A DNA stretch of 62,433 nt, filler included. It is 3 parts of 3 records of this genome, joined end to end, with 100 filler letters (N's around TTAATTAATTAA, not from the genome) between each part and the next. Parts side by side here need not be neighbours in the genome. Positions count along the whole stretch, not along the records: positions 24,782 to 43,269 come from SRR20825006_1306; 2 more parts are not named here. The stretch is one strand, 5' to 3'. How positions within the stretch are numbered: position 1 is the first letter of the stretch; each line of letters opens with the position of its first letter. Shown piece by piece: positions 1 through 62,433 of this stretch. A program made the translations under genes and the position numbers. Under the pieces are notes generated by a model. The model made no database searches and was not told where the DNA came from. It saw only the letters and a program-made list of their open reading frames with translations.

Positions 1-7
1 GTTCATC

Positions 8-334
8 ATGCTGATCTTCTTCATCGTCACCGCGGTCTTCGTGAAGGAAGCCGGGATCGAGGTCGTGAAACCGAACGCCGAGACAGCCCTTGCCCAAAAG
101 CAAGTCAGCATTCTCGTCGCGGTAACACCAAACGACCAGATCCATATCAACAGAAATGAAGTCGCTCTCGACAGTGTCCGTACGACGATCGAGAAGCTTC
201 ATGCAGAAAACCCGAAAGGGACTGTTGCTATTCAGGCCGATATCGAATCGAAGGCTGGTTTGGTGATGAAAGTATACGACGCCATACGCGACGCAGGCGT
301 TGAAAAAATTGCCATAGCAGCGGAGAGACAATAA
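8..334 (+). CDS. exbD: Biopolymer transport protein ExbD (5'-truncated by window edge)
   Basis: FIMLIFFIVTA TM motif, then periplasmic ExbD fold (IQAD...GLVMKVYDAIRDAGVEKIAIA); directly upstream of tonB. Confidence 0.9.
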   Translation: MLIFFIVTAVFVKEAGIEVVKPNAETALAQKQVSILVAVTPNDQIHINRNEVALDSVRTTIEKLHAENPKGTVAIQADIESKAGLVMKVYDAIRDAGVEKIAIAAERQ

Positions 335-951
335 TGATTACACGTGTAATTTCGTCGCTCATTGCCGCATCCGGCGTAACCTTTGGCTTGTTTTTCCTGA
401 TGCAAAGCCTGGTTTCCTTCAATGATGAAGTAGACCTGAATGAGGACAAGCAGTTGCGTTTCATCGATGTTGTAGAAGACATTGATGACCAACCACCACA
501 GCGCATGGAGCGTAAAGTGGAAAAGCCGCCAGAGGTGGAAGCACCTCCGCCTGAGATGGAAACGCCTCAGGTTGAAGTTGACGGTCCTAACAAGATGAAC
601 CTTTCCATCAGCCGCGCCAATTCTGGCTCTGGTGTGGATCTCGGTTCCATCGACCTCGGCCCAAGCCAGGATGGTGACTATCTGCCACTGGTACGGGTTC
701 AGCCTCAATATCCACGTCGTGCGCAGGAGCGCGGCATTGAGGGTTATGTGATCGTTGAGTTGACGGTGAACGAAGACGGTACTGTACCGCCTGAGAGCAT
801 CCTCATACTTGAAGCTGACCCGAAGGGGTATTTTGAACGTGCTGCAACAAAAGCTGCAGAGAAGTTCAAGTACAAGCCTAAGGTCGTTAATGGCCAACCG
901 CAGAAGGTGACCGGCGTGAAATACCGCTTCTCCTTCGATCTTGCAGACTAA
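334..951 (+). CDS. tonB: Energy transducer TonB
   Basis: N-terminal TM, Pro-rich linker, C-terminal PQYPRRAQERGIEGYV...FKYKP; start overlaps exbD stop (TAATG). Confidence 0.92.
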   Translation: MITRVISSLIAASGVTFGLFFLMQSLVSFNDEVDLNEDKQLRFIDVVEDIDDQPPQRMERKVEKPPEVEAPPPEMETPQVEVDGPNKMNLSISRANSGSGVDLGSIDLGPSQDGDYLPLVRVQPQYPRRAQERGIEGYVIVELTVNEDGTVPPESILILEADPKGYFERAATKAAEKFKYKPKVVNGQPQKVTGVKYRFSFDLAD

Positions 952-971
952 TTGGGGGACAGGAGACCGTC

Positions 972-2330
972 ATGAACATGATTGAAACCATCAAGTCTCT
1001 TCCTATGGCTTTGGCAACCGCTGCGATCCTCGCCGCTCTGCCAATGCCTGAGGGCACCCCTCTGGGGAGTAAAGCGTTCGCGCAAGAGAAGGAAGAGTCA
1101 TCATACGCTTCACGGGCAAAAACCCGTAAAGTTCCTGCCATGAGCGTGGATATCCACAAGAAGATCCAAAAAGCTCAGGAGGCAATGGACCTCAAGGAGT
1201 ATGTGGAAGCCAAGGAGATCCTTACGGATACTCTCGAAAGCAAACGCATCAACGACTATGAACGTGCCGTTGCCTGGCAACTTCGCGCGATGATTTCTTA
1301 TGAAGAGGACGACACCGCAGGCACGATCCGTGCCTACGAACAAATCCTTCAATATGCGGAAAGCATCCCGGAAGCGCTTGAACTGAACATCATCTATGGC
1401 CTAGCTCAGCTGTATTACAGCGAAGAAAACTACCAGAAGGCCATCGAGTATGTGAAGAAATGGGAACCTCGGGCTGAGGTCATCAGTGTAAACCACCTCG
1501 TGTTTATCGCGCAGGTTTATTACACCCTGACCGATTTCGACAACTCACTGGCTTACATCTACCGCGCTATTTCCGACGCTCAGGCTGTGGACACAGTCGA
1601 AGTGAAGGAAACCTGGTACGGCATGGCTCTTTCCGCACACTGGGAACTTGGTCAATACACCAAGGTTCGCGATGTGCTTGAGATCCTGCTGATCAACTGG
1701 CCGAAGCCACAATACTGGATTCAGCTGGCTGGTGTTTATCAGGAACTTGGTGACGAAAAGACGTCTTACTCGCTGACAGAAGCGGCTTACAAACAAGGGT
1801 TCCTTGATGACAAGCCGCTTCAGCTGGTAAACGTTGCTCAGATCCAGCTTGCACGCGGTGCACCAATCAAATGTGCATGGGTTCTTGAGAAAGCCTTCAA
1901 AGAAGACCGTATCGAGAAAACCGCACAGAACTACAGAACTCTTGGCCAATGTTACTTGATGGCCACCGAGTATGAGCGTGCGCTCAAGCCATTGACTGCT
2001 GCTGCGAAAAGCGAGGCAGACGGTGACCTGTGGTTCCAGATTGCACAGGTGCAGATGCAGTTGACCCACTATACAGACGCCGTCAAAAGCTTTGACAATG
2101 TGGTTGAATCCTTCGATGGCACCAAAGATGAAAAAGACGCTGACAAGCGCCTTACATCTGTGATGCAGAAGGGGCAGGCCCTCACAGAGTTGAAGCGCTT
2201 CAAAGAAGCACATGCAGCTTTTGATACGGCCAACCGCATGGCGAAAGACCGCAAAGACAAGCGCATGATCACTCAGTGGCGCAACTATCTGAGAGCCGAA
2301 CAAGCCCGCGAGGAAATGCTCGAAGGCTAA
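972..2330 (+). CDS. Periplasmic tetratricopeptide-repeat protein of the TonB operon
   Basis: SD AGGAG, signal peptide ending AFA-Q, repeated TPR-like helices (LAQLYY, IAQVYY, LAGVYQ); usual position after tonB. Confidence 0.85.
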   Translation: MNMIETIKSLPMALATAAILAALPMPEGTPLGSKAFAQEKEESSYASRAKTRKVPAMSVDIHKKIQKAQEAMDLKEYVEAKEILTDTLESKRINDYERAVAWQLRAMISYEEDDTAGTIRAYEQILQYAESIPEALELNIIYGLAQLYYSEENYQKAIEYVKKWEPRAEVISVNHLVFIAQVYYTLTDFDNSLAYIYRAISDAQAVDTVEVKETWYGMALSAHWELGQYTKVRDVLEILLINWPKPQYWIQLAGVYQELGDEKTSYSLTEAAYKQGFLDDKPLQLVNVAQIQLARGAPIKCAWVLEKAFKEDRIEKTAQNYRTLGQCYLMATEYERALKPLTAAAKSEADGDLWFQIAQVQMQLTHYTDAVKSFDNVVESFDGTKDEKDADKRLTSVMQKGQALTELKRFKEAHAAFDTANRMAKDRKDKRMITQWRNYLRAEQAREEMLEG

Positions 2331-2358
2331 AGCTTCCAGACAAAAGGCAGATTACAAG

Positions 2359-2385
2359 CGGCGCTCCTTGGGGCGCCGTTTTTTT
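2359..2385 (+). terminator. Rho-independent terminator
   Basis: GC hairpin CGGCGCTCC-TTG-GGGCGCCG followed by T7, after the TPR gene. Confidence 0.85.
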
Positions 2386-2494
2386 GTGGGGCCCTACATG
2401 CCTATCGGCGCACGGCTGCCATCTGCTTGATGCGCGTCAAACCAATCCCGCCACAATCGCGGTACACTGTCTCCATAGTTAAAGGAGGTCTATC

Positions 2495-3078
2495 ATCACC
2501 AAGACCATCGTCATCCTGCAGGGACACCCGGACCACAAGGAACAGCACCTGTGCCATACGCTCGCAACGCACTATAGGGAAGCAGCGGAAGCGACAGGGC
2601 ATCAGGAAACCTGTGTCGATGTTGGCGCGCTCGATTTCCCACTCCTGACAAGCAAGGTTGAATGGGAAACAGGCGATACACCCGCAACGCTTCTTGCTGC
2701 TCAGGACGCCATCCTGCAGGCCAAACATTTGGTGATCATCTACCCTTTATGGCTCGGCTCCATGCCGGCGAAACTAAAGGGGTTTCTAGAGCAGGCATTG
2801 CGGCCCTCGCTTACAGCCAGAGCCGCCTCCCCAACCAAATGGCGCTCGCTCCTTAAAGGATGCTCGGCCCGCGTCATTGTCACTATGGGAATGCCCGGCA
2901 TTGCATATCGGGTATTCTACCTATCGCAGGGCCTCAAGGTCTTATGCCGCAACATACTGGCGTTCTCAGGCGTCGCGCCGATCCGAACAACGGTGGTTGG
3001 CATGGTAGAGAAAAAACAGATCGTGACCTAGAGCGACTATTCGCCCGAATGAGAAAGCTGGGCGCAAACGCTACTTAA
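2495..3078 (+). pseudogene. Flavodoxin-like NAD(P)H-dependent oxidoreductase (KefF/MdaB-like), start codon lost and frameshifted
   Basis: Frame is open from 2495 (ITKTIVILQGHPD...IIYPLWLGSMPAKLKGFLEQ...VTMGMP). SD AAAGGAGG at 2481 is followed by ATC, not ATG. The family-like C-terminus (DLERLFARMRKLG) lies in another frame after the A-run at 3011-3016. Confidence 0.7.
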
Positions 3079-3147
3079 GTTATATTATAACTTTTTGTTA
3101 ATGCCTTTTCATGATAATGTTACATAGTAACGATTCAGGAGGGTATT

Positions 3148-3765
3148 ATGACCATCACACCATATGCAAGGGCGCTTCCCATCATGTCGGGCGCAGCGCT
3201 CACCACCTTCATGTTGTTCTTTCTGATGCAAAACCTCGTACGCAATGACGGGCTTGAGCTGCTTGATGATGTCTCTGTTCTCCAATTCGATGGCGTTATC
3301 GAGAGCCCCATTCCCGAACCGGTTCGCAAAATTGAACGTCTAACTCCCCCGCCCAAACCTATAGAACTTGAGCCAATAGAGATTGATCGCCCGCCAACTA
3401 CCGGCGGCCCCCAAATTGGCCTGCCCGCCCGCCCACAAAGGCCGGTGTCGGTAGGCAACGACACCAAAATCCAACTTGGTTTTTCCGACGGTGAACGCCT
3501 GCCGCTTGTGCGTGTACAGCCACAGTACCCGCGCCGCGCGCTCGAACGCGGCACAGAAGGCTCAGTTGTTGTTGAGTTCACTGTCACCGAGGACGGTACC
3601 GTTGAGGACGCCCAAGTCATAGAAGCCAACCCTGCGGGGTATTTCGAGCGTGCAGCCTTAGCAGCGATCTCGAAGTTCAAGTACAAACCCACTGTGGTTG
3701 ACGGCAAGGCCTATGCCTCCAAAGGTGTGCGCTTCCGTATGGCGTTTGAACTGGCTGGCGAATAG
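3148..3765 (+). CDS. tonB: Energy transducer TonB (second paralogue)
   Basis: TM, Pro-rich linker, LPLVRVQPQYPRRALERGTEGSV...FKYKP; SD AGGAGG. Confidence 0.9.
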   Translation: MTITPYARALPIMSGAALTTFMLFFLMQNLVRNDGLELLDDVSVLQFDGVIESPIPEPVRKIERLTPPPKPIELEPIEIDRPPTTGGPQIGLPARPQRPVSVGNDTKIQLGFSDGERLPLVRVQPQYPRRALERGTEGSVVVEFTVTEDGTVEDAQVIEANPAGYFERAALAAISKFKYKPTVVDGKAYASKGVRFRMAFELAGE

Positions 3766-3775
3766 GAGGCATTTC

Positions 3776-4174
3776 ATGAGACCAATACGCACCAAAACGG
3801 GCGCTCAGGCAAAAGCCGATATGACGCCCATGCTCGACATCGTATTTATCATGCTCATCTTCTTCATTGTCACCGCAACCTTTATGCGGGAAACGGGCAT
3901 TAGGCCCAATATGCCGCAAGGCTCGAGCCCCAAGTCACCGCTTGAACCGATCGCATTTCAGATAGACGCGGAAAATCGCATCTTTTATGCAGGACGGTTG
4001 ATCGACCCATGGCTCGTAGAACCCATCATCAAAGGAGAGAGCGTGTTGCGCCCCAAAGCACCGGTCGTGATCTCCATAAACCCCGGGGCGCATACAGGAG
4101 CCTTTGTTCGCCTACATGACGAAGCGCGAAAAGCAGGCATGCCGAACGAGAGGATTGCGGTTCTGATTGAGTAA
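3776..4174 (+). CDS. exbD: ExbD/TolR family protein (second paralogue)
   Basis: DMTPMLDIVFIMLIFFIVT motif; ATG 3776 after SD AGGAGG. Confidence 0.88.
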   Translation: MRPIRTKTGAQAKADMTPMLDIVFIMLIFFIVTATFMRETGIRPNMPQGSSPKSPLEPIAFQIDAENRIFYAGRLIDPWLVEPIIKGESVLRPKAPVVISINPGAHTGAFVRLHDEARKAGMPNERIAVLIE

Positions 4175-4200
4175 TGGGCGTTACGACGGAACCGCGGGGA

Positions 4201-4233
4201 AGGGGTGGCGAAGGTTTGCCACCCCTTTTTTTC
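4201..4233 (+). terminator. Rho-independent terminator between convergent genes
   Basis: AGGGGTGGCGAA-GGT-TTGCCACCCCT hairpin followed by a T-run. Confidence 0.8.
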
Positions 4234-4239
4234 TTTTAC

Positions 4240-5499
4240 CTAGTCGACGATGGCGTCGTTCACGTAAGTGCGCATCTCGCCTCTGACATCATAAACACCG
4301 GTGGGTAGGATGTTTGTCATCAGGATCGCCACGATATCGTGGGTGGGGTCGATCCAGAATACCGTATTGGCCATGCCGCCCCAGAAAAACTCTCCAACTT
4401 CACCCGTATTGCCAAACTTCGCCGGGTCAAGCACAACGGCAAAATCAAGCCCGAAACCAAGCCCGCGTTTGCCACCGGCGATGCCCGGCAGTGCTTCCGG
4501 CAATTGGTTCTTGGACATCATGGCAACCGTTTCAGGCTTAAGGTATGTCACACCGTTCATGGTGCCACCGTTTGCGACCATTTGCGCAAACTTCCAATAG
4601 TCAGCCGTTGTGGAAACAAGACCACCACCACCAGACTTGAACTGGGGGTTGATTGAATAGTCCTGCAGGAGTTTGTTGCGGGCAGCAATAAGCTTCTTCT
4701 CTTCGTCCAGCTCATAGATGCCAACAAAACGATCAAGCTTATCCGCAGGCACATAGAAATCTGTGTCGCTCATCTCCAGCGGGTCAAATATCCGCTCTTT
4801 CAGAAATTCGTCAAACGGCTGGCCCGAAAGCACTTCAATCAGATAGCCCTGCACTTCAACTGAAAGAGAGTAAACCCACGCTGCGCCTGGCTGATAGAGA
4901 AGCGGTTGTTCGGCAAGCCTTGGCACCCACTCGGCCATCGGCTGGTCCACGCCAATCAACTGGTTCTTGAGGTAACTTTTATCAACCGGCGTATCACCAA
5001 AAACACCGTAGGTAAGGCCAGAAGTATGCCGCATCAGGTCACGCACAGTGATATCGCGCGCTGCGGGCTCTGTCTCAAGCGTGCCGTCTTCCGCTTCAGC
5101 CTTGAAAACGCGGGCGTCAGCAAATTCTGGAATATATTTTGAAACCGGGTCGTCCAGTTCAAACTTGCCTTCTTCATAGAGCATCATAAGCGCCACACCG
5201 GTGACAGGCTTGGTCATGGAATAGATGCGGAAGATGGCATCCTCCGCCAGCGTACGGCCACTTTCCATATCAAGCGCGCCATAGGTTTTGAAATGCGCAA
5301 CCTTGCCCTTGCGCGCAACAAGCGTCGTCAAGCCAGCCAACTTGCCGTCGTCTACATAAGCCTGAAAATGCGCGCTCATCTCCGCCAGTTTTTCTGCAGA
5401 AAGACCCACTTCGGCGGGGTCAGCTTCCGGCAGCTCAGCGGCAAAAACGCCCATCGGCAGCAGACAGGCTAACACAAGCGACAGTATGTATTTTTTCAT
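4240..5499 (-). CDS. Secreted serine hydrolase, beta-lactamase (class C/esterase) family
   Basis: Signal peptide MKKYILSLVLACLL, SxxK motif (YSMTKP), LMRHTSGL, WVYS, WGG. Confidence 0.88.
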   Translation of the reverse strand: MKKYILSLVLACLLPMGVFAAELPEADPAEVGLSAEKLAEMSAHFQAYVDDGKLAGLTTLVARKGKVAHFKTYGALDMESGRTLAEDAIFRIYSMTKPVTGVALMMLYEEGKFELDDPVSKYIPEFADARVFKAEAEDGTLETEPAARDITVRDLMRHTSGLTYGVFGDTPVDKSYLKNQLIGVDQPMAEWVPRLAEQPLLYQPGAAWVYSLSVEVQGYLIEVLSGQPFDEFLKERIFDPLEMSDTDFYVPADKLDRFVGIYELDEEKKLIAARNKLLQDYSINPQFKSGGGGLVSTTADYWKFAQMVANGGTMNGVTYLKPETVAMMSKNQLPEALPGIAGGKRGLGFGLDFAVVLDPAKFGNTGEVGEFFWGGMANTVFWIDPTHDIVAILMTNILPTGVYDVRGEMRTYVNDAIVD

Positions 5500-5703
5500 G
5501 GTGACATCCTCCCTCAGTGAAAAGATAGCCCAAGCCCGGATCAAGGCAATAGAAGGCCCGAGAAAAGGCGGCAAGGCCCGCACTAACTGCGTGGCCCTTT
5601 AGCGTTTACTTTGCCCTAACCATGTTTGGTTACAATATTTCTAGAAACCCCAAGGGGATATGGCGTAAACTGGCCTCAATGGGGGTCATAGACTGGGAAT
5701 TCT

Positions 5704-6648
5704 ATGAACCGGATGCTCATGCCTCTCAAACCTCTACTATGGCCTCTCTGGGCTATATGGTTGAGCGCGGCAGTTATAACCCTGGGCCCTTCCCTGCGCG
5801 CAGACGTGATCATCGTCGATTCGTACAAGCACCACACCAGCATGCAGATAGCGCACGGTATCAGCAAAAACTGCCCGGCCTGCGGCACGATCAAATATAT
5901 GGATATGCAGCGCGAGCCTTCCATTGGTCGTGAAATCATCAAAGACCTGCGGCTGAGAAAAGCAGACGGCACTCTCGATCTGGTTATCGCCCTGGGGCCA
6001 CGCGCTGCCAGTCTTATTGCTCACGGTCTGCCAGACACACCGACCCTGTTCACCGTGCATGATGAACCGGATGAGGATTTAATCAGCAACCGCCAGCTAA
6101 CATTCTTTGATGCTCGCCCCCCTCTTCCGCTTCAGCTTGAAGCGCTGGCAACACTGAAACCCGGCATCCAGACCGTTGGCATTATTGCCCGCCGGGAAAC
6201 GCTAGAGCCCGTACGCCAAAGCGTCATTGAGGCCGCTCAGGCACAACACATCAACCTGCGTGTTTATTATGTGGAAGCCCCTCAGGACGTAGGTGCAGGC
6301 CTCAGGCAGGCCATCAAGGAATCTGACGGCCTTATTTTCCTGCGTGACCCAATGGTGCTCAACAGTGATACTGTGCGCTATATCCTGAGGCTGACATTGG
6401 AAAACCAGATCCCGACCTTTGTCTATTCCTCATCACTTGTGAATATGGGGATGACAGCGACATTGCAAGCAGACCCGGTGAAGCTTGGGGGGCGAATTGG
6501 CGCTGCGTCTCAGGCGCGACTAACAGGTGCCACCCTGACGGACATCACGTCCGAAGCGGACATTTTCATCCTTGAGGTCAATGAGCGCACAATGCGTCAT
6601 ATACCCGGCGCAACAACACCTAAAGGCCGGGAGGTGGTTTTTAAATGA
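5704..6648 (+). CDS. ABC-type substrate-binding-like periplasmic protein
   Basis: Signal peptide; [32 protein letters not shown] motifs of the ABC_sub_bind fold; coupled (ATGA) to a histidine kinase. Confidence 0.7.
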
Positions 6649-8357
6649 GCTTACCTGACGATACCCCCATGATCCCGGCCTCCTCTCGCCCCAGTGCGCG
6701 GAGCTTTGTTGACCGCTTTACGCTCAGAACACGCGCTATCGCTTTTCTCGTTCTTTTCGTGGCCGCCGTTGGCGGCATGATGGCGATGGTATTTATCGGC
6801 ACCACCAGCCAACTCATGACCGCTGATCTTGAAAAACGCGGGCGTGTTGCTGCGGCTGGCATTGCAGAGAACGTCAAACTCGGGCTTCTGGTAGCCGACC
6901 GGGAGCTCCTTAAAACAGCGCTGGCCCCCTACCTGCTCGACCCCGACATCATACACATTGATGTTGTGGCCTCAGACGGCGTGATGCTCATCAGTCTACC
7001 TGAAGATATCAGACCGCTGGAGGTTGCCGACACCTTGTTGGAGGAAACCTTCGCTACAAAAGAAATCGTCATTCAGAAGCTTTCCGACGCAGCGGCCAGC
7101 TCTTCCGATATGCCCGGCTATCATATCGGCGCCCCCGTGCTGCGCGATGTCATTGCCGGTAGTGATACGCCAGAAGAAATGGACCGCAACATGGCCCATT
7201 CGGATATCATTGGCATGGTTCGGGTCGGGCTTTCAACCGAACGAATGCACGAACAAATTGATACGCTCATCAGCCGTGCTGGGCTTGTTGCCGCTTTCCT
7301 CGCCGTTCTTGGTCTTGCCGTCGCATCCATCCTCCTTCGGGCATGGATTGCCCCACTTGACACCCTCACGCGCATCGCGCGGAAGATTTACACCAACGGC
7401 CTTGATGACGCGATGGAAAGCGAGGACCTTTCTGCCATCGCATCCGCCAGTTCAGAGCACAATTCCAGCGAATTAACGACCTTACAAATCGCCTTCCTAG
7501 ACATGCTGGAAGAGATGAAACAGCACGATATTCTGCAGGCTGAGCAAAAGGACCGGTTGGAGCAGATGGTGGTGGAACGCACGATGGAACTGACCTTCGC
7601 CAAGGAGGAGGCCGAGGCCGCCAATATCGCTAAATCCAAGTTCCTCGCTTCCATGAGCCACGAGCTACGCACACCGCTGAACGCTGTGATTGGGTTTTCC
7701 GAAATGCTGAAAGGCGATATCCCGGTGACGCCAGAGCAGGAAAAAGAATATCTCACCTATATCTGCGATAGCGGCAAACACCTGCTTGATATCATCAATG
7801 ATATTCTCGACCTATCCAAGCTCGAGGCTGGCAGGTTTGAACTGCAAATCAGGGACGCGCTGCTGGATGAGGTTGTCACGGCGGCCGCGGCACTCAGCCA
7901 GCCATTCATTGAGCGCAAGAACCTGCGCTTCAGCCTGGATTGTCCTCGCCTTCAGGTCAGGACTGATACGCGCATCCTCAAGCAGGTTATCATCAACCTT
8001 GTTTCAAACGCCGTGAAATTCACCCCGGCCGACGGTGAGGTTTCCGTTCATGCCTATGAATGTGGTGACAACTATTGTCTCACCATTGCCGATACGGGCA
8101 TTGGCATGAGCGAAGCGGAAATAGATGTCGCCATGCAGCCCTTTGCCCAGGTAAGCGGACATATGTACATCCGGCAGGATGAGGGCTCAGGCACCGGCCT
8201 TGGACTTCCGCTGGTTGAACATTTTGTGCTGCTTATGAAAGGCGACATGAAGATCGAGTCTGAAAAAGGCCAGGGCACCAAGGTACATCTCACACTACCC
8301 AAATACCCAGAACCCCTTGATACTCACAAATCAGACGATGATTTCGACTATATCTGA
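6645..8357 (+). CDS. Membrane sensor histidine kinase (PleC/DivJ-like H box)
   Basis: Two TMs, HAMP-like segment, [45 protein letters not shown]. Confidence 0.9.
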
Positions 8358-8378
8358 GCTATAGACCCTGCTGATCGC

Positions 8379-10385
8379 CTAAATTGAGACTGGCAGGTCC
8401 GGCTGAGGCTGCAATGGCTGTGACGCCAGCAACTTGTATAGATCGGAGAGCCGCGTGGGTTTCGCGAGAAACCCGGCAAAACCACACTCATTGTATAGTT
8501 TCACATCGCCCTGAGTAACGTTTGCCGTAAGCGCAACAATAGGGACATCTGCATTGAATTTGCGAATTTCCCGTGTTGCCGTAATGCCATCCATTTCCGG
8601 CATCTGTATGTCCATGAAAACAATATCAAACGCACATTCGCGCATCTTCGCAATTGCGTCCGCACCGTTGATAGCGCGCACGATGGTGCAGCCCGTGGGG
8701 CGCATCATCTTGCTGAAAAGTACAGAATTCAGCTCTACGTCCTCGGCGTGCAGAACCATGCGGCCCCGCAAGTCCGGGGCAGCGGCGGAGTCCTGTGTAC
8801 GTTCTTTCTGGCGCCGCTCACCTTGCTTGAGCGGCAGACTGATACGGAAAAGCGTACCCTCCCCCTTTTTACTATAAAGCTTGATCGTACCTCCCATCAG
8901 ATCGATCAGACTGCGCACAATGGAAAGGCCCAACCCGGTACCGCCAAAACGCCGATTGATAGACGCATCGGCCTGCACAAATGAGCTGAAAATCTTGCTC
9001 TGTTCCTCCTGACTAATACCAATACCGGTGTCAGACACCACAAACTCGAGCATGGATTGGTTGTCCATATAGCGTGACGCAACACGGATACTTACCGTGC
9101 CCTTATCGGTAAACTTAATCGCATTGCTGACAAGGTTCATCAATATCTGGCCGATGCGGGTTTCGTCCCCTATCCAGAAACGATGCAGGCCATCTTCAAG
9201 CACCAGCTCAAACTTCACATCTTTCTCGCCAAGGCTGGTGCGGGCATTGCGTTCTATATAATTGAGGATCTTATCCAGAACAAACGGGGCTTCCTCAAGG
9301 GTCAATTGCCGTGCCTCGATTTTGGAAAAATCAAGGATATCACTAATCACATGCATCAGGTTATCGGCCGAGCTTTTGGCAGCCTCCAGCAAATCCCTCT
9401 GTCCCGCAGATAATTTTTCCTGATCCAGAAGCTGAATCACACCAATCATGCCGTTCATCGGTGTACGTATTTCGTGTGACATATGCGCAAGGAACTTGGA
9501 TTTTTCCAAGCTGGCTGCTTCTGCTTCCCGCTTCGCAAGCAAAAGCTCATTCTCATAGGCTTCCTGTTTCCTGAGAAACCTGACAGCAAAAAGAAAAGCA
9601 AGGCAAACGCCCATCAAAAAGATCACTCGGATAATGTGCCGCCTTGGTGCATAAGGGGCCTCCGCCGCAAGCTGCCAACTACCGGATGGCAGCTTCAGTG
9701 TCGACAGCGTCGCGGCATCACTGGAAAACAATGTCTCGTCGCCAAAGATCATGTCCCCCGAACTGCCAAGGGCATCCTTGCCGCGAATAGCGAGCTTGGC
9801 ATCAGGCAACACCGCGTGCACCTCTGTCAGCAACGCGTCCACATCAAGCACAACAGACACCATACCCCACAGCGTGCCGTCACTTGCCCGGAAAACCGGC
9901 TGTCGAGCGATAATACCCTGCCCGCCTTGCACAAGCGTGAGAGGACCAGCAAGGACCGTGGTATTCTCTTCAATCGCGCGTTCAACCATTTCAAACTGCT
10001 TGATATTGGTGCGGAAGTTGAGCCCGACAGCCTTTTCATTCCCCTCAAGGGGGTACATGTGCGAGATAATCAGGTCTCGGGCCGCACCCATGTTTCTGAT
10101 CTGGTTCTCCTGAGTAAGAAGGTCGCGTGCGAACGCCTCATATTGAGCCTGATCAATCTCGGGTTCGACGGAGATATAGGACTTCAGGCTGGCCGTCAGC
10201 GCCAGGTTCTGGATGAGTTTTTCTTCCAGAACCGCTCGGTACTCCGACACAAGGTCAGTTGACCGCGCATGATGTTCCTGCGCCTGTGCCTGCAAAAGGA
10301 AATAGAAAAGGATTGCGCCCCCGATCAGGAAGAGGGCGCTGGTAACAAGGATACGCTTTTTGTATTTTTCTAGCATGCTCACCAT
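8379..10385 (-). CDS. CHASE-domain hybrid histidine kinase with receiver domain
   Basis: YPLEGNEKAVGLN...LAGPLTLVQGG (CHASE), SHEIRTPMNG, NAIKFT, GGTGLGL, FMDIQMPEMDG receiver. Confidence 0.92.
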   Translation of the reverse strand: MVSMLEKYKKRILVTSALFLIGGAILFYFLLQAQAQEHHARSTDLVSEYRAVLEEKLIQNLALTASLKSYISVEPEIDQAQYEAFARDLLTQENQIRNMGAARDLIISHMYPLEGNEKAVGLNFRTNIKQFEMVERAIEENTTVLAGPLTLVQGGQGIIARQPVFRASDGTLWGMVSVVLDVDALLTEVHAVLPDAKLAIRGKDALGSSGDMIFGDETLFSSDAATLSTLKLPSGSWQLAAEAPYAPRRHIIRVIFLMGVCLAFLFAVRFLRKQEAYENELLLAKREAEAASLEKSKFLAHMSHEIRTPMNGMIGVIQLLDQEKLSAGQRDLLEAAKSSADNLMHVISDILDFSKIEARQLTLEEAPFVLDKILNYIERNARTSLGEKDVKFELVLEDGLHRFWIGDETRIGQILMNLVSNAIKFTDKGTVSIRVASRYMDNQSMLEFVVSDTGIGISQEEQSKIFSSFVQADASINRRFGGTGLGLSIVRSLIDLMGGTIKLYSKKGEGTLFRISLPLKQGERRQKERTQDSAAAPDLRGRMVLHAEDVELNSVLFSKMMRPTGCTIVRAINGADAIAKMRECAFDIVFMDIQMPEMDGITATREIRKFNADVPIVALTANVTQGDVKLYNECGFAGFLAKPTRLSDLYKLLASQPLQPQPDLPVSI

Positions 10386-10420
10386 TACGTTGACCCCGCA
10401 AACACTTATAGGTCAGAGCG

Positions 10421-10436
10421 GTTAAGCAGCCGTTAA
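10421..10436 (-). promoter_or_regulatory. CtrA-binding box
   Basis: Minus strand TTAA-CGGCTGC-TTAAC is an exact TTAA-N7-TTAAC match, 36 bp upstream of the CHASE kinase start. Confidence 0.65.
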
Positions 10437-10472
10437 AATGAAGCGCGCACCAGCGTTTGCCAGCGCGCGCTT
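10435..10472 (-). terminator. Probable terminator hairpin downstream of the GST gene
   Basis: Minus strand AAGCGCGCGCTGG...CTGGTGCGCGCTT followed by CATTTT. Confidence 0.55.
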
Positions 10473-10492
10473 ATACTCAATAACGCAGAGCT

Positions 10493-11110
10493 TTAGGCCG
10501 CAGCCTTATACTCCACCCCCTCAGCGCCCAACGCTTGCTGGAAGGACGGTAGGGCAGATACCTCTGCCAACATGCGGCGCACATTTTCACCAAGTGGGAT
10601 ATCCACAGGGAAATAGCCGCCCCAGTTGGCGTAAACTGTCAGCATGATATCGGCGATGCTGACCTTGTCACCGGTCACGAACCGGGTTTCCTGGAGTTGT
10701 TTATCAACCAACGACCAAAGCTTGGCAGCCGCACCTGCCGCAGCCTCAAACGCCTTACCCTGTGCCGCATCGCCGTCCAGAGCCCGCGCCACAAAAAAGA
10801 GCTTGCTGTAGGCTGGGTGCACAGTGGCGTTAGCATACAGTAACCACTGCAGCGCGTTTGCCCGCCCCGGTGTGCCAGCCGCAGGCAACAGGTCACTGCC
10901 GTGTTTCTCAACAAGATGAAGCACGATTGCAGCCCCTTCACGGATCAGCATGTCACCGTCCCTGAGCACAGGCACAGCCCCCAGCGGGTTGATGGTGGCA
11001 AAGTCTTCAACATCGCTTTTGTTAATGAGTTCAAACGGCTGGCCCAGTTCTATAAGCAGGGCGTGGATCGCCAGCGAACAGACGCCGGGGGAATAATAAA
11101 GCTGATACAT
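10493..11110 (-). CDS. Glutathione S-transferase (beta-class-like)
   Basis: LYYSPGVCSLA, INPLGAVPVL, EGAAI, SIADI motifs; ATG 11110 after SD GGAG. Confidence 0.92.
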   Translation of the reverse strand: MYQLYYSPGVCSLAIHALLIELGQPFELINKSDVEDFATINPLGAVPVLRDGDMLIREGAAIVLHLVEKHGSDLLPAAGTPGRANALQWLLYANATVHPAYSKLFFVARALDGDAAQGKAFEAAAGAAAKLWSLVDKQLQETRFVTGDKVSIADIMLTVYANWGGYFPVDIPLGENVRRMLAEVSALPSFQQALGAEGVEYKAAA

Positions 11111-11140
11111 ATCTGTCTCCTTTTTCATTTTTAACTAGGT

Positions 11141-12226
11141 TTAAGTGTTTGTGGGTTTGTTGAAAATCTGTGTGACGCCATCCGTGAGCGCACCCATGAC
11201 ATCCGCTGCGCGGCGATATTTAAGGAGCGGTGCGCCCTGCCCTGCGTAAAAAGAAGCAAGCTCAGGTTTACCAGCCTTCAGGGCGGCTTTCTTAAGCGGG
11301 GTGGTGAACCATGCCTGAAGCGGGAACGGCAGGAAGGCTTTCACCCTCTCTACATCCGCCACAAAGCGGTTGGGCAAAAAGCGAGCAAGCCTGCCCGTAT
11401 AAGCGCGGGAAAGAACGGTCTCATCTGCGGCGGTGTCAAAAATCAAATCCCGGTGCTGGTCGGTGGTGTTTGATTCCGCACACGCGAGAAAGGCGGTGCC
11501 AAGCTGCACAGCGTCAGCCCCAAGCGTTAGCGCTGCCGCAACACCGCGTGCATCACCCATGCCGCCAGCAGCAACCACAGGAATGCCCACGGCGTCCCGC
11601 ACCTGTGGCACCAAAGGGAGTGTACCGACGAGGCTCTCTTCCGCTCGTTTGATGAAAGACGGCCGGTGCCCACCCGCTTCAAAGCCCGTGGCCAGCACCA
11701 TATCAACCCCTGCGGCCTCAAGCGCTTTCGCTTCCGCCACGGTTGTGGCCGCACCCAGTGTTTTAATGCCCGCTATCCGGCACCGCGCCAGCACCTCCGC
11801 GCTTGGAATACCAAACACAAAACTGAACACAGCTGGCCTGGCTGCAATCAGCGCCTCAACCTGTGCTTCATATTGCTCCACATGGTCTTTGGGCATGCCC
11901 GGTGCTTGCATGCCAAGCTCGTCATAATAGGGCTGGAAAAACTCTACCGCGCTCTGATAACCGGCCTCATCAAGCCCCTCACCGCCCTCATCAACCACAG
12001 AAACCCAGAGGTTGAGCGCAAACGGCTTATCTGTTGTTGCGCGTATCTGCTGTGTAACGCTGAGGATTTCATCTGCCGAGAGGTTATGCGCCCCAAAGGA
12101 CCCAAGCCCGCCTGCGTTTGAAACCGCCGCCACAAGCTCGGTCGACGAAAAGCCACCACCAAAAGGCCCCTGGATGATGGGATACTGAATGCCGACAGCT
12201 TCGGTAAAGCGTGTTTTCTGCCACAT
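11141..12226 (-). CDS. Nitronate monooxygenase / 2-nitropropane dioxygenase family flavoprotein
   Basis: PIIQGPFGGG, VSNAGGLGS, GFEAGGHR, AAGGMGD, GTAFL motifs. Confidence 0.9.
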   Translation of the reverse strand: MWQKTRFTEAVGIQYPIIQGPFGGGFSSTELVAAVSNAGGLGSFGAHNLSADEILSVTQQIRATTDKPFALNLWVSVVDEGGEGLDEAGYQSAVEFFQPYYDELGMQAPGMPKDHVEQYEAQVEALIAARPAVFSFVFGIPSAEVLARCRIAGIKTLGAATTVAEAKALEAAGVDMVLATGFEAGGHRPSFIKRAEESLVGTLPLVPQVRDAVGIPVVAAGGMGDARGVAAALTLGADAVQLGTAFLACAESNTTDQHRDLIFDTAADETVLSRAYTGRLARFLPNRFVADVERVKAFLPFPLQAWFTTPLKKAALKAGKPELASFYAGQGAPLLKYRRAADVMGALTDGVTQIFNKPTNT

Positions 12227-12318
12227 GGGGCGTGTTCTCCTTCCATAAAGTGAGCAAGCTTTACGGATTGAGATAACCACGGCATACTAAGTTTCAAGAA
12301 GTAACCAGGTATTTATAA

Positions 12319-12353
12319 GTTACCATATGGTAAGTAGGTCACCAGACCGTAAC
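12319..12353. promoter_or_regulatory. Tandem inverted-repeat operator, probably for the adjacent HxlR-family regulator
   Basis: GTTAC-CATATG-GTAAG (contains the perfect 14-bp palindrome TTACCATATGGTAA) and GTCAC-CAGACC-GTAAC in the divergent intergenic region. Confidence 0.55.
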
Positions 12354-12390
12354 TATCTATGAATATTACATTTTTATTGATGTCCGCGAG

Positions 12391-12768
12391 ATGGATATGC
12401 TCACAAGACGCAAAAGCAAGGTGGCCCCACCACCGCATGAATGCCCGCTCAACAGCTGCCTCGCGATCATTGGCGGTGCCTGGACGCCCAACATCATCTT
12501 GCAACTGAGCGAAGGCCCGCGCCGCTTTAGCGAGCTGAAGGATGATATCCCCGGCGTCTCTGCCAAAATGCTCACCACACGGCTGAAAAAGCTTGAGGCG
12601 GATGGCGTCGTAAAGCGCAGGGTGATGCCCACCTCCCCACCAACGGTGGAATATTCGCTGACCGATCTGGGCGCTGAGCTTCAGCCCGCCATTGCCGCCA
12701 TTGTGAGCGTCGGCCACCGGCTGAAAGAACGCAGGCAAAAAAGCACACGCGGGGGCTCGCCGTCTTAG
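12391..12768 (+). CDS. HxlR/DUF24-family winged-helix regulator
   Basis: ECPL...IGGAWT, GPRRFSEL, PPTVEYSLTDLG. Confidence 0.92.
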   Translation: MDMLTRRKSKVAPPPHECPLNSCLAIIGGAWTPNIILQLSEGPRRFSELKDDIPGVSAKMLTTRLKKLEADGVVKRRVMPTSPPTVEYSLTDLGAELQPAIAAIVSVGHRLKERRQKSTRGGSPS

Positions 12769-13370
12769 GCCTGAGTTAAAGCAGGCCACGCCGCGAGGGC
12801 GCAGTGCGCTACCGCGAGAAGGGTCTCTCGTGAAGCACCGTCCCGCGCCGTAAATGTCATACCGTGCTGTACAGACACATAATATGCCGCAATAGCATGC
12901 GTATCCGCTCCCTCACAGATTTCACCCGCTGCCTTTGCCTGCTCAAAACGCTCTTCCAGAAGTGTTATGTTTTGTGCCCGCAGAGCCCTGAGCGCGTCAC
13001 ACACTTTCTGGTTGGCTCCGTTCGGTTGTGGCGCGGCCAAAACAATCATGCACCCTCTGGGATGGTCACTTTGGGTGAAGGCATTCGCGGACGCCACAAG
13101 TACATGACGTACCGCATCAAAAGCTGTTTCAGCTACCGAGAGCATATCCCAGATTCCGCTTCCCTCCTCCTTTGAATAAAGGGAAATCGCCTCTTCAAAA
13201 AGCCCTTCCTTGCTGCCAAACGCTGCATAAAGGCTGGGCGGCTTTAATGCCATGGCGGTAGTCAGATCACTCAACGAAGCACCTTCAAAGCCCTTGGCCC
13301 AGAAAACGTGCATCGCCTTTCTCAGCGCATCCTCGCGATCATACGCGCGCGGCCTTCCTCTCATAGCCAT
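12765..13370 (-). CDS. TetR-family regulator (ComR/BdcR-like)
   Basis: RGRPRAYDR...FWAKGFEGASLSDLT...SLYAAFGSKEGLF, PRGCM. Confidence 0.92.
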   Translation of the reverse strand: MAMRGRPRAYDREDALRKAMHVFWAKGFEGASLSDLTTAMALKPPSLYAAFGSKEGLFEEAISLYSKEEGSGIWDMLSVAETAFDAVRHVLVASANAFTQSDHPRGCMIVLAAPQPNGANQKVCDALRALRAQNITLLEERFEQAKAAGEICEGADTHAIAAYYVSVQHGMTFTARDGASRETLLAVAHCALAAWPALTQA

Positions 13371-13382
13371 CGGCTTCTCCTT

Positions 13383-13460
13383 ATTTTGTATCGATCAATA
13401 AATAAATCACTTGACGGTATGAGACAAGCGGTACATTTATGTATCGATCAATACATAAAT
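13383..13460. promoter_or_regulatory. Two copies of a palindromic TetR-type operator
   Basis: ATTTATGTAT-CGATCA-ATACATAAAT (13435-13460, perfect 10-bp arms) and an imperfect copy at 13383-13407; the core TGTATCGATCAATA is identical in both. Confidence 0.75.
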
Positions 13461-13473
13461 TGAGGATACCCCC

Positions 13474-14214
13474 ATGCAAACTCTCGACAGTAAAGTAGCC
13501 TTTGTAACCGGTGGAAGCCGCGGTATCGGAGCCGCCACCGTGCGGGCTCTTGCCCATCAGGGCGCAAGCGTTGCCTTTACCTTCAACTCGAACGAAACGA
13601 AGGCAAACGCCTTGGTCGCCGAGCTTGAAGAAAATGGCCTGAAAGCTTTGGCCCTGCAGGCAGATAACGCTGAGAACGGCGCTGTCACGTCAGCGGTTGA
13701 GGCAGCGCACGCGGCCTATGGTGCGCTTGACATTGTGGTGAACAACGCTGGCATCTTCGATGTAAAACCCGTTCTGGATTTTACCATGGCTGATTATGAC
13801 CGAACGGCGAACGTTAACATTCGTGCCGTGTATGAAGCCTGCCTCGCTGCTGCACACCTTATGAGTGATAGCGGCCGCATCATCAACATTGGCAGCACGT
13901 TGGCTGTGCGCGCGCCTTTTGAAGGCCTTACCTTATATTCGCTCAGCAAAGCCGCACTTACAGGCCTCACCAAGGCACTTGCCCGCGACCTTGGTCCCCG
14001 AGGCATTACCGTCAACATTGTGCATCCTGGATCAACCAACACCGATATGAACCCAGCAGACGATGAAGCAGCCGCTAGCCAGCTCGATATGATGGCCATT
14101 CGCCGCTTCAGCGATCCGGAAGATGTCGCAGCACTGATCGCGTGGCTCGCAAGCCCGGAGGCGCGTGCTATCACTGGGGCTGAATATACGATCGACCACG
14201 GAGCCAACGCCTAA
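13474..14214 (+). CDS. Short-chain dehydrogenase/reductase (BdcA/FabG-like)
   Basis: TGGSRGIG, NNAG, YSLSK, PGSTNTDMNP. Confidence 0.92.
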   Translation: MQTLDSKVAFVTGGSRGIGAATVRALAHQGASVAFTFNSNETKANALVAELEENGLKALALQADNAENGAVTSAVEAAHAAYGALDIVVNNAGIFDVKPVLDFTMADYDRTANVNIRAVYEACLAAAHLMSDSGRIINIGSTLAVRAPFEGLTLYSLSKAALTGLTKALARDLGPRGITVNIVHPGSTNTDMNPADDEAAASQLDMMAIRRFSDPEDVAALIAWLASPEARAITGAEYTIDHGANA

Positions 14215-14218
14215 TCTG

Positions 14219-15400
14219 ATGGCCAGGCCTGGCATGAAAGTTGGCGTCTCCCCCACAACGCGTCCGACGGTGTTTCCGCTCGCACTTGGTGCGGCGGTCA
14301 TTGTCACAACGGAATTCCTGTTTGTGGGGGCGCTGCCCGCGATAGCAGTCTCCCTACAGATTACAGAAAGTCACGCCAGCATACTCATCTCGCTTTTTGC
14401 GTTATCTGCCGCAATCCTGGGGCCTCTATTAACACTTGTCTGGTCTGATTATAGCCCGACTGTCGTGTTGAAGAGGTGCATGCTGGCACTTATGCTCAGC
14501 CATCTCGCATTGGCTATGGTACCAAACCTCTGGCTCCATGGCGGCATCCGTATATTGCAGGGTGCTCTCCTTACCCCTTTTATCAGCGTCGCCAGTGCAC
14601 TCGCGGCGGAACTAGCGCCACCTAAAGACAAAATTCTCGCTGTGGCTCGTGTTAATCTCGGCACCATCATGGGTATTGTGTTTGTCGTGCCTGCCTTTAT
14701 CGCGCTTGAAGCATACCTTGGGCTTACAGTGCTCTTTCTCCTGCTTGCTGGAGCTTCCCTGCTCACGCATGTTCTGCTGCCTTCCACGCCTGTACCGGCA
14801 TCACAAACCAGCAGCATCGCGAACCAACTGGGTATTCTGAAACAGCCGATGGTATTGCGGCACCTTGCTGCTTCGGCACTCACATTTGCTGTTCTTTTTA
14901 TGCCTTATAGCTTTATCCGGCTGTTCATCAACCACGCGTTTGGTACTGCATTTCTCGGAACGAACGAAACCGTGGCATCGCTGGTTTTACTCCTTTTTGG
15001 CATTGCCGGCATTTGGGGCAACAGCCTGGCAGCTCACCACGTAGAAAAGCACCCAAGGCTTACTACCGGCATCCTTACCACTGCTGTCGCGCTTTGCACC
15101 GCCATGCTCAGCGTCGTAACAAACGGGGCATGGCTGAACCTTTTGTTATTCGCCTTATGGGGTACCGCCCATTCTGGCAGTTTCCTCGCGTGCCAAATCA
15201 GGGTAATGCAAGCCACGCCTCAGGCGCGCGCGTTCGCCCTTTCTCTTAATATCGCCGTATGCAATCTCGGCATCGCTATAGGCGCCTCGGCGGGGAGTAT
15301 AGCACTCTCGCACGGCGGTCTTGGCTTCATATGGCCTGGGTGCATACTCCTGAGTGCCCTGACAATAACCGTGCTGGCTCGAACAAGCCGGCAAGTATAG
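14219..15400 (+). CDS. MFS transporter (DHA1/arabinose-efflux-like)
   Basis: About 12 hydrophobic segments, TTEF...GALP, RILQG, NLGIAIGASAG; exact start uncertain. Confidence 0.85.
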   Translation: MARPGMKVGVSPTTRPTVFPLALGAAVIVTTEFLFVGALPAIAVSLQITESHASILISLFALSAAILGPLLTLVWSDYSPTVVLKRCMLALMLSHLALAMVPNLWLHGGIRILQGALLTPFISVASALAAELAPPKDKILAVARVNLGTIMGIVFVVPAFIALEAYLGLTVLFLLLAGASLLTHVLLPSTPVPASQTSSIANQLGILKQPMVLRHLAASALTFAVLFMPYSFIRLFINHAFGTAFLGTNETVASLVLLLFGIAGIWGNSLAAHHVEKHPRLTTGILTTAVALCTAMLSVVTNGAWLNLLLFALWGTAHSGSFLACQIRVMQATPQARAFALSLNIAVCNLGIAIGASAGSIALSHGGLGFIWPGCILLSALTITVLARTSRQV

Positions 15401-15492
15401 AAAGATATGCGGCGCCCCTACACATTCCCGCCCCAATCCCCACATAAGTCTTGCAATCGATTTATATAACAAGCGACAGATGGGGGAACATC

Positions 15493-16122
15493 ATGAGCGC
15501 GACAGCGAAATTCTGGAACCGTATGGCCAAAGGTTATGCGAAGTCATCCATTGCCGATCAGGCATCCTATGAACACAAATTAGAGCTTACCCGCAGTTAC
15601 TTCACCCCTGAGATGGAGGTGGTTGAGATCGCCTGCGGCACTGGCAGCACAGCCCTTTTGCATGCGCCACACGTGAAACATATCCTCGCCACTGATATCT
15701 CTGAGAACATGCTCGCCATCGCGCGGGAGAAGGCCGGAGCCCAAGGCATCACAAATGTGACGTTTGAATGCTCGCCGATTGACGAGCTGACCGTGCCGGA
15801 TGGCAGCACTGACATGGTGATGGCGCATTCGATCCTGCACCTGTTGCCGGAACCCGAAGCAACAGTTGCCAGTGTGCACAAAATGCTCAAACCCGGCGGT
15901 TTGTTTGTCTCCAGCACCGTATGCCTTCAGGACGGCTTGGGATTCTTCAAATACATCCTGCCTATCGCGCGCCTGGTTGGGTATGCACCGCCACATGTGG
16001 GTTTCCTGAAAGAGGAGGAGCTTGAAAGCATGATCACAAGTGCTGGTTTTACCCTTGAACACAACTGGCGCCCCGGCCCCAAGAAGGCCGTGTTCATCAT
16101 CGCGCGGAAAAGTGAAGCGTGA
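15493..16122 (+). CDS. Class I SAM-dependent methyltransferase
   Basis: EIACGTG, TDISENM, ILHL, LKPGG. Confidence 0.9.
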   Translation: MSATAKFWNRMAKGYAKSSIADQASYEHKLELTRSYFTPEMEVVEIACGTGSTALLHAPHVKHILATDISENMLAIAREKAGAQGITNVTFECSPIDELTVPDGSTDMVMAHSILHLLPEPEATVASVHKMLKPGGLFVSSTVCLQDGLGFFKYILPIARLVGYAPPHVGFLKEEELESMITSAGFTLEHNWRPGPKKAVFIIARKSEA

Positions 16123-16131
16123 TATGTACTG

Positions 16132-16878
16132 GTGTATACGCAATACACCGAACGGGCAGAACCAACTGTGGACGTTGAGGAAAACAGCATAGAGGCACAG
16201 CATCCGGAGATAGTTTCCGCGCAGCAATCTGCCGTGTTGTGCCAAACCTGCGGCTTGTGCTGCAATGGCGCGCTGTTTTCCTTTGTTGCCCTGAAGGAAA
16301 AAGACGTTGAAGCCCTGAAGGGCACACCAATCAAAATCCGCGCAGACAAAGACGGCAAAACCATCTTCAGCCAGCCCTGTGCTGCGCTGTCAGGCACATC
16401 ATGCTCCATTTATGAAACGCGCCCCGGCGCGTGCCGCAGTTATTTATGCTCGCTAACACGCGGTGTTCTGAACGGCAGCAATGACCTTGAAAGCGCGCTC
16501 GGCCATGTCGCAGACATGAAAGCAAGGGGAGCATGGCTTCTGGCAAACGTGCCGCAGGGCATGTTGAAACAACGCGCGCCTGCGCCCGCAAAACAGACGC
16601 CGCTAACGGCCAACACCATCCTCAAGATGTGGCAGGCCCCAAAACCTGAGGCTACCGGCGGCGAAGCTACCGGTAATGAAAGCAACGAACCACTATCGTT
16701 GTGGACACTGCTGAGCCTGCTTCACCCGCGGTTTCTGGCAAAACACCAACAGGTGGGCCTGACCGCGCAAGACAGGGCCTATGTCGCAAACGCCTTTGCC
16801 TATACCAAACGGGTTGACCGCCTGTTTGAAAAAACGCCCCTTCTCAGAAAATATGCGGAGCTGGTTCAACAATTCTAG
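16132..16878 (+). CDS. YkgJ-family (CxxCxxCC) cysteine-cluster protein
   Basis: CQTCGLCC...QPCAAL...CSIYETRPGACRSYLC. Confidence 0.8.
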   Translation: MYTQYTERAEPTVDVEENSIEAQHPEIVSAQQSAVLCQTCGLCCNGALFSFVALKEKDVEALKGTPIKIRADKDGKTIFSQPCAALSGTSCSIYETRPGACRSYLCSLTRGVLNGSNDLESALGHVADMKARGAWLLANVPQGMLKQRAPAPAKQTPLTANTILKMWQAPKPEATGGEATGNESNEPLSLWTLLSLLHPRFLAKHQQVGLTAQDRAYVANAFAYTKRVDRLFEKTPLLRKYAELVQQF

Positions 16879-17153
16879 AAGCTGGCCTGAGAGGACCAGG
16901 CTCGTCATCGCAGAGGGAACTCGGAAGATAACGTGCCCCGGCGTTTCTTTCTTCCTCAAGTAGTTATATCCCTCGATAGCACCCCCAAGAATTTGCATGC
17001 CTACTGTTCCCCGTCAGCGCCTATGGGACAGGTTAGCGGGTTTACTTAAAGGAGGATTTTTGGTTCGGATTTTTTGCATAACCGTCACGAACCAAAAAAA
17101 AACACCTGAGGGCACAATACAATGCCAAACTCACTATACTTCCTCATCACCCT

Positions 17154-18578
17154 TTATTTCTCGGGTAACGCATTCAGTATTTCTGAGAAATGCTTATTGA
17201 CATCGAACTTTTCTCCCCTGTTCGTCCAGCCAAACCGTATCACAACGGCATCTTTCGAGGGAACAATCGCAATATGTTGCCCCGCATACCCTGCGGCCAT
17301 AAACAGGTCCTTGGGTGCATCAACTAACATACGGTCCTCTTCATTATCCAGGCTGCCACGATTATGCCAAAACTGTGCGCCATACATACCTTTTGGAGCC
17401 AGCGGTGTAACTGATCGCGTATAAGCCACCCACTCTCTAGACAAGACCTGCTTGTCACCAACCATGCCTTCGTTCAAAAATAATAGACCAAAACGTGCCC
17501 AATCCTGGGCTGTGGCATAAAAGTATGAACTACCAACATGCGAACCGGACACATCCGGCTCGAACACAGCACTTGTCATGCCCACTGGCTTAAAGAAATG
17601 ATCCCAGGCATAGGTGTGTACGTCTTGCAGAGTGCCCCCTACTGCATCAAACAGGATATGAGACAATATGTTTGTCGTTCCCGATGAATAATACCACTTT
17701 GTATCAGGCGCTGTTTCAGCAGGCTTATTCGCTGCGTATTTCGCCATATATCCTTCACGAAACAACATGTTCGTGCTGTCGTTCCCTGGAATATAGGGCT
17801 CTGTAAACTCAAGCCCACTTGTCATATTCAGCAAACTACGAAGCGTAATTTGACCGCGTGCATCACCTTCTGCAGACCACTCTGAAACCGGTGCCGCTTC
17901 GTCTAGCGCAAGCTTATTCCTGGTTACCATTGTTCCAATCAGCGCACTGGCAACACTTTTGCTGGCTGACCACGCTAAAAACCGGCTTTCTTGATTAAAG
18001 CCTTCAGCATATTTCTCTGCAACAATCTTCCCCTGGTAGACAACGAGGACAGCCCGTGTATCAACGGTCTGATGTTCAGAAGCATCAACAAAAGCCGCAT
18101 CTACAGCAGCATCAAGTTTTTTCCAGTCAACGCCTCTACGGTTCCTGTCCAAAGACACTTCATCGCCTAAAGGCCACTCCTGCGCACGTCGGGGCCTAAA
18201 ATTATCAGCGATTTCTTTTGCTTGCTCAAGCAGTTGGTCCGGGGTGCTGTTATCCAACATAAGTGTGCACCCCACCCCGGGGCGGTACAGGGCAGATCGC
18301 TTTACATCGCCCGCAATTGCCGTGGCTATCTTGGTGTTCTGATCAAAGCCAAACTCAACATCCTTTAACAAGGGATATGCAATGGGCCTCAGATCACGTT
18401 GAACCACATTTTCAGGGGTACGGTTTTGCAGGAACACACCTGAACAGGCCAGTTTCGCACCCGCACCCGCCGCCATTTCCTTAGTAATCGTTGCCATGTC
18501 CTGGTGCTCGTTTGCCTGAGCTTGCAAAGATATGGTTCCAACAGCGGTACATACCGCGAGATACAGATACGATTTCAT
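17154..18578 (-). CDS. Secreted serine hydrolase, beta-lactamase / 6-aminohexanoate-dimer hydrolase family
   Basis: Signal peptide, WSASKS (SxxK), LLNMTSGL, YYSSG, DWARFGLL, GYAGQ. Confidence 0.88.
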   Translation of the reverse strand: MKSYLYLAVCTAVGTISLQAQANEHQDMATITKEMAAGAGAKLACSGVFLQNRTPENVVQRDLRPIAYPLLKDVEFGFDQNTKIATAIAGDVKRSALYRPGVGCTLMLDNSTPDQLLEQAKEIADNFRPRRAQEWPLGDEVSLDRNRRGVDWKKLDAAVDAAFVDASEHQTVDTRAVLVVYQGKIVAEKYAEGFNQESRFLAWSASKSVASALIGTMVTRNKLALDEAAPVSEWSAEGDARGQITLRSLLNMTSGLEFTEPYIPGNDSTNMLFREGYMAKYAANKPAETAPDTKWYYSSGTTNILSHILFDAVGGTLQDVHTYAWDHFFKPVGMTSAVFEPDVSGSHVGSSYFYATAQDWARFGLLFLNEGMVGDKQVLSREWVAYTRSVTPLAPKGMYGAQFWHNRGSLDNEEDRMLVDAPKDLFMAAGYAGQHIAIVPSKDAVVIRFGWTNRGEKFDVNKHFSEILNALPEK

Positions 18579-19651
18579 TATTTAATCCTCTCAAGTAAGG
18601 CTTCTAAATCCCGCACAAACCATTCTGGACGCATGGGATGGGCCGCATGAGGGGTGTTTGGATAGTCCACAAGTGTGATCAGGTCGGGGTGCATATCACG
18701 CAGTTTTTCAAAGGACCCCGTCGCGTCAAACAGGTCCCCTGTTGGGTCAATAATGACCATCGGAACTGACAGATTACGGTATGTGATATAAGGATGAACA
18801 CGGCGCCAGGATTGGTGCAGCAAGGGAAGCCTATGGGTTAGGCCGGGATTAATTGCCGCCTCACCAAAGGCATCGAACATTTTGGCATCATCATGATGCA
18901 TGCCAAACGTACCGTCTTTTTTTTCAACCACAAAGGAATGAAGAGCAACCATTGATAATTTGGGAAATTCACCACCCCATCCCGGAACATATAAGTTCGC
19001 CATAAACTTTATTCCTGCAAAACGGTCTTGAAACACTGGCATTTGCATCGCAGGCATATGCTCCAACATGGCTTTCATCTGCTCGTACATAATTTCTGTC
19101 CGGAGCTGCACAGCATCCGCGCCACCATCTTCCAGAACGATACCGAGCACGCGCTCTGGATAGTTTTCATAAAAGGTGGTCGTCACACCTCCCCCCAGAG
19201 AAAGGCCGCCAATAACCGCTTTTTCAATGCCAAGTTTATCCATCATCGCGGCAATATCATCGGCAATATGCGCGAGGGAAAACTCATAGTTGTCAACTTG
19301 AGTGTGACCGTGGCCGCGATATGAAATGGAATAGACATGATAACCGGCTTCAACAAGCTGGTCAGCGACATTCACCAACTCAAATCCTGTGCTACTGTAT
19401 CCATGTGACCAAATAAGCGGCACACCGCTATCGTCTCCCCACTCCAGATAATGCATTTTGATGCCATTGACCTCAATGAAACGCCCATGCTCTCTATCAA
19501 TATTCAAATACTGTTCATATGCTGCAGCTACACGAGCGCGGTTCTCTGAGGTATCTGGCAAAATATCTTGTGGTGAGTTTGCTTGCGCACCAATGGCAAA
19601 CAAGCTCAAGGCCAATGTTATAATTGGGTGAAAAAGACAGTATTTCATCAT
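18578..19651 (-). CDS. Secreted alpha/beta hydrolase
   Basis: Signal peptide, HG oxyanion motif, RGHG, GLSLGG nucleophile elbow, C-terminal His (PHAAH). Confidence 0.88.
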   Translation of the reverse strand: MMKYCLFHPIITLALSLFAIGAQANSPQDILPDTSENRARVAAAYEQYLNIDREHGRFIEVNGIKMHYLEWGDDSGVPLIWSHGYSSTGFELVNVADQLVEAGYHVYSISYRGHGHTQVDNYEFSLAHIADDIAAMMDKLGIEKAVIGGLSLGGGVTTTFYENYPERVLGIVLEDGGADAVQLRTEIMYEQMKAMLEHMPAMQMPVFQDRFAGIKFMANLYVPGWGGEFPKLSMVALHSFVVEKKDGTFGMHHDDAKMFDAFGEAAINPGLTHRLPLLHQSWRRVHPYITYRNLSVPMVIIDPTGDLFDATGSFEKLRDMHPDLITLVDYPNTPHAAHPMRPEWFVRDLEALLERIK

Positions 19652-19728
19652 GTAAATCCTTACGTAGCCGAATAGAAGCAGGCTGGAACACCTGCTGCCT
19701 TGTGGACAGGAATTTGCTTATGTCTCTT

Positions 19729-19760
19729 CTACAGAAGAGCCTCGACAGGCTCTTCTGTAG
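19729..19760. terminator. Perfect 14-bp hairpin between the receptor and hydrolase genes
   Basis: CTACAGAAGAGCCT-CGAC-AGGCTCTTCTGTAG; no U-tract on the coding strand. Confidence 0.55.
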
Positions 19761-19794
19761 CGGTGATTTTTGTCAGAAGAGGAATAGGTCGGCT

Positions 19795-22443
19795 TTAGAA
19801 ATCATATGCGAGATTAAGGCCAATCGTACGCGGACGATTTGTACTCGCTGCCTCAAAAAACGGACCTTGACGGTCGATGCCGTACAGTACCTTTTCGTCA
19901 AATAAGTTGTTTGCAAACAAAGAGATACTATACCCATCGACACTGCGCAGCCCTATACGGGCATCGACGAGACCATAAGATGGCAGAGCAACATCAAGAT
20001 CCAGGTTAAAGTCATTCAATCGCTCGCCAACATATTTGTATGTCACGATACTATATAGCGACAATTCATCGTTCAGCGGCCGAGCCCAATCAGCTGTAAT
20101 CGCAAAACTTTCCTTCGCTGAACCAGGAAGGCGATCACCATTTTTACCTGACACACCACCCGGCACATCTTCTTTCAGTTTAGGGTTGCTGAGCGCACCA
20201 TTGAAAGAAAGGTTGAGAGCTTCGCTGGCTTGGAACACCATGCTGAATTCAAGGCCTGTCACCTGCGCTTTACCAACGTTTTGTGTCGTTCTGCCAAAGG
20301 TAATCGGGTCCTGAACAGTTAGCTGGATGTCTGTATAGTCAATCAAATAAGCTGAAAGGTTGGCGATCAAACGACCATTCAACCATGTTGATTTGATACC
20401 TAACTCATAGTTCCAGAGAGTATCGGAATCAAAAGTGGAAAATTCAGATATTGCTGTTGGCAAATTGAAGCCGCCCCGACGATACCCTGAGGTGGCCGTA
20501 GCATAGGCAAATACATCGTCGTTCAACTGATGCTCTAGCGAAAACTTGAAGGTGTTAACATTTTCACTGGTATCAAAAGGAAGTCCGACAAGGGCACCTG
20601 CTCCGTTAAACGCATTAAAGATACCATCCGCTTTGATGCCCAGCCTGTCAAATTCAACATGAGAGCGCCGATATCCAACCGTGAACTTGGTTGCGGCTGT
20701 AAAGTTCAGGCCCAGTTCACCGTACACCGCTTGTTCTTCACCATTCATCGCATCGATAGAGTCAAGGGCCACATCTCCGTCGGTGAACGGTATTAGACCA
20801 AACAGTATCTGATCAGGTCCTTTATAAATATTGAACTGCTTAATGGCTGTTTCTTCATCCTCATAATAAAGGCCGAATATCCAATCAAAAAAGCCATCGC
20901 TGGAAGACACAAAGCGTAACTCGAGGATATCCGTTTCTGTATCCTGAGAAGGGTTGCCATCGGCTGGAATATCACAGGCACAGCCACTCCTAAAGCCAAC
21001 GAACTCTCTCTGATCAAACGTAAAGTCGAACTTCAGCTTATTGCGTGTCGCCAAAAATGTTGTCGTAAAACCCTCAAAATCTTTTTCGAGTTTTAGATTG
21101 AAAAACTCATACGTATTGTCGCGTTCCTCAACTACACCACCAATTGCAGTACGCGCATTCAGATCAAAGGGAACATCAGGCCCTTCGTCACCTGCTATGT
21201 TCAAATCTCCAGGGGTGCGAGTTGTGGTGACAGAGTTAGGCCCTGCATTCTGGCTCTGATAGAGATAGGTGAAATCAGCGCTGAAGGTGTCTGTTACGTC
21301 CCAGTGTGCCGCAAGTCTGCCACCCCATGTTTTTTCTTCGTTAATATCGTCAATGCCCAACTCCACATTATCGATGAAGCCTGCGTTGTCGTAATAATAG
21401 CCTGTCATGCGGACAGCCAGGTTCTCCGCAACAGGTATATTCAAATATCCATGCCCGCCATAATTGGAGCCGCCGTCCGCAGTATCAGAAAGATAAGTAT
21501 TGAGACCGCCGGCAAAAGCCTCAGTGTCGGGCTTATTGGAAATATAACGCACTATGCCGCCCATGGCACTACGGCCAAAAAGTGTGCCCTGCGGGCCTTT
21601 CAACACCTCCACACGGCTCACATCAACCAGACGGATATCCGCTGCTGTCGAGAAGCTGGTTGTAGTGAGGGCAAAGTCATCAAAATATGTGGCTACCGAC
21701 GAACTGCCTGACTCTTGCGTGGAAGTATTGATATTACGGATGATAATTCTGTTTGAACCGCCACCTTCGTCATTAGCTGTAACGCCGGGCACAGTATCGA
21801 TAAACTGGCCAATACTATTATAGCCTTTTTCTTCAAGGCTTTTGCCGCCAAACGCACTAATGCTCAACGCTGTTGACTGCACGCTCGATTCTCGACGAGT
21901 AGCTGTCACCACAATCTCGTCCAGGTCAAAGGCGCTACTATTCGTAGCATTGTCCTGCGCATGCGCACCCCCTGCACCAAACAGGAAACTGGCAACACTT
22001 GCCAGTAAGCTCTTTTTCAGCTTGCTATTATTCATTGTGTTTTCCTCCCGGCCCTGCTCTGTGGCCTGACCTCGCCCTTTGGCTTCATTGAACGAGATCA
22101 CAATGACCCCGTTTTCGGTTAGGCCGCCGGCAAGGGTTGTATCCCTGAGCATTATCGAGAGTGCTTCGGTCAACGTGTACGTGCCACTTAGTGCCTGAGA
22201 GCGTTCAGTGGCTGTATCACCCGAAGGAATAATTAATGATTTCCCCGTTTCTCGCGCCAAGGCAAAGAGAGCAACATCAATTCGGGAGGAAGGTATATCG
22301 AGAGTATAGTGTTTTAGTGCTGGACCATCAGCGATTGCCGCGACGGCATTTCCACAGCTTAATCCAACGAAGATTAAAACAAACCCAATATACCTGCGTA
22401 GTCCACCCCATTTATCCCTCGGCCGTTGTTTCAAATCCGTCAT
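19795..22443 (-). CDS. TonB-dependent receptor/transducer with N-terminal STN signalling domain
   Basis: Signal peptide, STN-like domain (LDIPSSRIDVALFALARETG), TonB box DEIVVTA, plug motif RVEVLKGPQGTLFG, terminal YDF. Confidence 0.93.
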   Translation of the reverse strand: MTDLKQRPRDKWGGLRRYIGFVLIFVGLSCGNAVAAIADGPALKHYTLDIPSSRIDVALFALARETGKSLIIPSGDTATERSQALSGTYTLTEALSIMLRDTTLAGGLTENGVIVISFNEAKGRGQATEQGREENTMNNSKLKKSLLASVASFLFGAGGAHAQDNATNSSAFDLDEIVVTATRRESSVQSTALSISAFGGKSLEEKGYNSIGQFIDTVPGVTANDEGGGSNRIIIRNINTSTQESGSSSVATYFDDFALTTTSFSTAADIRLVDVSRVEVLKGPQGTLFGRSAMGGIVRYISNKPDTEAFAGGLNTYLSDTADGGSNYGGHGYLNIPVAENLAVRMTGYYYDNAGFIDNVELGIDDINEEKTWGGRLAAHWDVTDTFSADFTYLYQSQNAGPNSVTTTRTPGDLNIAGDEGPDVPFDLNARTAIGGVVEERDNTYEFFNLKLEKDFEGFTTTFLATRNKLKFDFTFDQREFVGFRSGCACDIPADGNPSQDTETDILELRFVSSSDGFFDWIFGLYYEDEETAIKQFNIYKGPDQILFGLIPFTDGDVALDSIDAMNGEEQAVYGELGLNFTAATKFTVGYRRSHVEFDRLGIKADGIFNAFNGAGALVGLPFDTSENVNTFKFSLEHQLNDDVFAYATATSGYRRGGFNLPTAISEFSTFDSDTLWNYELGIKSTWLNGRLIANLSAYLIDYTDIQLTVQDPITFGRTTQNVGKAQVTGLEFSMVFQASEALNLSFNGALSNPKLKEDVPGGVSGKNGDRLPGSAKESFAITADWARPLNDELSLYSIVTYKYVGERLNDFNLDLDVALPSYGLVDARIGLRSVDGYSISLFANNLFDEKVLYGIDRQGPFFEAASTNRPRTIGLNLAYDF

Positions 22444-22458
22444 CTCTAACGACCTATA

Positions 22459-22497
22459 TAATGAGAGCAGGGTGGGTGAAAAAACCGGACATATTTT
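22459..22497 (-). promoter_or_regulatory. Putative ECF-sigma promoter of the receptor gene
   Basis: AAAATATGTCCGGTTT...GCTCTCATTA; same bipartite motif recurs upstream of the sigma gene. Confidence 0.6.
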
Positions 22498-22540
22498 ATA
22501 TTTTTTCTGTCATTAAGGTCTCTGGGCTACTTTTTTCAAT

Positions 22541-23614
22541 CTAACTCGCAGTCAAATGCACAAGGTTGGGTTCTATACGATTTGCCTTGATATTTAAGGC
22601 AGCTTCAACACCCTCCAGCATCAAATCCACATCGCCAATTTGAAGAATTCCTGTAATTTTCTTATCCTTCAGGGCGTCATCCATCACCTTGATCTTTACC
22701 GTCGTATAGCGCGCCACTTCGTCAATGACAGACTGCAGGTCTTCATCGTAGAAAACCAACTGACCTGTAGTCCACGAAAGGCGTTTAGCCAGATCACGCT
22801 CAGAAACAGATTGTTGGACATTGGTTTCGGTCCTGCCTATGTCGGCAGCCCCGCCTTTACTTACCATGATAGGTGTTTCTTGATATACCAAGGCATCCAT
22901 TACATTGTTTTGAGCCATGCTTTTGTCTAACCGCCGGGCAAGTGCAACTCGGCCGTCAGTAACAGTCACACTTACCTTGTGTTCAGCCACACGTACGGCA
23001 AAGCGTGTTCCCACTGCACGAATAACACCATCCGCTGCGTAGACCAGAAATGGCCTCTCCTTATCATGAGCAACATCAAAGATTGCCTCACCAGCAATCA
23101 AACGAACAACGCGTTCTTCCCCGGAATATGACTGCTCAATAATACTATCGGTGTTCAGATGAACCTGTGACCCATCAACCAAATCAACGATCCGCGTCTC
23201 ACCAACAGCTGTGGCATAATAATTTTCCACATCTGCAGATGGAGATGACAAAAAGATACTCGCTGAAACAACGCCGATGAGCAGGACAGCCACTGCAAAA
23301 GCCGTTACCTTAAGGCGCGCCAAAGCCGGACCGAATAGGCCCAGCGGCATCTGACCATTCGCACGCCCCTCCTCCTGTCCTTCCCCTGCCATAAGCGGCG
23401 CAAGCCTGCTTAAAGGTTCATTAAGGCCATACCAAAGGTCCGCCGCCTGCTGAATTGAATCCTTGTTCTTCGGATCTTCCGCCAACCAGTCCGTAAAATC
23501 TGCACGTTCTTCTGCTGTTAAGTCGCCGCGGTCCAACTTGGCGAGCCAATCCGCCGCCTGTAACTTTTGTTTCTCTTCTTGCCGCAAGGGCACGATGCTT
23601 GGATCATCATTCAT
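22541..23614 (-). CDS. fecR: FecR-family anti-sigma/transmembrane sensor
   Basis: AADWLAKL...FTDWLAEDP, TM, YATAVGE...DGSQVHLNT, GEAIFDVAHDKERPF, AVGTRFAV. Confidence 0.92.
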   Translation of the reverse strand: MNDDPSIVPLRQEEKQKLQAADWLAKLDRGDLTAEERADFTDWLAEDPKNKDSIQQAADLWYGLNEPLSRLAPLMAGEGQEEGRANGQMPLGLFGPALARLKVTAFAVAVLLIGVVSASIFLSSPSADVENYYATAVGETRIVDLVDGSQVHLNTDSIIEQSYSGEERVVRLIAGEAIFDVAHDKERPFLVYAADGVIRAVGTRFAVRVAEHKVSVTVTDGRVALARRLDKSMAQNNVMDALVYQETPIMVSKGGAADIGRTETNVQQSVSERDLAKRLSWTTGQLVFYDEDLQSVIDEVARYTTVKIKVMDDALKDKKITGILQIGDVDLMLEGVEAALNIKANRIEPNLVHLTAS

Positions 23615-24206
23615 TTCTGTCGCCTTTACCATTTCTGGCATGCTTACCCGCCGCTGTTTTCTTGTTTATTTCTTTTGCCGAAACCTGCCCCATAAATTCC
23701 ACACCATAACCGCGCCCTGCCATGACATCCTGGCAGCGCTTAATGCCACGTGCGAAATATTTCTCGACCGTATTAACGGACAAGCCCATTTTCTTGGCTA
23801 CTTGCTTGTGCGAAAAACCGTATACTCTGCGCAATAAAATCGCCCGTCTGTGCGATTGGGGTAGCGTTTCTAAAGCCTCCCAAAACACCTCTAACATTTG
23901 TTTATAATATAGCTCTCGGTCAATTGGGGCTGTATGCGATTCCAGAATAGCTTCATCAATTTCCCATTGTACTTCTCGGGCACTGCGTTCCTGGTCCCGA
24001 AAAACAATGTTGCGAGACACCGTGAACAAATAGCTCTTGGGGTGATCAATTTCGCGGGTTTCATTTGCTTCCAATGTACGTGTCAAAGATTCTTGTAATA
24101 TGTCATCAACATCTGATGGCCTTACAGACAACCTCAACAGACCGCGCACCAGAACATCCCGGTATTCGGCAAAGGTACCCAGTATCCTATTTTTACGCTT
24201 CGACAT
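23607..24206 (-). CDS. ECF sigma factor (FecI-like)
   Basis: DVDDILQE, PKSYLFTVSRN, region 4 RRAILLRRVYGFSHKQVAKKMGLSVNTVEK; ATG 24206 preferred (SD GGAAAGG). Confidence 0.9.
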   Translation of the reverse strand: MSKRKNRILGTFAEYRDVLVRGLLRLSVRPSDVDDILQESLTRTLEANETREIDHPKSYLFTVSRNIVFRDQERSAREVQWEIDEAILESHTAPIDRELYYKQMLEVFWEALETLPQSHRRAILLRRVYGFSHKQVAKKMGLSVNTVEKYFARGIKRCQDVMAGRGYGVEFMGQVSAKEINKKTAAGKHARNGKGDRNE

Positions 24207-24243
24207 CGCACCCTTTCCATCGCCCTGATACACCGCCACTATG

Positions 24244-24281
24244 TAATGAGAGCGTTAGGGTTCAGAAACCCGCCATATTTT
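24244..24281 (-). promoter_or_regulatory. Putative autoregulatory ECF-sigma promoter
   Basis: AAAATATGGCGGGTTT...GCTCTCATTA; spacing within 1 bp of the copy upstream of the receptor. Confidence 0.6.
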
Positions 24282-24614
24282 TTATCATATTTTGATTAAT
24301 GAACTTATGCCACCGACATTGACGGGACCATCCTCCGTCGCACCAACGTGCCAAACCAAAGACCGAGGTCATCAACGACAACAGAAGCGCCGCAGCCAAG
24401 CTCGAGCCGCTGTGGTGCCCAGATCAGGTGAAGACGTATATCAAGCGTCACCAGAAGTGAGACTCAAAAAATGGTGTTTCGGAAGTGGGTGGTCATAGTT
24501 TTGGCCACCCATTTTTCATGACTTGAATACGCTCAAATACCGAGCATAATGACGGAACACACCGCGCAAATTTACGCCATGTATGGTTAAGTATGTTGAA
24601 ATATAAAGAAAATG

Positions 24615-24681
24615 TGGTGCCCCCGGTCGGACTCGAACCGACACTCCCGAAAGAACCGGATTTTGAATCCGGCGCGTCTAC
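24615..24681 (-). tRNA. tRNA-Leu(CAA), 5' part cut by contig end
   Basis: Minus strand ...CCGGA-TTCAAAA-TCCGG anticodon arm, long variable arm, GGTTCGAGTCC T-loop, ends GCACCA. Confidence 0.93.
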
Positions 24682-24781
24682 NNNNNNNNNNNNNNNNNNN
24701 NNNNNNNNNNNNNNNNNNNNNNNNNTTAATTAATTAANNNNNNNNNNNNNNNNNNNNNNNNNNNNNNNNNNNNNNNNNNNN
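24682..24781. other. Artificial contig linker
   Basis: N-run, TTAATTAATTAA (stops in all six frames) at 24726-24737, N-run. Confidence 0.97.
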
Positions 24782-24782
24782 G

Positions 24783-25121
24783 ATCTATCCCGAGGGCAAT
24801 TTCATCGAGGCGGGGGATGAGACGCCGTTTTTCCAAATCGGTGAAACCAAATACGGCAAACCGATTTTGGTGCGTGCTTATGATCCGGCTATGTCCTTTG
24901 AAAATGCGGTCAAATTGACGCTGGTTTCCTTTGACAGCACGGTCAAAGCCAACCTCTCCGTCGGTCTGCCGTTCGATTTGCAAGTGATCGAAACCGATAC
25001 CTATAAAGTCACCCACCAACGCCGCATCACCGCCGATGACGAGTATTTCCAAACGATTTCATCGAGGTGGGGCGAGGCGTTGAAGACCGCGATGGACAGT
25101 CTTCCGGGCTTTACCTTTTAA
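24783..25121 (+). CDS. Proteasome-type protease (Anbu), C-terminal part
   Basis: IYPEGNFIEA...FFQIGETKYGKPIL...SFDSTVKANLSVGLPFDL; truncated by contig start. Confidence 0.88.
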   Translation: MYPEGNFIEAGDETPFFQIGETKYGKPILVRAYDPAMSFENAVKLTLVSFDSTVKANLSVGLPFDLQVIETDTYKVTHQRRITADDEYFQTISSRWGEALKTAMDSLPGFTF

Positions 25122-26110
25122 GGCGTCTCGAGGTTGAGATTGGGTTTCGGGAACAGAGCGGGTTGGACGCCGCGCTCGATATAATCCCATGTCGCCATGG
25201 CGATCATCGCCGCATTGTCTGTCGCCCATTTCACCGGCGGCAGGCACAGGTTCACCCCATGTCGCCCGGCCACCTGAGCCATCGCGTCGCGCAATTGCGG
25301 CGAGGCGGAGACACCACCGACAATCACCAAAGAGCGCGGTTTGCACTCCGCCAGCGCCCGGTCCGCCTTGGCCACCAAGACGTCGAGACAGGCGGCGACA
25401 AAAGACGCCGACATGTCCTCAAGACTAACCTCTGGGTGGTTTTCAATATGGCGCGCGACCGAAGATTTCAGGCCGGAAAACGAGAACTCATAGCCCTCAT
25501 TTTTCATCGGTCTGGGGAGGCGCAACACCGGTCTGCCCAATTTTGCCGCCCGGTCAATCGCCGGACCGCCCGGCATCCCAAGCCCCAACATTCGCGCCAC
25601 TTTGTCATAGCTTTCACCAACGGAATCGTCGCGTGTCGTCCCCAAAAGCCGATAAGACCACGGGTCTTTTAAGTCCGCGATCAACGTGTGCCCGCCCGAG
25701 ACCAACATGATCACGGCGGGGAATTCGGTTTGGCCGTCTTCCAACTCAACCGAGCGGATATGCCCACGCAAATGGTTGACGCCATATGCCGGCACGCCCC
25801 ATCCCAAGGACAGCGCCTCAGCGGTGGACAGCCCGACCAAAAGCGAGCCGATCAATCCCGGCCCACGGGTCACGCCAATGCCCGTGAGGTCTTTCGGTGT
25901 TGCGGAGGCCTCATCCATAACCGACTGAATTGTCGGTAAAATAGCCTCAAGATGCGCCCGCGAGGCCAATTCGGGATAGACCCCGCCAAAGGCCTCATGC
26001 ACTTCATATTGCGACACGGTTTTGATTGCGGCCACATGGCCCGAACGATCAACAAGCGCCACCGATGTGTCATCACAGGAGGTCTCGATGCCAAGGATCA
26101 GCGCGCTCAT
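25118..26110 (-). CDS. tsaD: tRNA threonylcarbamoyltransferase TsaD (divergent)
   Basis: LGIETSCDDT, PELASRAH, GPGL, NHLRGH, VSGGHT, FSFSGLKS, TDNAAMIA. Confidence 0.93.
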   Translation of the reverse strand: MSALILGIETSCDDTSVALVDRSGHVAAIKTVSQYEVHEAFGGVYPELASRAHLEAILPTIQSVMDEASATPKDLTGIGVTRGPGLIGSLLVGLSTAEALSLGWGVPAYGVNHLRGHIRSVELEDGQTEFPAVIMLVSGGHTLIADLKDPWSYRLLGTTRDDSVGESYDKVARMLGLGMPGGPAIDRAAKLGRPVLRLPRPMKNEGYEFSFSGLKSSVARHIENHPEVSLEDMSASFVAACLDVLVAKADRALAECKPRSLVIVGGVSASPQLRDAMAQVAGRHGVNLCLPPVKWATDNAAMIAMATWDYIERGVQPALFPKPNLNLETP

Positions 26111-26709
26111 AGGAGGCCCTCCAAAAGGCTGGCGATCTCTGCCTCAGACACCGCGCCAAGCCGTTCGATCCGGGCCGGGGTGACGCGGCAATTGACGATG
26201 GTAGAGGGTGTGGCTTGGTGCCCTGTGCCCGCCACGATCAAATCCGGCGTGCCGTTCAACTGCGCTGCAGCCTCATCAGCCGTGCCCGGTGTCTGTGCCC
26301 CGGATCGGTTGGCCGAGGTGACCAAAAGCGGACCGGTTTCGCGCAACACTGCCAAGAGCCACGCGTCATTGGGGATGCGCAAAGCGATCTCGTCGCGCCC
26401 GGCAAGCCATTCGGGGGCGCGCGCCGGATCAAGACCAAAGACGATGGTCAATGCGCCCGGCACAAAAGGGCTTGAGAGCAGGGTCTGCGCGCTTGGCGTG
26501 ATCCGTGCGCCGAGAGTCCCAATCTGATCCGCATTCGCAACCATGATCGGCAGGTTCTTGTCACGTGGGCGGTGTTTGAGCCGATAAAGCCGATCAATCG
26601 CCGCCGTATGTTGCGGCGATACCGCCAGCCCAAGCACTGTGTCGGTCGGCAAAAGCACAACGCCGCCATGGCTAAGGCATTGCGCAATCTCTCGCACCTG
26701 ATCTGTCAT
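26107..26709 (-). CDS. tsaC: Threonylcarbamoyl-AMP synthase, short TsaC/YrdC type
   Basis: PTDTVLGL, KHRPRDKNL, PGALT, LRIP, TSANRSG, PSTIV. Confidence 0.88.
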   Translation of the reverse strand: MTDQVREIAQCLSHGGVVLLPTDTVLGLAVSPQHTAAIDRLYRLKHRPRDKNLPIMVANADQIGTLGARITPSAQTLLSSPFVPGALTIVFGLDPARAPEWLAGRDEIALRIPNDAWLLAVLRETGPLLVTSANRSGAQTPGTADEAAAQLNGTPDLIVAGTGHQATPSTIVNCRVTPARIERLGAVSEAEIASLLEGLL

Positions 26710-27314
26710 GACAGCACCTCGACAATCGGATAGGCGCGGGCGTTTGCGGCGGGTTTTGGGGCGGCATCGACAAGGCTCAGAAGGGTCGCCATCTTTGCGG
26801 TGTTGGTTTTTGGCGGCGCGGTGCCCTCAACAGGGATATTGCCCGCAAGGTTGTATTTGTCCAAGTTTTCGAGCTGTTTAAGGGCGTCTTCTTCCAAACA
26901 ATGTTCGTAATGTATAAGTGTGCCATCACGGAAAATTCCGAAATGCACATAGGGCCGACCCGCACGGCGCAGCAGGGCGACCGGGGTATGACCGTCGAAC
27001 GCCTCCGCCCCCAGCAGTGCAAAAGCGGGCAGAGCAACGACCGGAATCCCAAGGGTAAAGCCCAACCCATTGGCAAAAGCCGCCGCCGTGCGCGTCACGC
27101 CAAGCCCGCCGGGACCGATGTCACAGCCGATGCGGGTGATCTCTTTCAACGTCGCCCCGATCTCAGTAAGCCCGGTTTCCAACATCAGGCGATACTCGCG
27201 CGATCCCGCAAGGCTCTCGACCTCTGAACTGTCAAACCGGATCGCGCCATCACGGGCCAGCGCCAAGACCGGCACGCCGTTTGAGGCCTGAATAAGCAAT
27301 GTCACCTTGCTCAT
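26706..27314 (-). CDS. tsaB: TsaB/YeaZ-like protein (highly divergent)
   Basis: IGCDIGPGGLGVTRTAAAFANGLGFTLGIPVV aligns to the TsaB GPGSFTGxR...GLA...PxV motif; located between tsaE and tsaC. Confidence 0.72.
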   Translation of the reverse strand: MSKVTLLIQASNGVPVLALARDGAIRFDSSEVESLAGSREYRLMLETGLTEIGATLKEITRIGCDIGPGGLGVTRTAAAFANGLGFTLGIPVVALPAFALLGAEAFDGHTPVALLRRAGRPYVHFGIFRDGTLIHYEHCLEEDALKQLENLDKYNLAGNIPVEGTAPPKTNTAKMATLLSLVDAAPKPAANARAYPIVEVLS

Positions 27315-27781
27315 GCCAGCGTCTCCAATGCGTCTAAAACCGTGTCCCATCGCGGGGCAGAGGCGGAGATGGACAACACCCGCGCCGTGTCATCCTCGCC
27401 AAAACCAAGGCGGATGGACAGGGCAGTGTCATAGCTTTCCGCTATCCGTTCGCCCCATTCGATCACGGCGATGCCTGTGTCAAAATAGTCTTCCAGTCCA
27501 AGGTGATAGAACTCTTGCGCGTTTTTCAGGCGATAGGCATCGACATGCAATACCGTGCCCTTCGGCGTCTCATAGATATTGGCGATGGTGTAGGTCGGGC
27601 TGGTCACCGCCTCGTCTGAGCCAAGGGCGCGGACCAAGGCGCGGGTGAAAAACGTCTTTCCCGCCGCTAAACTGCCATCCAGCAAAATCACATCGCTCGG
27701 GTGCAACAACGGGGCCAGCGCCGCAGCAACGCGCGCGGTCGCGGCTTCGTCTTTCGCAATCAATGTCACTTTGCGCACCAC
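27311..27781 (-). CDS. tsaE: TsaE/YjeE ATPase
   Basis: GSLAAGKT Walker A, VTSPTYT, HVDAYRL, IEWG; start is GTG at 27781 or 27778. Confidence 0.92.
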   Translation of the reverse strand: MVRKVTLIAKDEAATARVAAALAPLLHPSDVILLDGSLAAGKTFFTRALVRALGSDEAVTSPTYTIANIYETPKGTVLHVDAYRLKNAQEFYHLGLEDYFDTGIAVIEWGERIAESYDTALSIRLGFGEDDTARVLSISASAPRWDTVLDALETLA

Positions 27782-27895
27782 GGGGTCTGTCCGGTCTTTG
27801 AAAACGTCCTGCGCGATTTAGGGCAAATCGGGCCAAAGGTCCATGGTGTCAATCACCGGGTCCATCGGTAGCGCGGTCCGTTCAGAACGACCCAA

Positions 27896-28336
27896 TCACT
27901 GATCCGTGTCGAGCCAAATCGTAATCGGACCGTCATTGATCAGGCTCACCTTCATATCTGCACCAAAAATTCCGGTCTCACAGGGGACACCGGTCTGACG
28001 CAGAGCATTGGTGAAATGTTCATAGAGCGCGTTCCCAACGTCCGGTGCAGCAGCGGTGGAAAACCCCGGACGATTGCCTTTTGTCTCGGCGGCGAGTGTA
28101 AATTGGCTGACCACAAGCGCACTGCCTTGGATGTCACGGACAGACAGGTTCATTTTGCCTGCATCATCTTGAAAAATGCGCAGTTTTGAAATCTTGGCGG
28201 CCAGTTTTTCGGCCTGCGCTTCGGTGTCGCCGCGCATCGCACAGACCAAAACCAAAAGCCCCGGCCCGGAGTGCCCAACCACCGCACCATCGACTCGCAC
28301 GGCGGCTTCAGAAATGCGTTGAACCAGCGCTCTCAT
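27896..28336 (-). CDS. dtd: D-aminoacyl-tRNA deacylase
   Basis: MRALVQR, SQFTL, GNRPGF, NDGPIT. Confidence 0.96.
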
Positions 28337-29253
28337 AGGTCATGCGCCCATGGTGGATTGGCCCCGGCGCGGCTGACGGTTACGGCGGCGGCCTTGGCCC
28401 CAAGGGCAAGTGCCGCGCGCAAGGTGGCCTCATCCAAATCGGCAACATGCGCTTTGGTCAGTTTGCCCGCCCGCTGCAGCCCGGCCAAAAGGCCTGCGTT
28501 GAACGTGTCCCCGGCCCCCACTGTGTCCACAACCGTCACTTTTTCGGCGGCCACATGGGTGACATGCCCGGCGGTATAGCCCTTGACCCCATCCCCGCCC
28601 ATGGTCAGGCAGACAAGCTTTGGCCCCTTGGTCAAAAGCAGTTCGATATGGGCCTCAATCTCACCGTCGCCCATCAGCCACAACAGGTCCTCGTCCGAGA
28701 CTTTGACAATATCGGCATGGGTCAGCATATGTTCGATTCGTGCACGATAACGGGCCTCATCACGGATAAATCCGGGCCGAATGTTCGGATCGATCATGGT
28801 GACGCGGGTTTTGGAGGCCTCAACAAACAACCTCTCATAGGCCGCGCCGCAGGGTTCGACCGGCAAAGAAATCCCACCACAAAACACCGCTTCAATCGTG
28901 TCGGGGAGGGGAGGGAGGTCGGCCTCGGTCAACATCCGCCCGGCGGTGTTTTCGTCATAAAACGCATAGGTGGCGTGACCATTGACCAATTTGACAAAGG
29001 CCACGGTACAGGGGCGATCCACGGTGAGGGATAGACTGCCATCCACATGGCTTTGAGCGAGGCTTTGTTTCAACAGATCGCCAAAGAAATCCTCTGAGAA
29101 GCCACTGAAAAAGCCCACATTCGCGCCAAGCCGCCCCAAAGCGATGGCGGTGTTAAACACAGCGCCGCCGGGGTAGGGCGCATAGGCGTCTTCGCCCAGC
29201 GTTGTGGTGCGGGGCAGCATGTCGATGAGGGCTTCGCCTGCGCAAAGGATCAT
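28333..29253 (-). CDS. PfkB-family carbohydrate kinase (fructokinase-like)
   Basis: [30 protein letters not shown]. Confidence 0.92.
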
Positions 29254-29323
29254 GGGCCTGTCTCCTAGAAAGGGGGTTGCGTCGTTTTAGGGGTGTTAGC
29301 GCTATCTGTGCAAGAAAAAAGGC

Positions 29324-30448
29324 TCAAAACCCGCCTGTGCCCTGCTGATTCATCGCCACCACATAGCCCACGCCCGCCGCAACGATCAGCCCCGCGATCA
29401 CCGCCAAGGCGATTTTCCATGCCGAATAGGGCCGTTCGCCCTGGACCTTTCCGGTGCGGCCATTGACAACAAAGCGATAGGTCTTACCCCGGTATTTATA
29501 GGCCGCCATCCACACCGGCAAAAGGATATGTTTGAACGTCACCTCCGACACCGCCGTCTGGAGGTCGTGCACCCTTTGCCGATCTCCGCCAATGTCAAAT
29601 TTCACATCACGGACAATCACCCGGTCCATGTAGTCGCGCGCGCTCTCATATCCCTCTTCGAGCGGAACGGTATAGGCCGAGGCGCGAAACCCGGCCAAAT
29701 AATCCGGCACATAGGGTTCCAATTCGGACAGATCCCACGGCGCAAGCCCATCGGTGAACCGCGTCGGCAAAGCCTGTGAGGCCAACACCAGCACATCGTC
29801 AAAAAACCGCGACACGCGGCCGGATTTGGCCCGCCAGCGGGTGTGACGTTCACGAATGGTTTGGGTTTTGCCATCGCGGGTGATCGTGCGTGTGGTGTAA
29901 TAGTCATCGCCGCGCTCACCCCGGTATTGCGTCGCCGTCTGCGCATCAAAGGTCCAATTGGGCAGGTACATCCCCGACAATTGCCGCCCCTTGCGGGCAT
30001 AATCCTTGAGCCCATTTGGGGCAAACCACAAGCGACCAAGCCAATCTGTCATCGCGCTGCGCGCGTGCGCCTCGGTGAGGGCAAAGGGCAGGAGGCCATG
30101 CGGTTTGATCTGGCGGTGCACGCCTGTGTCCGTGACCACGGGCGTGGCGCAAAACGGGCATTCAGTGGCATGGATGTCGGCGTCAAATTCCACCTCCGCT
30201 CCGCAATTGGGACAGGTTGAAACGCGGGTCTCTTCCATCGCCTGATCCGGCAGGGTCGCGTTCAATGCAGCGCGAAAATCTAACTCTCGCGGGGGCGGGG
30301 CATCACCTTTATCAAGCGGTTGATCCGCGCCGCAATGGTCGCATTTGAGCAGCTTGGCCTCCGGGTCAAATCGTAAATCCGCCCCGCAGGCAGAACAGGG
30401 AAAGCGATGCTCCTGTGTGCTTTGGTCAGAAAATTTCTCTGAGTTCAT
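29324..30448 (-). CDS. Multi-zinc-ribbon membrane-anchored protein
   Basis: Four CxxC pairs (CSAC, CDHC, CPNC, CPFC), VNGRTGKVQGERPYS, C-terminal TM. Confidence 0.8.
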   Translation of the reverse strand: MNSEKFSDQSTQEHRFPCSACGADLRFDPEAKLLKCDHCGADQPLDKGDAPPPRELDFRAALNATLPDQAMEETRVSTCPNCGAEVEFDADIHATECPFCATPVVTDTGVHRQIKPHGLLPFALTEAHARSAMTDWLGRLWFAPNGLKDYARKGRQLSGMYLPNWTFDAQTATQYRGERGDDYYTTRTITRDGKTQTIRERHTRWRAKSGRVSRFFDDVLVLASQALPTRFTDGLAPWDLSELEPYVPDYLAGFRASAYTVPLEEGYESARDYMDRVIVRDVKFDIGGDRQRVHDLQTAVSEVTFKHILLPVWMAAYKYRGKTYRFVVNGRTGKVQGERPYSAWKIALAVIAGLIVAAGVGYVVAMNQQGTGGF

Positions 30449-30528
30449 GCATGTTTACCCGGTGTTAAGGGCGCAGAGCCCATGCTTCGACACAGCACAA
30501 CGCGCGTTGATGAATGTGGAGACGGGTC

Positions 30529-30912
30529 TTGCAAAAGAGGAATGAAGACACCCATGTGCGTGATGCCATTTGTGCCCACGCCTCTTGGACGCGGACGTTT
30601 TCGGAGTGTATTGATCACGGTAAACTCGAAAAAACATCACAGGACATCTCCTGTGACGATCAATGCGATTTTGGCAAATAGCTGGCTGGACTGTCGCCCT
30701 CTGCCAATGACCCGGCGATGAAGAAATTCAACATGATCAAAGCGATGCACACGCAGTTTCATGTCGAGGCGGGTAAAATTGCAGTTCATGTTGAAAATGG
30801 CGATCGCGCCTCGGCGCGCACAGGCTATGAAGCGCCCCATTTCAAACGGATGACCCATTCGTTGATCATCAATCTCAACGATTGGCGCGAAGATTTCCGC
30901 AGGTTTTCCTAA
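30529..30912 (+). pseudogene. Stand-alone CZB (chemoreceptor zinc-binding) domain gene with an internal stop
   Basis: DAICAHASW...QCDFGK*L...MHTQFHVEA; TAG at 30679-30681 sits at the conserved Trp of CxFGKW; TTG start after SD GGAG. Confidence 0.75.
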
Positions 30913-30935
30913 TGCGACAAGGCTGCGATGCTGTT

Positions 30936-31319
30936 TCATGCGGCGTCACGGTGTTCAAAACTCACGGCCTGCCCGACTTGGCGGCAAGACGAGTCGGTGA
31001 AGCGGATGACATGGCAAAATACCATGGTCCCAATCCCGTCTCTGGTCAAACGCCCGGAAACGGTGCCCGCTTTGCCATGGCAGACGACCTGATCAATCGA
31101 AATGCTTTGCGGCGGCACCTTATTCAGCAGGTGCGCCGTGATTGCATCGCGCCCAAGCACACAGGGCGTCGCGGTTTGATCCCAACTGGCCGTCTCAGAA
31201 AACACCCCATGATCCACTTCGCCCACACCCATAAGGGCGAGGGCGATCTCGGTCACTTTGGCATTTGTGGCGGACCGGTCGCAATCCGGCGACCGATGCA
31301 CCCGAGGGGCAAGAGGCAT
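30936..31319 (-). CDS. Small NTF2/SnoaL-like protein
   Basis: Begins 5 nt after the SPFH gene stop; GRDAI...IDQVVCHGKAGTVSG...FCHVIRF pattern. Confidence 0.6.
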   Translation of the reverse strand: MPLAPRVHRSPDCDRSATNAKVTEIALALMGVGEVDHGVFSETASWDQTATPCVLGRDAITAHLLNKVPPQSISIDQVVCHGKAGTVSGRLTRDGIGTMVFCHVIRFTDSSCRQVGQAVSFEHRDAA

Positions 31320-31324
31320 GAGCG

Positions 31325-32440
31325 TTACGCACCCGGCGGGGGCGGCGGCGGCGCGATGGTGAAAAGCTGTGCCAATTCGCGCACATCTTCGGCCTGCAAC
31401 CACCCATCCTGACCGGGGGTCCAGACGTAAGAGCTGCGTTTGAGTGTCCCCTTTGCGGCCATCTGCCCCATTTCCGCCTTGGAAAACGGGCCGGTTGTTT
31501 CGCCATTCTCGGCGATGTGCCAGACATGTTCGACTGGCGGCGGGGGTGGGGTTTGAGCGGCAGGTGCGGGAGATGCGGCGGCAGGACGCGCACCCCATGG
31601 TCCTGCTTGTGCGGCCATCGCCATGCCTATCCCGGCACCCATGCCCGCCCCCATCGAAGACGCCATCGCTGAATTCTCCGCGCCCATGGCTTCGGCGGCG
31701 TTGAATTTCATATAGCCATCGAGGTTGCCCACGATGCCCATCGAGGTGCGCTTGTCCATCGCGGCCTCGACTGCTTCGGGCAAGCTGATGTTTTCAATGT
31801 AAAATTCCGGGATGATCAAGCCGTATTCAGACACCACTTTGGTGATCTCGCTGGCGACCAATTTGCCCATATCCGCCGTGTTTGCCGCCATGTCCAATAC
31901 CGGGATGCCAGAGCTTGCGACGATCCGGCTAAAGGCCTGAACGATGATGTTGCGGATTTGGAACGAGATTTCATCCATGGTGAATTCGCCGTCTGTGCCG
32001 ACGATTTCGGTCAAAAACAGCGCCGGATCAGAGACTTTGACCGTGTAGGTGCCATAGGCGCGGATGCGCACCGGACCGAATTCCGGGTCGCGGCAGATGA
32101 TCGGGTTTTTCGTGCCCCATTTGAGGTCGGAAAACCGCGTGGTATTGACGAAATAGACCTCGGATTTGAACGGCGATTTGAACCCGTGATCCCAATGGTT
32201 CAACGTGGTGAGGATCGGCATGTTGTTGGTTTCCAACATATAAAGCCCCGGCGAAAACACATCCGCCAGCTGCCCCTCATGCACAAACACCGCCGCCTGA
32301 CCTTCGCGCACGGTCAATTTGGCCCCGTATTTGATTTCATGCGCTTCGCGTTCAAACCGCCACACCATCGTGTCACGGGTGTCATCCGTCCAATGGATGA
32401 CGTCAATGAATTCGCCAGAGAGAAAATCGAAAATACCCAT
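31325..32440 (-). CDS. SPFH (YdjI-like) domain protein with C-terminal GYF_2 domain
   Basis: VREGQAAVF, WGTKNPI, IENISLP; WHIAENGETTGPF...VWTPGQDGW; poly-Pro tails. Confidence 0.88.
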   Translation of the reverse strand: MGIFDFLSGEFIDVIHWTDDTRDTMVWRFEREAHEIKYGAKLTVREGQAAVFVHEGQLADVFSPGLYMLETNNMPILTTLNHWDHGFKSPFKSEVYFVNTTRFSDLKWGTKNPIICRDPEFGPVRIRAYGTYTVKVSDPALFLTEIVGTDGEFTMDEISFQIRNIIVQAFSRIVASSGIPVLDMAANTADMGKLVASEITKVVSEYGLIIPEFYIENISLPEAVEAAMDKRTSMGIVGNLDGYMKFNAAEAMGAENSAMASSMGAGMGAGIGMAMAAQAGPWGARPAAASPAPAAQTPPPPPVEHVWHIAENGETTGPFSKAEMGQMAAKGTLKRSSYVWTPGQDGWLQAEDVRELAQLFTIAPPPPPPGA

Positions 32441-32458
32441 CGGGGCCTCCTATGGTCG

Positions 32459-33424
32459 TCAAATATCCTCGCCCATCAATTCGCGTGCAATCACGACAGA
32501 GATCGGGCGGGCAACTTCGGGTCTCATGCCGGGCGCCAGACGCGGATCATAGAGCATCCGTAGCAAAAGTTCGTCATGGCGGGTCAGCAACGCAAACTCT
32601 TCGTCGTCGTTGAAAATCGACGGCCGTGCGCGCGGGCTGTCATTGGCCAGTCCCAGGCCCTGAGCGATTTCCTCGTGGAAACACGAGCGGCGCAACAGGT
32701 CCGGGTTCTCGGCGCGGATGATCGCCACCGCCTTGCGATACGCGCCGTCATTGGCGGGATCAGAGGCGATCACCAAGCAATAGGTCGAGCGCGGCATGTC
32801 GATGACAGAGCGGATCGCGTTCGCGCCGATGCCCGGAATGAGCTGGCTCAGACGCGGGCCAATGGCGCGGCGTTCGTCTTCGTTGAGCACCAGAATATTG
32901 AAGTTCGGGCGGGAGGACACGCTGATCGCATGGCCCGAGGCACGAGCCAGTTGCCCGGCAAAACTTTCAATCGTCGCGCGGTCCTTTTGACGCTGTTCCA
33001 TCGGCACAGAGGAGCCGAATTCAATGCCGAGCCGCACGGGCACATCCCAGCGATGCAGATCAGAGGGCGTGGTTTTGGCGATAAACTGCCCACCGACCGA
33101 GGTGTATTCGTCATTGAGCGCGATGGCGTCAAAATTCACCGCAAGCTGGCGCGCGGAAAAGGGCGTATCCGGCCCGCCCCCGTCCGTGCGCAACAGGTCA
33201 TTGGCCAAAAGATCGGCCTGAACCCGTGCGAAATAGGTCTGAAGCAAACGGCTTTCGGTGCTGCGCGGGGTGACGCTGGTGCTGTCTGGACGCAAAACGG
33301 GTTGCGATGCGTGGCTGGGCGGGCGCGCGATGGGCGGTGTGCTTGGACCGGGCACACAGGCCGACAGCGCGAGCCCTGCGCTCGCGCCGAGGACTGTCAA
33401 TCTTGCCCGACCCAAGGGACGCAT
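32459..33424 (-). CDS. DUF2927-like lipoprotein
   Basis: Lipobox LSAC; CFHEEIAQGLGLANDS...PSIFNDD. Confidence 0.82.
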   Translation of the reverse strand: MRPLGRARLTVLGASAGLALSACVPGPSTPPIARPPSHASQPVLRPDSTSVTPRSTESRLLQTYFARVQADLLANDLLRTDGGGPDTPFSARQLAVNFDAIALNDEYTSVGGQFIAKTTPSDLHRWDVPVRLGIEFGSSVPMEQRQKDRATIESFAGQLARASGHAISVSSRPNFNILVLNEDERRAIGPRLSQLIPGIGANAIRSVIDMPRSTYCLVIASDPANDGAYRKAVAIIRAENPDLLRRSCFHEEIAQGLGLANDSPRARPSIFNDDEEFALLTRHDELLLRMLYDPRLAPGMRPEVARPISVVIARELMGEDI

Positions 33425-34605
33425 CAGGAACGCACCGATGGCCCGGCGGCGTTGCTGGTGGCTTTGGCGGAGGCCAGAGTGTCGCGCAGATTGGCTTCCA
33501 TGGTTTTGAGTTCGACCTCGGCCTCGGCGCGCTTGCGTTTGCCCTCGTCGGCGATCTGAAGGCTTTCCTCAATGGTGGCGATCAATTCGGCATTGGCGGT
33601 TTTCACGGCCTCGATGTCAAACACGCCGCGTTCCATTTCGGTGCGCACGATTTTGTTGCCCTCGCGCAGGTTTTTAGCATTCGCGGTCAACAACTCGTTG
33701 GTCAGATCCGTCGCGGCTTTGATGTCCTTCGCGGCCTCGGTCGAACGCTGAATGGTCACGGCTTGGGCCAATTGGGTTTCCCAAAGCGGCACGGTGTTGA
33801 CCAGTGTGGAGTTGATCTTGGTGACCAGGGATTTGTCGTTTTCCTGCACCAAGCGGATTGAGGGCAGAGACTGCATCGTCACCTGACGGGTCAGTTTCAG
33901 ATCATGCACCCGACGTTCCAAATCGTCGCGCGCCGCGCGCAGATCGCGCAATTCCTGCGCTTTGATCACTTGGTCCTGCTCAGGCGCGGCATCGACGGCG
34001 GCGGCCAGAGCGGGGATGTCGCTCTCGTCCAATTCCTTGATCTTCAATTCGCCCGCCGCAATGTAAATCGCCAATTCATCATAGAAATTCAGCGTCTTAT
34101 CATAAAGCATATCGAGCGATTTGATGTCTTTGAGCAGCTTGTGCTCATGCGTCAAAAGATTGTCGGTGATCTTGTCGATCTGGGTTTGAATGGTCTCGTA
34201 GCGGGCGATGAATTTTGCCATCGGTGCGGCGCGGCCCAACAGTCTTTCCCACCAGCTGCGTTTGCGGCGCACATCGAGTTCGGACACGGAAAACCCGCGA
34301 ATGGTGGTGACGATGGAGCGCAGAGAGTCGCCCGCAGGCCCCACATCCTTGTTGCGCACATCTTCCAGCATCGCTTGTGAGATCACTTGCAATTCAGCCT
34401 GCGCCCCCGAGCCAAAGCGGACGATCGAATTGGTGTCCCCCATGTTGATCTCGGATTTCGCACGCTCGATTTCCGCGCTCAAAGGTGTGTTTGCCAAAGC
34501 CACCGGGTCGATCAACTCGCCCTTTGGCTCTGCGAGGACAACGGCGGTAACGGCTTCGACGTCTTTCAATGCGGCTTCGGCCTTTTGGCGGGTGGTGTCG
34601 GACAT
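33424..34605 (-). CDS. telA: Toxic anion resistance protein TelA/KlaA family
   Basis: Coiled coil; LERRVHDL, LPSIRLVQENDKSL, NTVPLW. Confidence 0.88.
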   Translation of the reverse strand: MSDTTRQKAEAALKDVEAVTAVVLAEPKGELIDPVALANTPLSAEIERAKSEINMGDTNSIVRFGSGAQAELQVISQAMLEDVRNKDVGPAGDSLRSIVTTIRGFSVSELDVRRKRSWWERLLGRAAPMAKFIARYETIQTQIDKITDNLLTHEHKLLKDIKSLDMLYDKTLNFYDELAIYIAAGELKIKELDESDIPALAAAVDAAPEQDQVIKAQELRDLRAARDDLERRVHDLKLTRQVTMQSLPSIRLVQENDKSLVTKINSTLVNTVPLWETQLAQAVTIQRSTEAAKDIKAATDLTNELLTANAKNLREGNKIVRTEMERGVFDIEAVKTANAELIATIEESLQIADEGKRKRAEAEVELKTMEANLRDTLASAKATSNAAGPSVRS

Positions 34606-34641
34606 GGAACGGTTCCCCAGTTAAGAACTTGAAAAGTTTAC

Positions 34642-35547
34642 TTATTTGATGCCTTCGCGGGCAAGACGGTCACGCAGGACCTCAATCTCGATATCAAGAT
34701 CAGTTTTGCTACCCAAAAGTAACGCCTCATTGCGCGCGGTGAAATTTTGTTCGAGATCATCAAGCAGCGCGAACCAATCCTGACGCGCCTCAGCGTTTTT
34801 GGTGCGCGCCCAAAGGTCAGCATATTTGATCGTCGCATCGCGCGCGCCCAGCAAATAAACCCCAAGATATTTGCGCGCAGCGGTCAAGTCGCGCGGGTCT
34901 TCCTCGACAGTGCGAAACATATCGCGGGCGGTTTTGATAAAGGCGTCAAGGCGGGTTTCGGCGGCGCGGTCGCCCGACCGCGACAACGCTTCGCGCATGG
35001 CGTTCAAATGCGCTTCCGCCTCGTCAATCGCTTTGGACACCCGGTCTTGTTGAAACGTGTCAATGTCATCCATGCCTTTGTTTTTCAAAGGATCAAAACC
35101 AAAGGCGAGGCTGTGCAGCACGGTGCCGAGACTGGCAAAAATCACCGTCTCGACAGGGCCCCAGCCGAACCAGCCGACAAGGCCAAGCCCGACGCCGGTC
35201 AAGACAGAGCCAAAGATTTTGCGCGGGATCGCGGGGCGACGCGAGATTTTGCGCGCCTCATAGGCTTCTTCGGCCTTTAACCCTTCACGGGTCAAAAACG
35301 CCGCCCCCACAAGACATCCCAAGGCCGCTAAATAGCCTGCCATAACAATGGGTTCGGCGGAAAATGCTTTCCACGACAAGGGCAGACCCGCGTAGAACAA
35401 CAGGTTTGAGCGCGCGCCGACGCGGGACGGACGTTTGCCATCAAAAGGGCGGTGTTGCGGGGGCGGGGGTGTGCCCGCGCCCTCCGGTTTCGCCGGAGGT
35501 TTCGGGCTGCCATCGGGTGAATAGGTCGAACCATACCGTTGGGCCAT
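34642..35547 (-). CDS. XpaC-family (5-bromo-4-chloroindolyl phosphate hydrolysis) membrane protein
   Basis: Four TMs, then EDPRDLTAARKYLGVYL, DLDIEIEVL; classic upstream partner of telA. Confidence 0.85.
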   Translation of the reverse strand: MAQRYGSTYSPDGSPKPPAKPEGAGTPPPPQHRPFDGKRPSRVGARSNLLFYAGLPLSWKAFSAEPIVMAGYLAALGCLVGAAFLTREGLKAEEAYEARKISRRPAIPRKIFGSVLTGVGLGLVGWFGWGPVETVIFASLGTVLHSLAFGFDPLKNKGMDDIDTFQQDRVSKAIDEAEAHLNAMREALSRSGDRAAETRLDAFIKTARDMFRTVEEDPRDLTAARKYLGVYLLGARDATIKYADLWARTKNAEARQDWFALLDDLEQNFTARNEALLLGSKTDLDIEIEVLRDRLAREGIK

Positions 35548-35550
35548 GGA

Positions 35551-35637
35551 TCACATTCCCTGCGCTTTGATCGTGACGTAAAAGGTCAGCGCGACCAAAA
35601 GATAATAGGCCAGTTTTGAAAACGGACTGTCGCTCAT
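35551..35637 (-). CDS. 28-aa single-TM small protein (not in ORF track)
   Basis: MSDSPFSKLAYYLLVALTFYVTIKAQGM*; SD-like GAAAGGG upstream; stop is 3 nt before the xpaC start. Confidence 0.6.
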   Translation of the reverse strand: MSDSPFSKLAYYLLVALTFYVTIKAQGM

Positions 35638-35746
35638 GGCCACCCTTTCGATCAAACGCAGTGTTCAGGTCCAGATATAGGAAGAAATTGCGCGCTGCGA
35701 AAGAGTTAAGGGGAGCATCTGCCCCCCTTTCCCCGATGTTCTTTTG

Positions 35747-37264
35747 TTAGGTCTTGCCTCTCGGCGGTTTCCCGCCCGGCTTGCCACCGGGCTTGGTTGC
35801 GTGGGATTTGAACCCGGAGGAGCGGGGTTTGCCCTCCGCGCCGCCGCCGTGGCTTTTGAAACCTGCGGATTTGAAACCGCCCGGTTTGCCGCCTGGCTTT
35901 CCACCCGGTTTGCCAAAGGGCCGACCTGCGGGTTTGCCATCGCGATCGCCACGGGACTCGCCTCGTGAATCGCTGCGGGATTTGAAATCACCCCGAGAAT
36001 CACCCTCACGTTTCTTGAACCCACCCTCGGGCCGCCCGCCACCCGCATCGTCGCGGCGTTTGAAACCGCCAGGTTTGCCACCCGGCTTACCGTCACGATC
36101 ATCGCGGGATTTAAAGCCGCCTTCGCCGCGCGGTTTGCCGCTAAAGGGACGATCCCCACCCGCATCATCGCGGCGTTTGAAACCGCTAGGTTTGCCGCCC
36201 GGTTTGCCACCGGAACGATCATCACGGTCGCCATAGGCCGGTTTGTCTCCACGCGGCTTGAACGGCGCTTTGCCGTCCACGCGGCGATCACCTCCGCCAG
36301 AACCTCCACACGCGTCATTGCGGCCTTTGGTTTCGGTGCGCGGACCGCCTGGCTTGCCGTCGCGCGACACTGTCCGTTTCGCGCCTTGTGGTGCGCCGCG
36401 TTTGGAAAACCCGCCATCGCCAACCTCAAGATCCATGCCCAACTGATCGCGCAGCACACGGGCGCGGACCTCTTCGACCTGACCGGGTTGCAAGGTGCCA
36501 AGGCGGAACGGGCCATAGGACAGCCGGATCAGGCGGTTCACCACCAGTCCGATATGTTCCATCGCGCGGCGAATTTCGCGGTTTTTGCCTTCACGCAGAC
36601 CGACGGTCAGCCAGGCATTGGCGCCCTGTTGCCGATCAAAGGTGACTTCCATGCCCTGAAAGTCCTCGCCGTCAATGGTGATGCCATTGCGCAGCGTGTC
36701 CAATGTCGCCTCAGAGGCGGTGCCTTTGACGCGGACCCGGTATTTGCGCAGCCAGCCGGTGTCGGGCAGCTCAAGTTTGCGTTTGACCTCGCCATCGTTG
36801 GTCAACAAAAGCAGGCCCTCGGAATTGATATCCAAGCGACCGACAGACATCACCCGCGGCATTTCCACCGGCAATTTGTCAAACACCGTTTCGCGGCCTT
36901 TTTCGTCCTTGGCCGTGGTCACAAGGCCCAATGGTTTGTGATAGAGCCACACGCGCGGCGGTTCGGGTTCGCCCACTTCTTTGCCGTCGACATAAATGCG
37001 GTCTTTCGGCATGACGTTGAGCGCGGGGGAGACCACTTTGCGGCCATTGACCGTGACGCGGCCCTCGTTGATCAAGTCTTCGGCTTCGCGGCGCGAGGAA
37101 ATGCCGGCGCGCGAGAGCACTTTGGCGATGCGGTCGCCCGGATGGGGCTTGTCCGCGTCACCAGAATGATCCGATCCGGGTTTGGAATGCGGTTTCGCGT
37201 GGCTTTTGTAGCCGGTGGGTTTGGACGGTTTTTTAGGTGTGTCTTTGGGCGTGTCGTCGGTCAT
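35747..37264 (-). CDS. rluB: 23S rRNA pseudouridine synthase RluB with a long low-complexity tail
   Basis: S4 domain RIAKVLSRAGISSRRE, VGRLDINSEGLLLLTNDG, EGKNREIRR. Confidence 0.9.
   Translation of the reverse strand: MTDDTPKDTPKKPSKPTGYKSHAKPHSKPGSDHSGDADKPHPGDRIAKVLSRAGISSRREAEDLINEGRVTVNGRKVVSPALNVMPKDRIYVDGKEVGEPEPPRVWLYHKPLGLVTTAKDEKGRETVFDKLPVEMPRVMSVGRLDINSEGLLLLTNDGEVKRKLELPDTGWLRKYRVRVKGTASEATLDTLRNGITIDGEDFQGMEVTFDRQQGANAWLTVGLREGKNREIRRAMEHIGLVVNRLIRLSYGPFRLGTLQPGQVEEVRARVLRDQLGMDLEVGDGGFSKRGAPQGAKRTVSRDGKPGGPRTETKGRNDACGGSGGGDRRVDGKAPFKPRGDKPAYGDRDDRSGGKPGGKPSGFKRRDDAGGDRPFSGKPRGEGGFKSRDDRDGKPGGKPGGFKRRDDAGGGRPEGGFKKREGDSRGDFKSRSDSRGESRGDRDGKPAGRPFGKPGGKPGGKPGGFKSAGFKSHGGGAEGKPRSSGFKSHATKPGGKPGGKPPRGKT
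35760..36250 (-). repeat. Degenerate coding repeats (GGKP, GFKRRDD) in the RluB tail
   Basis: Recurrent GGCAAACCGGGC-like units encoding GGKPGGKP and GFKxR. Confidence 0.75.
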
Positions 37265-37357
37265 GAAAAGGCCTCTCTTTGGGCCGCTCATACTCTGACA
37301 TAGCCCCGTTTAAAAGAGCCTTGCTTGGATTGCGCGGTTTTCTGGGGCCTTTGATAC

Positions 37358-37392
37358 AAAAACCGGCCCGCACGGGGGCACGTGCAGGCCGG
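37358..37392 (-). terminator. Rho-independent terminator of ompW
   Basis: Minus strand CCGGCCTGCACG-loop-CGTGCGGGCCGG then TTTTT. Confidence 0.8.
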
Positions 37393-37446
37393 ACCATCAT
37401 GGATGGGGTGTGAGGCCCCATCCAATCTCTTGAATGAGAGGGCCTC

Positions 37447-38070
37447 TTAGAACGAGTAAACGTAGGACATCCCGATGACCCAAGGGTCGATTTCGGCTTT
37501 GCCAATTTTTGCACCATCGAGTTTGACATCGCTGTCGATGTCAATCCAGCGCACATCGGTCCGGAACGCGCCGTGATCGCTCATTTTGTAGTCAAAACCC
37601 GCATGAAGCGCGACGCCCCAAGAATCGCTGAGGTCCAAATCATGGCCTGCGATTGCGCCTTTGGCAGTTTCATCGAAAAACGCAGTGTAGTTGAGGCCAA
37701 CGCCGACAAAGGGCGAGAACTGTTCGCCACCGTTGAAGTGGTACTGCACTGAGATGACGGGCGGCAGGTGTTTGGTCGAGCCAATGCGACCCAAGCCGGA
37801 GGCATCAATGTCATGCATGAAAGGTACGGCGCCGAGCACTTCGATGCCAATGTTATTGGCGACGAAATACTCAAATGTAAGGGTCGGGCGGACGCTGTCC
37901 CCAATATCAAGCGTATTGGCCCCGCCCAAAATGGTGCCATTGTCTGATTTTGGCACCACGCCGCCAAGGCCGAAGCCCAGAGACATGGTCCCCGCCTCTT
38001 GCGCGGTTGCGCCGGACAGTCCGGCGAGGGTCAGGGCGAGGGCGGTGGCAAAAAGTGTCGTCGTTTTCTT
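37447..38070 (-). CDS. ompW: Outer-membrane protein OmpW; expected start codon reads AAG
   Basis: Signal peptide KTTTLFATALALTLAGLSGATA-Q, TKHLPP, PFVGVGLNYT, IDPW, terminal F; SD AGGA then 6 nt then AAG at 38070. Confidence 0.85.
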   Translation of the reverse strand, partial: KKTTTLFATALALTLAGLSGATAQEAGTMSLGFGLGGVVPKSDNGTILGGANTLDIGDSVRPTLTFEYFVANNIGIEVLGAVPFMHDIDASGLGRIGSTKHLPPVISVQYHFNGGEQFSPFVGVGLNYTAFFDETAKGAIAGHDLDLSDSWGVALHAGFDYKMSDHGAFRTDVRWIDIDSDVKLDGAKIGKAEIDPWVIGMSYVYSF

Positions 38071-38135
38071 GGTGTGTCCTAATGTCGTAACGTCGCGCGT
38101 GTGACGGACGCTCTGCCTCGGCCGGGGCAAGAGCT

Positions 38136-38149
38136 TTGATTTGCATCAA
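38136..38149. promoter_or_regulatory. FNR/FnrL binding box upstream of ompW
   Basis: Perfect TTGAT-TTGC-ATCAA. Confidence 0.85.
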
Positions 38150-38258
38150 ATAGACGGGGGCTGCGTCAATCTGTCGGAGGAGGGGGCGTGTGTGGCGCAA
38201 CAAGTCACTCTTGCGAAGCGCGCCTTGCCTTGGGCGCGATTCCACGTCAGGAAAGGCC

Positions 38259-38708
38259 ATGACTTTTCGTTCTTATATGGATGATGCGTTCATCGAGGCG
38301 GCTTTGGCCGAGGCCCGCGGCGAGGTGCCTGTGGGTGCGGTCGTGGTGTCGCCGCAGGGCGAGATCGTCGGGCGCGGTGGCAACCAAACCCGCGCTGACA
38401 ATGATCCGACGGCCCATGCCGAGATCGTTGCCATCCGCGCCGCCTGCGCCAAGCTGGGCCAAGAGCGTCTTCCGGGCTATGATCTTTATGTGACGTTGGA
38501 ACCTTGCCCAATGTGCGCGGCAGCGATGTCAAACGCGCGGATTGCACGGTTGTATTACGGCGCAGAAGACCCGAAATCCGGCGGTGTCGCCCATGGCGCG
38601 CGGGTGTTTTCGCACGCCCAATGCCACCACGCCCCCGAGGTCTATGACGGCATCGCGGCCGATCGGGCCGAAGCCATGCTCAAGGCGTTTTTTGCCTCCC
38701 GGCGTTAA
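38259..38708 (+). CDS. tadA: tRNA-specific adenosine deaminase TadA
   Basis: GEVPVGAV, DPTAHAE, TLEPCPMC. Confidence 0.88.
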   Translation: MTFRSYMDDAFIEAALAEARGEVPVGAVVVSPQGEIVGRGGNQTRADNDPTAHAEIVAIRAACAKLGQERLPGYDLYVTLEPCPMCAAAMSNARIARLYYGAEDPKSGGVAHGARVFSHAQCHHAPEVYDGIAADRAEAMLKAFFASRR

Positions 38709-38947
38709 ACCGCGCCCGCCCCATCTCAAAAAATCTGTGTCTGGCGTAGGAGCACCGGTTGGGTGCCGTAATAAGGGTATCGACGTTCTCAAAGGAGAGA
38801 CAGATGCGACCCTATTATCTCTTGGCCTGCTGAATGCAAAAGAATTGGCACGCGTCGCTGATTTTATGGCCAAGGCCCAAGGTTTGGTCAGAAGACGGAA
38901 CCGACAGTCGCATTCTTCTCATTTTTAACACTCAAAAGGAAATCACC

Positions 38948-39253
38948 ATGAAGCCTTTCACCTATGCCCTCGCTTTGATGCTGCCTTTGACCTTGGCTGC
39001 CCCCGGATTTGCCCAAAATGTCACCGTGACCACCGGAAAGGGCGGTACCATGACCAAGGATCGCAGCTGTATGGTGGACGGGCAAATGGTCATTTGCGAC
39101 ACCATGACCACAGGGACCACCGCAGGGGGGCAAACTGTCTCACGCAACCGTCAGCGCACGGTGGAACAGGGCGGTTCGACCACCACAGTGACCGGGACCG
39201 GACCGAATGGCGAAAGCAACACGCGCACCCGCACGCTTTTGATCACGCGCTAA
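38948..39253 (+). CDS. Small secreted Thr/Gly-rich protein
   Basis: SD AAGGA, signal peptide ending GFA-Q, beta-strand-like repeats, one Cys pair. Confidence 0.75.
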   Translation: MKPFTYALALMLPLTLAAPGFAQNVTVTTGKGGTMTKDRSCMVDGQMVICDTMTTGTTAGGQTVSRNRQRTVEQGGSTTTVTGTGPNGESNTRTRTLLITR

Positions 39254-39340
39254 GGCCTTGTCTCAGCCCGCCCGCGTGGGGTGGGGCGCTAAACTGTGAA
39301 CAGAGAGCCGGATAAGCGGTGTGTATATGATGACGTTCGC

Positions 39341-39955
39341 GTGACCCAGAAGACCGGCCCCCAACAAGCTGGACCCGTTTCAAAGGGCCCCGAAGACCAA
39401 GCCCAACTGCGGGCAGATGCAAAGGCGGCCATGGCCGCAATGGCCCGGGGCGAACGCGCGGGGTTGGCCCGGTTGATTGCGCTCTATGGTCCGGGCATCC
39501 GTCGCTATGCCGCACAAATGTTGAGCGTCAGTTCAGAGGCCGAAGATGTGGCACAGGAGGTGTTTTTGCGGGCGTGGACACGGGCGCACAGCTATGATCC
39601 CGACAAGGGGGCCGTGTCATCCTGGTTGTATCGCATCACGGTCAACCTGTGCATTGACCACAACCGACGCCGCGGGTTTCGCCGCTTTGTCGGTCTGGAC
39701 GCGGCACCGGAGTTTGAAGATGAGACGCCCGGCGTCGAGGCGCAATTGGACGGGCGGCAAAGGCTGGCTCTGGCCCATGCCGCGATCAAGGCGTTGCCCG
39801 CGCGGCAACGTCAGGCGATTTTGCTCAAGGTGGCTGGTGCATTGAGCACCGTGGAAATTGCCGAAGCGCTGGGCACCAGTGCGGGGGCAACCGAGCAATT
39901 GCTCGTACGCGCGCGTGCGACATTACGGGCGCACATGGATTTGGAGGATGGATGA
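39341..39955 (+). CDS. ECF sigma factor
   Basis: AEDVAQEVFLRAW, WLYRITVNLCID, LPARQRQA...EIAEALG; start uncertain (39296-39431). Confidence 0.9.
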   Translation: MTQKTGPQQAGPVSKGPEDQAQLRADAKAAMAAMARGERAGLARLIALYGPGIRRYAAQMLSVSSEAEDVAQEVFLRAWTRAHSYDPDKGAVSSWLYRITVNLCIDHNRRRGFRRFVGLDAAPEFEDETPGVEAQLDGRQRLALAHAAIKALPARQRQAILLKVAGALSTVEIAEALGTSAGATEQLLVRARATLRAHMDLEDG

Positions 39956-40287
39956 TGACGGATCGACAGACGGCGAAACAGGACGGGAGTGACATGTCAG
40001 ACGGGGAGTTTGATCGCCAGTTGGGCGCGCTTCTCTCCACCCCCGGCGATGCAGACACCGCCATTCTATCGCGCGCGGTTCTCAGTCAAGTGGGCAAAGA
40101 CAGCACCTCAGCCTCTGCGCCTTTGGGGGCGGTCCTGTCCGAACCCTTGCCTTGGGGCGCCGGGTTCCTCGGGCTTTTGCTCATCGGCGGTGTGTTTGGC
40201 TATTTGGGCTCAACTTGGATTGCGGGTGACGGGCTTTTGAGCTGGCTGACGCTGGGCGATCCCTTGGCCTTGATCGGAGGATTTTGA
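39952..40287 (+). CDS. Putative membrane anti-sigma factor
   Basis: Coupled to the sigma gene (ATGA); single TM WGAGFLGLLLIGGVFGYL. Confidence 0.65.
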   Translation: MMTDRQTAKQDGSDMSDGEFDRQLGALLSTPGDADTAILSRAVLSQVGKDSTSASAPLGAVLSEPLPWGAGFLGLLLIGGVFGYLGSTWIAGDGLLSWLTLGDPLALIGGF

Positions 40288-40700
40288 TGTCACAGGCTGT
40301 GTTGCAAAAACGACGGATCGCTTGGGGGCGGGTGAGTTTGATCGCGATCTTGTGCATTTCGCTTTTGGGCAATGCCGTGGTCATCGGAGCCGTGCTGCGG
40401 GCGCATCAACTCAGAGTGGCGGTGTTGGGCGATATGGATATGCGCACGGCCTCCTATCCGCCCGACATTCGCAAAGCCTTGCGCCAAGACATCATGGCGC
40501 ACAGCGACACGCTTGGCCCCGCGCTTCAGGCCGCGATGGCCGCCCGCGCAGAGGTGATTGCCACCAGCACCGCAGAGCCGTTTGATCGCGCGGCGACAGA
40601 GGCTGCGATGGCGGCGTTTCGGGTCAAATTGGACGTGGTACTCGATCTCACCCAGGGCGTGGTGCTTGGGGTGATGGAAGAGCGCGCCTCTGAGGGTTGA
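40284..40700 (+). CDS. Periplasmic heavy-metal-sensor-like (CnrX/ZraP/CpxP-like) protein
   Basis: TM ending SLLGN, helical domain with AEPFDRAA; third gene of the ECF module. Confidence 0.7.
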   Translation: MMSQAVLQKRRIAWGRVSLIAILCISLLGNAVVIGAVLRAHQLRVAVLGDMDMRTASYPPDIRKALRQDIMAHSDTLGPALQAAMAARAEVIATSTAEPFDRAATEAAMAAFRVKLDVVLDLTQGVVLGVMEERASEG

Positions 40701-40848
40701 GGTGCGCCCTCTTGTCTTTGGCGCGGGGATCGGGTAGGCAGGGCACGCGGGGGTTTGGCCCCTGCGCCATCCCAAATCCTTGAAATCACGCCCGTTTTCG
40801 GGGCCATCCGCATGGGTTGGCCCTTGCGGGTCTCTGCGCGAGTGCCTG

Positions 40849-41097
40849 ATGATCGAAACCACCCTGTTGCGCCATGAACGGCATCTGAAAAACCTTGCCC
40901 TGCTGCTGGGCGTCGCCTCGACGATTGCCATCGTGCAAAACTGGTATCCGCTGAACCTGTTTCTGTCGTTGCCGTTTTGCCTTATTTGGCTGGCGATGGG
41001 ATGGTTGCATTCCGAGCGGCAGTTGAAATGGATCAACATCCTGTTTGCCGCATTTTACGTTTACGGCATTGGGCGTTATCTGGTGCTCGGGGCGTAG
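40849..41097 (+). CDS. Small three-TM hypothetical membrane protein
   Basis: Hydrophobic 82-aa ORF with WYPLNLF and WINILFAAFYVYG. Confidence 0.7.
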   Translation: MIETTLLRHERHLKNLALLLGVASTIAIVQNWYPLNLFLSLPFCLIWLAMGWLHSERQLKWINILFAAFYVYGIGRYLVLGA

Positions 41098-41103
41098 CCG
41101 CCA

Positions 41104-41823
41104 TTAAATCTCGATGGCGACAAGCACCTCTGGGACTTGGACCACGCCCTCGTCCAGAGCGTAGACCAGCGGATCACAACTCTGCGCCAAAAGCGGGAAT
41201 GTGCCCCAGTGGCACGGGATCACCGTTTTGAAATCAAAGAATTTTTGACAGGCATAGGCGGCGCGGGTCATGTCCATCGTGTAATGGCCCCCAGCGCAGA
41301 GAATGCCGATGTCGGGCTGATGCAGATCGGCAAACCACGCCATATCGGCCATGAGATCGGTGTCGCCAGAGACATAGATCGTGTGGCCTTCGCCCGAGAT
41401 CATAAAGCCCGCCGGGTCGCCCGCATATCGCGGTGCGCCGTCTTTGAAATCAATTGAGGAAGAATGCACCGCGTTCACCATCGTGACCCGCACCGCCGCG
41501 TCGCCTTCGCCCAAGGTGCCTTCACCCAAGGTGATCGTGCCGCCCTTGCCAAAGCCCGTGACCTGCGCGCCTTCGGCTCCCAGAATGAGCGACAGTTCAT
41601 GGATGCAATAGATCATCGCATCCGTGTCGCGTGCCACGGGCAGGGTGGTCGAGGCGTGATCGCCATGGCCGTGGGTGAGAAAGATCGCCGTGGCCCCTGT
41701 GGTGGCCTCCGCCGCGCGCTCCTCTGGGAAGGAGGGATTGCCCGCAAGCCACGGATCAATGAGCAAAACCTGATCCGCGATTTCGATGCGAAAACCGGAA
41801 TGTCCAAGCCAAGTGATTTTCAT
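41104..41823 (-). CDS. Metallo-beta-lactamase-fold hydrolase (UPF0173)
   Basis: ITWLGHS, THGHGDH, AVHSS, GDTD, IPCHWGTF. Confidence 0.92.
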   Translation of the reverse strand: MKITWLGHSGFRIEIADQVLLIDPWLAGNPSFPEERAAEATTGATAIFLTHGHGDHASTTLPVARDTDAMIYCIHELSLILGAEGAQVTGFGKGGTITLGEGTLGEGDAAVRVTMVNAVHSSSIDFKDGAPRYAGDPAGFMISGEGHTIYVSGDTDLMADMAWFADLHQPDIGILCAGGHYTMDMTRAAYACQKFFDFKTVIPCHWGTFPLLAQSCDPLVYALDEGVVQVPEVLVAIEI

Positions 41824-41890
41824 GCGCCCTCTCCTATATAGTCCTCAAACGTAGCTCAGAAAAAGCTAGCACAGGAGCGGGAAAAATCAC

Positions 41891-42532
41891 ATGTGGACAG
41901 AGCAATTCGATGGCTATTGTGAGCGGGTGGATTTCACATTTTGGTCAGAGCCCGTCAATGTGCTGACCAATTTGGCCTTTGTGCTGGCGGCGCTTTACGT
42001 CTGGCCACGCACCCGTGATGTGCCCTTGGCGCGGGCGATGACGGTGGTCCTGATGTTGATCGGGGTTGGTTCTTTTGCCTTTCACACCACCGCGACACGC
42101 TGGGGGGCACTGGCCGACACCGCACCGATCCTGGGTTTTATTCTGCTGTATATTTTCGCGGCCACGCGGGATTTCTTTGGGCTAGAGCGGTGGAAAAGCG
42201 TGCTCGTGACCCTGCTGTTTTTCCCTTTTGCCGCTGCCACTATGCCACTGTTTGCCAAGCTCGGGCTTGGATCGTCCTCGGCCTATGCGCCCGTGCCGAT
42301 GTTGATCTTCATCTACGCTTATCTTCTAAAGGACAAAGCCCGCAAAACCGCGCGCGGCTTGGCGGTGGGGGCGGGGCTGTTGTGCCTCTCCATCGGCTTT
42401 CGCATGTTGGATGGTCCGATCTGCGCCCTCTGGCCGATGGGCACGCATTTCCTCTGGCATCTGCTCAATGCCGTGGTTCTGGCGCATATGATCGCGGTCT
42501 ACGCCAACCATATAGGGGTGAAGGAGGCTTGA
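41891..42532 (+). CDS. Ceramidase-domain (CREST) membrane protein
   Basis: YCER...WSEPVNVLTN, GSFAFH, GTHFLWH. Confidence 0.88.
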   Translation: MWTEQFDGYCERVDFTFWSEPVNVLTNLAFVLAALYVWPRTRDVPLARAMTVVLMLIGVGSFAFHTTATRWGALADTAPILGFILLYIFAATRDFFGLERWKSVLVTLLFFPFAAATMPLFAKLGLGSSSAYAPVPMLIFIYAYLLKDKARKTARGLAVGAGLLCLSIGFRMLDGPICALWPMGTHFLWHLLNAVVLAHMIAVYANHIGVKEA

Positions 42533-42600
42533 AGGCCGCGCGCCTGCGCGATAAAGCCATGTCAAAAGCCCTGTGCCAACAGAATAGACGGAGCCCAACC

Positions 42601-42888
42601 ATGTCCATTGACATCGACACCGCACGCCGGGTCGCCAAACTCGCCCGTATCCGGGTCGAGGAAGACGCACTTCCCGCACTGGCCGAAGAGTTCAACGCTG
42701 TGCTTGGCTTTATCGAGCAACTCTCCGAAGTGGATGTCGAGGGCGTCGAGCCGATGACCTCGGTCACGCCGCAGCGCCTCAAGCGCCGGGTCGATGAGGT
42801 CACCGATGGCAATATGCAGGCGAGCATCCTGAAAAACGCGCCCGATGCGCGCGAAGGCTTTTTTGCGGTTCCGAAGGTGGTGGAATAA
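42601..42888 (+). CDS. gatC: Asp/Glu-tRNA amidotransferase subunit C
   Basis: VAKLARI...VEPMTS...[17 protein letters not shown]. Confidence 0.95.
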
Positions 42889-43269
42889 TGTCTGATCTCA
42901 ATAAACTCACCCTGTCCGAGGCCCGTGACGGTCTGCGCAAAGGCGATTTCACCTCGGTTGAGGTGACCGAAACCTGTTTGTCCGCGATTGCCGCCTCCGG
43001 CGCGCTCAACGCCTTTGTGCACAACACGCCCGAAATCGCGATGGAACAGGCCAAAGCGGCCGATGCCCGGATCGCGTCCGGCGAGGCCCCTGCGATGTGT
43101 GGCCTGCCGATCGGGATCAAAGACCTCTTTGCCACCAAAGGCGTCGACACCCAAGCCGGGTCGCGCATCCTGGAAGGCTTCAAACCCGAATATGCGAGCA
43201 CCATCACCACCAAGCTGTTCGACGCGGGTGCGGTGATGTTGGGCAAGCTCAACATGGACGAATTCGCCA
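42888..43269 (+). CDS. gatA: Asp/Glu-tRNA amidotransferase subunit A (truncated by contig end)
   Basis: [19 protein letters not shown]; follows gatC. Confidence 0.95.
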
Positions 43270-43369
43270 NNNNNNNNNNNNNNNNNNNNNNNNNNNNNNN
43301 NNNNNNNNNNNNNTTAATTAATTAANNNNNNNNNNNNNNNNNNNNNNNNNNNNNNNNNNNNNNNNNNNN
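43270..43369. other. Artificial contig linker
   Basis: N-run, TTAATTAATTAA at 43314-43325, N-run. Confidence 0.97.
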
Positions 43370-43410
43370 TCTCGGGCCCTTCCGCTTTTGGCCTGTGCCT
43401 CCAGGGAGGT

Positions 43411-46245
43411 TCACACCTCGATCAGGCGCACGTCCGGGTCGAGCAGGTATCCGCCGCTGTTGTTGATGATGAGTTCTTTCAACCCCTCGCGACGCAGGGT
43501 GTTGATGGTGACGTAGAGCCTGTTTTGTGCGGCATCCGGCATGATCGACTCGTCGGGCCACACCTCCTCGAACAGCGCGTGAGGATCGATCGCTTCGCCA
43601 GGGTGCGAGAGGCGATGGTCCACCAGGGTTTGCAGCAGCCTGAAGGGAGTCTCGCGGCGCGCCATATCGATCCAGGACATCTCGCCGGGCGCGCGAAACG
43701 CGCGCGAGCGCGTGTCGAGCAGGAGCGCCTCCGCGGTCGGATCTTCGAGCCCCAGCGTGAACCTGCGTTGGATATCCTCTGGCAAGTTCTTCTCGAGGAG
43801 CATCCAGCCAAGGCGCGTCTCACTGCAACGCTCGAGCGGGATGTCGGAGAGTCCGTCGTCGTGGTACATCAGCTTCGAGAGCCTCGTCAGGATCTCCTCG
43901 AGCAACTGCTTGGTCTTGCGGACCTTGTTCGCCTTCTTCGCCTTGAGGTAGGCGGGCAGGTGAACGTGGCAGTAGTAAAGGTCGATGAGGGTCGGGAGGA
44001 AGGCGTCGTTCTCCAACCCTTCGATGACCTTCTCTGCTTGTTCGAGTTTGGCGAGCGCGTCTTTTTGCTTGCCATCGAGCGCCAGAAAGCGCGCGTGCGA
44101 GACGAGGTAGCTGACGCGTGAGGTCGCCGAGTGGAGGCTGTCAAAGAGCGCGTATCCTTTCGCGAAGGTCTCGCGCGCCTTCTCCTCTCGGCCATCGAGC
44201 TCGAGCGCGACAGAGCAATAGAGCCTGCAAGCCGCGACCAGTGGGAGGATGCCGTTTGCCTCGAGGTGGAAGATGGCGCGCTCGTAAGCCACGATCGCGG
44301 TCTTGAACTCGCGTTGACTCACGCGCAACTGCCCGAGCAAAAACAACCCGGTCCCCTGGAGCCATCGGAGCGCGTGTCGGTTGGCCAGCTCGAGCAGGCG
44401 CACGAGGATCTCATCCGCCTTCTCGTGCTCGCGCTCGTCCACAAAATACCACGCCATCATGCGCATCGTGTGCCCGAGCGAGATGATGTCACCGACCTCC
44501 TCGAAGACCTCGAGCGCGCCTCGGAACATCTCCTCGGCGCGCTCGTGTTTTAGCGCCATTCTCATCGCGTAGCCGACATACATGCGCACGCGGCCGAGCT
44601 GGCGTCTGGCAGTGGTCGTGCCCTCGAGCTCCTCGAGCAGCTCCTCGAAGCGCGCCGTGGAGTGACCCCACTCGCGCGCCTCGGCGTATGTATCCGCGTA
44701 GGACATCAGGAGCTCGATGCGCTCGCGCTCCGCGCCCAGTTCGATCGCCAGCGGGACCGCCTCCTCGATGATCCCGCGCGCGTGCTCGTGCGTCGAGATG
44801 CGGAAGTTGCTCGCGATGCCTGTCATCGTGGAGAGCTTCCAGATGGGGGCCTCGGCGAGCGCTAATGCGCGCTCGAGGAACTTCATCCCATCTCTGGGGT
44901 TCCAGCGCTGTGACGCGCACGTCGCCCGCGCCAACCAGTAACAGGCTTGCAGATCGGCGGGGAGCGTCTCGCTCGCGGCCTCGATATGAGGCAGCATCCG
45001 CTCGTGGAGCTTGTTCATCGAGAACGCGTCCATACGCACGAGGTGCACGAGGTGGAGCCCGAGGCCTGCTTCCAACACTGCCTTTGTATCGGCGGACGGA
45101 TCTGCGAACAGGTGCTCGAAGGCGCTCGAGAAGTTCGCGTACTCTCTCGCGATGCTCGGCCCGAGCTCGTGCCATTGATAACCGCGCGTCTCCTGGAAGA
45201 GTTGCCAGCCGCGTTCGGCGAAGACGCTCGCGTGGTTGTCGTGGATCTGTTTCTCGAGCGCCGGATTTTCTCTGGTCTTGTCGAGCGCGAACAGGCGCAC
45301 GCTCTCGAGCATCTTGCCACGAAAGCGCTCTCCTTCATCCTCCACCAAGAGGAGGTTGTACTCCCGGAGACGCTCGAGCAGCCCGAGGCCATCCTCGAGC
45401 CCGGTGCGCGCGAGCAACTCCTCGGCTTCATCGAACCCGAAGCCATCCTGGAACCTCGCGCACGCCATGACCGCGCGCTGTTCTTGCTCGTCGAGCAACC
45501 CCCAGGACCACTCGAGCGCGGCGTTGAGGGCGCCGAGCGTGCTGTCACGCGAGCGGCGCGAGCGGATGCGTTCGAGGAGTTTCCCCGGCTTGAACATCGA
45601 GAGCCGGCTCGCGAGCAGTGAGATCGAGAGCGGCAACCCCTCGACGAGCACGCCGAGTTCGAGCAGCGCTTCGTGAGTCGCGGGGTCTTCGTCGTGAGGG
45701 AGGGCGATGTGCGCGGGCTTGTGCGCCTCGAACAACGCGATGACCGATTCCGCTTGTTTGGCAGGGTCGAAGGGCGTCAGCGCGATGATTTTCGCGCGCT
45801 CCGATGTGGGCACGTGGCGCGAGGCGACGACCAGGCGAGTCTTCGTGTCTTCGAGCTTTGCCGCGAGCGCTTCGATCAGGCCGAGCAGGTGCTCCGCGTT
45901 ATCGAGGACCATCAGGTGTCGCTCGCGCGAAGCGCTCGCGCTCGCGATCAGCTCGAGCATCGCCTCTTCGTCGGGATCTGGCTGATTCGGCGATGGAGGG
46001 ATCTCGAGCAGGACCAATAGCGCCGAGAGCGCCGCGCGCTCTTCGGTGTATGATGTCAGGTCGAGCCTGGCCATCTCGCCATCCTCGACGCGCTCGTCGA
46101 TGGCGGCGCGCAGGAGCGTCGACTTGCCCACGCCCGGCGAGCCTGTGATCGCGATAAAGGCCGAGTCGTCAGCGAGCCAGGACAGGAGTTGGTCGAGCTC
46201 TTCAGCGCGACCGATCAGAGGCATGGAGGTGGTGTCGTGTGCCAT
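43411..46245 (-). CDS. STAND-type ATPase with TPR repeats and C-terminal winged-helix domain
   Basis: LIGRAEEL, GSPGVGKS, VLDNAEH, EGLPLSI, ALEWSWGLL, TPR helices, LFEEVWPDE...NRLYVTINTLRR...GYLL. Confidence 0.85.
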   Translation of the reverse strand: MAHDTTSMPLIGRAEELDQLLSWLADDSAFIAITGSPGVGKSTLLRAAIDERVEDGEMARLDLTSYTEERAALSALLVLLEIPPSPNQPDPDEEAMLELIASASASRERHLMVLDNAEHLLGLIEALAAKLEDTKTRLVVASRHVPTSERAKIIALTPFDPAKQAESVIALFEAHKPAHIALPHDEDPATHEALLELGVLVEGLPLSISLLASRLSMFKPGKLLERIRSRRSRDSTLGALNAALEWSWGLLDEQEQRAVMACARFQDGFGFDEAEELLARTGLEDGLGLLERLREYNLLLVEDEGERFRGKMLESVRLFALDKTRENPALEKQIHDNHASVFAERGWQLFQETRGYQWHELGPSIAREYANFSSAFEHLFADPSADTKAVLEAGLGLHLVHLVRMDAFSMNKLHERMLPHIEAASETLPADLQACYWLARATCASQRWNPRDGMKFLERALALAEAPIWKLSTMTGIASNFRISTHEHARGIIEEAVPLAIELGAERERIELLMSYADTYAEAREWGHSTARFEELLEELEGTTTARRQLGRVRMYVGYAMRMALKHERAEEMFRGALEVFEEVGDIISLGHTMRMMAWYFVDEREHEKADEILVRLLELANRHALRWLQGTGLFLLGQLRVSQREFKTAIVAYERAIFHLEANGILPLVAACRLYCSVALELDGREEKARETFAKGYALFDSLHSATSRVSYLVSHARFLALDGKQKDALAKLEQAEKVIEGLENDAFLPTLIDLYYCHVHLPAYLKAKKANKVRKTKQLLEEILTRLSKLMYHDDGLSDIPLERCSETRLGWMLLEKNLPEDIQRRFTLGLEDPTAEALLLDTRSRAFRAPGEMSWIDMARRETPFRLLQTLVDHRLSHPGEAIDPHALFEEVWPDESIMPDAAQNRLYVTINTLRREGLKELIINNSGGYLLDPDVRLIEV

Positions 46246-46491
46246 GGGTCTCTTTCGATAAGGTTCTCGATACAGGTCGAGCTTAACCATCCAGATGCAA
46301 GATCTCTCTTATAACCCATCCTGCCCATGTGTTGGTAGCTCCGTGACCATGAACCGAGCATATCAGACGAATAGCGCCACCGCTTCGGTGACTCGGGGGA
46401 CAAAAATTGGAGATGCTCTGGTCCTGCGGTATGCTGCTCTGAGAGTCAAGCCCTCGAAAGATCCATGGATGGATAGGATAACCAAAGCAAT

Positions 46492-49400
46492 ATGGCTGGA
46501 GCGCTTCACATAGGCCAGGTCGATTCGGTCACGCTCGATCTCGAGTGCGGTTCGTGTCAGGCAAGGTTTCGCATCACCCCGAGCGAGTCCACCGTTCGCG
46601 CCCGCACCATCGATTGCATGCGCTGCGGTCAGCCGCTCGAGGTCCCCGCATACGACGCCAACCGTGGCTGGAAACGCGCCGCGCCAGGTTCGGTGTTTCA
46701 TCGCTTTCGGTCCGAACTCCCCGCGCCGCTGCTCGACTCCGACGCGCTCGACGCGCCAGCTCCGACGCCAAAGTCGACGCCAAGGCCTGAGCCAGGGCCG
46801 GAGCCACAGTCAGAGCTAAAGTCAGAGCCAGGCAGCGAACTTCGCCAGGAACCGAGCGTCCGTGCTCCCCGCAAGGAGCGTCCACGGTTTGCCTTCGAGA
46901 CCTTTGTCCCCGGAGAACCTCAGCGCGCGACCCGCGAAGTCGACGCCCGCGTCGCGCCCAGGGAGCTCGCGCCCGAGAGCAGCGCCCAGGATGAGGATCT
47001 CGACGTGTTGCTCGGCAAGGCGCGAGCGCTCAAGCGCTCGCGCGGTCAGGATACGCCAACAAATGACTCCGCGCCCACGCCCTCGCTCGATGAAGCTGCC
47101 CCCGTGATCGAGGATGTCTCCAAGCCCACCGAGCCGCTCTCGAGAGAAACCATCGAGAACATCACCAGCCAGGACGCCATCGACGTGGCGTTCGAGCCGC
47201 CGCTCGAGGCGGCGTCTCTCGAGGAGAGCGTGGTGATTCACGATAGCGCTGATTCAGACCCTTCATGGGCCGAGAGCGCATCTCATGCCGAGAACGAGGA
47301 TCGCGAGCAAGGTATCGAGCTCGCCAGACCTCCAGAGTTCTTGCCAACCTTTGAACCGGAGCCCGAGCGCTTCGAGCTCCAACTCGGCGATCAAATCATC
47401 GGCCCGCTCGATACAACCAGCGTGCACGCGCTGCTCGCTGGCGGACTCCATGGCGTGGCTCGCGTTCGTGTGGTCGGCGAGGATGGCTGGCGCGCGCTGG
47501 ACGAGCACGAGGTCTTCGGGATCTTTTTCGATGATTTCGAGGAGGAGAGCGAGGAGCCAGAAGATGCGATCCTCCTCGATGACGAGGTCGAGGATGCGTT
47601 CTTCAAGACGCTCCCGATGGCCTCGCTCGCCGAACATATCGAGCTCCCACCTCCTGTCGAAGAGGGGCTCGCGAGCCCCTCCGAGATCTTGAGAGCTCCT
47701 CCGCTCCCTGCCGACGCGCTCTCCGAAGTGCTCGAGGATGAGCCAGAGGATGAGCCAGAGGATGATTTGGAGGACGCGCCAGAAGACGAAGCTCCTGCCA
47801 GCGAGTCGACTCCACGAACCGAAGAGGGCTCCACAGAGATCCTCCTCGACGAGGATCTCTTCGACATCGGAGATGCGCCCGCCACAAAGCCTCTCGAGCC
47901 GCCTCGTTCGGCTCCTACAGAGCCTTCCCCGGTCGAGTCAGCGCCCGAAGCAAAGCATCTCGAGCAAGAGCAGGCGGTCACGGCGCCAGCGGCCAAGACG
48001 CCCTCCGAGACAGCGGAGGAGGAGGCAGCGAAAGCACCCGAGGTCGAGGGTATCTCCGAGGAGCCCGAGGTCGAACCTGCCGCAGAGCCGCTCGCGGCGC
48101 CTGTTTCCACGCGCCAGCCGATGGGGGCAGGCGCTCGCATCCTCGTGGGGTTGCTGATCCTCGCGCTCGTCGTCGGCGCGTTTGTCGCAGGAGATCGGCT
48201 CAAGCCGATCTCCAAGAACCTCGAGCAACGCGCGACCGCCACGGCCAACGAAGTCCGCATGATGATTTCGCTCGAGCCCGAGGTCGCGAGCGCGCAGGCG
48301 GTCTCGACCGCGAGCACGATGGTCAAGCTCGCCGCCCAGCAAAACTGGCAATCGCGCGAACGTCAGCGCGAAGTCGCCGCGTCGTTGCTCGAAGAGGGCG
48401 ACGCGACAGCCGCGAATAACGTCCTGCGGCACCTCTGGCTCGCCGAGCCAAGACGCAACGCATCACTCGCCATGCTCTACGCGAAGGCGCTGCTCGCGGT
48501 AAACGAGTACAGCCTCGCCAGAGATGTCGCCGTCGAGGGGAGGATGCTCTCGCCGGATCTTCCTGGATTCGAGGCGATCTTCCTCGAGGCCGTCAAGCAA
48601 GACCCCGCGCTCCACCCCGAGACGCGCACGATCGTGCCGGACAAGGAGATCGACGAGATCCGCGCGCTCGGAGGTGGCAAGTCCATCTCGTTCAAGCTGC
48701 GACAGAAGGGGGAGAACCTCTACGCCTTCAAACCGGCGCAGGTGGAGTGGGGCGAAGGTTGGCGCTCCGAGGTCGCGGCGTATCTGTTGTGCGAGGCTGT
48801 TTCGTGTAACTTCGAGGTCCCCGAGAGCTTGCCCGCGCGCATCAGCCGCGAGGACTTCGAGGAGCTCTACGGGCGACACACCTCTCCAAAGCAAAACGCT
48901 TACAAGGAGCGCTTTGGCGAACTCACCTGGGTCACCGAGAAGGGCCCCGATGGCGAGGAGCGCGAGTATCTCCATGGCGTGATCAAGGAGTGGGTCCCCG
49001 GGTTTGTCGAGTGGCCTATCGAATACATCGGCACCTGGAACTCGCTCGTGGATTCTGGCCAGAAGCTCTCCAACCTGGATCGCAGCTTCAACGCCGCCTT
49101 CTCTTCGCTGCGGCTCAAGCAGCAGCGCAAGTACTGGTATCCGATCACCAGGGAGCGCGAGGGAGCGTCGACGAGGGAGATCGCCAGCGGCCTCTCGAGC
49201 CTGACGCTGTTCGACTTCCTCACCAACAACTGGGATCGCTACTCGCAGGTCGAGGCGTACTACGGCGTCAACAACCACTTCAAGGATGGGCGGTTCCTCT
49301 CACTGGACAATGGCGCGGCGTTTCACTTGCAACCGATGCTGGTGGTCAAGCAACGCTTTGGCCTCGTCAGTCGCTTTAGCCAGAGGTTTGTCGTCGGCGT

Positions 49401-49566
49401 GAGGATGATGCAACGCGAGCAGTTCGATCCGGTCTTCTTCCCGAGCGACTCCCAGGAAGCAAACACTCGCCTCGATGTCTTCTGGGAGCAGCGCGAGAAG
49501 GCGCTCGCGCGCATCGATGAGCTCGTCGAAGAGCGCGGGGAAGACGCCGTCCTGTGCTTTGAATAA
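46492..49566 (+). CDS. Zn-ribbon / acidic linker / GYF-like / TM / TPR / FAM20-four-jointed-like kinase protein
   Basis: CGSC...CMRC; IIGPL...VGEDGWRAL; TM at about 48139-48189; LGGGKS, AFKP, EVAAY, FDFLTNNWDR, LDNG. Confidence 0.8.
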   Translation: MAGALHIGQVDSVTLDLECGSCQARFRITPSESTVRARTIDCMRCGQPLEVPAYDANRGWKRAAPGSVFHRFRSELPAPLLDSDALDAPAPTPKSTPRPEPGPEPQSELKSEPGSELRQEPSVRAPRKERPRFAFETFVPGEPQRATREVDARVAPRELAPESSAQDEDLDVLLGKARALKRSRGQDTPTNDSAPTPSLDEAAPVIEDVSKPTEPLSRETIENITSQDAIDVAFEPPLEAASLEESVVIHDSADSDPSWAESASHAENEDREQGIELARPPEFLPTFEPEPERFELQLGDQIIGPLDTTSVHALLAGGLHGVARVRVVGEDGWRALDEHEVFGIFFDDFEEESEEPEDAILLDDEVEDAFFKTLPMASLAEHIELPPPVEEGLASPSEILRAPPLPADALSEVLEDEPEDEPEDDLEDAPEDEAPASESTPRTEEGSTEILLDEDLFDIGDAPATKPLEPPRSAPTEPSPVESAPEAKHLEQEQAVTAPAAKTPSETAEEEAAKAPEVEGISEEPEVEPAAEPLAAPVSTRQPMGAGARILVGLLILALVVGAFVAGDRLKPISKNLEQRATATANEVRMMISLEPEVASAQAVSTASTMVKLAAQQNWQSRERQREVAASLLEEGDATAANNVLRHLWLAEPRRNASLAMLYAKALLAVNEYSLARDVAVEGRMLSPDLPGFEAIFLEAVKQDPALHPETRTIVPDKEIDEIRALGGGKSISFKLRQKGENLYAFKPAQVEWGEGWRSEVAAYLLCEAVSCNFEVPESLPARISREDFEELYGRHTSPKQNAYKERFGELTWVTEKGPDGEEREYLHGVIKEWVPGFVEWPIEYIGTWNSLVDSGQKLSNLDRSFNAAFSSLRLKQQRKYWYPITREREGASTREIASGLSSLTLFDFLTNNWDRYSQVEAYYGVNNHFKDGRFLSLDNGAAFHLQPMLVVKQRFGLVSRFSQRFVVGVRMMQREQFDPVFFPSDSQEANTRLDVFWEQREKALARIDELVEERGEDAVLCFE

Positions 49567-49712
49567 GCCTCGTGCGCGTCGTGCTCGATCCGATGGCGAG
49601 ATAAGAGTATGATGAAGATACTCTTTCCTATCGAAACAGCGCAGGCGCCAGCGGGGGCGCGATGTTCGGTCGAGGTAAGAGCTCGTGCTATGAACTGCCC
49701 TGGAGATATGAA

Positions 49713-52700
49713 ATGTCACGCAAGTTGTTGTCTCTGTTTCTCTTCCTGTCGATGTTCTTCATCGCGCCGCTGACCGCTGGCGCGCAGACATTGACGACCA
49801 CGTTGGCTGGTGGCAACAGCTTCAACGGCAACATGTTCGAGATCGTCGCGCGCGATGACATCACCATCGATGGCTTCGATGTGCACATCGCCACAGGTAC
49901 CCAGACCATCGAGGTCTACTATCGCGCGGGCTCATACTCGGGCTTCGAGGGGAGCTCGGCGGGGTGGACGCTCGCGGGCTCGGCCACAGTGTCTGGCGCA
50001 GGTCAGGGGGTCGCCACGAGCGTGCCCATCGATGTGAACCTCGATATCTCCTCCGGCTCTCGCTACGCGTTCTACGTCACCAACACCTCGGGGACGATGT
50101 ATTACACCGACGGTGGCACAGAGGGCTCCGTCTACGCGCAGAACGCGGACCTCTTCTTCTACGAGGGGATCGGCAAGGCGTATCCGTTCGGGAGCACATT
50201 CCGACCGCGCGTATGGAACGGCGTGATCCGATACTCCAAGAATTCTCTGCCTCCCACGATCAACCCGATCTCTTCGCAGAGTACCAACGAGGACACACCC
50301 AAGACGGTCTCGGTCGGGATCAGCGATCCCGATACGGCGGCGGCAAACCTGACGGTGACGGCGACCTCTTCGAACGCTTCGGTGGTCGCCAACAGCGGCC
50401 TGAACGTGAGCGGCACCGGGACGACTCGCACGTTGCAAATCACTCCGGCGGCGAATGCTTTCGGGACGACCTCGATCACCGTCACTGTCTCCGATGGCAC
50501 GAGCACGGCGTCGACGAACTTCAACCTGACGGTCAACTCGGTCAACGACGCGCCATCATTTGTCTCTGGCGGCGATGTGACCGTCGCCGAAGACAGCGGC
50601 GCGTACTCGATGGCCTGGGGAGCTTCGCTCTCTGCCGGGCCTTCCAACGAGTCGAGCCAGACCCTGAGCTTTAACCTGTCGTGTAACTCAGGCGCGCTCT
50701 TCTCCTCGCAACCTGCCATAAGCAATGGGAACGTGCTCTCGTTCACGCCCGCCGCCAACGCCTCCGGGACCTCCGATTGCAGCGCGACCTTGCAGGACTC
50801 TGGCGGCACCGCCAACGGTGGCGTCAACACGAGCGCCCCGGTGAACTTCCAGATCGTGATCAGCGCGGTCAACGATCCTCCCACCGCGAGCCCGCAATCG
50901 GTCACCACGCCAGAAGACACTGACGTGGACATCACGCTAGCGGGCGCAGATGTCGAACCGGGCGCGCTCCAGTTCATCATCGTGACGCAACCCACGCATG
51001 GCTCGCTCACAGGAACGGGGGATGTGCGCACCTACGCGCCTGACGCGGACTATGCGGGCTCGGACTTCTTCACCTACAAAGTGCGCGATGCTGGCGGCGC
51101 GGAGAGCACCGAAGAGACCGTCTCGATCACGATCACGCCGGTCAACGACGCGCCTCGCTTTATCGCGCCGACGCCAGATGGGATGACGCCGATTGTCGCG
51201 CCGGAGGGCGTCGCGCTCGATCTTCAGGTCGACGCCGAGGATGTCGACGGCGACCTCATCACCCTTGGCGCCACGGGGGTTCCGCAAGGTGCAATGTGGG
51301 ACCCATCGGCGGGGACCTTCTCGTGGACCCCTGGTTACCAGGACGCAGGCGATCACCTGGTGACCTTCTCGGCCACCGACGGCGTGTTGACCACGACGCG
51401 CGACATCCTGATCACGGTCACCTTCGCTGACGCAGACATGGACGGCGTGCCAGACTCCTGGGAGATGGCAAACGGCCTCGACACCACGACCAATGATTCT
51501 GATGGCGACCTGATCTCGGATCTCTACGAGGTCGGTGATGACCTCGATAACCCTCACGATTCGGATGGCGATGGCAACCTGGACGCGCTCGAGCTGGATT
51601 CGGATGGTGATGGCATCCAGGACGGCTCCGAGTCGGGCGACAATGACATCACCACCGACCCCATCGACACCGATGGCGACGGCATCCCCGACTATCGTGA
51701 CATGGACTCGGATGATGATGGCGCCAGCGATGGGATGGACAACTGCCGCCTGATCATCAACGCCGATCAGGCAAACCTCGATGGCGACTTCTTCGGTGAC
51801 GCCTGTGACGATGACATCGACGGCGACATGCTCGCCAACAGCGTCGAGTTGATGCTGATGCTCGATCCTCAGAACCCCGACAGCGATGGCGACAGCATCC
51901 CGGATGGTTTCGAGGTCGGCGATCCTGCGATGCCCACTGATACGGATATGGACACGTTGATCGACGCGCTCGATCCAGACTCGGATAATGACGGCGTCGA
52001 TGACGTGCTCGAAGCAGGTGACGCGGACCTGATGACCGCGCCCGTCGACACGGACATGGACGGTACGCCTGACTTCCGAGACGAGGACTCCGATGGCGAT
52101 CAGATCCTCGACTCCGAGCCTGACAACTGCCGCATCGTGGCTAACCCCGATCAGGTCGACACCGATATGAACGGCGAGGGCGACGCGTGTGATGGCGACC
52201 TCGACGGTGATAGCGTGTCCAACGAGGAGGACAACTGCCCGATGCTCGCCAACATGGATCAGGCCGACCTCGATATGGACATGACAGGCGATGCCTGCGA
52301 TGGCGACGTGGACGGTGACGAGATCGATAACGACACGGACAACTGTCCGCTCGTGGTCAACATGGATCAACTCGACACCGACGGAGACGAACTCGGCGAC
52401 GCGTGCGATGACGATGATGATGGCGATGGAGCCATCGACGAGGAGGATAACTGCCCGCTCGTCGCCAACGAGGATCAGCTCGACACCGACGGTGATGATC
52501 TGGGCGACGCGTGTGATGATGACGATGACGGTGACAACGTCGCGGACGAGGATGACGCCTGCCCGCTCGAGGCTGGTGATGGCGCTGACGGCTGCGAGGT
52601 CGTCGAGGAGCCCGATCTCGGCTCGAACGGGGACGCAGACATGGGCATGGATAACGACATGGGCATGTCTGCGGATATGGGCGACATGGGGCCACCCCCG

Positions 52701-52832
52701 CTTCGTGACTCGGGCGTGGGCTGTGGGTGCGCGAGCGCGACGGCCAAAGAGAACGCCGGTGACCTCGGCCTCGGCTTCCTCCTTCTCGGCTTGCTGTTCG
52801 GCGGCCGCTCGGTGAGGCGTCGATGGCTGTGA
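49713..52832 (+). CDS. Surface adhesin-like protein with cadherin/Ig-like repeats, thrombospondin type-3 repeats and MYXO-CTERM
   Basis: Signal peptide, VNDAP/VNDPP repeats, DNCP...DQxDxDxDxxGDACD repeats, C-terminal GCGC-TM-RRR. Confidence 0.88.
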   Translation: MSRKLLSLFLFLSMFFIAPLTAGAQTLTTTLAGGNSFNGNMFEIVARDDITIDGFDVHIATGTQTIEVYYRAGSYSGFEGSSAGWTLAGSATVSGAGQGVATSVPIDVNLDISSGSRYAFYVTNTSGTMYYTDGGTEGSVYAQNADLFFYEGIGKAYPFGSTFRPRVWNGVIRYSKNSLPPTINPISSQSTNEDTPKTVSVGISDPDTAAANLTVTATSSNASVVANSGLNVSGTGTTRTLQITPAANAFGTTSITVTVSDGTSTASTNFNLTVNSVNDAPSFVSGGDVTVAEDSGAYSMAWGASLSAGPSNESSQTLSFNLSCNSGALFSSQPAISNGNVLSFTPAANASGTSDCSATLQDSGGTANGGVNTSAPVNFQIVISAVNDPPTASPQSVTTPEDTDVDITLAGADVEPGALQFIIVTQPTHGSLTGTGDVRTYAPDADYAGSDFFTYKVRDAGGAESTEETVSITITPVNDAPRFIAPTPDGMTPIVAPEGVALDLQVDAEDVDGDLITLGATGVPQGAMWDPSAGTFSWTPGYQDAGDHLVTFSATDGVLTTTRDILITVTFADADMDGVPDSWEMANGLDTTTNDSDGDLISDLYEVGDDLDNPHDSDGDGNLDALELDSDGDGIQDGSESGDNDITTDPIDTDGDGIPDYRDMDSDDDGASDGMDNCRLIINADQANLDGDFFGDACDDDIDGDMLANSVELMLMLDPQNPDSDGDSIPDGFEVGDPAMPTDTDMDTLIDALDPDSDNDGVDDVLEAGDADLMTAPVDTDMDGTPDFRDEDSDGDQILDSEPDNCRIVANPDQVDTDMNGEGDACDGDLDGDSVSNEEDNCPMLANMDQADLDMDMTGDACDGDVDGDEIDNDTDNCPLVVNMDQLDTDGDELGDACDDDDDGDGAIDEEDNCPLVANEDQLDTDGDDLGDACDDDDDGDNVADEDDACPLEAGDGADGCEVVEEPDLGSNGDADMGMDNDMGMSADMGDMGPPPLRDSGVGCGCASATAKENAGDLGLGFLLLGLLFGGRSVRRRWL
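51425..52600 (+). repeat. Asp-rich Ca-binding/TSP3 coding repeats
   Basis: Repeated DxDxDG and DNCP...GDACD units within the adhesin. Confidence 0.85.
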
Positions 52833-53623
52833 ACGCCGCCGCGCTCTGCGCGATGGTCGGGCTCTGTTCTTATCCTGCGACCGCGCCTCCTCCCGAGGAG
52901 GCCGCTTGCCTGATAGAGGCCTACCCGAAGCATATCTGCGATGTGCGCGCCAACCTCGTGTTCTGGTGCGATGGCGAGGTCATGCTCTATGACTCGATGA
53001 AGCGGTACAAAGATCACGACGATCTGTTGAATCACGCTGATATCCAGGATCAGCTCGTCCAACGCTATCCCATCGGTCGGGGGTATCCTATCCCGCTCCC
53101 CGTAGACTTCGAGCCCGGGAGGGTTCGCAACGAGCCCTTCTTCTTGAAGATGTATGGCGCCACCGCGCGCGAGGTCGACGCCACCTTGAAGCGCGTGCAC
53201 TGGATGCCTGATAGCGGCGGCAAGAAACTCAAGGTCACCGGCGTGAACAACGTCGATAAAAAGCTCGCCGAGGTCAGCCGCGAGCTCGAGTCGATGCCCG
53301 AAGCGAGCAGGCGCTTTGTCGAGGAGACCTCCGGGACATTCGTGTGGCGACGCATCAAGGGCACGGGTCGCCTGAGCATGCATAGTTTCGCCATCGCGGT
53401 TGACGTGGGCGTGCGTTACTCCGATTACTGGCGCTGGAACAAGCCGCTGGCGGACGGGAGCATCCCCTACAAAAATCGAATGCCCCTCGACGTCGTCGAG
53501 GTCTTCGAGAAACATGGGTTCATCTGGGGCGGGAAGTGGTACCACTTCGACACGATGCACTTCGAGTATCGCCCCGAACTCATCGCGTGTGGGGTTGGCC
53601 CCGTGGCCAAACCGACCGAATAA
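52823..53623 (+). CDS. M15-family zinc metallopeptidase (peptidoglycan peptidase)
   Basis: SMHSFAIAVD (SxHxxxxAxD), FIWGGKW, DTMHFEY. Confidence 0.9.
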   Translation: MAVNAAALCAMVGLCSYPATAPPPEEAACLIEAYPKHICDVRANLVFWCDGEVMLYDSMKRYKDHDDLLNHADIQDQLVQRYPIGRGYPIPLPVDFEPGRVRNEPFFLKMYGATAREVDATLKRVHWMPDSGGKKLKVTGVNNVDKKLAEVSRELESMPEASRRFVEETSGTFVWRRIKGTGRLSMHSFAIAVDVGVRYSDYWRWNKPLADGSIPYKNRMPLDVVEVFEKHGFIWGGKWYHFDTMHFEYRPELIACGVGPVAKPTE

Positions 53624-53659
53624 GCCGACCGCGACCTCCTGCAACACCGCTCGACAAAA

Positions 53660-54487
53660 ATGCCTGATCCATACTCGTACACTTTGAGGGACGTGCCCGA
53701 GCGCGTCGTCTGTCTCACTGAAGAACCCACCGAGTGGCTCTATTTGCTCGGCGAGCAAGAGCGCATCGTCGGAATCAGCGCCTACACCGAGCGCCCCGCC
53801 AGAGCGAAGGAGGAGCACCCTGTGGTGAGCGCTTTCATCGGTGGGAGCGTCAAGAAGATCAAGGCGTTAAAGCCAGATCTGATCATCGGCTTCTCGGACA
53901 TCCAGGCCCAGCTCGCTCACGATCTTATCAAGGAAAACCTCCAGGTCGTGATCTTCAATCAACGCTCGGTCCAAGAGATCCTGGATACGTTGATGATGAT
54001 GGGGAGGATCTTTGGCGCCGAGGCGCGCGCCCGCGAGCTCGTCTCGGGGTACGTGAAATCACTGACTGACTGCCGCGCGCGTGCGCTCGAGCGCACGCGC
54101 CGACCTCGCGTCTACTTCGAGGAGTGGGATGATCCTCTGATTTGCAGCATCGAGTGGGTCGGCGAGCTGATCGAGATCGTCGGCGGCGAGAACATCTTCG
54201 CCGAGCAATCGCGCGGGAAGTTGGCGAAAGAGCGCTTTGTCACGCACGAGGCGATCATCGAAGCTGATCCCGAAGTGATCCTCGCCAGCTGGTGCGGCAA
54301 ACCGGTCGATATCCAGAGCATTCGCGATCGTGCTGGCTATGAAAGGATCAGCGCGGTTCGTGAGAACCGCATCCACGAGCTCGATCCGGCCATCATACTC
54401 CAGCCTGGCCCCGCCTGCCTGACCGATGGGCTCGCTGTCCTGGAGAAACTCATCCACGCGGATGAAACCTCCCCCTTGGCAGGTTAA
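53660..54487 (+). CDS. Cobalamin-binding-protein-like (BtuF/TroA fold) protein
   Basis: PERVVCLTEE, LKPDLII, RVYFEEWDDP, LQPGP; no signal peptide. Confidence 0.82.
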   Translation: MPDPYSYTLRDVPERVVCLTEEPTEWLYLLGEQERIVGISAYTERPARAKEEHPVVSAFIGGSVKKIKALKPDLIIGFSDIQAQLAHDLIKENLQVVIFNQRSVQEILDTLMMMGRIFGAEARARELVSGYVKSLTDCRARALERTRRPRVYFEEWDDPLICSIEWVGELIEIVGGENIFAEQSRGKLAKERFVTHEAIIEADPEVILASWCGKPVDIQSIRDRAGYERISAVRENRIHELDPAIILQPGPACLTDGLAVLEKLIHADETSPLAG

Positions 54488-54545
54488 CCCTCCAGAGGTT
54501 ATACGCGCCGGGCGATCTGCTGCGCGGGTCGCGAGTCGTGAAAGT

Positions 54546-55577
54546 ATGAGGGATCTGAGAAAGATGCGAGAGCGATACAAAACCTGGGAAGCGCCACTGA
54601 GCATCGCGCCGATGATGCAGCGCACCGATCGTCACTACCGTTACATGATGCGTTGCATCACTCGCCGCACGTTGCTGTGGACCGAGATGGTGACCTCGCG
54701 CGCGATCCTGCACGGCGATAAGCCTTACCTTCTCGACTTCCATCAGGACGAGCATCCGCTCGTCTTACAAATCGGTGGCGATAACCCGGAGGAGAACGCC
54801 GAGGTTGCAAAGATCGCCGAGGAGTGGGGCTATGACGAGATCAACATCAACGTCGGATGTCCCAGCGATCGCGTTCAAAACGGCAACTTCGGCGCCTGCC
54901 TGATGCTCGATCCTCCTCGTGTCGCCGCGTGCGTCGAGGCGATGGCGCGCGTGGTCTCCATCCCTGTCACGGTCAAACACCGCATCGGCGTCGACGAGCG
55001 CGACAGGTACGAGGATATGCTCGACTTTGTCGACACCGTCACCGACGCGGGTGGCTGCATGCGCTTTACCGTGCACGCGCGCAAGGCGTGGTTGCAGGGG
55101 TTAAGCCCCAAGGAAAACCGCAACATCCCGCCGCTGCGTTACGAGGAGGTCTGGCGTCTCAAGCAGGAGCGCCCGGATCTGGTCGTGGAAATCAATGGCG
55201 GGATCAAGACGCTCGATGAGGTTCGCGAGCACCTCGAGCATGTCGACGCGGTGATGATCGGGCGCGCGGCTTATGATCGCCCGATGCTGTTCGCCGAAGC
55301 GGACCGACTGATTTATGGCGATGACGCGGTCGCGCCCACGCCACACGAGGTCTCGAGGGCGATGATGCCTTATATCGAGGAGCGCCTGCGCGAAGATGAT
55401 GGCTGCAAGCTGCACCACATCACGCGCCACATGATCAACCTCTTCGCGGGTTATCCTCGGGCGCGAACCTGGCGACGCTATATCAGCGAGCGCCATCACC
55501 TCGATGGCGCGGGTCCAGAGGTTATCGAAGAGGCGCTCTCGAGGATGCCCTCCGAGGAAGAGCTGCTCACGGGGTGA
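54546..55577 (+). CDS. dusA: tRNA dihydrouridine(20/20a) synthase
   Basis: APMM, NINVGCPSDRVQNGNFGACLM, VHARKAWLQGLSPKENR, VMIGR. Confidence 0.93.
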   Translation: MRDLRKMRERYKTWEAPLSIAPMMQRTDRHYRYMMRCITRRTLLWTEMVTSRAILHGDKPYLLDFHQDEHPLVLQIGGDNPEENAEVAKIAEEWGYDEININVGCPSDRVQNGNFGACLMLDPPRVAACVEAMARVVSIPVTVKHRIGVDERDRYEDMLDFVDTVTDAGGCMRFTVHARKAWLQGLSPKENRNIPPLRYEEVWRLKQERPDLVVEINGGIKTLDEVREHLEHVDAVMIGRAAYDRPMLFAEADRLIYGDDAVAPTPHEVSRAMMPYIEERLREDDGCKLHHITRHMINLFAGYPRARTWRRYISERHHLDGAGPEVIEEALSRMPSEEELLTG

Positions 55578-57204
55578 GCGAGTCTTCCTCGTCGATGGGG
55601 GAGAGGTTCCTCGGTGGATCTCTCGGGAGCGGGACTTCGGCGTGGACTTCAGCCGTGTCCGGGTCGATGAAGTGGATCTTCTGCTCCTTGGACTGATCGA
55701 TCACGATGTAGTCGTGCTCTGGCAAGATCCCGATGTGCTTTGGCTCCCAGCCAAGCTCGATCTTCTCCTGCGTCGCGTCGCGATAATCGACGCGCCACAA
55801 CCCTTTATCCAACATCCATAGCTCGCTCGCGGCGCTTCGGTCGACGAACTCCTCGAGCGCGAGCCCCTCGCCAGAATAAGTCACGCGGCCCGAGTCCACA
55901 TCATAAAGGTGGAAGTCGTCGTAGGCGGTGTTGTTGCTCGTGACGACGATGCGGTTGCCCGATGCGGTCACGAAGAACGAGAGCAGACCGTAGAACTCGA
56001 AGTCTTGCCGTTGCTCCTCGAGCGTCTTCACGTCAAAGAGCAGCAAGGGTTGGGTGGTGATGTCCTCGGGGTCATCTTCGCTGCGGAAGTCACGCGTGGG
56101 CGCAGAAGTTCGCGTCTCGTCGATATGGTAGGCCACCAACGTCGACGAGTCTGGCGTGAACGCGACAGGGCCCATCGCGTCCTCGATCAAGCGCACGCTG
56201 CCATTTTCTGTGTCGAGCAGCGCGATCTTGTGGCTCGGGCGATACTCCTTCTGGCGACTTCCTTCCTCGACGAGCAAGCTCTTATCCTCGACAAATCCGC
56301 GGACCGGGAACGCGACGTAGCGGCCATCTGGCGAGCGCCCGATGGCCGAGTGAGAGAGCCACGGGTTGAGTTGGTGTTCGAGGATCTTGATGTCGAAGAG
56401 GGAGCGATCCCAGAACTTGCCGTCGTTATCCAACCGCGAGAAGTCGAAGTTGTCATTGAGAGACCAACTCAACACGCGCAGATCCGGGCCTTGCTCGAGC
56501 GTCACGATCAAATCGTCGCGATCAGGCAACCAGCTCGCTTCGATCTGGCCGGTTGTCTCATAAGGGAGCTTGAGCAATCGCTGGCGCTCGATGTCCACGA
56601 TCTGGATCGAGCGCAGGTTATCCTTGATCGATGCGACCGAGAGATAGCGTCGTGAAGGAGAGAGGCGCGTCTCGGTGAAGTTACCCACGGTGCGCGCGCT
56701 CCAGACATGCTGCAAGGAGCGAACGTCGTAGAGCGCCATCTCCTCGTAGTTCTCGCCCTCGGGCTGCCCCATCGTCAGCAGGTGATCCTTGGGGAAGATG
56801 ATGCGCATGTTTCGATCGGTCGGATCGAGGCGTTGGATGCGCATCACCCAGGCGCCATCGTTCAGCGCCTCGGGATCTGGCACCGCGTAGAGGATGCGCT
56901 TGTCGCGCCGCTGCTCGCCAGACGCATCGCGGATATAACGATCCTGATAGAGGAACGTCCACTCGGTGTCGGGGCTGACCTGGAGGTTGCCGTTGATGTG
57001 TGCGTAGGCGACGCCATCGCTGCTCTCGACGAAGTCCTCTCGAGAGGGCATCTCCTCGGGTTGCGCGTAGACATCATCGTCATCGGGGCTGTTTTCTGCG
57101 TCGACGAAGCCGCCGTCACGGCTCGAGCTGCTCGTGCACGCGGGGGCCGCGAGCATCGAGAGGGTGAGCGTCAGGAGTAACGAGCTTGCTGGACGAAATC
57201 GCAT
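55567..57204 (-). CDS. Lipoprotein with beta-propeller-like repeats
   Basis: Signal peptide with APAC lipobox; SPD/SPSRRY/SPDGRY/TPDSST propeller-blade motifs. Confidence 0.75.
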   Translation of the reverse strand: MRFRPASSLLLTLTLSMLAAPACTSSSSRDGGFVDAENSPDDDDVYAQPEEMPSREDFVESSDGVAYAHINGNLQVSPDTEWTFLYQDRYIRDASGEQRRDKRILYAVPDPEALNDGAWVMRIQRLDPTDRNMRIIFPKDHLLTMGQPEGENYEEMALYDVRSLQHVWSARTVGNFTETRLSPSRRYLSVASIKDNLRSIQIVDIERQRLLKLPYETTGQIEASWLPDRDDLIVTLEQGPDLRVLSWSLNDNFDFSRLDNDGKFWDRSLFDIKILEHQLNPWLSHSAIGRSPDGRYVAFPVRGFVEDKSLLVEEGSRQKEYRPSHKIALLDTENGSVRLIEDAMGPVAFTPDSSTLVAYHIDETRTSAPTRDFRSEDDPEDITTQPLLLFDVKTLEEQRQDFEFYGLLSFFVTASGNRIVVTSNNTAYDDFHLYDVDSGRVTYSGEGLALEEFVDRSAASELWMLDKGLWRVDYRDATQEKIELGWEPKHIGILPEHDYIVIDQSKEQKIHFIDPDTAEVHAEVPLPRDPPRNLSPIDEEDSLTP

Positions 57205-57415
57205 GATGAACCCCTTGTCTGTTGTGCGATGTGCTTGAATTCTAATGGCTACTCTTCGGGGCAGCAATCCGCGCATCGGGGGAGGCGTATGAATGACGTC
57301 CCCACACCACCTTTCATTTATTCATCATCCATTCATTGGCGGCGGTGCGGGGACGCGATGGTTGGTGGGGGTGACATTAAAAAGTCCCACCTCAAGCATC
57401 ACTGCTCCACTATTG

Positions 57416-57432
57416 AGCAAACGCTATGCCAA
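57416..57432 (-). promoter_or_regulatory. Sigma-54 (-24/-12) promoter
   Basis: Minus strand TTGGCATAGCGTTTGCT has exact GG-N10-GC spacing, upstream of the lipoprotein gene. Confidence 0.75.
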
Positions 57433-57507
57433 TTTTGCTGAATGTGTTCGCGACCGCATTCGACCGTGGAAACTGTCGTTTTCGGGCTCGAAATCCGGGC
57501 GTCCATG

Positions 57508-60500
57508 TCATCCCGCTGGAGTAACTTTGCTCCAGAGAGAGCGCGCCGGATCGATCGGGTCATCGATGTCGAGGTCGGGTTGCTCGAGCTTTGTGGCGAT
57601 GCGGCTCAGTGAGATGGCGCATGCTCCGGCGAGATCAGGTCGAGCGTGGCGTTGCCACTGCTCGCGCGCCAACCTGAGCAGGACGATCTGATCAGGGTGC
57701 GCGTCGGTGGCTTCGAGCAACCCATCGAGCGCGCGATCGAGCTCGGTGGCGAAGCTCCTGGCGTCACCTCGATACGCGGTGTAGCAAGCGCGCAAGACGC
57801 CAGCGTCCGCGCGCGCTCTGGGGACGAGCTTTTCTGCTGGGGGCAAGCTTTCGAGCTGTTTCTGGACCTTCTCCCAGTCGCGCCGCATGGCGAAGTTCAC
57901 CCCGCGCTTGAACGTGTTGACGTGCGAGAGCGCGCTCCCGAGCGTCGAGAGGATCTGATCTGCCAGCGCGTAGTGTTGCTCTGCGGCGTCTCCATCTCCT
58001 CCGAGCCGGAGCGCGTCCGCGATGCAGACATGGGAGAAGCCCTTGCCCGCCATGCACCCCGAGCTCTCGAAGAGCGTGCTGGCGCGGCGACCGAGCTCCA
58101 CGGCGCGAGCTGTCTCTCCGATCCTCACACAGACCTCGGCGAGTCCGTGGATGCACCAGGCGCGGTGCGTCCGCTCTCCGATGTCTTCGCCCAGCATATC
58201 ACCTGCTTTGAACAACGAGATCGCCTTGCCGACCTCGTTCTTGCGCATCATCATCCAGGCGCGTGTGTGGTAAGTACGCAAACGTCCGATGTCTTCTCCG
58301 AGCTCTTCATAAAGCGCGATAGCGCGCCTCGAGTATTTCTCCGAGCGATCGAGTTGACCGCCGAGCCACGTGCACATGGCGAGCCCTCGACAGGCGTCCG
58401 CGTGGAGCCGCCGCGCCTCCCTGGTCGTGGCGTGCTCGGTCGCATCCCAGGCGATCCTGGCGAGTGTTTCACTCTCTGCGAGGTCGCCCGTGTAGCGCGC
58501 CAGGTCAGCGCGCTCCGGGTAGGTCTTCACGCGATCGAGCGCGTGAGGTCCAAGCCCCAACGCATCACAAAGCGCGCTGTGCTTCGCGTGCACCTCTCGC
58601 GCGGCGTTGTACTGACTTTGCTCGATGTACGCGGCGCTCGCAGCGAGCAGCGCGTCCAATGCGCGGCGCATCTCCTCGTGCTCTCCGACCTCGATCAGGT
58701 GGTACGCCCTTCGCTCGAGAGTTTTGGGGGCGGGGTGAGGGATCTCGTCGAGCAGGAGCGCCAACCCGAGGTTGATCGTGCCCCATCTGTTCGCCGCCTT
58801 GCTCTGTTGCTGCACGACCTCGCGCAACGCGCTGTGTTTCCAGGCGATGGTTTCTTTCGTGCTGTTCTCCCGCTCGAACATCGCGCGCGAAAACATCTCG
58901 CCGAGCAAGGTTTGCTCGAGCTCTGCTCCCAACGCGTGACATGCGCGCTCCCACGCATCGCGCGAGAAGCGATGCCCCATCGCGGCAGCGATCTCCAGCG
59001 GCAACCTCCATTCGCCAACTCGGGCGCTGTCGAGCTGCGCGAGCCGTTCTTGCCACAGCGCGAGCACGCCCGCGGGTAATGTGATCTTGCTCCCGGAGCG
59101 TAAGCGAAACCCCTGGTCGCCGACCTCGAGCAAGTCGCGCTCGACCCAATCGCTCATGATCTGCATGGCGAACAATGGGTTGCCCTGGGTGCTTTCGGCG
59201 AGTCGCTGCTCGAGCTCGGGCTCGAGTCCGAGCAGCTCGTGGATGAACTGGAGGTGATCCTCGCCAGATAGCGGCTCGAGCGTCAGCGGTGTGACATGCT
59301 CCTGCCCGAGCTTTTTTGTCGCGAGCGATGTTTCGCTGGTCCCCGCGCGCTCCTCGTCTCGAGAGGTCAGGATCGCGAGGACGCGACCTGCCGCCGAGGG
59401 TTCCCTCGACGATTGCCTCGTGAGATAGCATGCCAGGACATCGAGCGTGTCGTTTGCCCACTGCGCGTCCTCGACCCAGAGAATCACCGGGCGCTCCAGC
59501 GCGGCGACCTCGAACCATTGCGCCAGGAAGTTATGGCGCTCCGAGGCGCTCGAGAATTTGACGACCGGGCCACCATCGATGACGGGTAACGTCCCCTGCG
59601 TAGGGTCCACGAGCTCGGTCAATGCCGCCGCGACCAGCTGAGGATCGGCGAAGGGCCTGTAGGTGTGCTCGAGCTCTTCGAGCATGCGCTCGTAGATCTG
59701 GCCGCGCTCGAGGCCATAGCATCTGCTGTAACGTAATAGCGCCGCCTCCAGGCCATCCTCTGGAGCCATCTGCTTGCTGTGCGTGACGCGAATGGTTTGC
59801 GCCGCGCCGACTTCCTCGGAGCGGCGCGCCATCCACTCGACCAACCTGCTCTTGCCAGTTCCTCTGGCGCCCTGAATATGAAGGACGTGAGGTCGGCTCT
59901 CCTTCCTGCACTCTCTGAGTTTGCTCCAGATGAGGTCGCGCGCCTCTTCGCGGTCGACGAATGGAACCTCTCTCAAGCCAAAGAGGCCCAGACCGGCGCC
60001 GACGAGGTCGAGCTTTCGTTCATCGAACTCGCGGTAGCGCCAGCTCTTTGGCATCAGCGAGAGCTGGCCGGGCGCGAGCTTGAGCGAGCGCGCCTTCAAC
60101 GCGTGTTCTCGATCGTCGGTGCCGAGCTCGTCGAGCTCGCTCGCGCCGAGCAGCATCGTCTCTCCCGATGCGGGGCTGACCTCACTCTCGATAAACCCCA
60201 TCGTCACCAGCGTCGGCGCGAAGAAGATGCTCGAGTTCTCAGGGAGCGTTCCAGACGATGAGAGCGCTTCCAGTGGTGTCGTGACCGGTTCGAGCATCTC
60301 GTCGCTCAACCGAAAGAGCGCGGTCGCAGCGTCAGTGGCGAGCTGAAAGCGCTCTCGCCAGTTCTTGCGCAGCAAGGTCTGGATCCAGAGGTCGAAGTCA
60401 CGCGGGACCGCGAAGGTTGGCTTTAATCCAGGGGGGGGCGTGTTCAGATGGCGCGCGGCGATTCGGATGAAGTTCGGTTCGACAAACGGAGGTTGGCCGC

Positions 60501-61167
60501 AGGCGAGCTCGTAGGCGACGCACCCGAGCGCGTAGAGATCTGTCCAGGGGCCATAGTCACGCCAGTATCCCTGGATCTGTTCCGGGGGCATGTAATAAGG
60601 CGTGCCCGCGGTCGAGGTGTTGATGTCGTGCTGGCTTCGCTCACTGCTCGGGTTGGTCGCGTGTGCGAGCCCGAAATCAGTCAGCAGGTAGCGTTGTAAA
60701 CCCTGGGATGCCTCGGTGATGAGGATGTTGCCAGGCTTCAGGTCGCGGTGCACGATGCCGCGCGCGTGAGCATGCGCGAGCGCGTCGATGATCGAACTCA
60801 GCAATGCGCGCAGTTCTTTCCATGATGTCGGGCGCGCGCCCTCTTCGAGGCTCCCTTGGGTGGCGAGCTCCATGGCGAGCCATGGTGAGCCTGCGCGCAG
60901 CTTTCCCGAGGAAAGCTGCGCGGCGGCCTCCGAGATATGGCCATGGTCAAAGACGCGGCAGATCCCTGGGTGATGGAGCCCGGCGACCGCCTGGACCTCG
61001 CGCTCGAACCCTTCGATAAAGTGCGCCTTCTCTGCGTGCGCGCCGGAGATGACTTTGATGGCGACGGGGACCTGCTGCTCGCGGTGGAGCCCGCGCCATA
61101 CTTCGCCCATCCCGCCCGCGCCCAGAGGCTCGAGCAGCGCGAACGCGCCGAGATCGATCTGTGTCAT
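57508..61167 (-). CDS. Ser/Thr protein kinase fused to an AAA/STAND ATPase and TPR domain
   Basis: GAGGMGEV, VAIK, HRDLKPGN, DFG, GTPYYMPPE; GARGTGKS, VEDAQW, GNPLF; TPR helices. Confidence 0.93.
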   Translation of the reverse strand: MTQIDLGAFALLEPLGAGGMGEVWRGLHREQQVPVAIKVISGAHAEKAHFIEGFEREVQAVAGLHHPGICRVFDHGHISEAAAQLSSGKLRAGSPWLAMELATQGSLEEGARPTSWKELRALLSSIIDALAHAHARGIVHRDLKPGNILITEASQGLQRYLLTDFGLAHATNPSSERSQHDINTSTAGTPYYMPPEQIQGYWRDYGPWTDLYALGCVAYELACGQPPFVEPNFIRIAARHLNTPPPGLKPTFAVPRDFDLWIQTLLRKNWRERFQLATDAATALFRLSDEMLEPVTTPLEALSSSGTLPENSSIFFAPTLVTMGFIESEVSPASGETMLLGASELDELGTDDREHALKARSLKLAPGQLSLMPKSWRYREFDERKLDLVGAGLGLFGLREVPFVDREEARDLIWSKLRECRKESRPHVLHIQGARGTGKSRLVEWMARRSEEVGAAQTIRVTHSKQMAPEDGLEAALLRYSRCYGLERGQIYERMLEELEHTYRPFADPQLVAAALTELVDPTQGTLPVIDGGPVVKFSSASERHNFLAQWFEVAALERPVILWVEDAQWANDTLDVLACYLTRQSSREPSAAGRVLAILTSRDEERAGTSETSLATKKLGQEHVTPLTLEPLSGEDHLQFIHELLGLEPELEQRLAESTQGNPLFAMQIMSDWVERDLLEVGDQGFRLRSGSKITLPAGVLALWQERLAQLDSARVGEWRLPLEIAAAMGHRFSRDAWERACHALGAELEQTLLGEMFSRAMFERENSTKETIAWKHSALREVVQQQSKAANRWGTINLGLALLLDEIPHPAPKTLERRAYHLIEVGEHEEMRRALDALLAASAAYIEQSQYNAAREVHAKHSALCDALGLGPHALDRVKTYPERADLARYTGDLAESETLARIAWDATEHATTREARRLHADACRGLAMCTWLGGQLDRSEKYSRRAIALYEELGEDIGRLRTYHTRAWMMMRKNEVGKAISLFKAGDMLGEDIGERTHRAWCIHGLAEVCVRIGETARAVELGRRASTLFESSGCMAGKGFSHVCIADALRLGGDGDAAEQHYALADQILSTLGSALSHVNTFKRGVNFAMRRDWEKVQKQLESLPPAEKLVPRARADAGVLRACYTAYRGDARSFATELDRALDGLLEATDAHPDQIVLLRLAREQWQRHARPDLAGACAISLSRIATKLEQPDLDIDDPIDPARSLWSKVTPAG

Positions 61168-61183
61168 GGAACTCCCCGCAGGA

Positions 61184-61483
61184 TCAGTCAGCAGTGACGC
61201 CGCTCAAAAGAATCAATGCTTCGCACGCTGCGGTGATTTTCTCGGCCTGACGCAAGGACTTGCGCTCGGGGCGCGTGAGCTCTTGCTCCCGCGTCTTCTT
61301 CTCCAGTGCGCTCTTCGAGGCGTAGAGTGTGTCTGCCAGGGTCTCGAGCAGCGGCTCGAAGTGTTCGTGGGTGCCGCCATGGTTCCCGGTCGCGTCGTGA
61401 AGACCGTCGATAATACGATCGCGGTCGCTGTCGAGCAGGGCCAGGGTTCGGTTGATTCGCGTGGGAAGATCGTTCTCGCTCAT
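61184..61483 (-). CDS. Small helical hypothetical protein
   Basis: ATG 61483 with upstream GGAG; ends 16 nt before the kinase gene; typical codon usage. Confidence 0.6.
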   Translation of the reverse strand: MSENDLPTRINRTLALLDSDRDRIIDGLHDATGNHGGTHEHFEPLLETLADTLYASKSALEKKTREQELTRPERKSLRQAEKITAACEALILLSGVTAD

Positions 61484-61646
61484 GCTCTCGTGCTCCGTCT
61501 CCGATGATTCGAGGTCATTTGAAAAGTTTAGGCTCGTCGGCCCGGAACGCAAGCCGCGGTGTCTACGTATAACGATCCACCTCGCTTCTCAACATCGGAA
61601 GGTGCGGTTATGTTGTTGGGCGTAGGCTTTTGTCGGAGAGGGAAAG

Positions 61647-62360
61647 ATGACCGATGTGCTCGAAGAGTTGCAGGCGCAGTTCGATGCGTTGACCACGGAA
61701 GAGATCCTGCCACCGATGCTCCCCCCGGATGTGATCGTGAACGAGGCCAACGAGTTGTTGGATAAGCTCGATGAGGATGCCTCGTTGCGAGAACCTCTCG
61801 AGGATCTTGGCATCGACGACGCCTGGTTGAAGACGGCGAGGAAGGCTGCCCACGCGGCAGACCTCGCGCAGGAGCGGTGGGTCAAGGCTTCGGCCAACCG
61901 CGCGATCTCGGAGTGGACCGAGCTCGAGCATCAGGCCGAGCACTGTCGCGCCGAGATGATCGCCGCGGTGCGCTATCACTTCCGCCGTGATCGGCACATG
62001 CTCGAGGAACTCCACGAGATCCACGAAGGGGAGGGCGCCGCGGACCTGATCCTCGACCTCGATACGCTCGCCAGGTTCGTGCACAACCGACGCAAGGTGT
62101 TTCGCCATGATCCTCAGTTTGACGCCGAGGAGCGCTCTCAGCAAGCAAGAGAGCTCGCCAGGGAGCTGCGTCATATGATGTATGACTTGCCCGATGAGCG
62201 AGAGCGAGACCGCGTGCGAGGCTTGCGCAATCGCGCATTCTCACTGCTCAGGAAGCATATCTTCGAAATCCGCGCGGCGGGGCAATACCGCTTCTGGCAG
62301 GACGAGGAGCGCTCCAAGATCTTTTTGAGCAAATGGCGCGGCGAGCACGTCACCATCTGA
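61647..62360 (+). CDS. Alpha-helical hypothetical protein
   Basis: SD-like GAGGG; 237-aa ORF with typical codon usage; C-terminal RNRAF...IRAAGQYRFW. Confidence 0.75.
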   Translation: MTDVLEELQAQFDALTTEEILPPMLPPDVIVNEANELLDKLDEDASLREPLEDLGIDDAWLKTARKAAHAADLAQERWVKASANRAISEWTELEHQAEHCRAEMIAAVRYHFRRDRHMLEELHEIHEGEGAADLILDLDTLARFVHNRRKVFRHDPQFDAEERSQQARELARELRHMMYDLPDERERDRVRGLRNRAFSLLRKHIFEIRAAGQYRFWQDEERSKIFLSKWRGEHVTI

Positions 62361-62433
62361 GCTACTCGACCTCGGTCGGGTCCCTCGCCGAGCGACAGGA
62401 TGTGAGGGCAAGGCGCGAACCGCAGGCGATACA

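Follow-up and report, generated by a model that had tools for sequence, protein, structure and literature searches.

What purpose is served by a second Shine-Dalgarno (SD) sequence, start codon and signal peptide lying in frame inside the gene of a TonB-dependent receptor, between its signalling domain and its TonB box? Such an element is found on the minus strand of the window, the whole stretch of 62,433 nucleotides, filler included, that was analysed. A sequence-only reading had offered two answers: internal initiation that makes an abundant transport-only isoform beside a rarer signalling isoform, or a cut made in the long form by signal peptidase, leaving the signalling domain as a separate FecR-binding peptide. 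A recent fusion of an STN gene to a receptor gene was named as the alternative.

The receptor gene and its neighbours

The 882-aa receptor ORF encodes, in order, signal peptide 1, an STN-type signalling domain, the internal start with signal peptide 2, a TonB box, a plug and a barrel (Table 1). Directly upstream, on the same strand, lie the genes of an ECF sigma factor and of a FecR-like regulator. In NCBIfam the sigma factor matches the sigma70-ECF model, its FecI match being sub-threshold, and the FecR-like product matches the FecR model with an E value of 2e-30, under that model's cut-off. Together, ECF sigma factor, FecR-like regulator and receptor make up a system for cell-surface signalling, in which the receptor is the TonB-dependent transducer, and ligand-dependent activation of the sigma factor is predicted.

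Table 1. Features of the receptor locus, with positions in the window
Feature	Position	Strand	Basis
ECF sigma factor gene, FecI-like, 210 aa	23607..24239	(-)	Pfam Sigma70_r2, Sigma70_r4_2, Sigma70_ECF
FecR-like anti-sigma / sigma regulator gene, 366 aa	22541..23641	(-)	Pfam DUF4880, FecR, FecR_C
Receptor long ORF, 882 aa	19795..22443	(-)	ORF list, translation, Pfam
Signal peptide 1, about residues 1-35, ending ...GNAVA-A	22339..22443	(-)	translation; AlphaFold helix 13-37
STN-type signalling domain, residues 45-118	22090..22311	(-)	AlphaFold, Foldseek, profile against PDB
Internal SD GGGAGGA, encoding part of R-E-E	22043..22049	(-)	read from minus strand
Internal in-frame start ATG, Met137 of 882 aa	22033..22035	(-)	read from minus strand
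Signal peptide 2 (predicted), residues 137-162, AHA-Q	21958..22035	(-)	translation
Putative nested short ORF, 746-aa precursor without STN	19795..22035	(-)	conserved internal start
TonB-box-like EIVVTAT, residues 176-182	21898..21918	(-)	translation
Plug domain, residues 188-297	21553..21882	(-)	Pfam PF07715, E 1e-17
Beta-barrel, residues 388-882	19798..21282	(-)	Pfam PF00593, E 1e-31, residues 388-847
Alpha/beta hydrolase gene downstream of receptor	18578-19651	(-)	Pfam Abhydrolase_1
Beta-lactamase-family serine hydrolase gene downstream of receptor	17154-18578	(-)	Pfam Beta-lactamase

The STN domain placed after the first signal peptide by the sequence-only reading was upheld by fold and by profile comparison, and failed by the Pfam STN model, which scores the window protein at 15.2 bits against a threshold of 28.4. 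Residues 45-118 are modelled by AlphaFold with a pLDDT of about 90-96, and Foldseek superposes them on the signalling domain of PupB in 6ovk_B with an rmsd of 1.6 A and a TM-score (target) of 0.83, with further matches to FpvA, FoxA, FecA and PupA. A profile made from alignment A1 of the family finds PupA (2a02, E 4.5e-11), FpvA (5e-9) and FecA (0.006) in the PDB, and also HasR, PupB, FemA and FoxA. The assignment is made on the basis of the match to solved signalling domains and of the fold, not on Pfam STN, which matches 14 of 16 aligned relatives at E<=1. Invariant in the domain across the alignment are I50, G87, A94, L95, L108 and G112. An STN fold thus stands ahead of EIVVTAT, which we take to be the TonB box and of which I177, V179 and T180 are invariant or nearly so in the same alignment; the plug and the barrel recognised by Pfam follow. 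Signal peptide 1 was also considered as a lipoprotein signal on account of the Cys in GLSC, a reading that was dropped as this Cys is absent in the close homologues P0004 and P0005.

Judged from strand and spacing only, the two downstream hydrolase genes would belong to the receptor operon, and their presence suggests that the receptor takes up a substrate other than an iron carrier. A promoter scan of positions 21800-22700 gave no sigma-70-like promoter, ECF promoters being outside the scope of that scan. Among four sequencing runs presumed to be RNA, one yielded a 218-nt contig over 21811-22028, a second yielded a contig over the 3' end of the FecR-like gene, and the two others gave nothing; neither contig informs on a start or on a level.

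The internal start and its conservation

Reading of the minus strand together with translation places GGGAGGA, a 7-nt spacer (AAACACA) and the internal ATG to the base where they had been described, and confirms the predicted Sec-type signal peptide that ends in AHA-Q ahead of the TonB box. This peptide, MNNSKLKKSLLASVASFLFGAGGAHA, runs from residue 137 to residue 162, ends at position 21958 and is followed by Q163; its n-region carries three Lys, after which an uncharged stretch extends up to AHA-Q. The nested ORF beginning there holds signal peptide 2, TonB box, plug and barrel. The duplex with the anti-SD is -10.3 kcal/mol at the internal site versus -3.2 kcal/mol at the weak SD preceding signal peptide 1 (values of locus L001, which matches the window with 100% identity along the 198-aa query), in agreement with the weaker upstream SD already claimed; this and all other duplex energies given here use the canonical anti-SD in place of one read from the genome's own 16S rRNA. 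A terminator-like hairpin at 22006..21988, within the coding region of signal peptide 2, was judged to be chance, there being 3 such sites versus 1.1 expected, and the codons of the relatives compared at those residues differ and are not palindromic. In the AlphaFold model of residues 1-198, signal peptide 2 and all that follows it have a pLDDT below 50, which is uninformative on a structural role.

Relatives with DNA were drawn from the nearest genome, G001, and its kin, with genome searches on class and phylum samples. The profile built from alignment A1 was aligned to 55 six-frame segments from these genomes, reaching from STN to TonB box, of which 41 have the hydrophobic segment and 14 are STN relatives with a plain linker. 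The 41 loci form 38 clusters at >70% context identity; they are kin, many from one genus, and statistics on them overstate their independence. The codon at the column of Met137 is ATG in 21 loci, GTG in 15 and TTG in 2, so that a start-capable codon behind the STN domain is kept at the same column in 38/41; in the 3 exceptions one lies 1-7 codons off. Every Val at this column is encoded by GTG (15/15, or 13/13 with near-identical pairs collapsed), against a GTG share of 28% among the 1641 other Val codons of these ORFs. An SD core lies upstream of the internal start in 36/41 loci, and the mean duplex energy there is -8.9 kcal/mol versus -1.83 at 1046 other in-frame start-capable codons. The codons that spell the SD are biased as well: within its window Arg is CGG or AGG in 20/23 cases (background 22%), and Glu is GAG in 34/52 (background 36%). 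As a background, a start-capable codon behind an SD core occurs at 45 of 22221 in-frame codons of the same ORFs (0.2%). The 14 plain-linker relatives serve as a natural control, with a start-capable codon in 4/14, an SD core in 3/14 and a mean energy of -3.13.

The internal SD beats that of the first upstream start in 38/41 loci and the best of all upstream start candidates in 32/41, the median energies being -10.3 for the internal site, -3.2 for the first upstream start and -5.8 for the best upstream one. A spaced SD and start codon are accordingly found to be conserved beyond the needs of the protein. On this nucleotide-level comparison, internal initiation giving an abundant transport-only and a rarer signalling isoform is strongly supported, and the internal element is conserved and neither chance nor a recent relic.

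The features of signal peptide 2 were scored across the 41 loci by an ad hoc crude rule, under which the n-region has a net charge of at least +2 in 38/41 and the uncharged stretch has a median length of 21 residues. Small residues stand at -3 and -1 in all 41 loci and Q at +1 in 27. Residues 137-162 have the layout of a Sec signal cut by signal peptidase I by the same crude rule, and export and cleavage are predicted. The Kyte-Doolittle average over 19 residues reaches the transmembrane threshold of 1.6 in only 7/41. Mean pairwise identity is 33% for the h-region of signal peptide 2, 16% for signal peptide 1, 38% for the STN domain and 16% for the flanking linker. Signal peptide 2 is thus roughly twice as conserved as signal peptide 1, which is more than export by itself would call for and points tentatively to an additional function within the long form. 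A hydrophobic segment within an exported precursor could also disturb translocation of that form.

A protein-level search returned 229 cluster representatives at E<=1e-30. The hydrophobic segment is present in 150/150 of the best of them, a count that, like 41/55 above, is no estimate of prevalence, as the survey seeds carried the element. A Met lies no more than 16 residues before the segment in 113 of these 150, only Val in 35 and only Leu or Ile in 2, leaving 0 with none of these, whereas 12.5% of 4177 control windows have a Met. The element is kept in relatives of about 30-45% identity as well as in these representatives, by which the recent STN-receptor fusion is rejected. The parts of the receptor have been exchanged: P0016 has 84% barrel identity with the window protein and no detectable similarity in the N-module, while P0006, P0007, P0008, P0015 and P0026 share 54-66% identity in the N-module and only 24-30% in the barrel. 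The unit of STN, linker, SD, start and signal peptide 2 thus behaves, by these identities, as a cassette joined to unrelated barrels. In the nearest genome, four further STN receptors were inspected and all have plain linkers, and therefore the design is not general.

Probably two receptors from one gene, and the alternatives

The element is best explained by in-frame internal initiation, which probably yields a receptor lacking STN and, in smaller amount, the full-length transducer; a signalling receptor together with a commoner transport-only one is probable because many distant relatives keep the second ribosome-binding site, start and export signal. Ribosomes at the weak upstream site would make the full-length precursor, with signal peptide 1, STN, linker, TonB box, plug and barrel, and this would be the form able to communicate with the FecR-like regulator. 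Initiation at the strong internal SD and ATG would give a precursor starting with signal peptide 2, which, once exported and cleaved at AHA-Q, would be an ordinary STN-less TonB-dependent transporter. With two ribosome-binding sites on one mRNA, few signalling and many transport-only receptors would therefore be expected, in a ratio set by both sites. A plausible benefit would be that the cell could raise its bulk transport capacity independently of how many STN domains it displays. The anatomy of the sequence and its conservation, both in the protein and at synonymous codon positions, are observed; the use of both starts, the product ratio, the cleavage of signal peptide 2 and this benefit we infer.

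That the long form is real is supported by its confident STN fold, open frame and FecR-like neighbour. The frame is open from STN into the barrel in 41/41 segments, which were cut stop-to-stop, and of the 29 loci with enough flank 28 have a FecR-like ORF upstream in the same orientation. An annotation artefact, in which STN is untranslated or a separate decaying gene and the true start is at 22035, could draw on the weak upstream SD and on a further locus, L039, where a TGA lies inside STN while SD, ATG, signal peptide 2 and receptor are intact. It is extremely improbable in view of the fold with its invariant residues, the open frames and the FecR-like partner, and likewise of signal peptide 1, which is present in relatives; nor did a search at word-based sensitivity (E<=1e-3) through proteins 30-484 aa long find shorter stand-alone homologues of residues 1-175. 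It may instead be supposed that an STN gene was fused to a complete receptor gene, whose old ribosome-binding site, start and signal peptide persist unused. The segment does resemble the N-terminal signal peptides of STN-less relatives such as P0080 and P0046, and module exchange is evidently frequent; but an unused site would decay, and this one is retained across the 30-45% identity range and in all 150 best representatives, and even its synonymous positions are constrained while the flanking linker and signal peptide 1 drift freely. Such a neutral relic is very unlikely. Hardly more can be expected of a structural segment that acts in the long form only, as a linker that associates with the membrane or binds a partner, with the SD-like sequence as a pause site aiding STN folding or export. 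The conservation of signal peptide 2 near the level of STN (33% versus 38%) would fit it, as would the rarity of loci reaching the 1.6 threshold, by which the segment could pass Sec and stay periplasmic. Yet a pause site needs no start codon 5-9 nt downstream, there is no protein-level reason for Val to be GTG only and Leu TTG only at one column, and with its full n-h-c layout and Q at +1 the segment has the form of a signal peptide that is cleaved.

A pro-protein with two signal peptides deserves somewhat more weight and is still unlikely. Here the gene would make chiefly the long form, to be cut at AHA-Q by signal peptidase I into a free, FecR-binding periplasmic STN and an STN-less receptor, and the internal start would be secondary. 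The -3/-1 cleavage motif kept in 41/41 and the better conservation of signal peptide 2 than of signal peptide 1 speak for it, and the frame from STN to receptor, open in 41 segments, would agree with STN and receptor having to be made together. On the other side, the GTG-only valines, the bias towards codons that spell GGAG and the strength of the SD are left unexplained, and the cleavage motif is required by the short form in any case. Signal peptidase I requires an N-in/C-out orientation. A segment behind a translocated domain reaches the membrane N-out, which from established knowledge is an awkward topology, and the structure of the segment in AlphaFold is not confident (pLDDT <50). In a report on P. 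aeruginosa FoxA, two receptor sizes and a protective free signalling domain favour a pro-protein, but the cleavage is ascribed there to a periplasmic protease and not to signal peptidase (PMC11637429). A combined scheme is conceivable and rather improbable, in which the dual-start gene is also a two-signal-peptide polyprotein: the freed, soluble STN would guard the FecR-like regulator up to the arrival of ligand, extra receptor would come from the internal start, and sigma factor, FecR, STN and second start would form one portable regulatory cassette. Such a cassette could be placed ahead of TonB-dependent receptors of any kind, since the ribosome-binding site and the export signal needed by the receptor would travel along.

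Significance and comparison with known systems

In the usual view of cell-surface signalling, a single receptor species both transports and signals. A sizeable subfamily, represented by the 229 clusters, may encode two receptor species per gene with their ratio fixed in the sequence. If true, signalling domains per cell would be set apart from transport capacity, which bears on the current debate over how the signalling domain shields or exposes the anti-sigma factor. Annotation is touched as well, since gene callers give the long form only, and the N-terminus of the short form would escape proteomics searches. Furthermore, the cassette-like passage of STN plus second start from one barrel to another, unrelated one may be a simple way of bringing plain transporters under ECF control.

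Like E. coli FecA, Pseudomonas FpvA, FoxA and PupA/PupB, and Serratia HasR, the window receptor has genes for an ECF sigma factor and a FecR-like protein upstream. Transducers of the FecA/FpvA type have the same signalling-domain fold followed by TonB box, plug and 22-strand barrel. As far as is known, characterised TonB-dependent transducers have a plain linker between signalling domain and TonB box, whereas the linker of the window gene holds a complete SD, start codon and Sec signal peptide. In-frame internal initiation has its own examples in infB (IF2 alpha/beta), clpB and cheA. It has also been surveyed genome-wide in bacteria (bioRxiv 10.1101/520783). Like the window gene, genes with internal initiation have a second in-frame SD and start, and a shortened isoform without the N-terminal regulatory domain is expected. 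The window gene differs from them in that its internal start directly precedes its own export signal, and both isoforms would for this reason be secreted independently. We know of no described case of an internal start followed directly by its own export signal. Literature searches on TonB-dependent receptors with an internal or second signal peptide, or an internal or alternative start, gave no description among the matches listed, with subscription journals and supplements outside their coverage, which agrees with the earlier remark that no characterised example is known.

A parallel in outcome is FoxA, for which two forms, with and without the signalling domain, are reported, and for which the number of signalling domains, free or tethered, matters for protection of the anti-sigma factor (PMC11637429). 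In the same source the short form of FoxA is proposed to arise after export through a periplasmic protease, whereas the short form of the window receptor would be a direct product of the ribosome, with signal peptidase as its less likely source.

The receptor gene and its locus

In the window, a minus-strand row of three genes encodes an ECF sigma factor, a FecR-like regulator and a TonB-dependent receptor. In Foldseek, receptor residues 45-118 resemble signalling domains known from PupB, FpvA, FoxA, FecA and PupA, the top match being 6ovk_B with a TM-score (target) of 0.83 and an rmsd of 1.6 A. A profile of this region with 15 relatives matched the solved domains of PupA (E 4.5e-11), FpvA (5e-9) and FecA (0.006); with the Pfam STN model alone, the window receptor scored below threshold. 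A short polar linker separates this domain from an internal SD and start codon, which the sequence-only reading had placed correctly to the base. The Sec-type segment that it described ahead of the TonB box was found as well, with three lysines, an uncharged stretch and the end AHA-Q; the TonB-box-like EIVVTAT lies 13 residues past this site, with plug and barrel next.

Features of the receptor gene and its surroundings
Feature	Position	Strand	Remark
ECF sigma factor gene	23607-24239	minus	
FecR-like regulator gene	22541-23641	minus	
TonB-dependent receptor gene	19795-22443	minus	882 aa
Signal peptide 1	residues ~1-35 of receptor		
STN-type signalling domain	residues 45-118		AlphaFold pLDDT ~90-96
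Internal SD	22049..22043	minus	GGGAGGA; 7-nt spacer to ATG
Internal start	22035	minus	ATG, Met137
Signal peptide 2	residues 137-162, ending at 21958	minus	AHA-Q
Hairpin	21988-22006		8 bp, then T-rich run
Alpha/beta hydrolase and beta-lactamase-family serine hydrolase genes	17154-19651	minus	immediately downstream of receptor

The 3' end of the sigma factor ORF and the start of the FecR-like ORF overlap by 35 nt (23607-23641, first possible start taken), which suggests translational coupling or a FecR-like gene truly starting later. The two downstream hydrolase genes suggest that the system senses and imports an organic ester, amide or oligomer, not an iron carrier. The hairpin within the coding region of signal peptide 2 is probably due to chance, since the relatives' codons for the same residues are not palindromic. 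A single 327-nt contig from run X17, presumed RNA, covers 21811-22028 and continues at both ends into unrelated sequence. Its letters past 22028 resemble the reverse complement of a template-switch oligo as used for cDNA libraries; if so, position 22028, 7 nt past the A of the internal ATG, would be a cDNA 5' end in this one contig.

Conservation of the internal start

Among the protein matches to residues 1-260, 41 have an N-terminal extension before the TonB box; tallied by eye, in 34 of these the TonB box is immediately preceded by a Lys/Arg-rich stretch, a hydrophobic run and an Ala-x-Ala-like terminus, with Val in place of Met137 in several, and 7 have a plain linker. At the DNA level, 98 loci were collected from the nearest genome's relatives, a class sample, a phylum sample and direct retrieval, and 16 of them yielded a profile, to which every open segment in six frames was aligned. 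The 55 non-duplicate segments covering STN to TonB box comprise 41 with the hydrophobic segment and 14 without it. The check on homologues proposed from the sequence came out positive: the start codon is kept in 38 of the 41 loci (ATG 21, GTG 15, TTG 2), the three exceptions having a start-capable codon 1-7 codons off, and 36 have an SD core (GGAG, GAGG or AGGA) at a distance of 4-16 nt upstream. Mean duplex energy at the internal start was -8.9 kcal/mol versus -1.83 at 1046 other in-frame start-capable codons, all energies being calculated with the canonical anti-SD, which may differ from the host's.

Every valine in the Met137 column is encoded by GTG (15/15, or 13/13 with three near-identical pairs collapsed), against 28% of the 1641 Val codons at other positions of these ORFs. 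Protein-level constraint cannot account for such GTG-only valines; a conserved translation start can. The residues preceding the start are mostly Arg/Gly-Glu-Glu/Asp, with CGG or AGG used for 20 of 23 Arg (background 22%) and GAG for 34 of 52 Glu (background 36%), a codon choice that spells the SD. The 14 plain-linker relatives served as a natural control, with a start-capable codon in 4, an SD core in 3 and a mean energy of -3.13 kcal/mol. Formal p-values overstate independence because the loci are kin, many of one genus; the loci have diverged to 30-45% identity, at which saturation is expected at synonymous sites.

A profile search against 1.84 billion cluster representatives returned 18110 at E<=1e-3; tightening the cut-off to 1e-10 and 1e-30 left 2126 and 229, and for the weaker matches the similarity may be confined to STN or the TonB box. 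The hydrophobic segment was present in all of the best 150 representatives, with Met in 77 and Val in 32 at the aligned column; over the 16 residues that lead up to the uncharged stretch, 113 have Met, 35 only Val and 2 only Leu/Ile, and none lacks all of these, whereas just 12.5% of 4177 control windows have Met. Sequences with the element seeded the searches behind all shares given here, which therefore do not estimate prevalence. At the DNA level, the design was found within the class of the window and, in a second class of that phylum, in four genomes (G713, G465, G822 and G656), on at least two barrel types, of ~880 aa and ~1000-1100 aa. It is not universal: plain linkers were seen in all four other STN receptors that were examined in the nearest genome.

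Two probable products and their putative export signals

The sequence-only reading had noted a weaker upstream SD, and for the window gene the energies are -3.2 (upstream) versus -10.3 kcal/mol (internal). Across the 41 loci, the internal SD is the stronger one in 38 when compared with the first upstream start and in 32 when compared with whichever possible upstream start is best, the medians being -10.3 (internal), -3.2 (first upstream) and -5.8 kcal/mol (best upstream), a balance that fits a short form as the main product and a long form as the minor one. Judged by sequence, the long form is real: the STN part of the family has invariant residues and a confident fold, relatives also have signal peptide 1, the frame is open from STN into the barrel in 41 of 41 segments (cut stop-to-stop), and 28 of the 29 loci with at least 900 nt of flank have a same-strand FecR-like ORF immediately upstream. 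A word-based search of proteins of 30-484 aa (E<=1e-3) for a stand-alone shorter homologue of residues 1-175 found none.

Under an ad hoc crude rule applied to the 41 loci, the internal segment has an n-region net charge of at least +2 in 38, a median uncharged stretch of 21 residues within a median length of 26, and a small-residue -3/-1 site in all 41; the +1 residue is Gln in 27. By 19-residue hydrophobicity, only 7 of 41 reach the threshold classically used for transmembrane segments, so in the long form this segment would more likely pass Sec than stop transfer. Mean pairwise identity over 38 aligned loci (model positions 1-22 vs 121-135) was 16% for signal peptide 1 and 33% for the h-region of signal peptide 2, which holds an invariant glycine (G156 in the profile), with 38% for STN. 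Signal peptide 2 is thus about twice as conserved as signal peptide 1, which is unusual for a signal peptide; a dual constraint, as signal peptide and as harmless linker, may explain this, and the conservation leaves room for a further role. AlphaFold gave no confident structure for signal peptide 2.

Two unusual loci were seen. L039 (G023:C92:18800-20300, minus) has an in-frame TGA in STN, with the SD-like GEKEE codons, ATG, signal peptide 2 and receptor intact; this could reflect a sequencing error or a naturally occurring allele for the short form alone and, as a single anecdote, is consistent with a short gene able to stand alone. L103 (G001:C1:3270057-3273158, in the nearest genome) contains a stand-alone 132-aa ORF of signal peptide and STN, with a stop in place of the barrel, ~3 kb downstream of the receptor gene of locus L102, whose STN it closely resembles.

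Probable internal initiation, its rivals and known systems

The codon-level pattern makes it probable that in-frame internal initiation yields a transporter lacking STN, with the full-length transducer as the rarer product. That signal peptidase frees STN from the long form, the other mechanism proposed from the sequence, is unlikely: none of the codon-level observations is accounted for in this way, and the topology would be awkward. The conservation data stand against three further rivals: a neutral relic, as would be left by the recent STN-receptor fusion offered as an alternative, and a structural linker with a pause site are both very improbable, and an STN part that is untranslated is more improbable still.

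The N-module behaves like a cassette exchanged among receptors. The closest barrel relative, P0016, has 84% identity over residues 164-882 with an unrelated N-module and a plain linker, whereas P0006, P0007, P0008, P0015 and P0026 have 54-66% identity over residues 36-163, signal peptide 2 included, and only 24-30% in the barrel. The unit of STN, linker, SD, start and signal peptide 2 therefore moves as a block, with its junction to the receptor falling after the cleavage site of signal peptide 2 and before the TonB box. A sigma-FecR-STN unit ending in an RBS and an export signal could thus be placed in front of any receptor gene and leave the expression of that receptor undisturbed.

Transducer, internal initiation and signal peptide are each known; their combination and its conservation appear undescribed in the openly readable articles searched, in agreement with the sequence-only reading, which knew of no characterised example. 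In one report on Pseudomonas, overproduced free signalling domains protect the anti-sigma factor and thereby block signalling, and FoxA appears in two sizes (PMC11637429). A separately encoded free periplasmic signalling domain, of the kind that L103 may encode, would bear on a possible modulation of FecR-type regulators by free STN. In the light of the Pseudomonas findings, a possible benefit of internal initiation is that most receptors would be free of STN, and signalling might then stay sensitive as transport capacity grows.

Follow-up and report, generated by a model that had tools for sequence, protein, structure and literature searches.

The window analysed here is a stretch of DNA of 62,433 nt, in which four minus-strand genes, tsaE-tsaB-tsaC-tsaD, occupy positions 25118-27781, flanked by dtd and by a convergent Anbu gene (Table 1). 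Each of the three junctions is an ATGA overlap, the one between tsaE and tsaB requiring the tsaB ATG at 27314 (202 aa) and not the upstream ATG at 27350. Open reading frames, profiles and junctions all agree with the single unit described in the original prediction, and the arrangement is that of one translationally coupled operon. The dtd gene lies 114 nt upstream of it; the intervening spacer holds neither a sigma-70-like site nor a terminator according to a scan that models alphaproteobacterial promoters poorly, so that co-transcription of the tsa operon with pfkB-dtd is possible. The adjacency to dtd is seen only in Celeribacter, this gene being at a distance of 4.4 kb in the Pacificibacter loci and missing in the Planktomarina loci. 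On the other side, the stop codon of the convergent gene (25119-25121) overlaps that of tsaD (25118-25120). The last 84 codons of the Anbu gene, all that the contig retains, are 98.8% identical to those of Celeribacter baekdonensis B30, where the full gene encodes a 243-aa proteasome-family protein (PF00227) and follows transglutaminase, Alpha-E and circularly permuted ATP-grasp genes, a set that identifies an Anbu operon. No mobile-element genes were found flanking the cassette in the window and no accessory genes travel with it, and its GC content matches that of each host.

Table 1. Features of the tsa locus and of the contig join (positions along the window).
Feature	Position	Strand	Description
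tsaE	27311..27781	-	156 aa from a GTG; t6A transferase complex P-loop ATPase
tsaB	26706..27314	-	202 aa (214 aa from ATG 27350); diverged, putative non-catalytic TsaD partner
tsaC	26107..26709	-	200 aa; single-domain threonylcarbamoyl-AMP synthase
tsaD	25118..26110	-	330 aa; predicted threonylcarbamoyl transferase
dtd-tsaE spacer	27782..27895	.	114 nt
dtd (D-aminoacyl-tRNA deacylase), outside the cassette	27896..28336	-	TIGR00256, 176.3 bits
pfkB-family sugar kinase	28333..29253	-	PF00294, 4.8e-43; 4-nt overlap with dtd
Anbu (proteasome-family) gene, 3' end, truncated by contig start	24782..25121	+	98.8% vs B30
Artificial contig-join linker	24682..24781	.	44 N, TTAATTAATTAA, 44 N

As read directly from the letters, the linker at 24682-24781 joins two unrelated contigs. 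The left one is 100% identical to genome G001; the right one, with the operon, is 99.1% identical in DNA to B30 over 9218 nt and has no match in G001 except two fragments at 63-65%, and GC content is 0.52 left of the linker versus 0.61 right of it. G001 carries canonical tsaD, tsaB and tsaE together with sua5; since its RpoB is 72% identical and its DNA is without match to the operon contig, its canonical t6A set belongs to an organism other than the operon carrier. The assembly behind the window thus represents two organisms, and a plain search of the "genome" would falsely confirm a second pathway: a practical trap, for the canonical tsa set in such a mixed assembly comes from the other organism.

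The four proteins were placed by profile searches. TsaC (PF01300, 2.5e-39; TIGR00057, 132.9 bits, above the cutoff of 123.2) has PF01300 as its sole domain, no Sua5_C being found, and is therefore the short form that had been noticed at the outset; it keeps the KxR and SxN motifs as K45-x-R47 and S132-x-N134, in 23/23 cassette TsaC. It was aligned to E. coli TsaC (2mx1/1hru). TsaE is well above threshold (PF02367, 1.5e-36; TIGR00150, 101.7 bits, cutoff 60.1), and its Walker A residues G36 and G41-K42-T43, as well as S61-P62-T63, H79, D81, Y83, R84, E108 and W109, are each present in all 23 of 23 cassette-type TsaE; the role of the SPT(F/Y)T loop follows excerpts of PMC6009658. TsaB exceeds the PF00814 cutoff (31.9 versus 24.8 bits) and falls below the equivalog cutoff of TIGR03725 (62.1 versus 69.3 bits); its closest solved structure is T. 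maritima TsaB, matched across the interface helices at an E-value of 2.9e-4, which bears out the earlier description of this protein as strongly diverged.

TsaD reaches 365.1 bits against TIGR03723 (cutoff 296.1) over profile positions 1-310 of 314, and its best solved match is T. maritima TsaD (1.8e-79), full length and without large indels. Its residues were mapped to T. maritima and Salmonella numbering via alignments, with roles taken from excerpts of PMC6009658, PMC11648230 and PMC7913687. H113, H117, D298, E9-T-S-C12-D13, S138-G-G-H141 and D169 are either invariant or conserved to at least 97%, comprising the metal ligands (H113, H117 and D298, that is Tm H109, H113 and D296, Ec H111, H115 and D300), the oxyanion/threonine-carboxylate loop (S138-G-G-H141; Ec Ser136-Gly-Gly138 and His139) and the ribose ligand (D169; Ec Asp167); the Mg ligands D13/D14 and the ETSCD motif are likewise kept. 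Seven class-specific substitutions distinguish the cassette TsaD, the sole active-site change found among them being Ser270 in place of E. coli/Salmonella Asn272: Ser occurs in 32/32 cassette TsaD and Asn in 27 of the 28 canonical ones. Asn272 (E. coli numbering) is in contact with the adenine N1 of TC-AMP, according to excerpts of PMC7913687; its replacement by Ser is a conservative polar swap which involves no defining catalytic residue. The catalytic motifs of the cassette thus appear intact, and the threonyl- and metal-holding residues, being unchanged, argue against the repurposed pathway proposed in the original prediction; the subthreshold TsaB, the long TsaD stem (see below) and the Ser for Asn272 nevertheless leave some room for altered enzymology.

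The predicted TsaB-TsaD complex scores 0.89 (best of three controls, 0.02), in relation to a mark that 51 of 78 solved complexes attain, as do 2 of 108 mismatched pairs, although this score may reflect memory of like complexes that have already been solved. Three runs share at least 95% of contacts, with a partner pLDDT of at least 91. The predicted interface would involve TsaD 47-62 and 88-104 and TsaB 41-46 and 71-88, and the invariant TsaB residues D65, G67-G69, R75 and F80-L84 fall in it.

Among solved systems, the top match for both TsaD and TsaB is TsaB2D2E2 with TsaC2 of T. maritima (PDB 6n9a, 6nak, 6s84; PMC6009658, PMC5814804), which has the same four components, metal ligands and TsaE SPT(F/Y)T loop, yet its TsaC2/Sua5 is two-domain whereas the cassette TsaC is single-domain, its TsaB is only marginally similar (the E-value of 2.9e-4 given above) and its TsaD has the Asn of GGVAAN where the cassette has Ser. 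In the E. coli/Salmonella TsaB-TsaC-TsaD-TsaE system (PDB 4ydu, 6z81, 3zet, 2mx1; PMC7913687) TsaC is likewise single-domain with KxR and SxN, and Cys10, Ser136, His139, Asp167, His111, His115 and Asp300 of TsaD are all matched in the cassette protein, the difference lying in Asn272. With 270 bits against Thermotoga versus 239 against E. coli/Salmonella, and 43-51% identity to sequences of the phylum of G008 (Actinomycetota-type) versus 40-47% to canonical Rhodobacteraceae, the cassette TsaD is somewhat nearer to its Thermotoga and Actinomycetota-type counterparts than to those of proteobacteria.

The tsa genes of E. coli are scattered. So are the canonical genes of the Rhodobacteraceae, which serve the same pathway in the same host family with one copy each per genome (tsaD, tsaE, tsaB and a two-domain sua5), whereas the cassette is one operon. 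Canonical tsaD lies between hemD and gpsA, the place beside gpsA given in the original prediction being seen in G123, with tsaE some 10 kb off; canonical Sua5 has an extra PF03481 domain, and the long form expected for this family was indeed found (PF01300 plus PF03481) in 5/5 canonical genomes tested and in G001. Between cassette and canonical proteins, identity is 31-45% for TsaE and 28-38% for TsaC; the 23-24 canonical genomes compared were G001 and members of the family and of the G008-phylum sample. Operons of the actinobacterial/Firmicute type are ordered tsaE-tsaB-rimI-tsaD; the cassette resembles them in clustering tsaE, tsaB and tsaD in the same order and differs in having tsaC at the position of rimI and in forming a separate clade. 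An example is the alr-groEL1 operon of M. tuberculosis (PMC5335608), and tsaE and tsaD are 1-2.5 kb apart in the sampled genomes of the G008 phylum. The search of the cassette-bearing MAG labelled Actinoplanes returned no native-type operon, and a native YrdC-like gene persists there next to prmC and prfA.

Whether the cassette is accompanied by other tsa genes was read from B30, by virtue of its near-identity to the operon contig, and from other relatives. Searched with PF00814, 24 of the 25 genomes that bear the cassette each yielded a single TsaD and a single TsaB; the 25th, G009, has in addition a 193-codon C-terminal fragment and a 22-bit PF00814 match, and neither a second complete TsaD nor a second TsaB was found in any of the 25, B30 included. 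In five carriers searched with PF01300 and PF02367, a single match to the former and a single match over cutoff to the latter were obtained in each (5/5), with no second TsaC or TsaE above cutoff. Among the 291 family genomes having any TsaD match, 290 have a single one, and none has both the cassette and the canonical type. The 18-gene neighbourhood of the canonical genes in G123 was compared with three Celeribacter/Pacificibacter-type genomes, namely Celeribacter sp. SCSIO 80788 (G004), B30 (G002) and G180, and is collinear in all of them; in 3/3 there is no match at the native tsaD slot (hemD|tsaD|gpsA) nor at the native tsaE slot (PAS protein|tsaE|APH-family kinase). Two short unannotated G123 ORFs are also unmatched in G004 and G002, and one of the 18 ORFs lies beyond the end of the G180 locus. 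The suggestion that the cassette is additional to a housekeeping set is thus contradicted by the lack of a second set in B30 and 24 other carriers and by the empty native slots.

The trees were all computed with IQ-TREE in 'quick' runs, SH-aLRT being the only measure of support, and the canonical sequences come from 13 family genomes and 11 genomes of one other phylum. Cassette TsaD form a clade (SH-aLRT 100) on a stem of 1.31 substitutions per site, and canonical Rhodobacteraceae TsaD form a separate one (SH-aLRT 97); the corresponding cassette clades of TsaC and TsaE have SH-aLRT values of 99 and 93. The cassette clade takes in cassettes of Actinomycetota- and Cytophagales-labelled MAGs, apart from the canonical Rhodobacteraceae genes, and Roseibium, of another family, is nested among the Rhodobacteraceae cassettes. 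Forcing the 34 family TsaD into one clade costs 401 lnL (p-AU 1.5e-127), and a single clade of 10 carriers is rejected on RpoB, a single gene used as species proxy (dlnL 117.9, p-AU 1e-4), the groups for both AU tests having been chosen after a tree had been viewed. The trees are unrooted and speak for no particular donor or direction of transfer. The order E-B-C-D is found in 29/30 cassette-type loci, the 30th being interrupted by a contig end, and again in six of seven further family genomes (the seventh is cut) and in G514. Carriers are rare and patchily distributed: 8/301 family genomes, 8/351 genomes of the class, 2/251 in the phylum of G008 and 1/301 in that of G010. Several carriers are MAGs of uncertain label or purity; G273 has two RpoB matches, and L028 bears the label Abyssibacter though it is Celeribacter-like. 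The cassette locus labelled Actinoplanes lies in a typically actinobacterial context (atpB, glyA, prmC, prfA). With genes that travel together, and with TsaD, TsaC and TsaE each grouping with cassettes of other phyla, the self-contained, foreign-type cassette envisaged in the original prediction is well founded. In the proxy genomes these are moreover the only tsa genes, as that prediction had allowed for as a point against itself; the companion outcome, branching with vertically inherited Rhodobacteraceae orthologues, is not what the trees give, the two being separate clades.

Several other readings of these data deserve consideration. That the operon or its position is a product of mis-assembly or contamination might be thought from the joining of unrelated contigs only 336 nt from the tsaD stop, yet the whole operon is within the right contig, and the same order and neighbours recur in independent Celeribacter assemblies, including the complete chromosome L026 and B30; the probability of an artefact is close to nil. 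A second t6A-like pathway working beside housekeeping genes, be it with another aminoacyl-carbamoyl group, on another acceptor, or in reserve for stress, toxin action or attack by phage, would suit a foreign-type cassette with its own long-stemmed clade, the diverged TsaB and the Ser for Asn272 in TsaD, and the mixed assembly would seemingly supply the other set through the canonical genes of G001. These, however, come from a different organism (RpoB 72%, no DNA match to the operon contig); no second complete TsaD and no second TsaB was found in 25/25 carriers, nor a second TsaC or TsaE above cutoff in the five searched, tsaD and tsaE are missing from their native slots in all three genomes compared, no family genome has both types, and the threonyl and metal pocket residues of TsaD are unchanged. 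Such a pathway is highly improbable.

Vertical history, either as ancient paralogues sorted by differential loss or as a fast-evolving native lineage, would be in keeping with the clustering of most Rhodobacteraceae sequences inside the cassette clade (SH-aLRT 95), with a cassette GC equal to that of the host and with the want of flanking mobile-element genes in the window. It is at odds with the fact that the two sets were never found together in the 291 family genomes that have a TsaD match, with the conserved canonical slots being empty in carriers, with the rejection of a single clade for the carriers on RpoB and for the family TsaD, and with the position of Roseibium and of the Actinomycetota- and Cytophagales-labelled cassettes in the same clade, the Actinoplanes-labelled locus having a typical actinobacterial context; it is accordingly regarded as quite unlikely. 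Finally, the cassette may be the sole pathway and yet have a changed chemistry that drives its spread, through a variant product that it makes or prefers (for instance hn6A-like or another aminoacyl-carbamoyl adduct), TC-AMP handling or the response to an inhibitor. The TsaD stem of 1.31, the seven class-specific substitutions including that of the adenine-contacting Asn272 to Ser (32/32) and the joint replacement of four partners, which suggests co-adaptation, speak in its favour; against it, the residues for the threonine carboxylate and side chain (Ec Cys10, Ser136, His139 and the Zn ligands) and the KxR and SxN of TsaC are kept, Ser would still be able to hydrogen-bond adenine, and no accessory genes accompany the cassette. 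We hold this to be quite improbable, and equally so that a co-adapted mobile t6A module repeatedly overwrites native machinery by virtue of a functional difference. Were it true, the difference would reside in the hold on TC-AMP (Asn272 to Ser), in a variant A37 adduct, or in insensitivity to an inhibitor or phage factor that targets native TsaBDE/Sua5, and Celeribacter and the other carriers would translate with a biochemically distinct t6A system.

Most likely, then, the cassette is the only housekeeping t6A37 pathway of Celeribacter baekdonensis, a horizontally spread operon that has displaced the native genes. Going by family biochemistry, TsaC would make threonylcarbamoyl-AMP from threonine, bicarbonate and ATP, and TsaD would move the threonylcarbamoyl group to A37 of ANN-decoding tRNAs, while TsaB would hold TsaD and the ATPase TsaE would cycle it; the product is presumably ordinary t6A. 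The pattern is likely to have been produced by transfer and not by ancient paralogy: a cassette-type lineage of four genes would move as a unit between bacteria, to be met with in scattered Rhodobacteraceae, other Alphaproteobacteria and Actinomycetota- and Cytophagales-labelled MAGs, and would have displaced the resident tsaD and tsaB wherever it is found; in those Rhodobacteraceae genomes that were searched for them, tsaE and the two-domain sua5 would have gone the same way. On this reading a foreign self-contained set would have taken over with loss of the native genes, and in the closest relatives it is not a second or repurposed pathway.

No published description of the cassette or of its spread was found in the open literature (main texts only), and the 2022 review PMC9654439 makes no mention of operon, cluster or horizontal transfer when searched for these words. 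Few tRNA-modification pathways are near-universal; the synthesis of t6A is one of them, and the proteins that carry it out act as an interacting set. All four genes appear here to have been swapped jointly in several separate lineages, the native genes being gone from their conserved slots, which would make the cassette a natural example of whole-pathway displacement in a core translation function; such joint replacement is a hint of co-adaptation among the four proteins, which would have to be exchanged as a unit.

Four coupled tsa genes between dtd and a convergent Anbu gene, as the original prediction had it, are recovered in agreement by ORF calling, profile scores, gene junctions and the corresponding locus of Celeribacter baekdonensis B30. 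ATGA occurs at all three junctions of the operon, and dtd and the gene of a pfkB-family kinase lie upstream. The convergent gene is, at the near-identical locus of B30, a proteasome-family Anbu gene placed behind transglutaminase, Alpha-E and ATP-grasp genes. Annotation as TsaB, TsaC, TsaD or TsaE is routine for such genes, and the name was seen here for TsaD.

Table. The tsa operon and its genes, by position in the window
Feature	Position	Strand	Basis
TsaE-TsaB-TsaC-TsaD operon, four ORFs	25118-27781	minus	ORF calling and profile scores
TsaE	27311-27781	minus	PF02367, 1.5e-36; TIGR00150, 101.7 bits (cutoff 60.1)
TsaB, diverged	26706-27314 or 26706-27350	minus	PF00814, 31.9 bits, above cutoff; TIGR03725, 62.1 bits, below cutoff (69.3)
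TsaC, single-domain	26107-26709	minus	PF01300 only; TIGR00057, 132.9 bits (cutoff 123.2)
TsaD	25118-26110	minus	TIGR03723, 365.1 bits (cutoff 296.1)

The stops of tsaD (minus strand) and of the Anbu gene (plus strand) share the TTAA at 25118-25121, the convergent pair having no spacer. Identity between B30 and the window is 100% across tsaE, tsaB, dtd and pfkB, 96% in a single bin of 300 nt at the junction of tsaC and tsaD (25983-26282) and 95-98% in a few other bins; such dips suggest small recombination tracts between strains. A promoter and terminator scan returned no promoter-like sites, alphaproteobacterial promoters being poorly modelled, and 4 terminator-like sites where 5.2 were expected.

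The two sides of the artificial linker at 24682-24781 (44 N, TTAATTAATTAA, 44 N) differ in origin. The left contig (1-24681, GC 0.52) is 100% identical to a complete genome, G001, with which the right contig (24782-62433, GC 0.61) shares only two fragments at 63-65% identity; the latter is 99.1% identical to C. baekdonensis B30 over 9218 nt and is, by this likeness, Celeribacter. G001 was rejected as a substitute for the operon's source genome, as it matches the left contig only and its RpoB shares 72% identity with the Rhodobacteraceae reference, against 78-96% for the other 22 genomes of the family compared; it is an organism other than the host of the operon. With a different organism on each side of the linker, the assembly from which the window derives is, on these comparisons, mixed or contaminated. 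G001 carries its own scattered tsaD, tsaB and tsaE and a two-domain sua5, so that a search of such an assembly would find "two sets" for a trivial reason. Elsewhere in the window, the left contig ends (24600-24681) inside what reads as the reverse complement of a putative tRNA 3' half (TGGTGCCCCCGGTCGGACTCGAACC...). On the right contig, SPFH/Band-7-GYF, DUF2927, TelA and Halogen_Hydrol-family proteins are encoded in a cluster upstream of a pseudouridine synthase gene (31325-35547), and a series of large genes for signalling and surface proteins (43411-61167) encodes a 959-aa STAND/AAA-TPR NTPase, a 1024-aa protein without a Pfam match (46492-49566), a 1056-aa cadherin/thrombospondin-repeat protein and a 1219-aa Ser/Thr kinase-AAA-TPR protein.

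B30 and other genomes bearing the cassette (carriers) served as proxies for the host in Pfam profile searches (PF00814, PF01300, PF02367), and they lend no support to the proposal that the cassette is repurposed or additional to a housekeeping set. Exactly one TsaD and one TsaB were found with PF00814 in 24 of 25 carriers, some of which are possibly identical or near-identical genomes, and separate canonical genes searched for in these proxies yielded neither a second complete TsaD nor a second TsaB in any of the 25. The exception to the count, the 10-Mb metagenome-assembled genome (MAG) G009, adds a C-terminal TsaD fragment and a 22-bit match. In this Actinomycetota-labelled MAG, a 193-codon frame (C2:481654-482010) matches the C-terminal third of TsaD only (2.9e-26) and may be what is left of the native gene, a fragment at a contig edge or contamination. 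Each of the five carriers searched has one PF01300 match and one PF02367 match over the cutoff, the remaining PF02367 matches (21 bits) lying in open frames of 343-348 codons; no second TsaC or over-cutoff TsaE was found among the five. In the Rhodobacteraceae sample, 291 of 301 genomes have a TsaD match, single in 290, and the TsaD of 8 of the 291 is of the cassette type (56-89% identity, E <= 1e-113; next best match 4e-72 at 45%).

The native slots of tsaD and tsaE are empty in the carriers compared. The canonical genome G123 has its tsaD between hemD and gpsA, and its tsaE between the genes of a PAS protein and an APH-family kinase. An 18-ORF neighbourhood of this genome is collinear in B30, in Celeribacter sp. 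SCSIO 80788 and in a further carrier (G180), tsaD and tsaE being its only annotated genes without a match in all three. The hemD-gpsA gap is about 75 nt in SCSIO 80788 and, as computed from match positions, the native interval is 0.9-1.4 kb shorter, with matching flanks, in all seven carriers searched by DNA.

As for function, the cassette TsaD aligns over its full length with that of T. maritima and keeps H113, H117 and D298 as Zn/Fe ligands, D13 and D14 as Mg ligands, the ETSCD motif, the ribose-binding Asp and the Ser-Gly-Gly-His loop, to which carbamoyl group and threonine carboxylate bind (residue roles as described in PMC6009658, PMC11648230 and PMC7913687). KxR and SxN of TsaC, as well as Walker A and the SPT(Y/F)T loop of TsaE, are kept in 23 of 23 cassette sequences. 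A TsaB-TsaD complex model scored 0.89, against 0.02 for the best of three controls, with at least 95% of contacts agreeing between runs and a partner pLDDT of at least 91; 51 of 78 solved complexes attain the mark applied, as do 2 of 108 mismatched pairs. Because like complexes have already been solved, this pass would indicate likeness to them rather than prove binding. Seven substitutions distinguish the cassette TsaD, and a role is known for just one of these residues, Ser270, which occupies the site of Asn272, the contact to adenine N1 (PMC7913687); word searches of PMC5814804 and PMC11648230 gave no roles for class-specific residues. V238 was dropped as a cassette-specific signal, the position being Glu in Salmonella and Gln in Thermotoga and not universal. 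Nothing in these sequences suggests a different amino-acid substrate or acceptor, and we infer that the product would be ordinary t6A.

The view of the operon as an acquired, self-contained cassette is upheld by a gene order kept as a unit and by trees of TsaD, TsaC and TsaE that set it apart from canonical genes. The order E-B-C-D holds in 29 of 30 cassette-type loci and, among further genomes, in 6 of 7 from the family and in G514, both exceptions being cut by contig ends. By record name, carriers include Celeribacter, Pacificibacter, Planktomarina, Yoonia sediminilitoris, Puniceibacterium, Roseibium denhamense and Labedaea rhizosphaerae, of which Yoonia, Puniceibacterium antarcticum, Roseibium and Labedaea are known as carriers from the TsaD protein alone; carrier MAGs are labelled Actinoplanes, Catenuloplanes, Actinomycetota and Cytophagales. 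In the TsaD tree, the 32 cassette sequences fall into a single clade (SH-aLRT 100, stem 1.31) and the 13 canonical family sequences into another (support 97), to which G001 is sister. Forcing all 34 family sequences into one group, without the three long rows L051-L053, costs 401 lnL (p-AU 1.5e-127). The cassette clade has a support of 99 for TsaC and 93 for TsaE.

The genes around the cassette in the Actinoplanes-labelled locus (atpB, glyA, prmC, prfA) are a context typical of actinobacteria. There (L048, 9650-15206), the cassette is flanked on one side by a native-type YrdC-like gene, prmC and prfA, and on the other by glyA and atpB; the carrier therefore keeps a second PF01300 protein, and native tsaD and tsaB were not found in this MAG. 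In the alphaproteobacterial carrier G815 (C1:2284012 and 2502151), tsaC and tsaD are adjacent and the only TsaB lies 218 kb off, so the cassette can be split after acquisition.

Cassette-type TsaD is found in 8 of 301 genomes of the family, in 8 of 351 of the class, in 2 of 251 in the phylum of G008, a carrier from another phylum (a tally that counts the unpublished G400 and G460 as non-carriers), and in 1 of 301 in the phylum of another such carrier, G010, namely G010 itself. In the RpoB tree, for which frames were chosen by homology, family carriers are interspersed with canonical genomes, and ten carriers as a single clade are rejected (dlnL 117.9, p-AU 1e-4), G273 having been left out of this test for its two RpoB matches. 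The two matches of this carrier MAG, one full and the other partial, lie on separate contigs (C91, C17); the MAG may be contaminated, and its deep tree position is to be read with care. Another locus, L028, from a MAG labelled Abyssibacter sp., is Celeribacter-like throughout (88% identity to the window in TsaD, 78% in PfkB, 82% in Dtd), its contig being probably mis-binned or wrongly labelled.

As the slots of the canonical genes are conserved, the simplest account would have the cassette acquired several times and the native genes lost after each acquisition, the trees being unrooted and giving neither donor nor direction. No description of the four-gene operon as a distinct, horizontally spreading lineage that displaces native genes was found in the searchable literature. 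Its significance would be evolutionary rather than mechanistic, and moderate to low.
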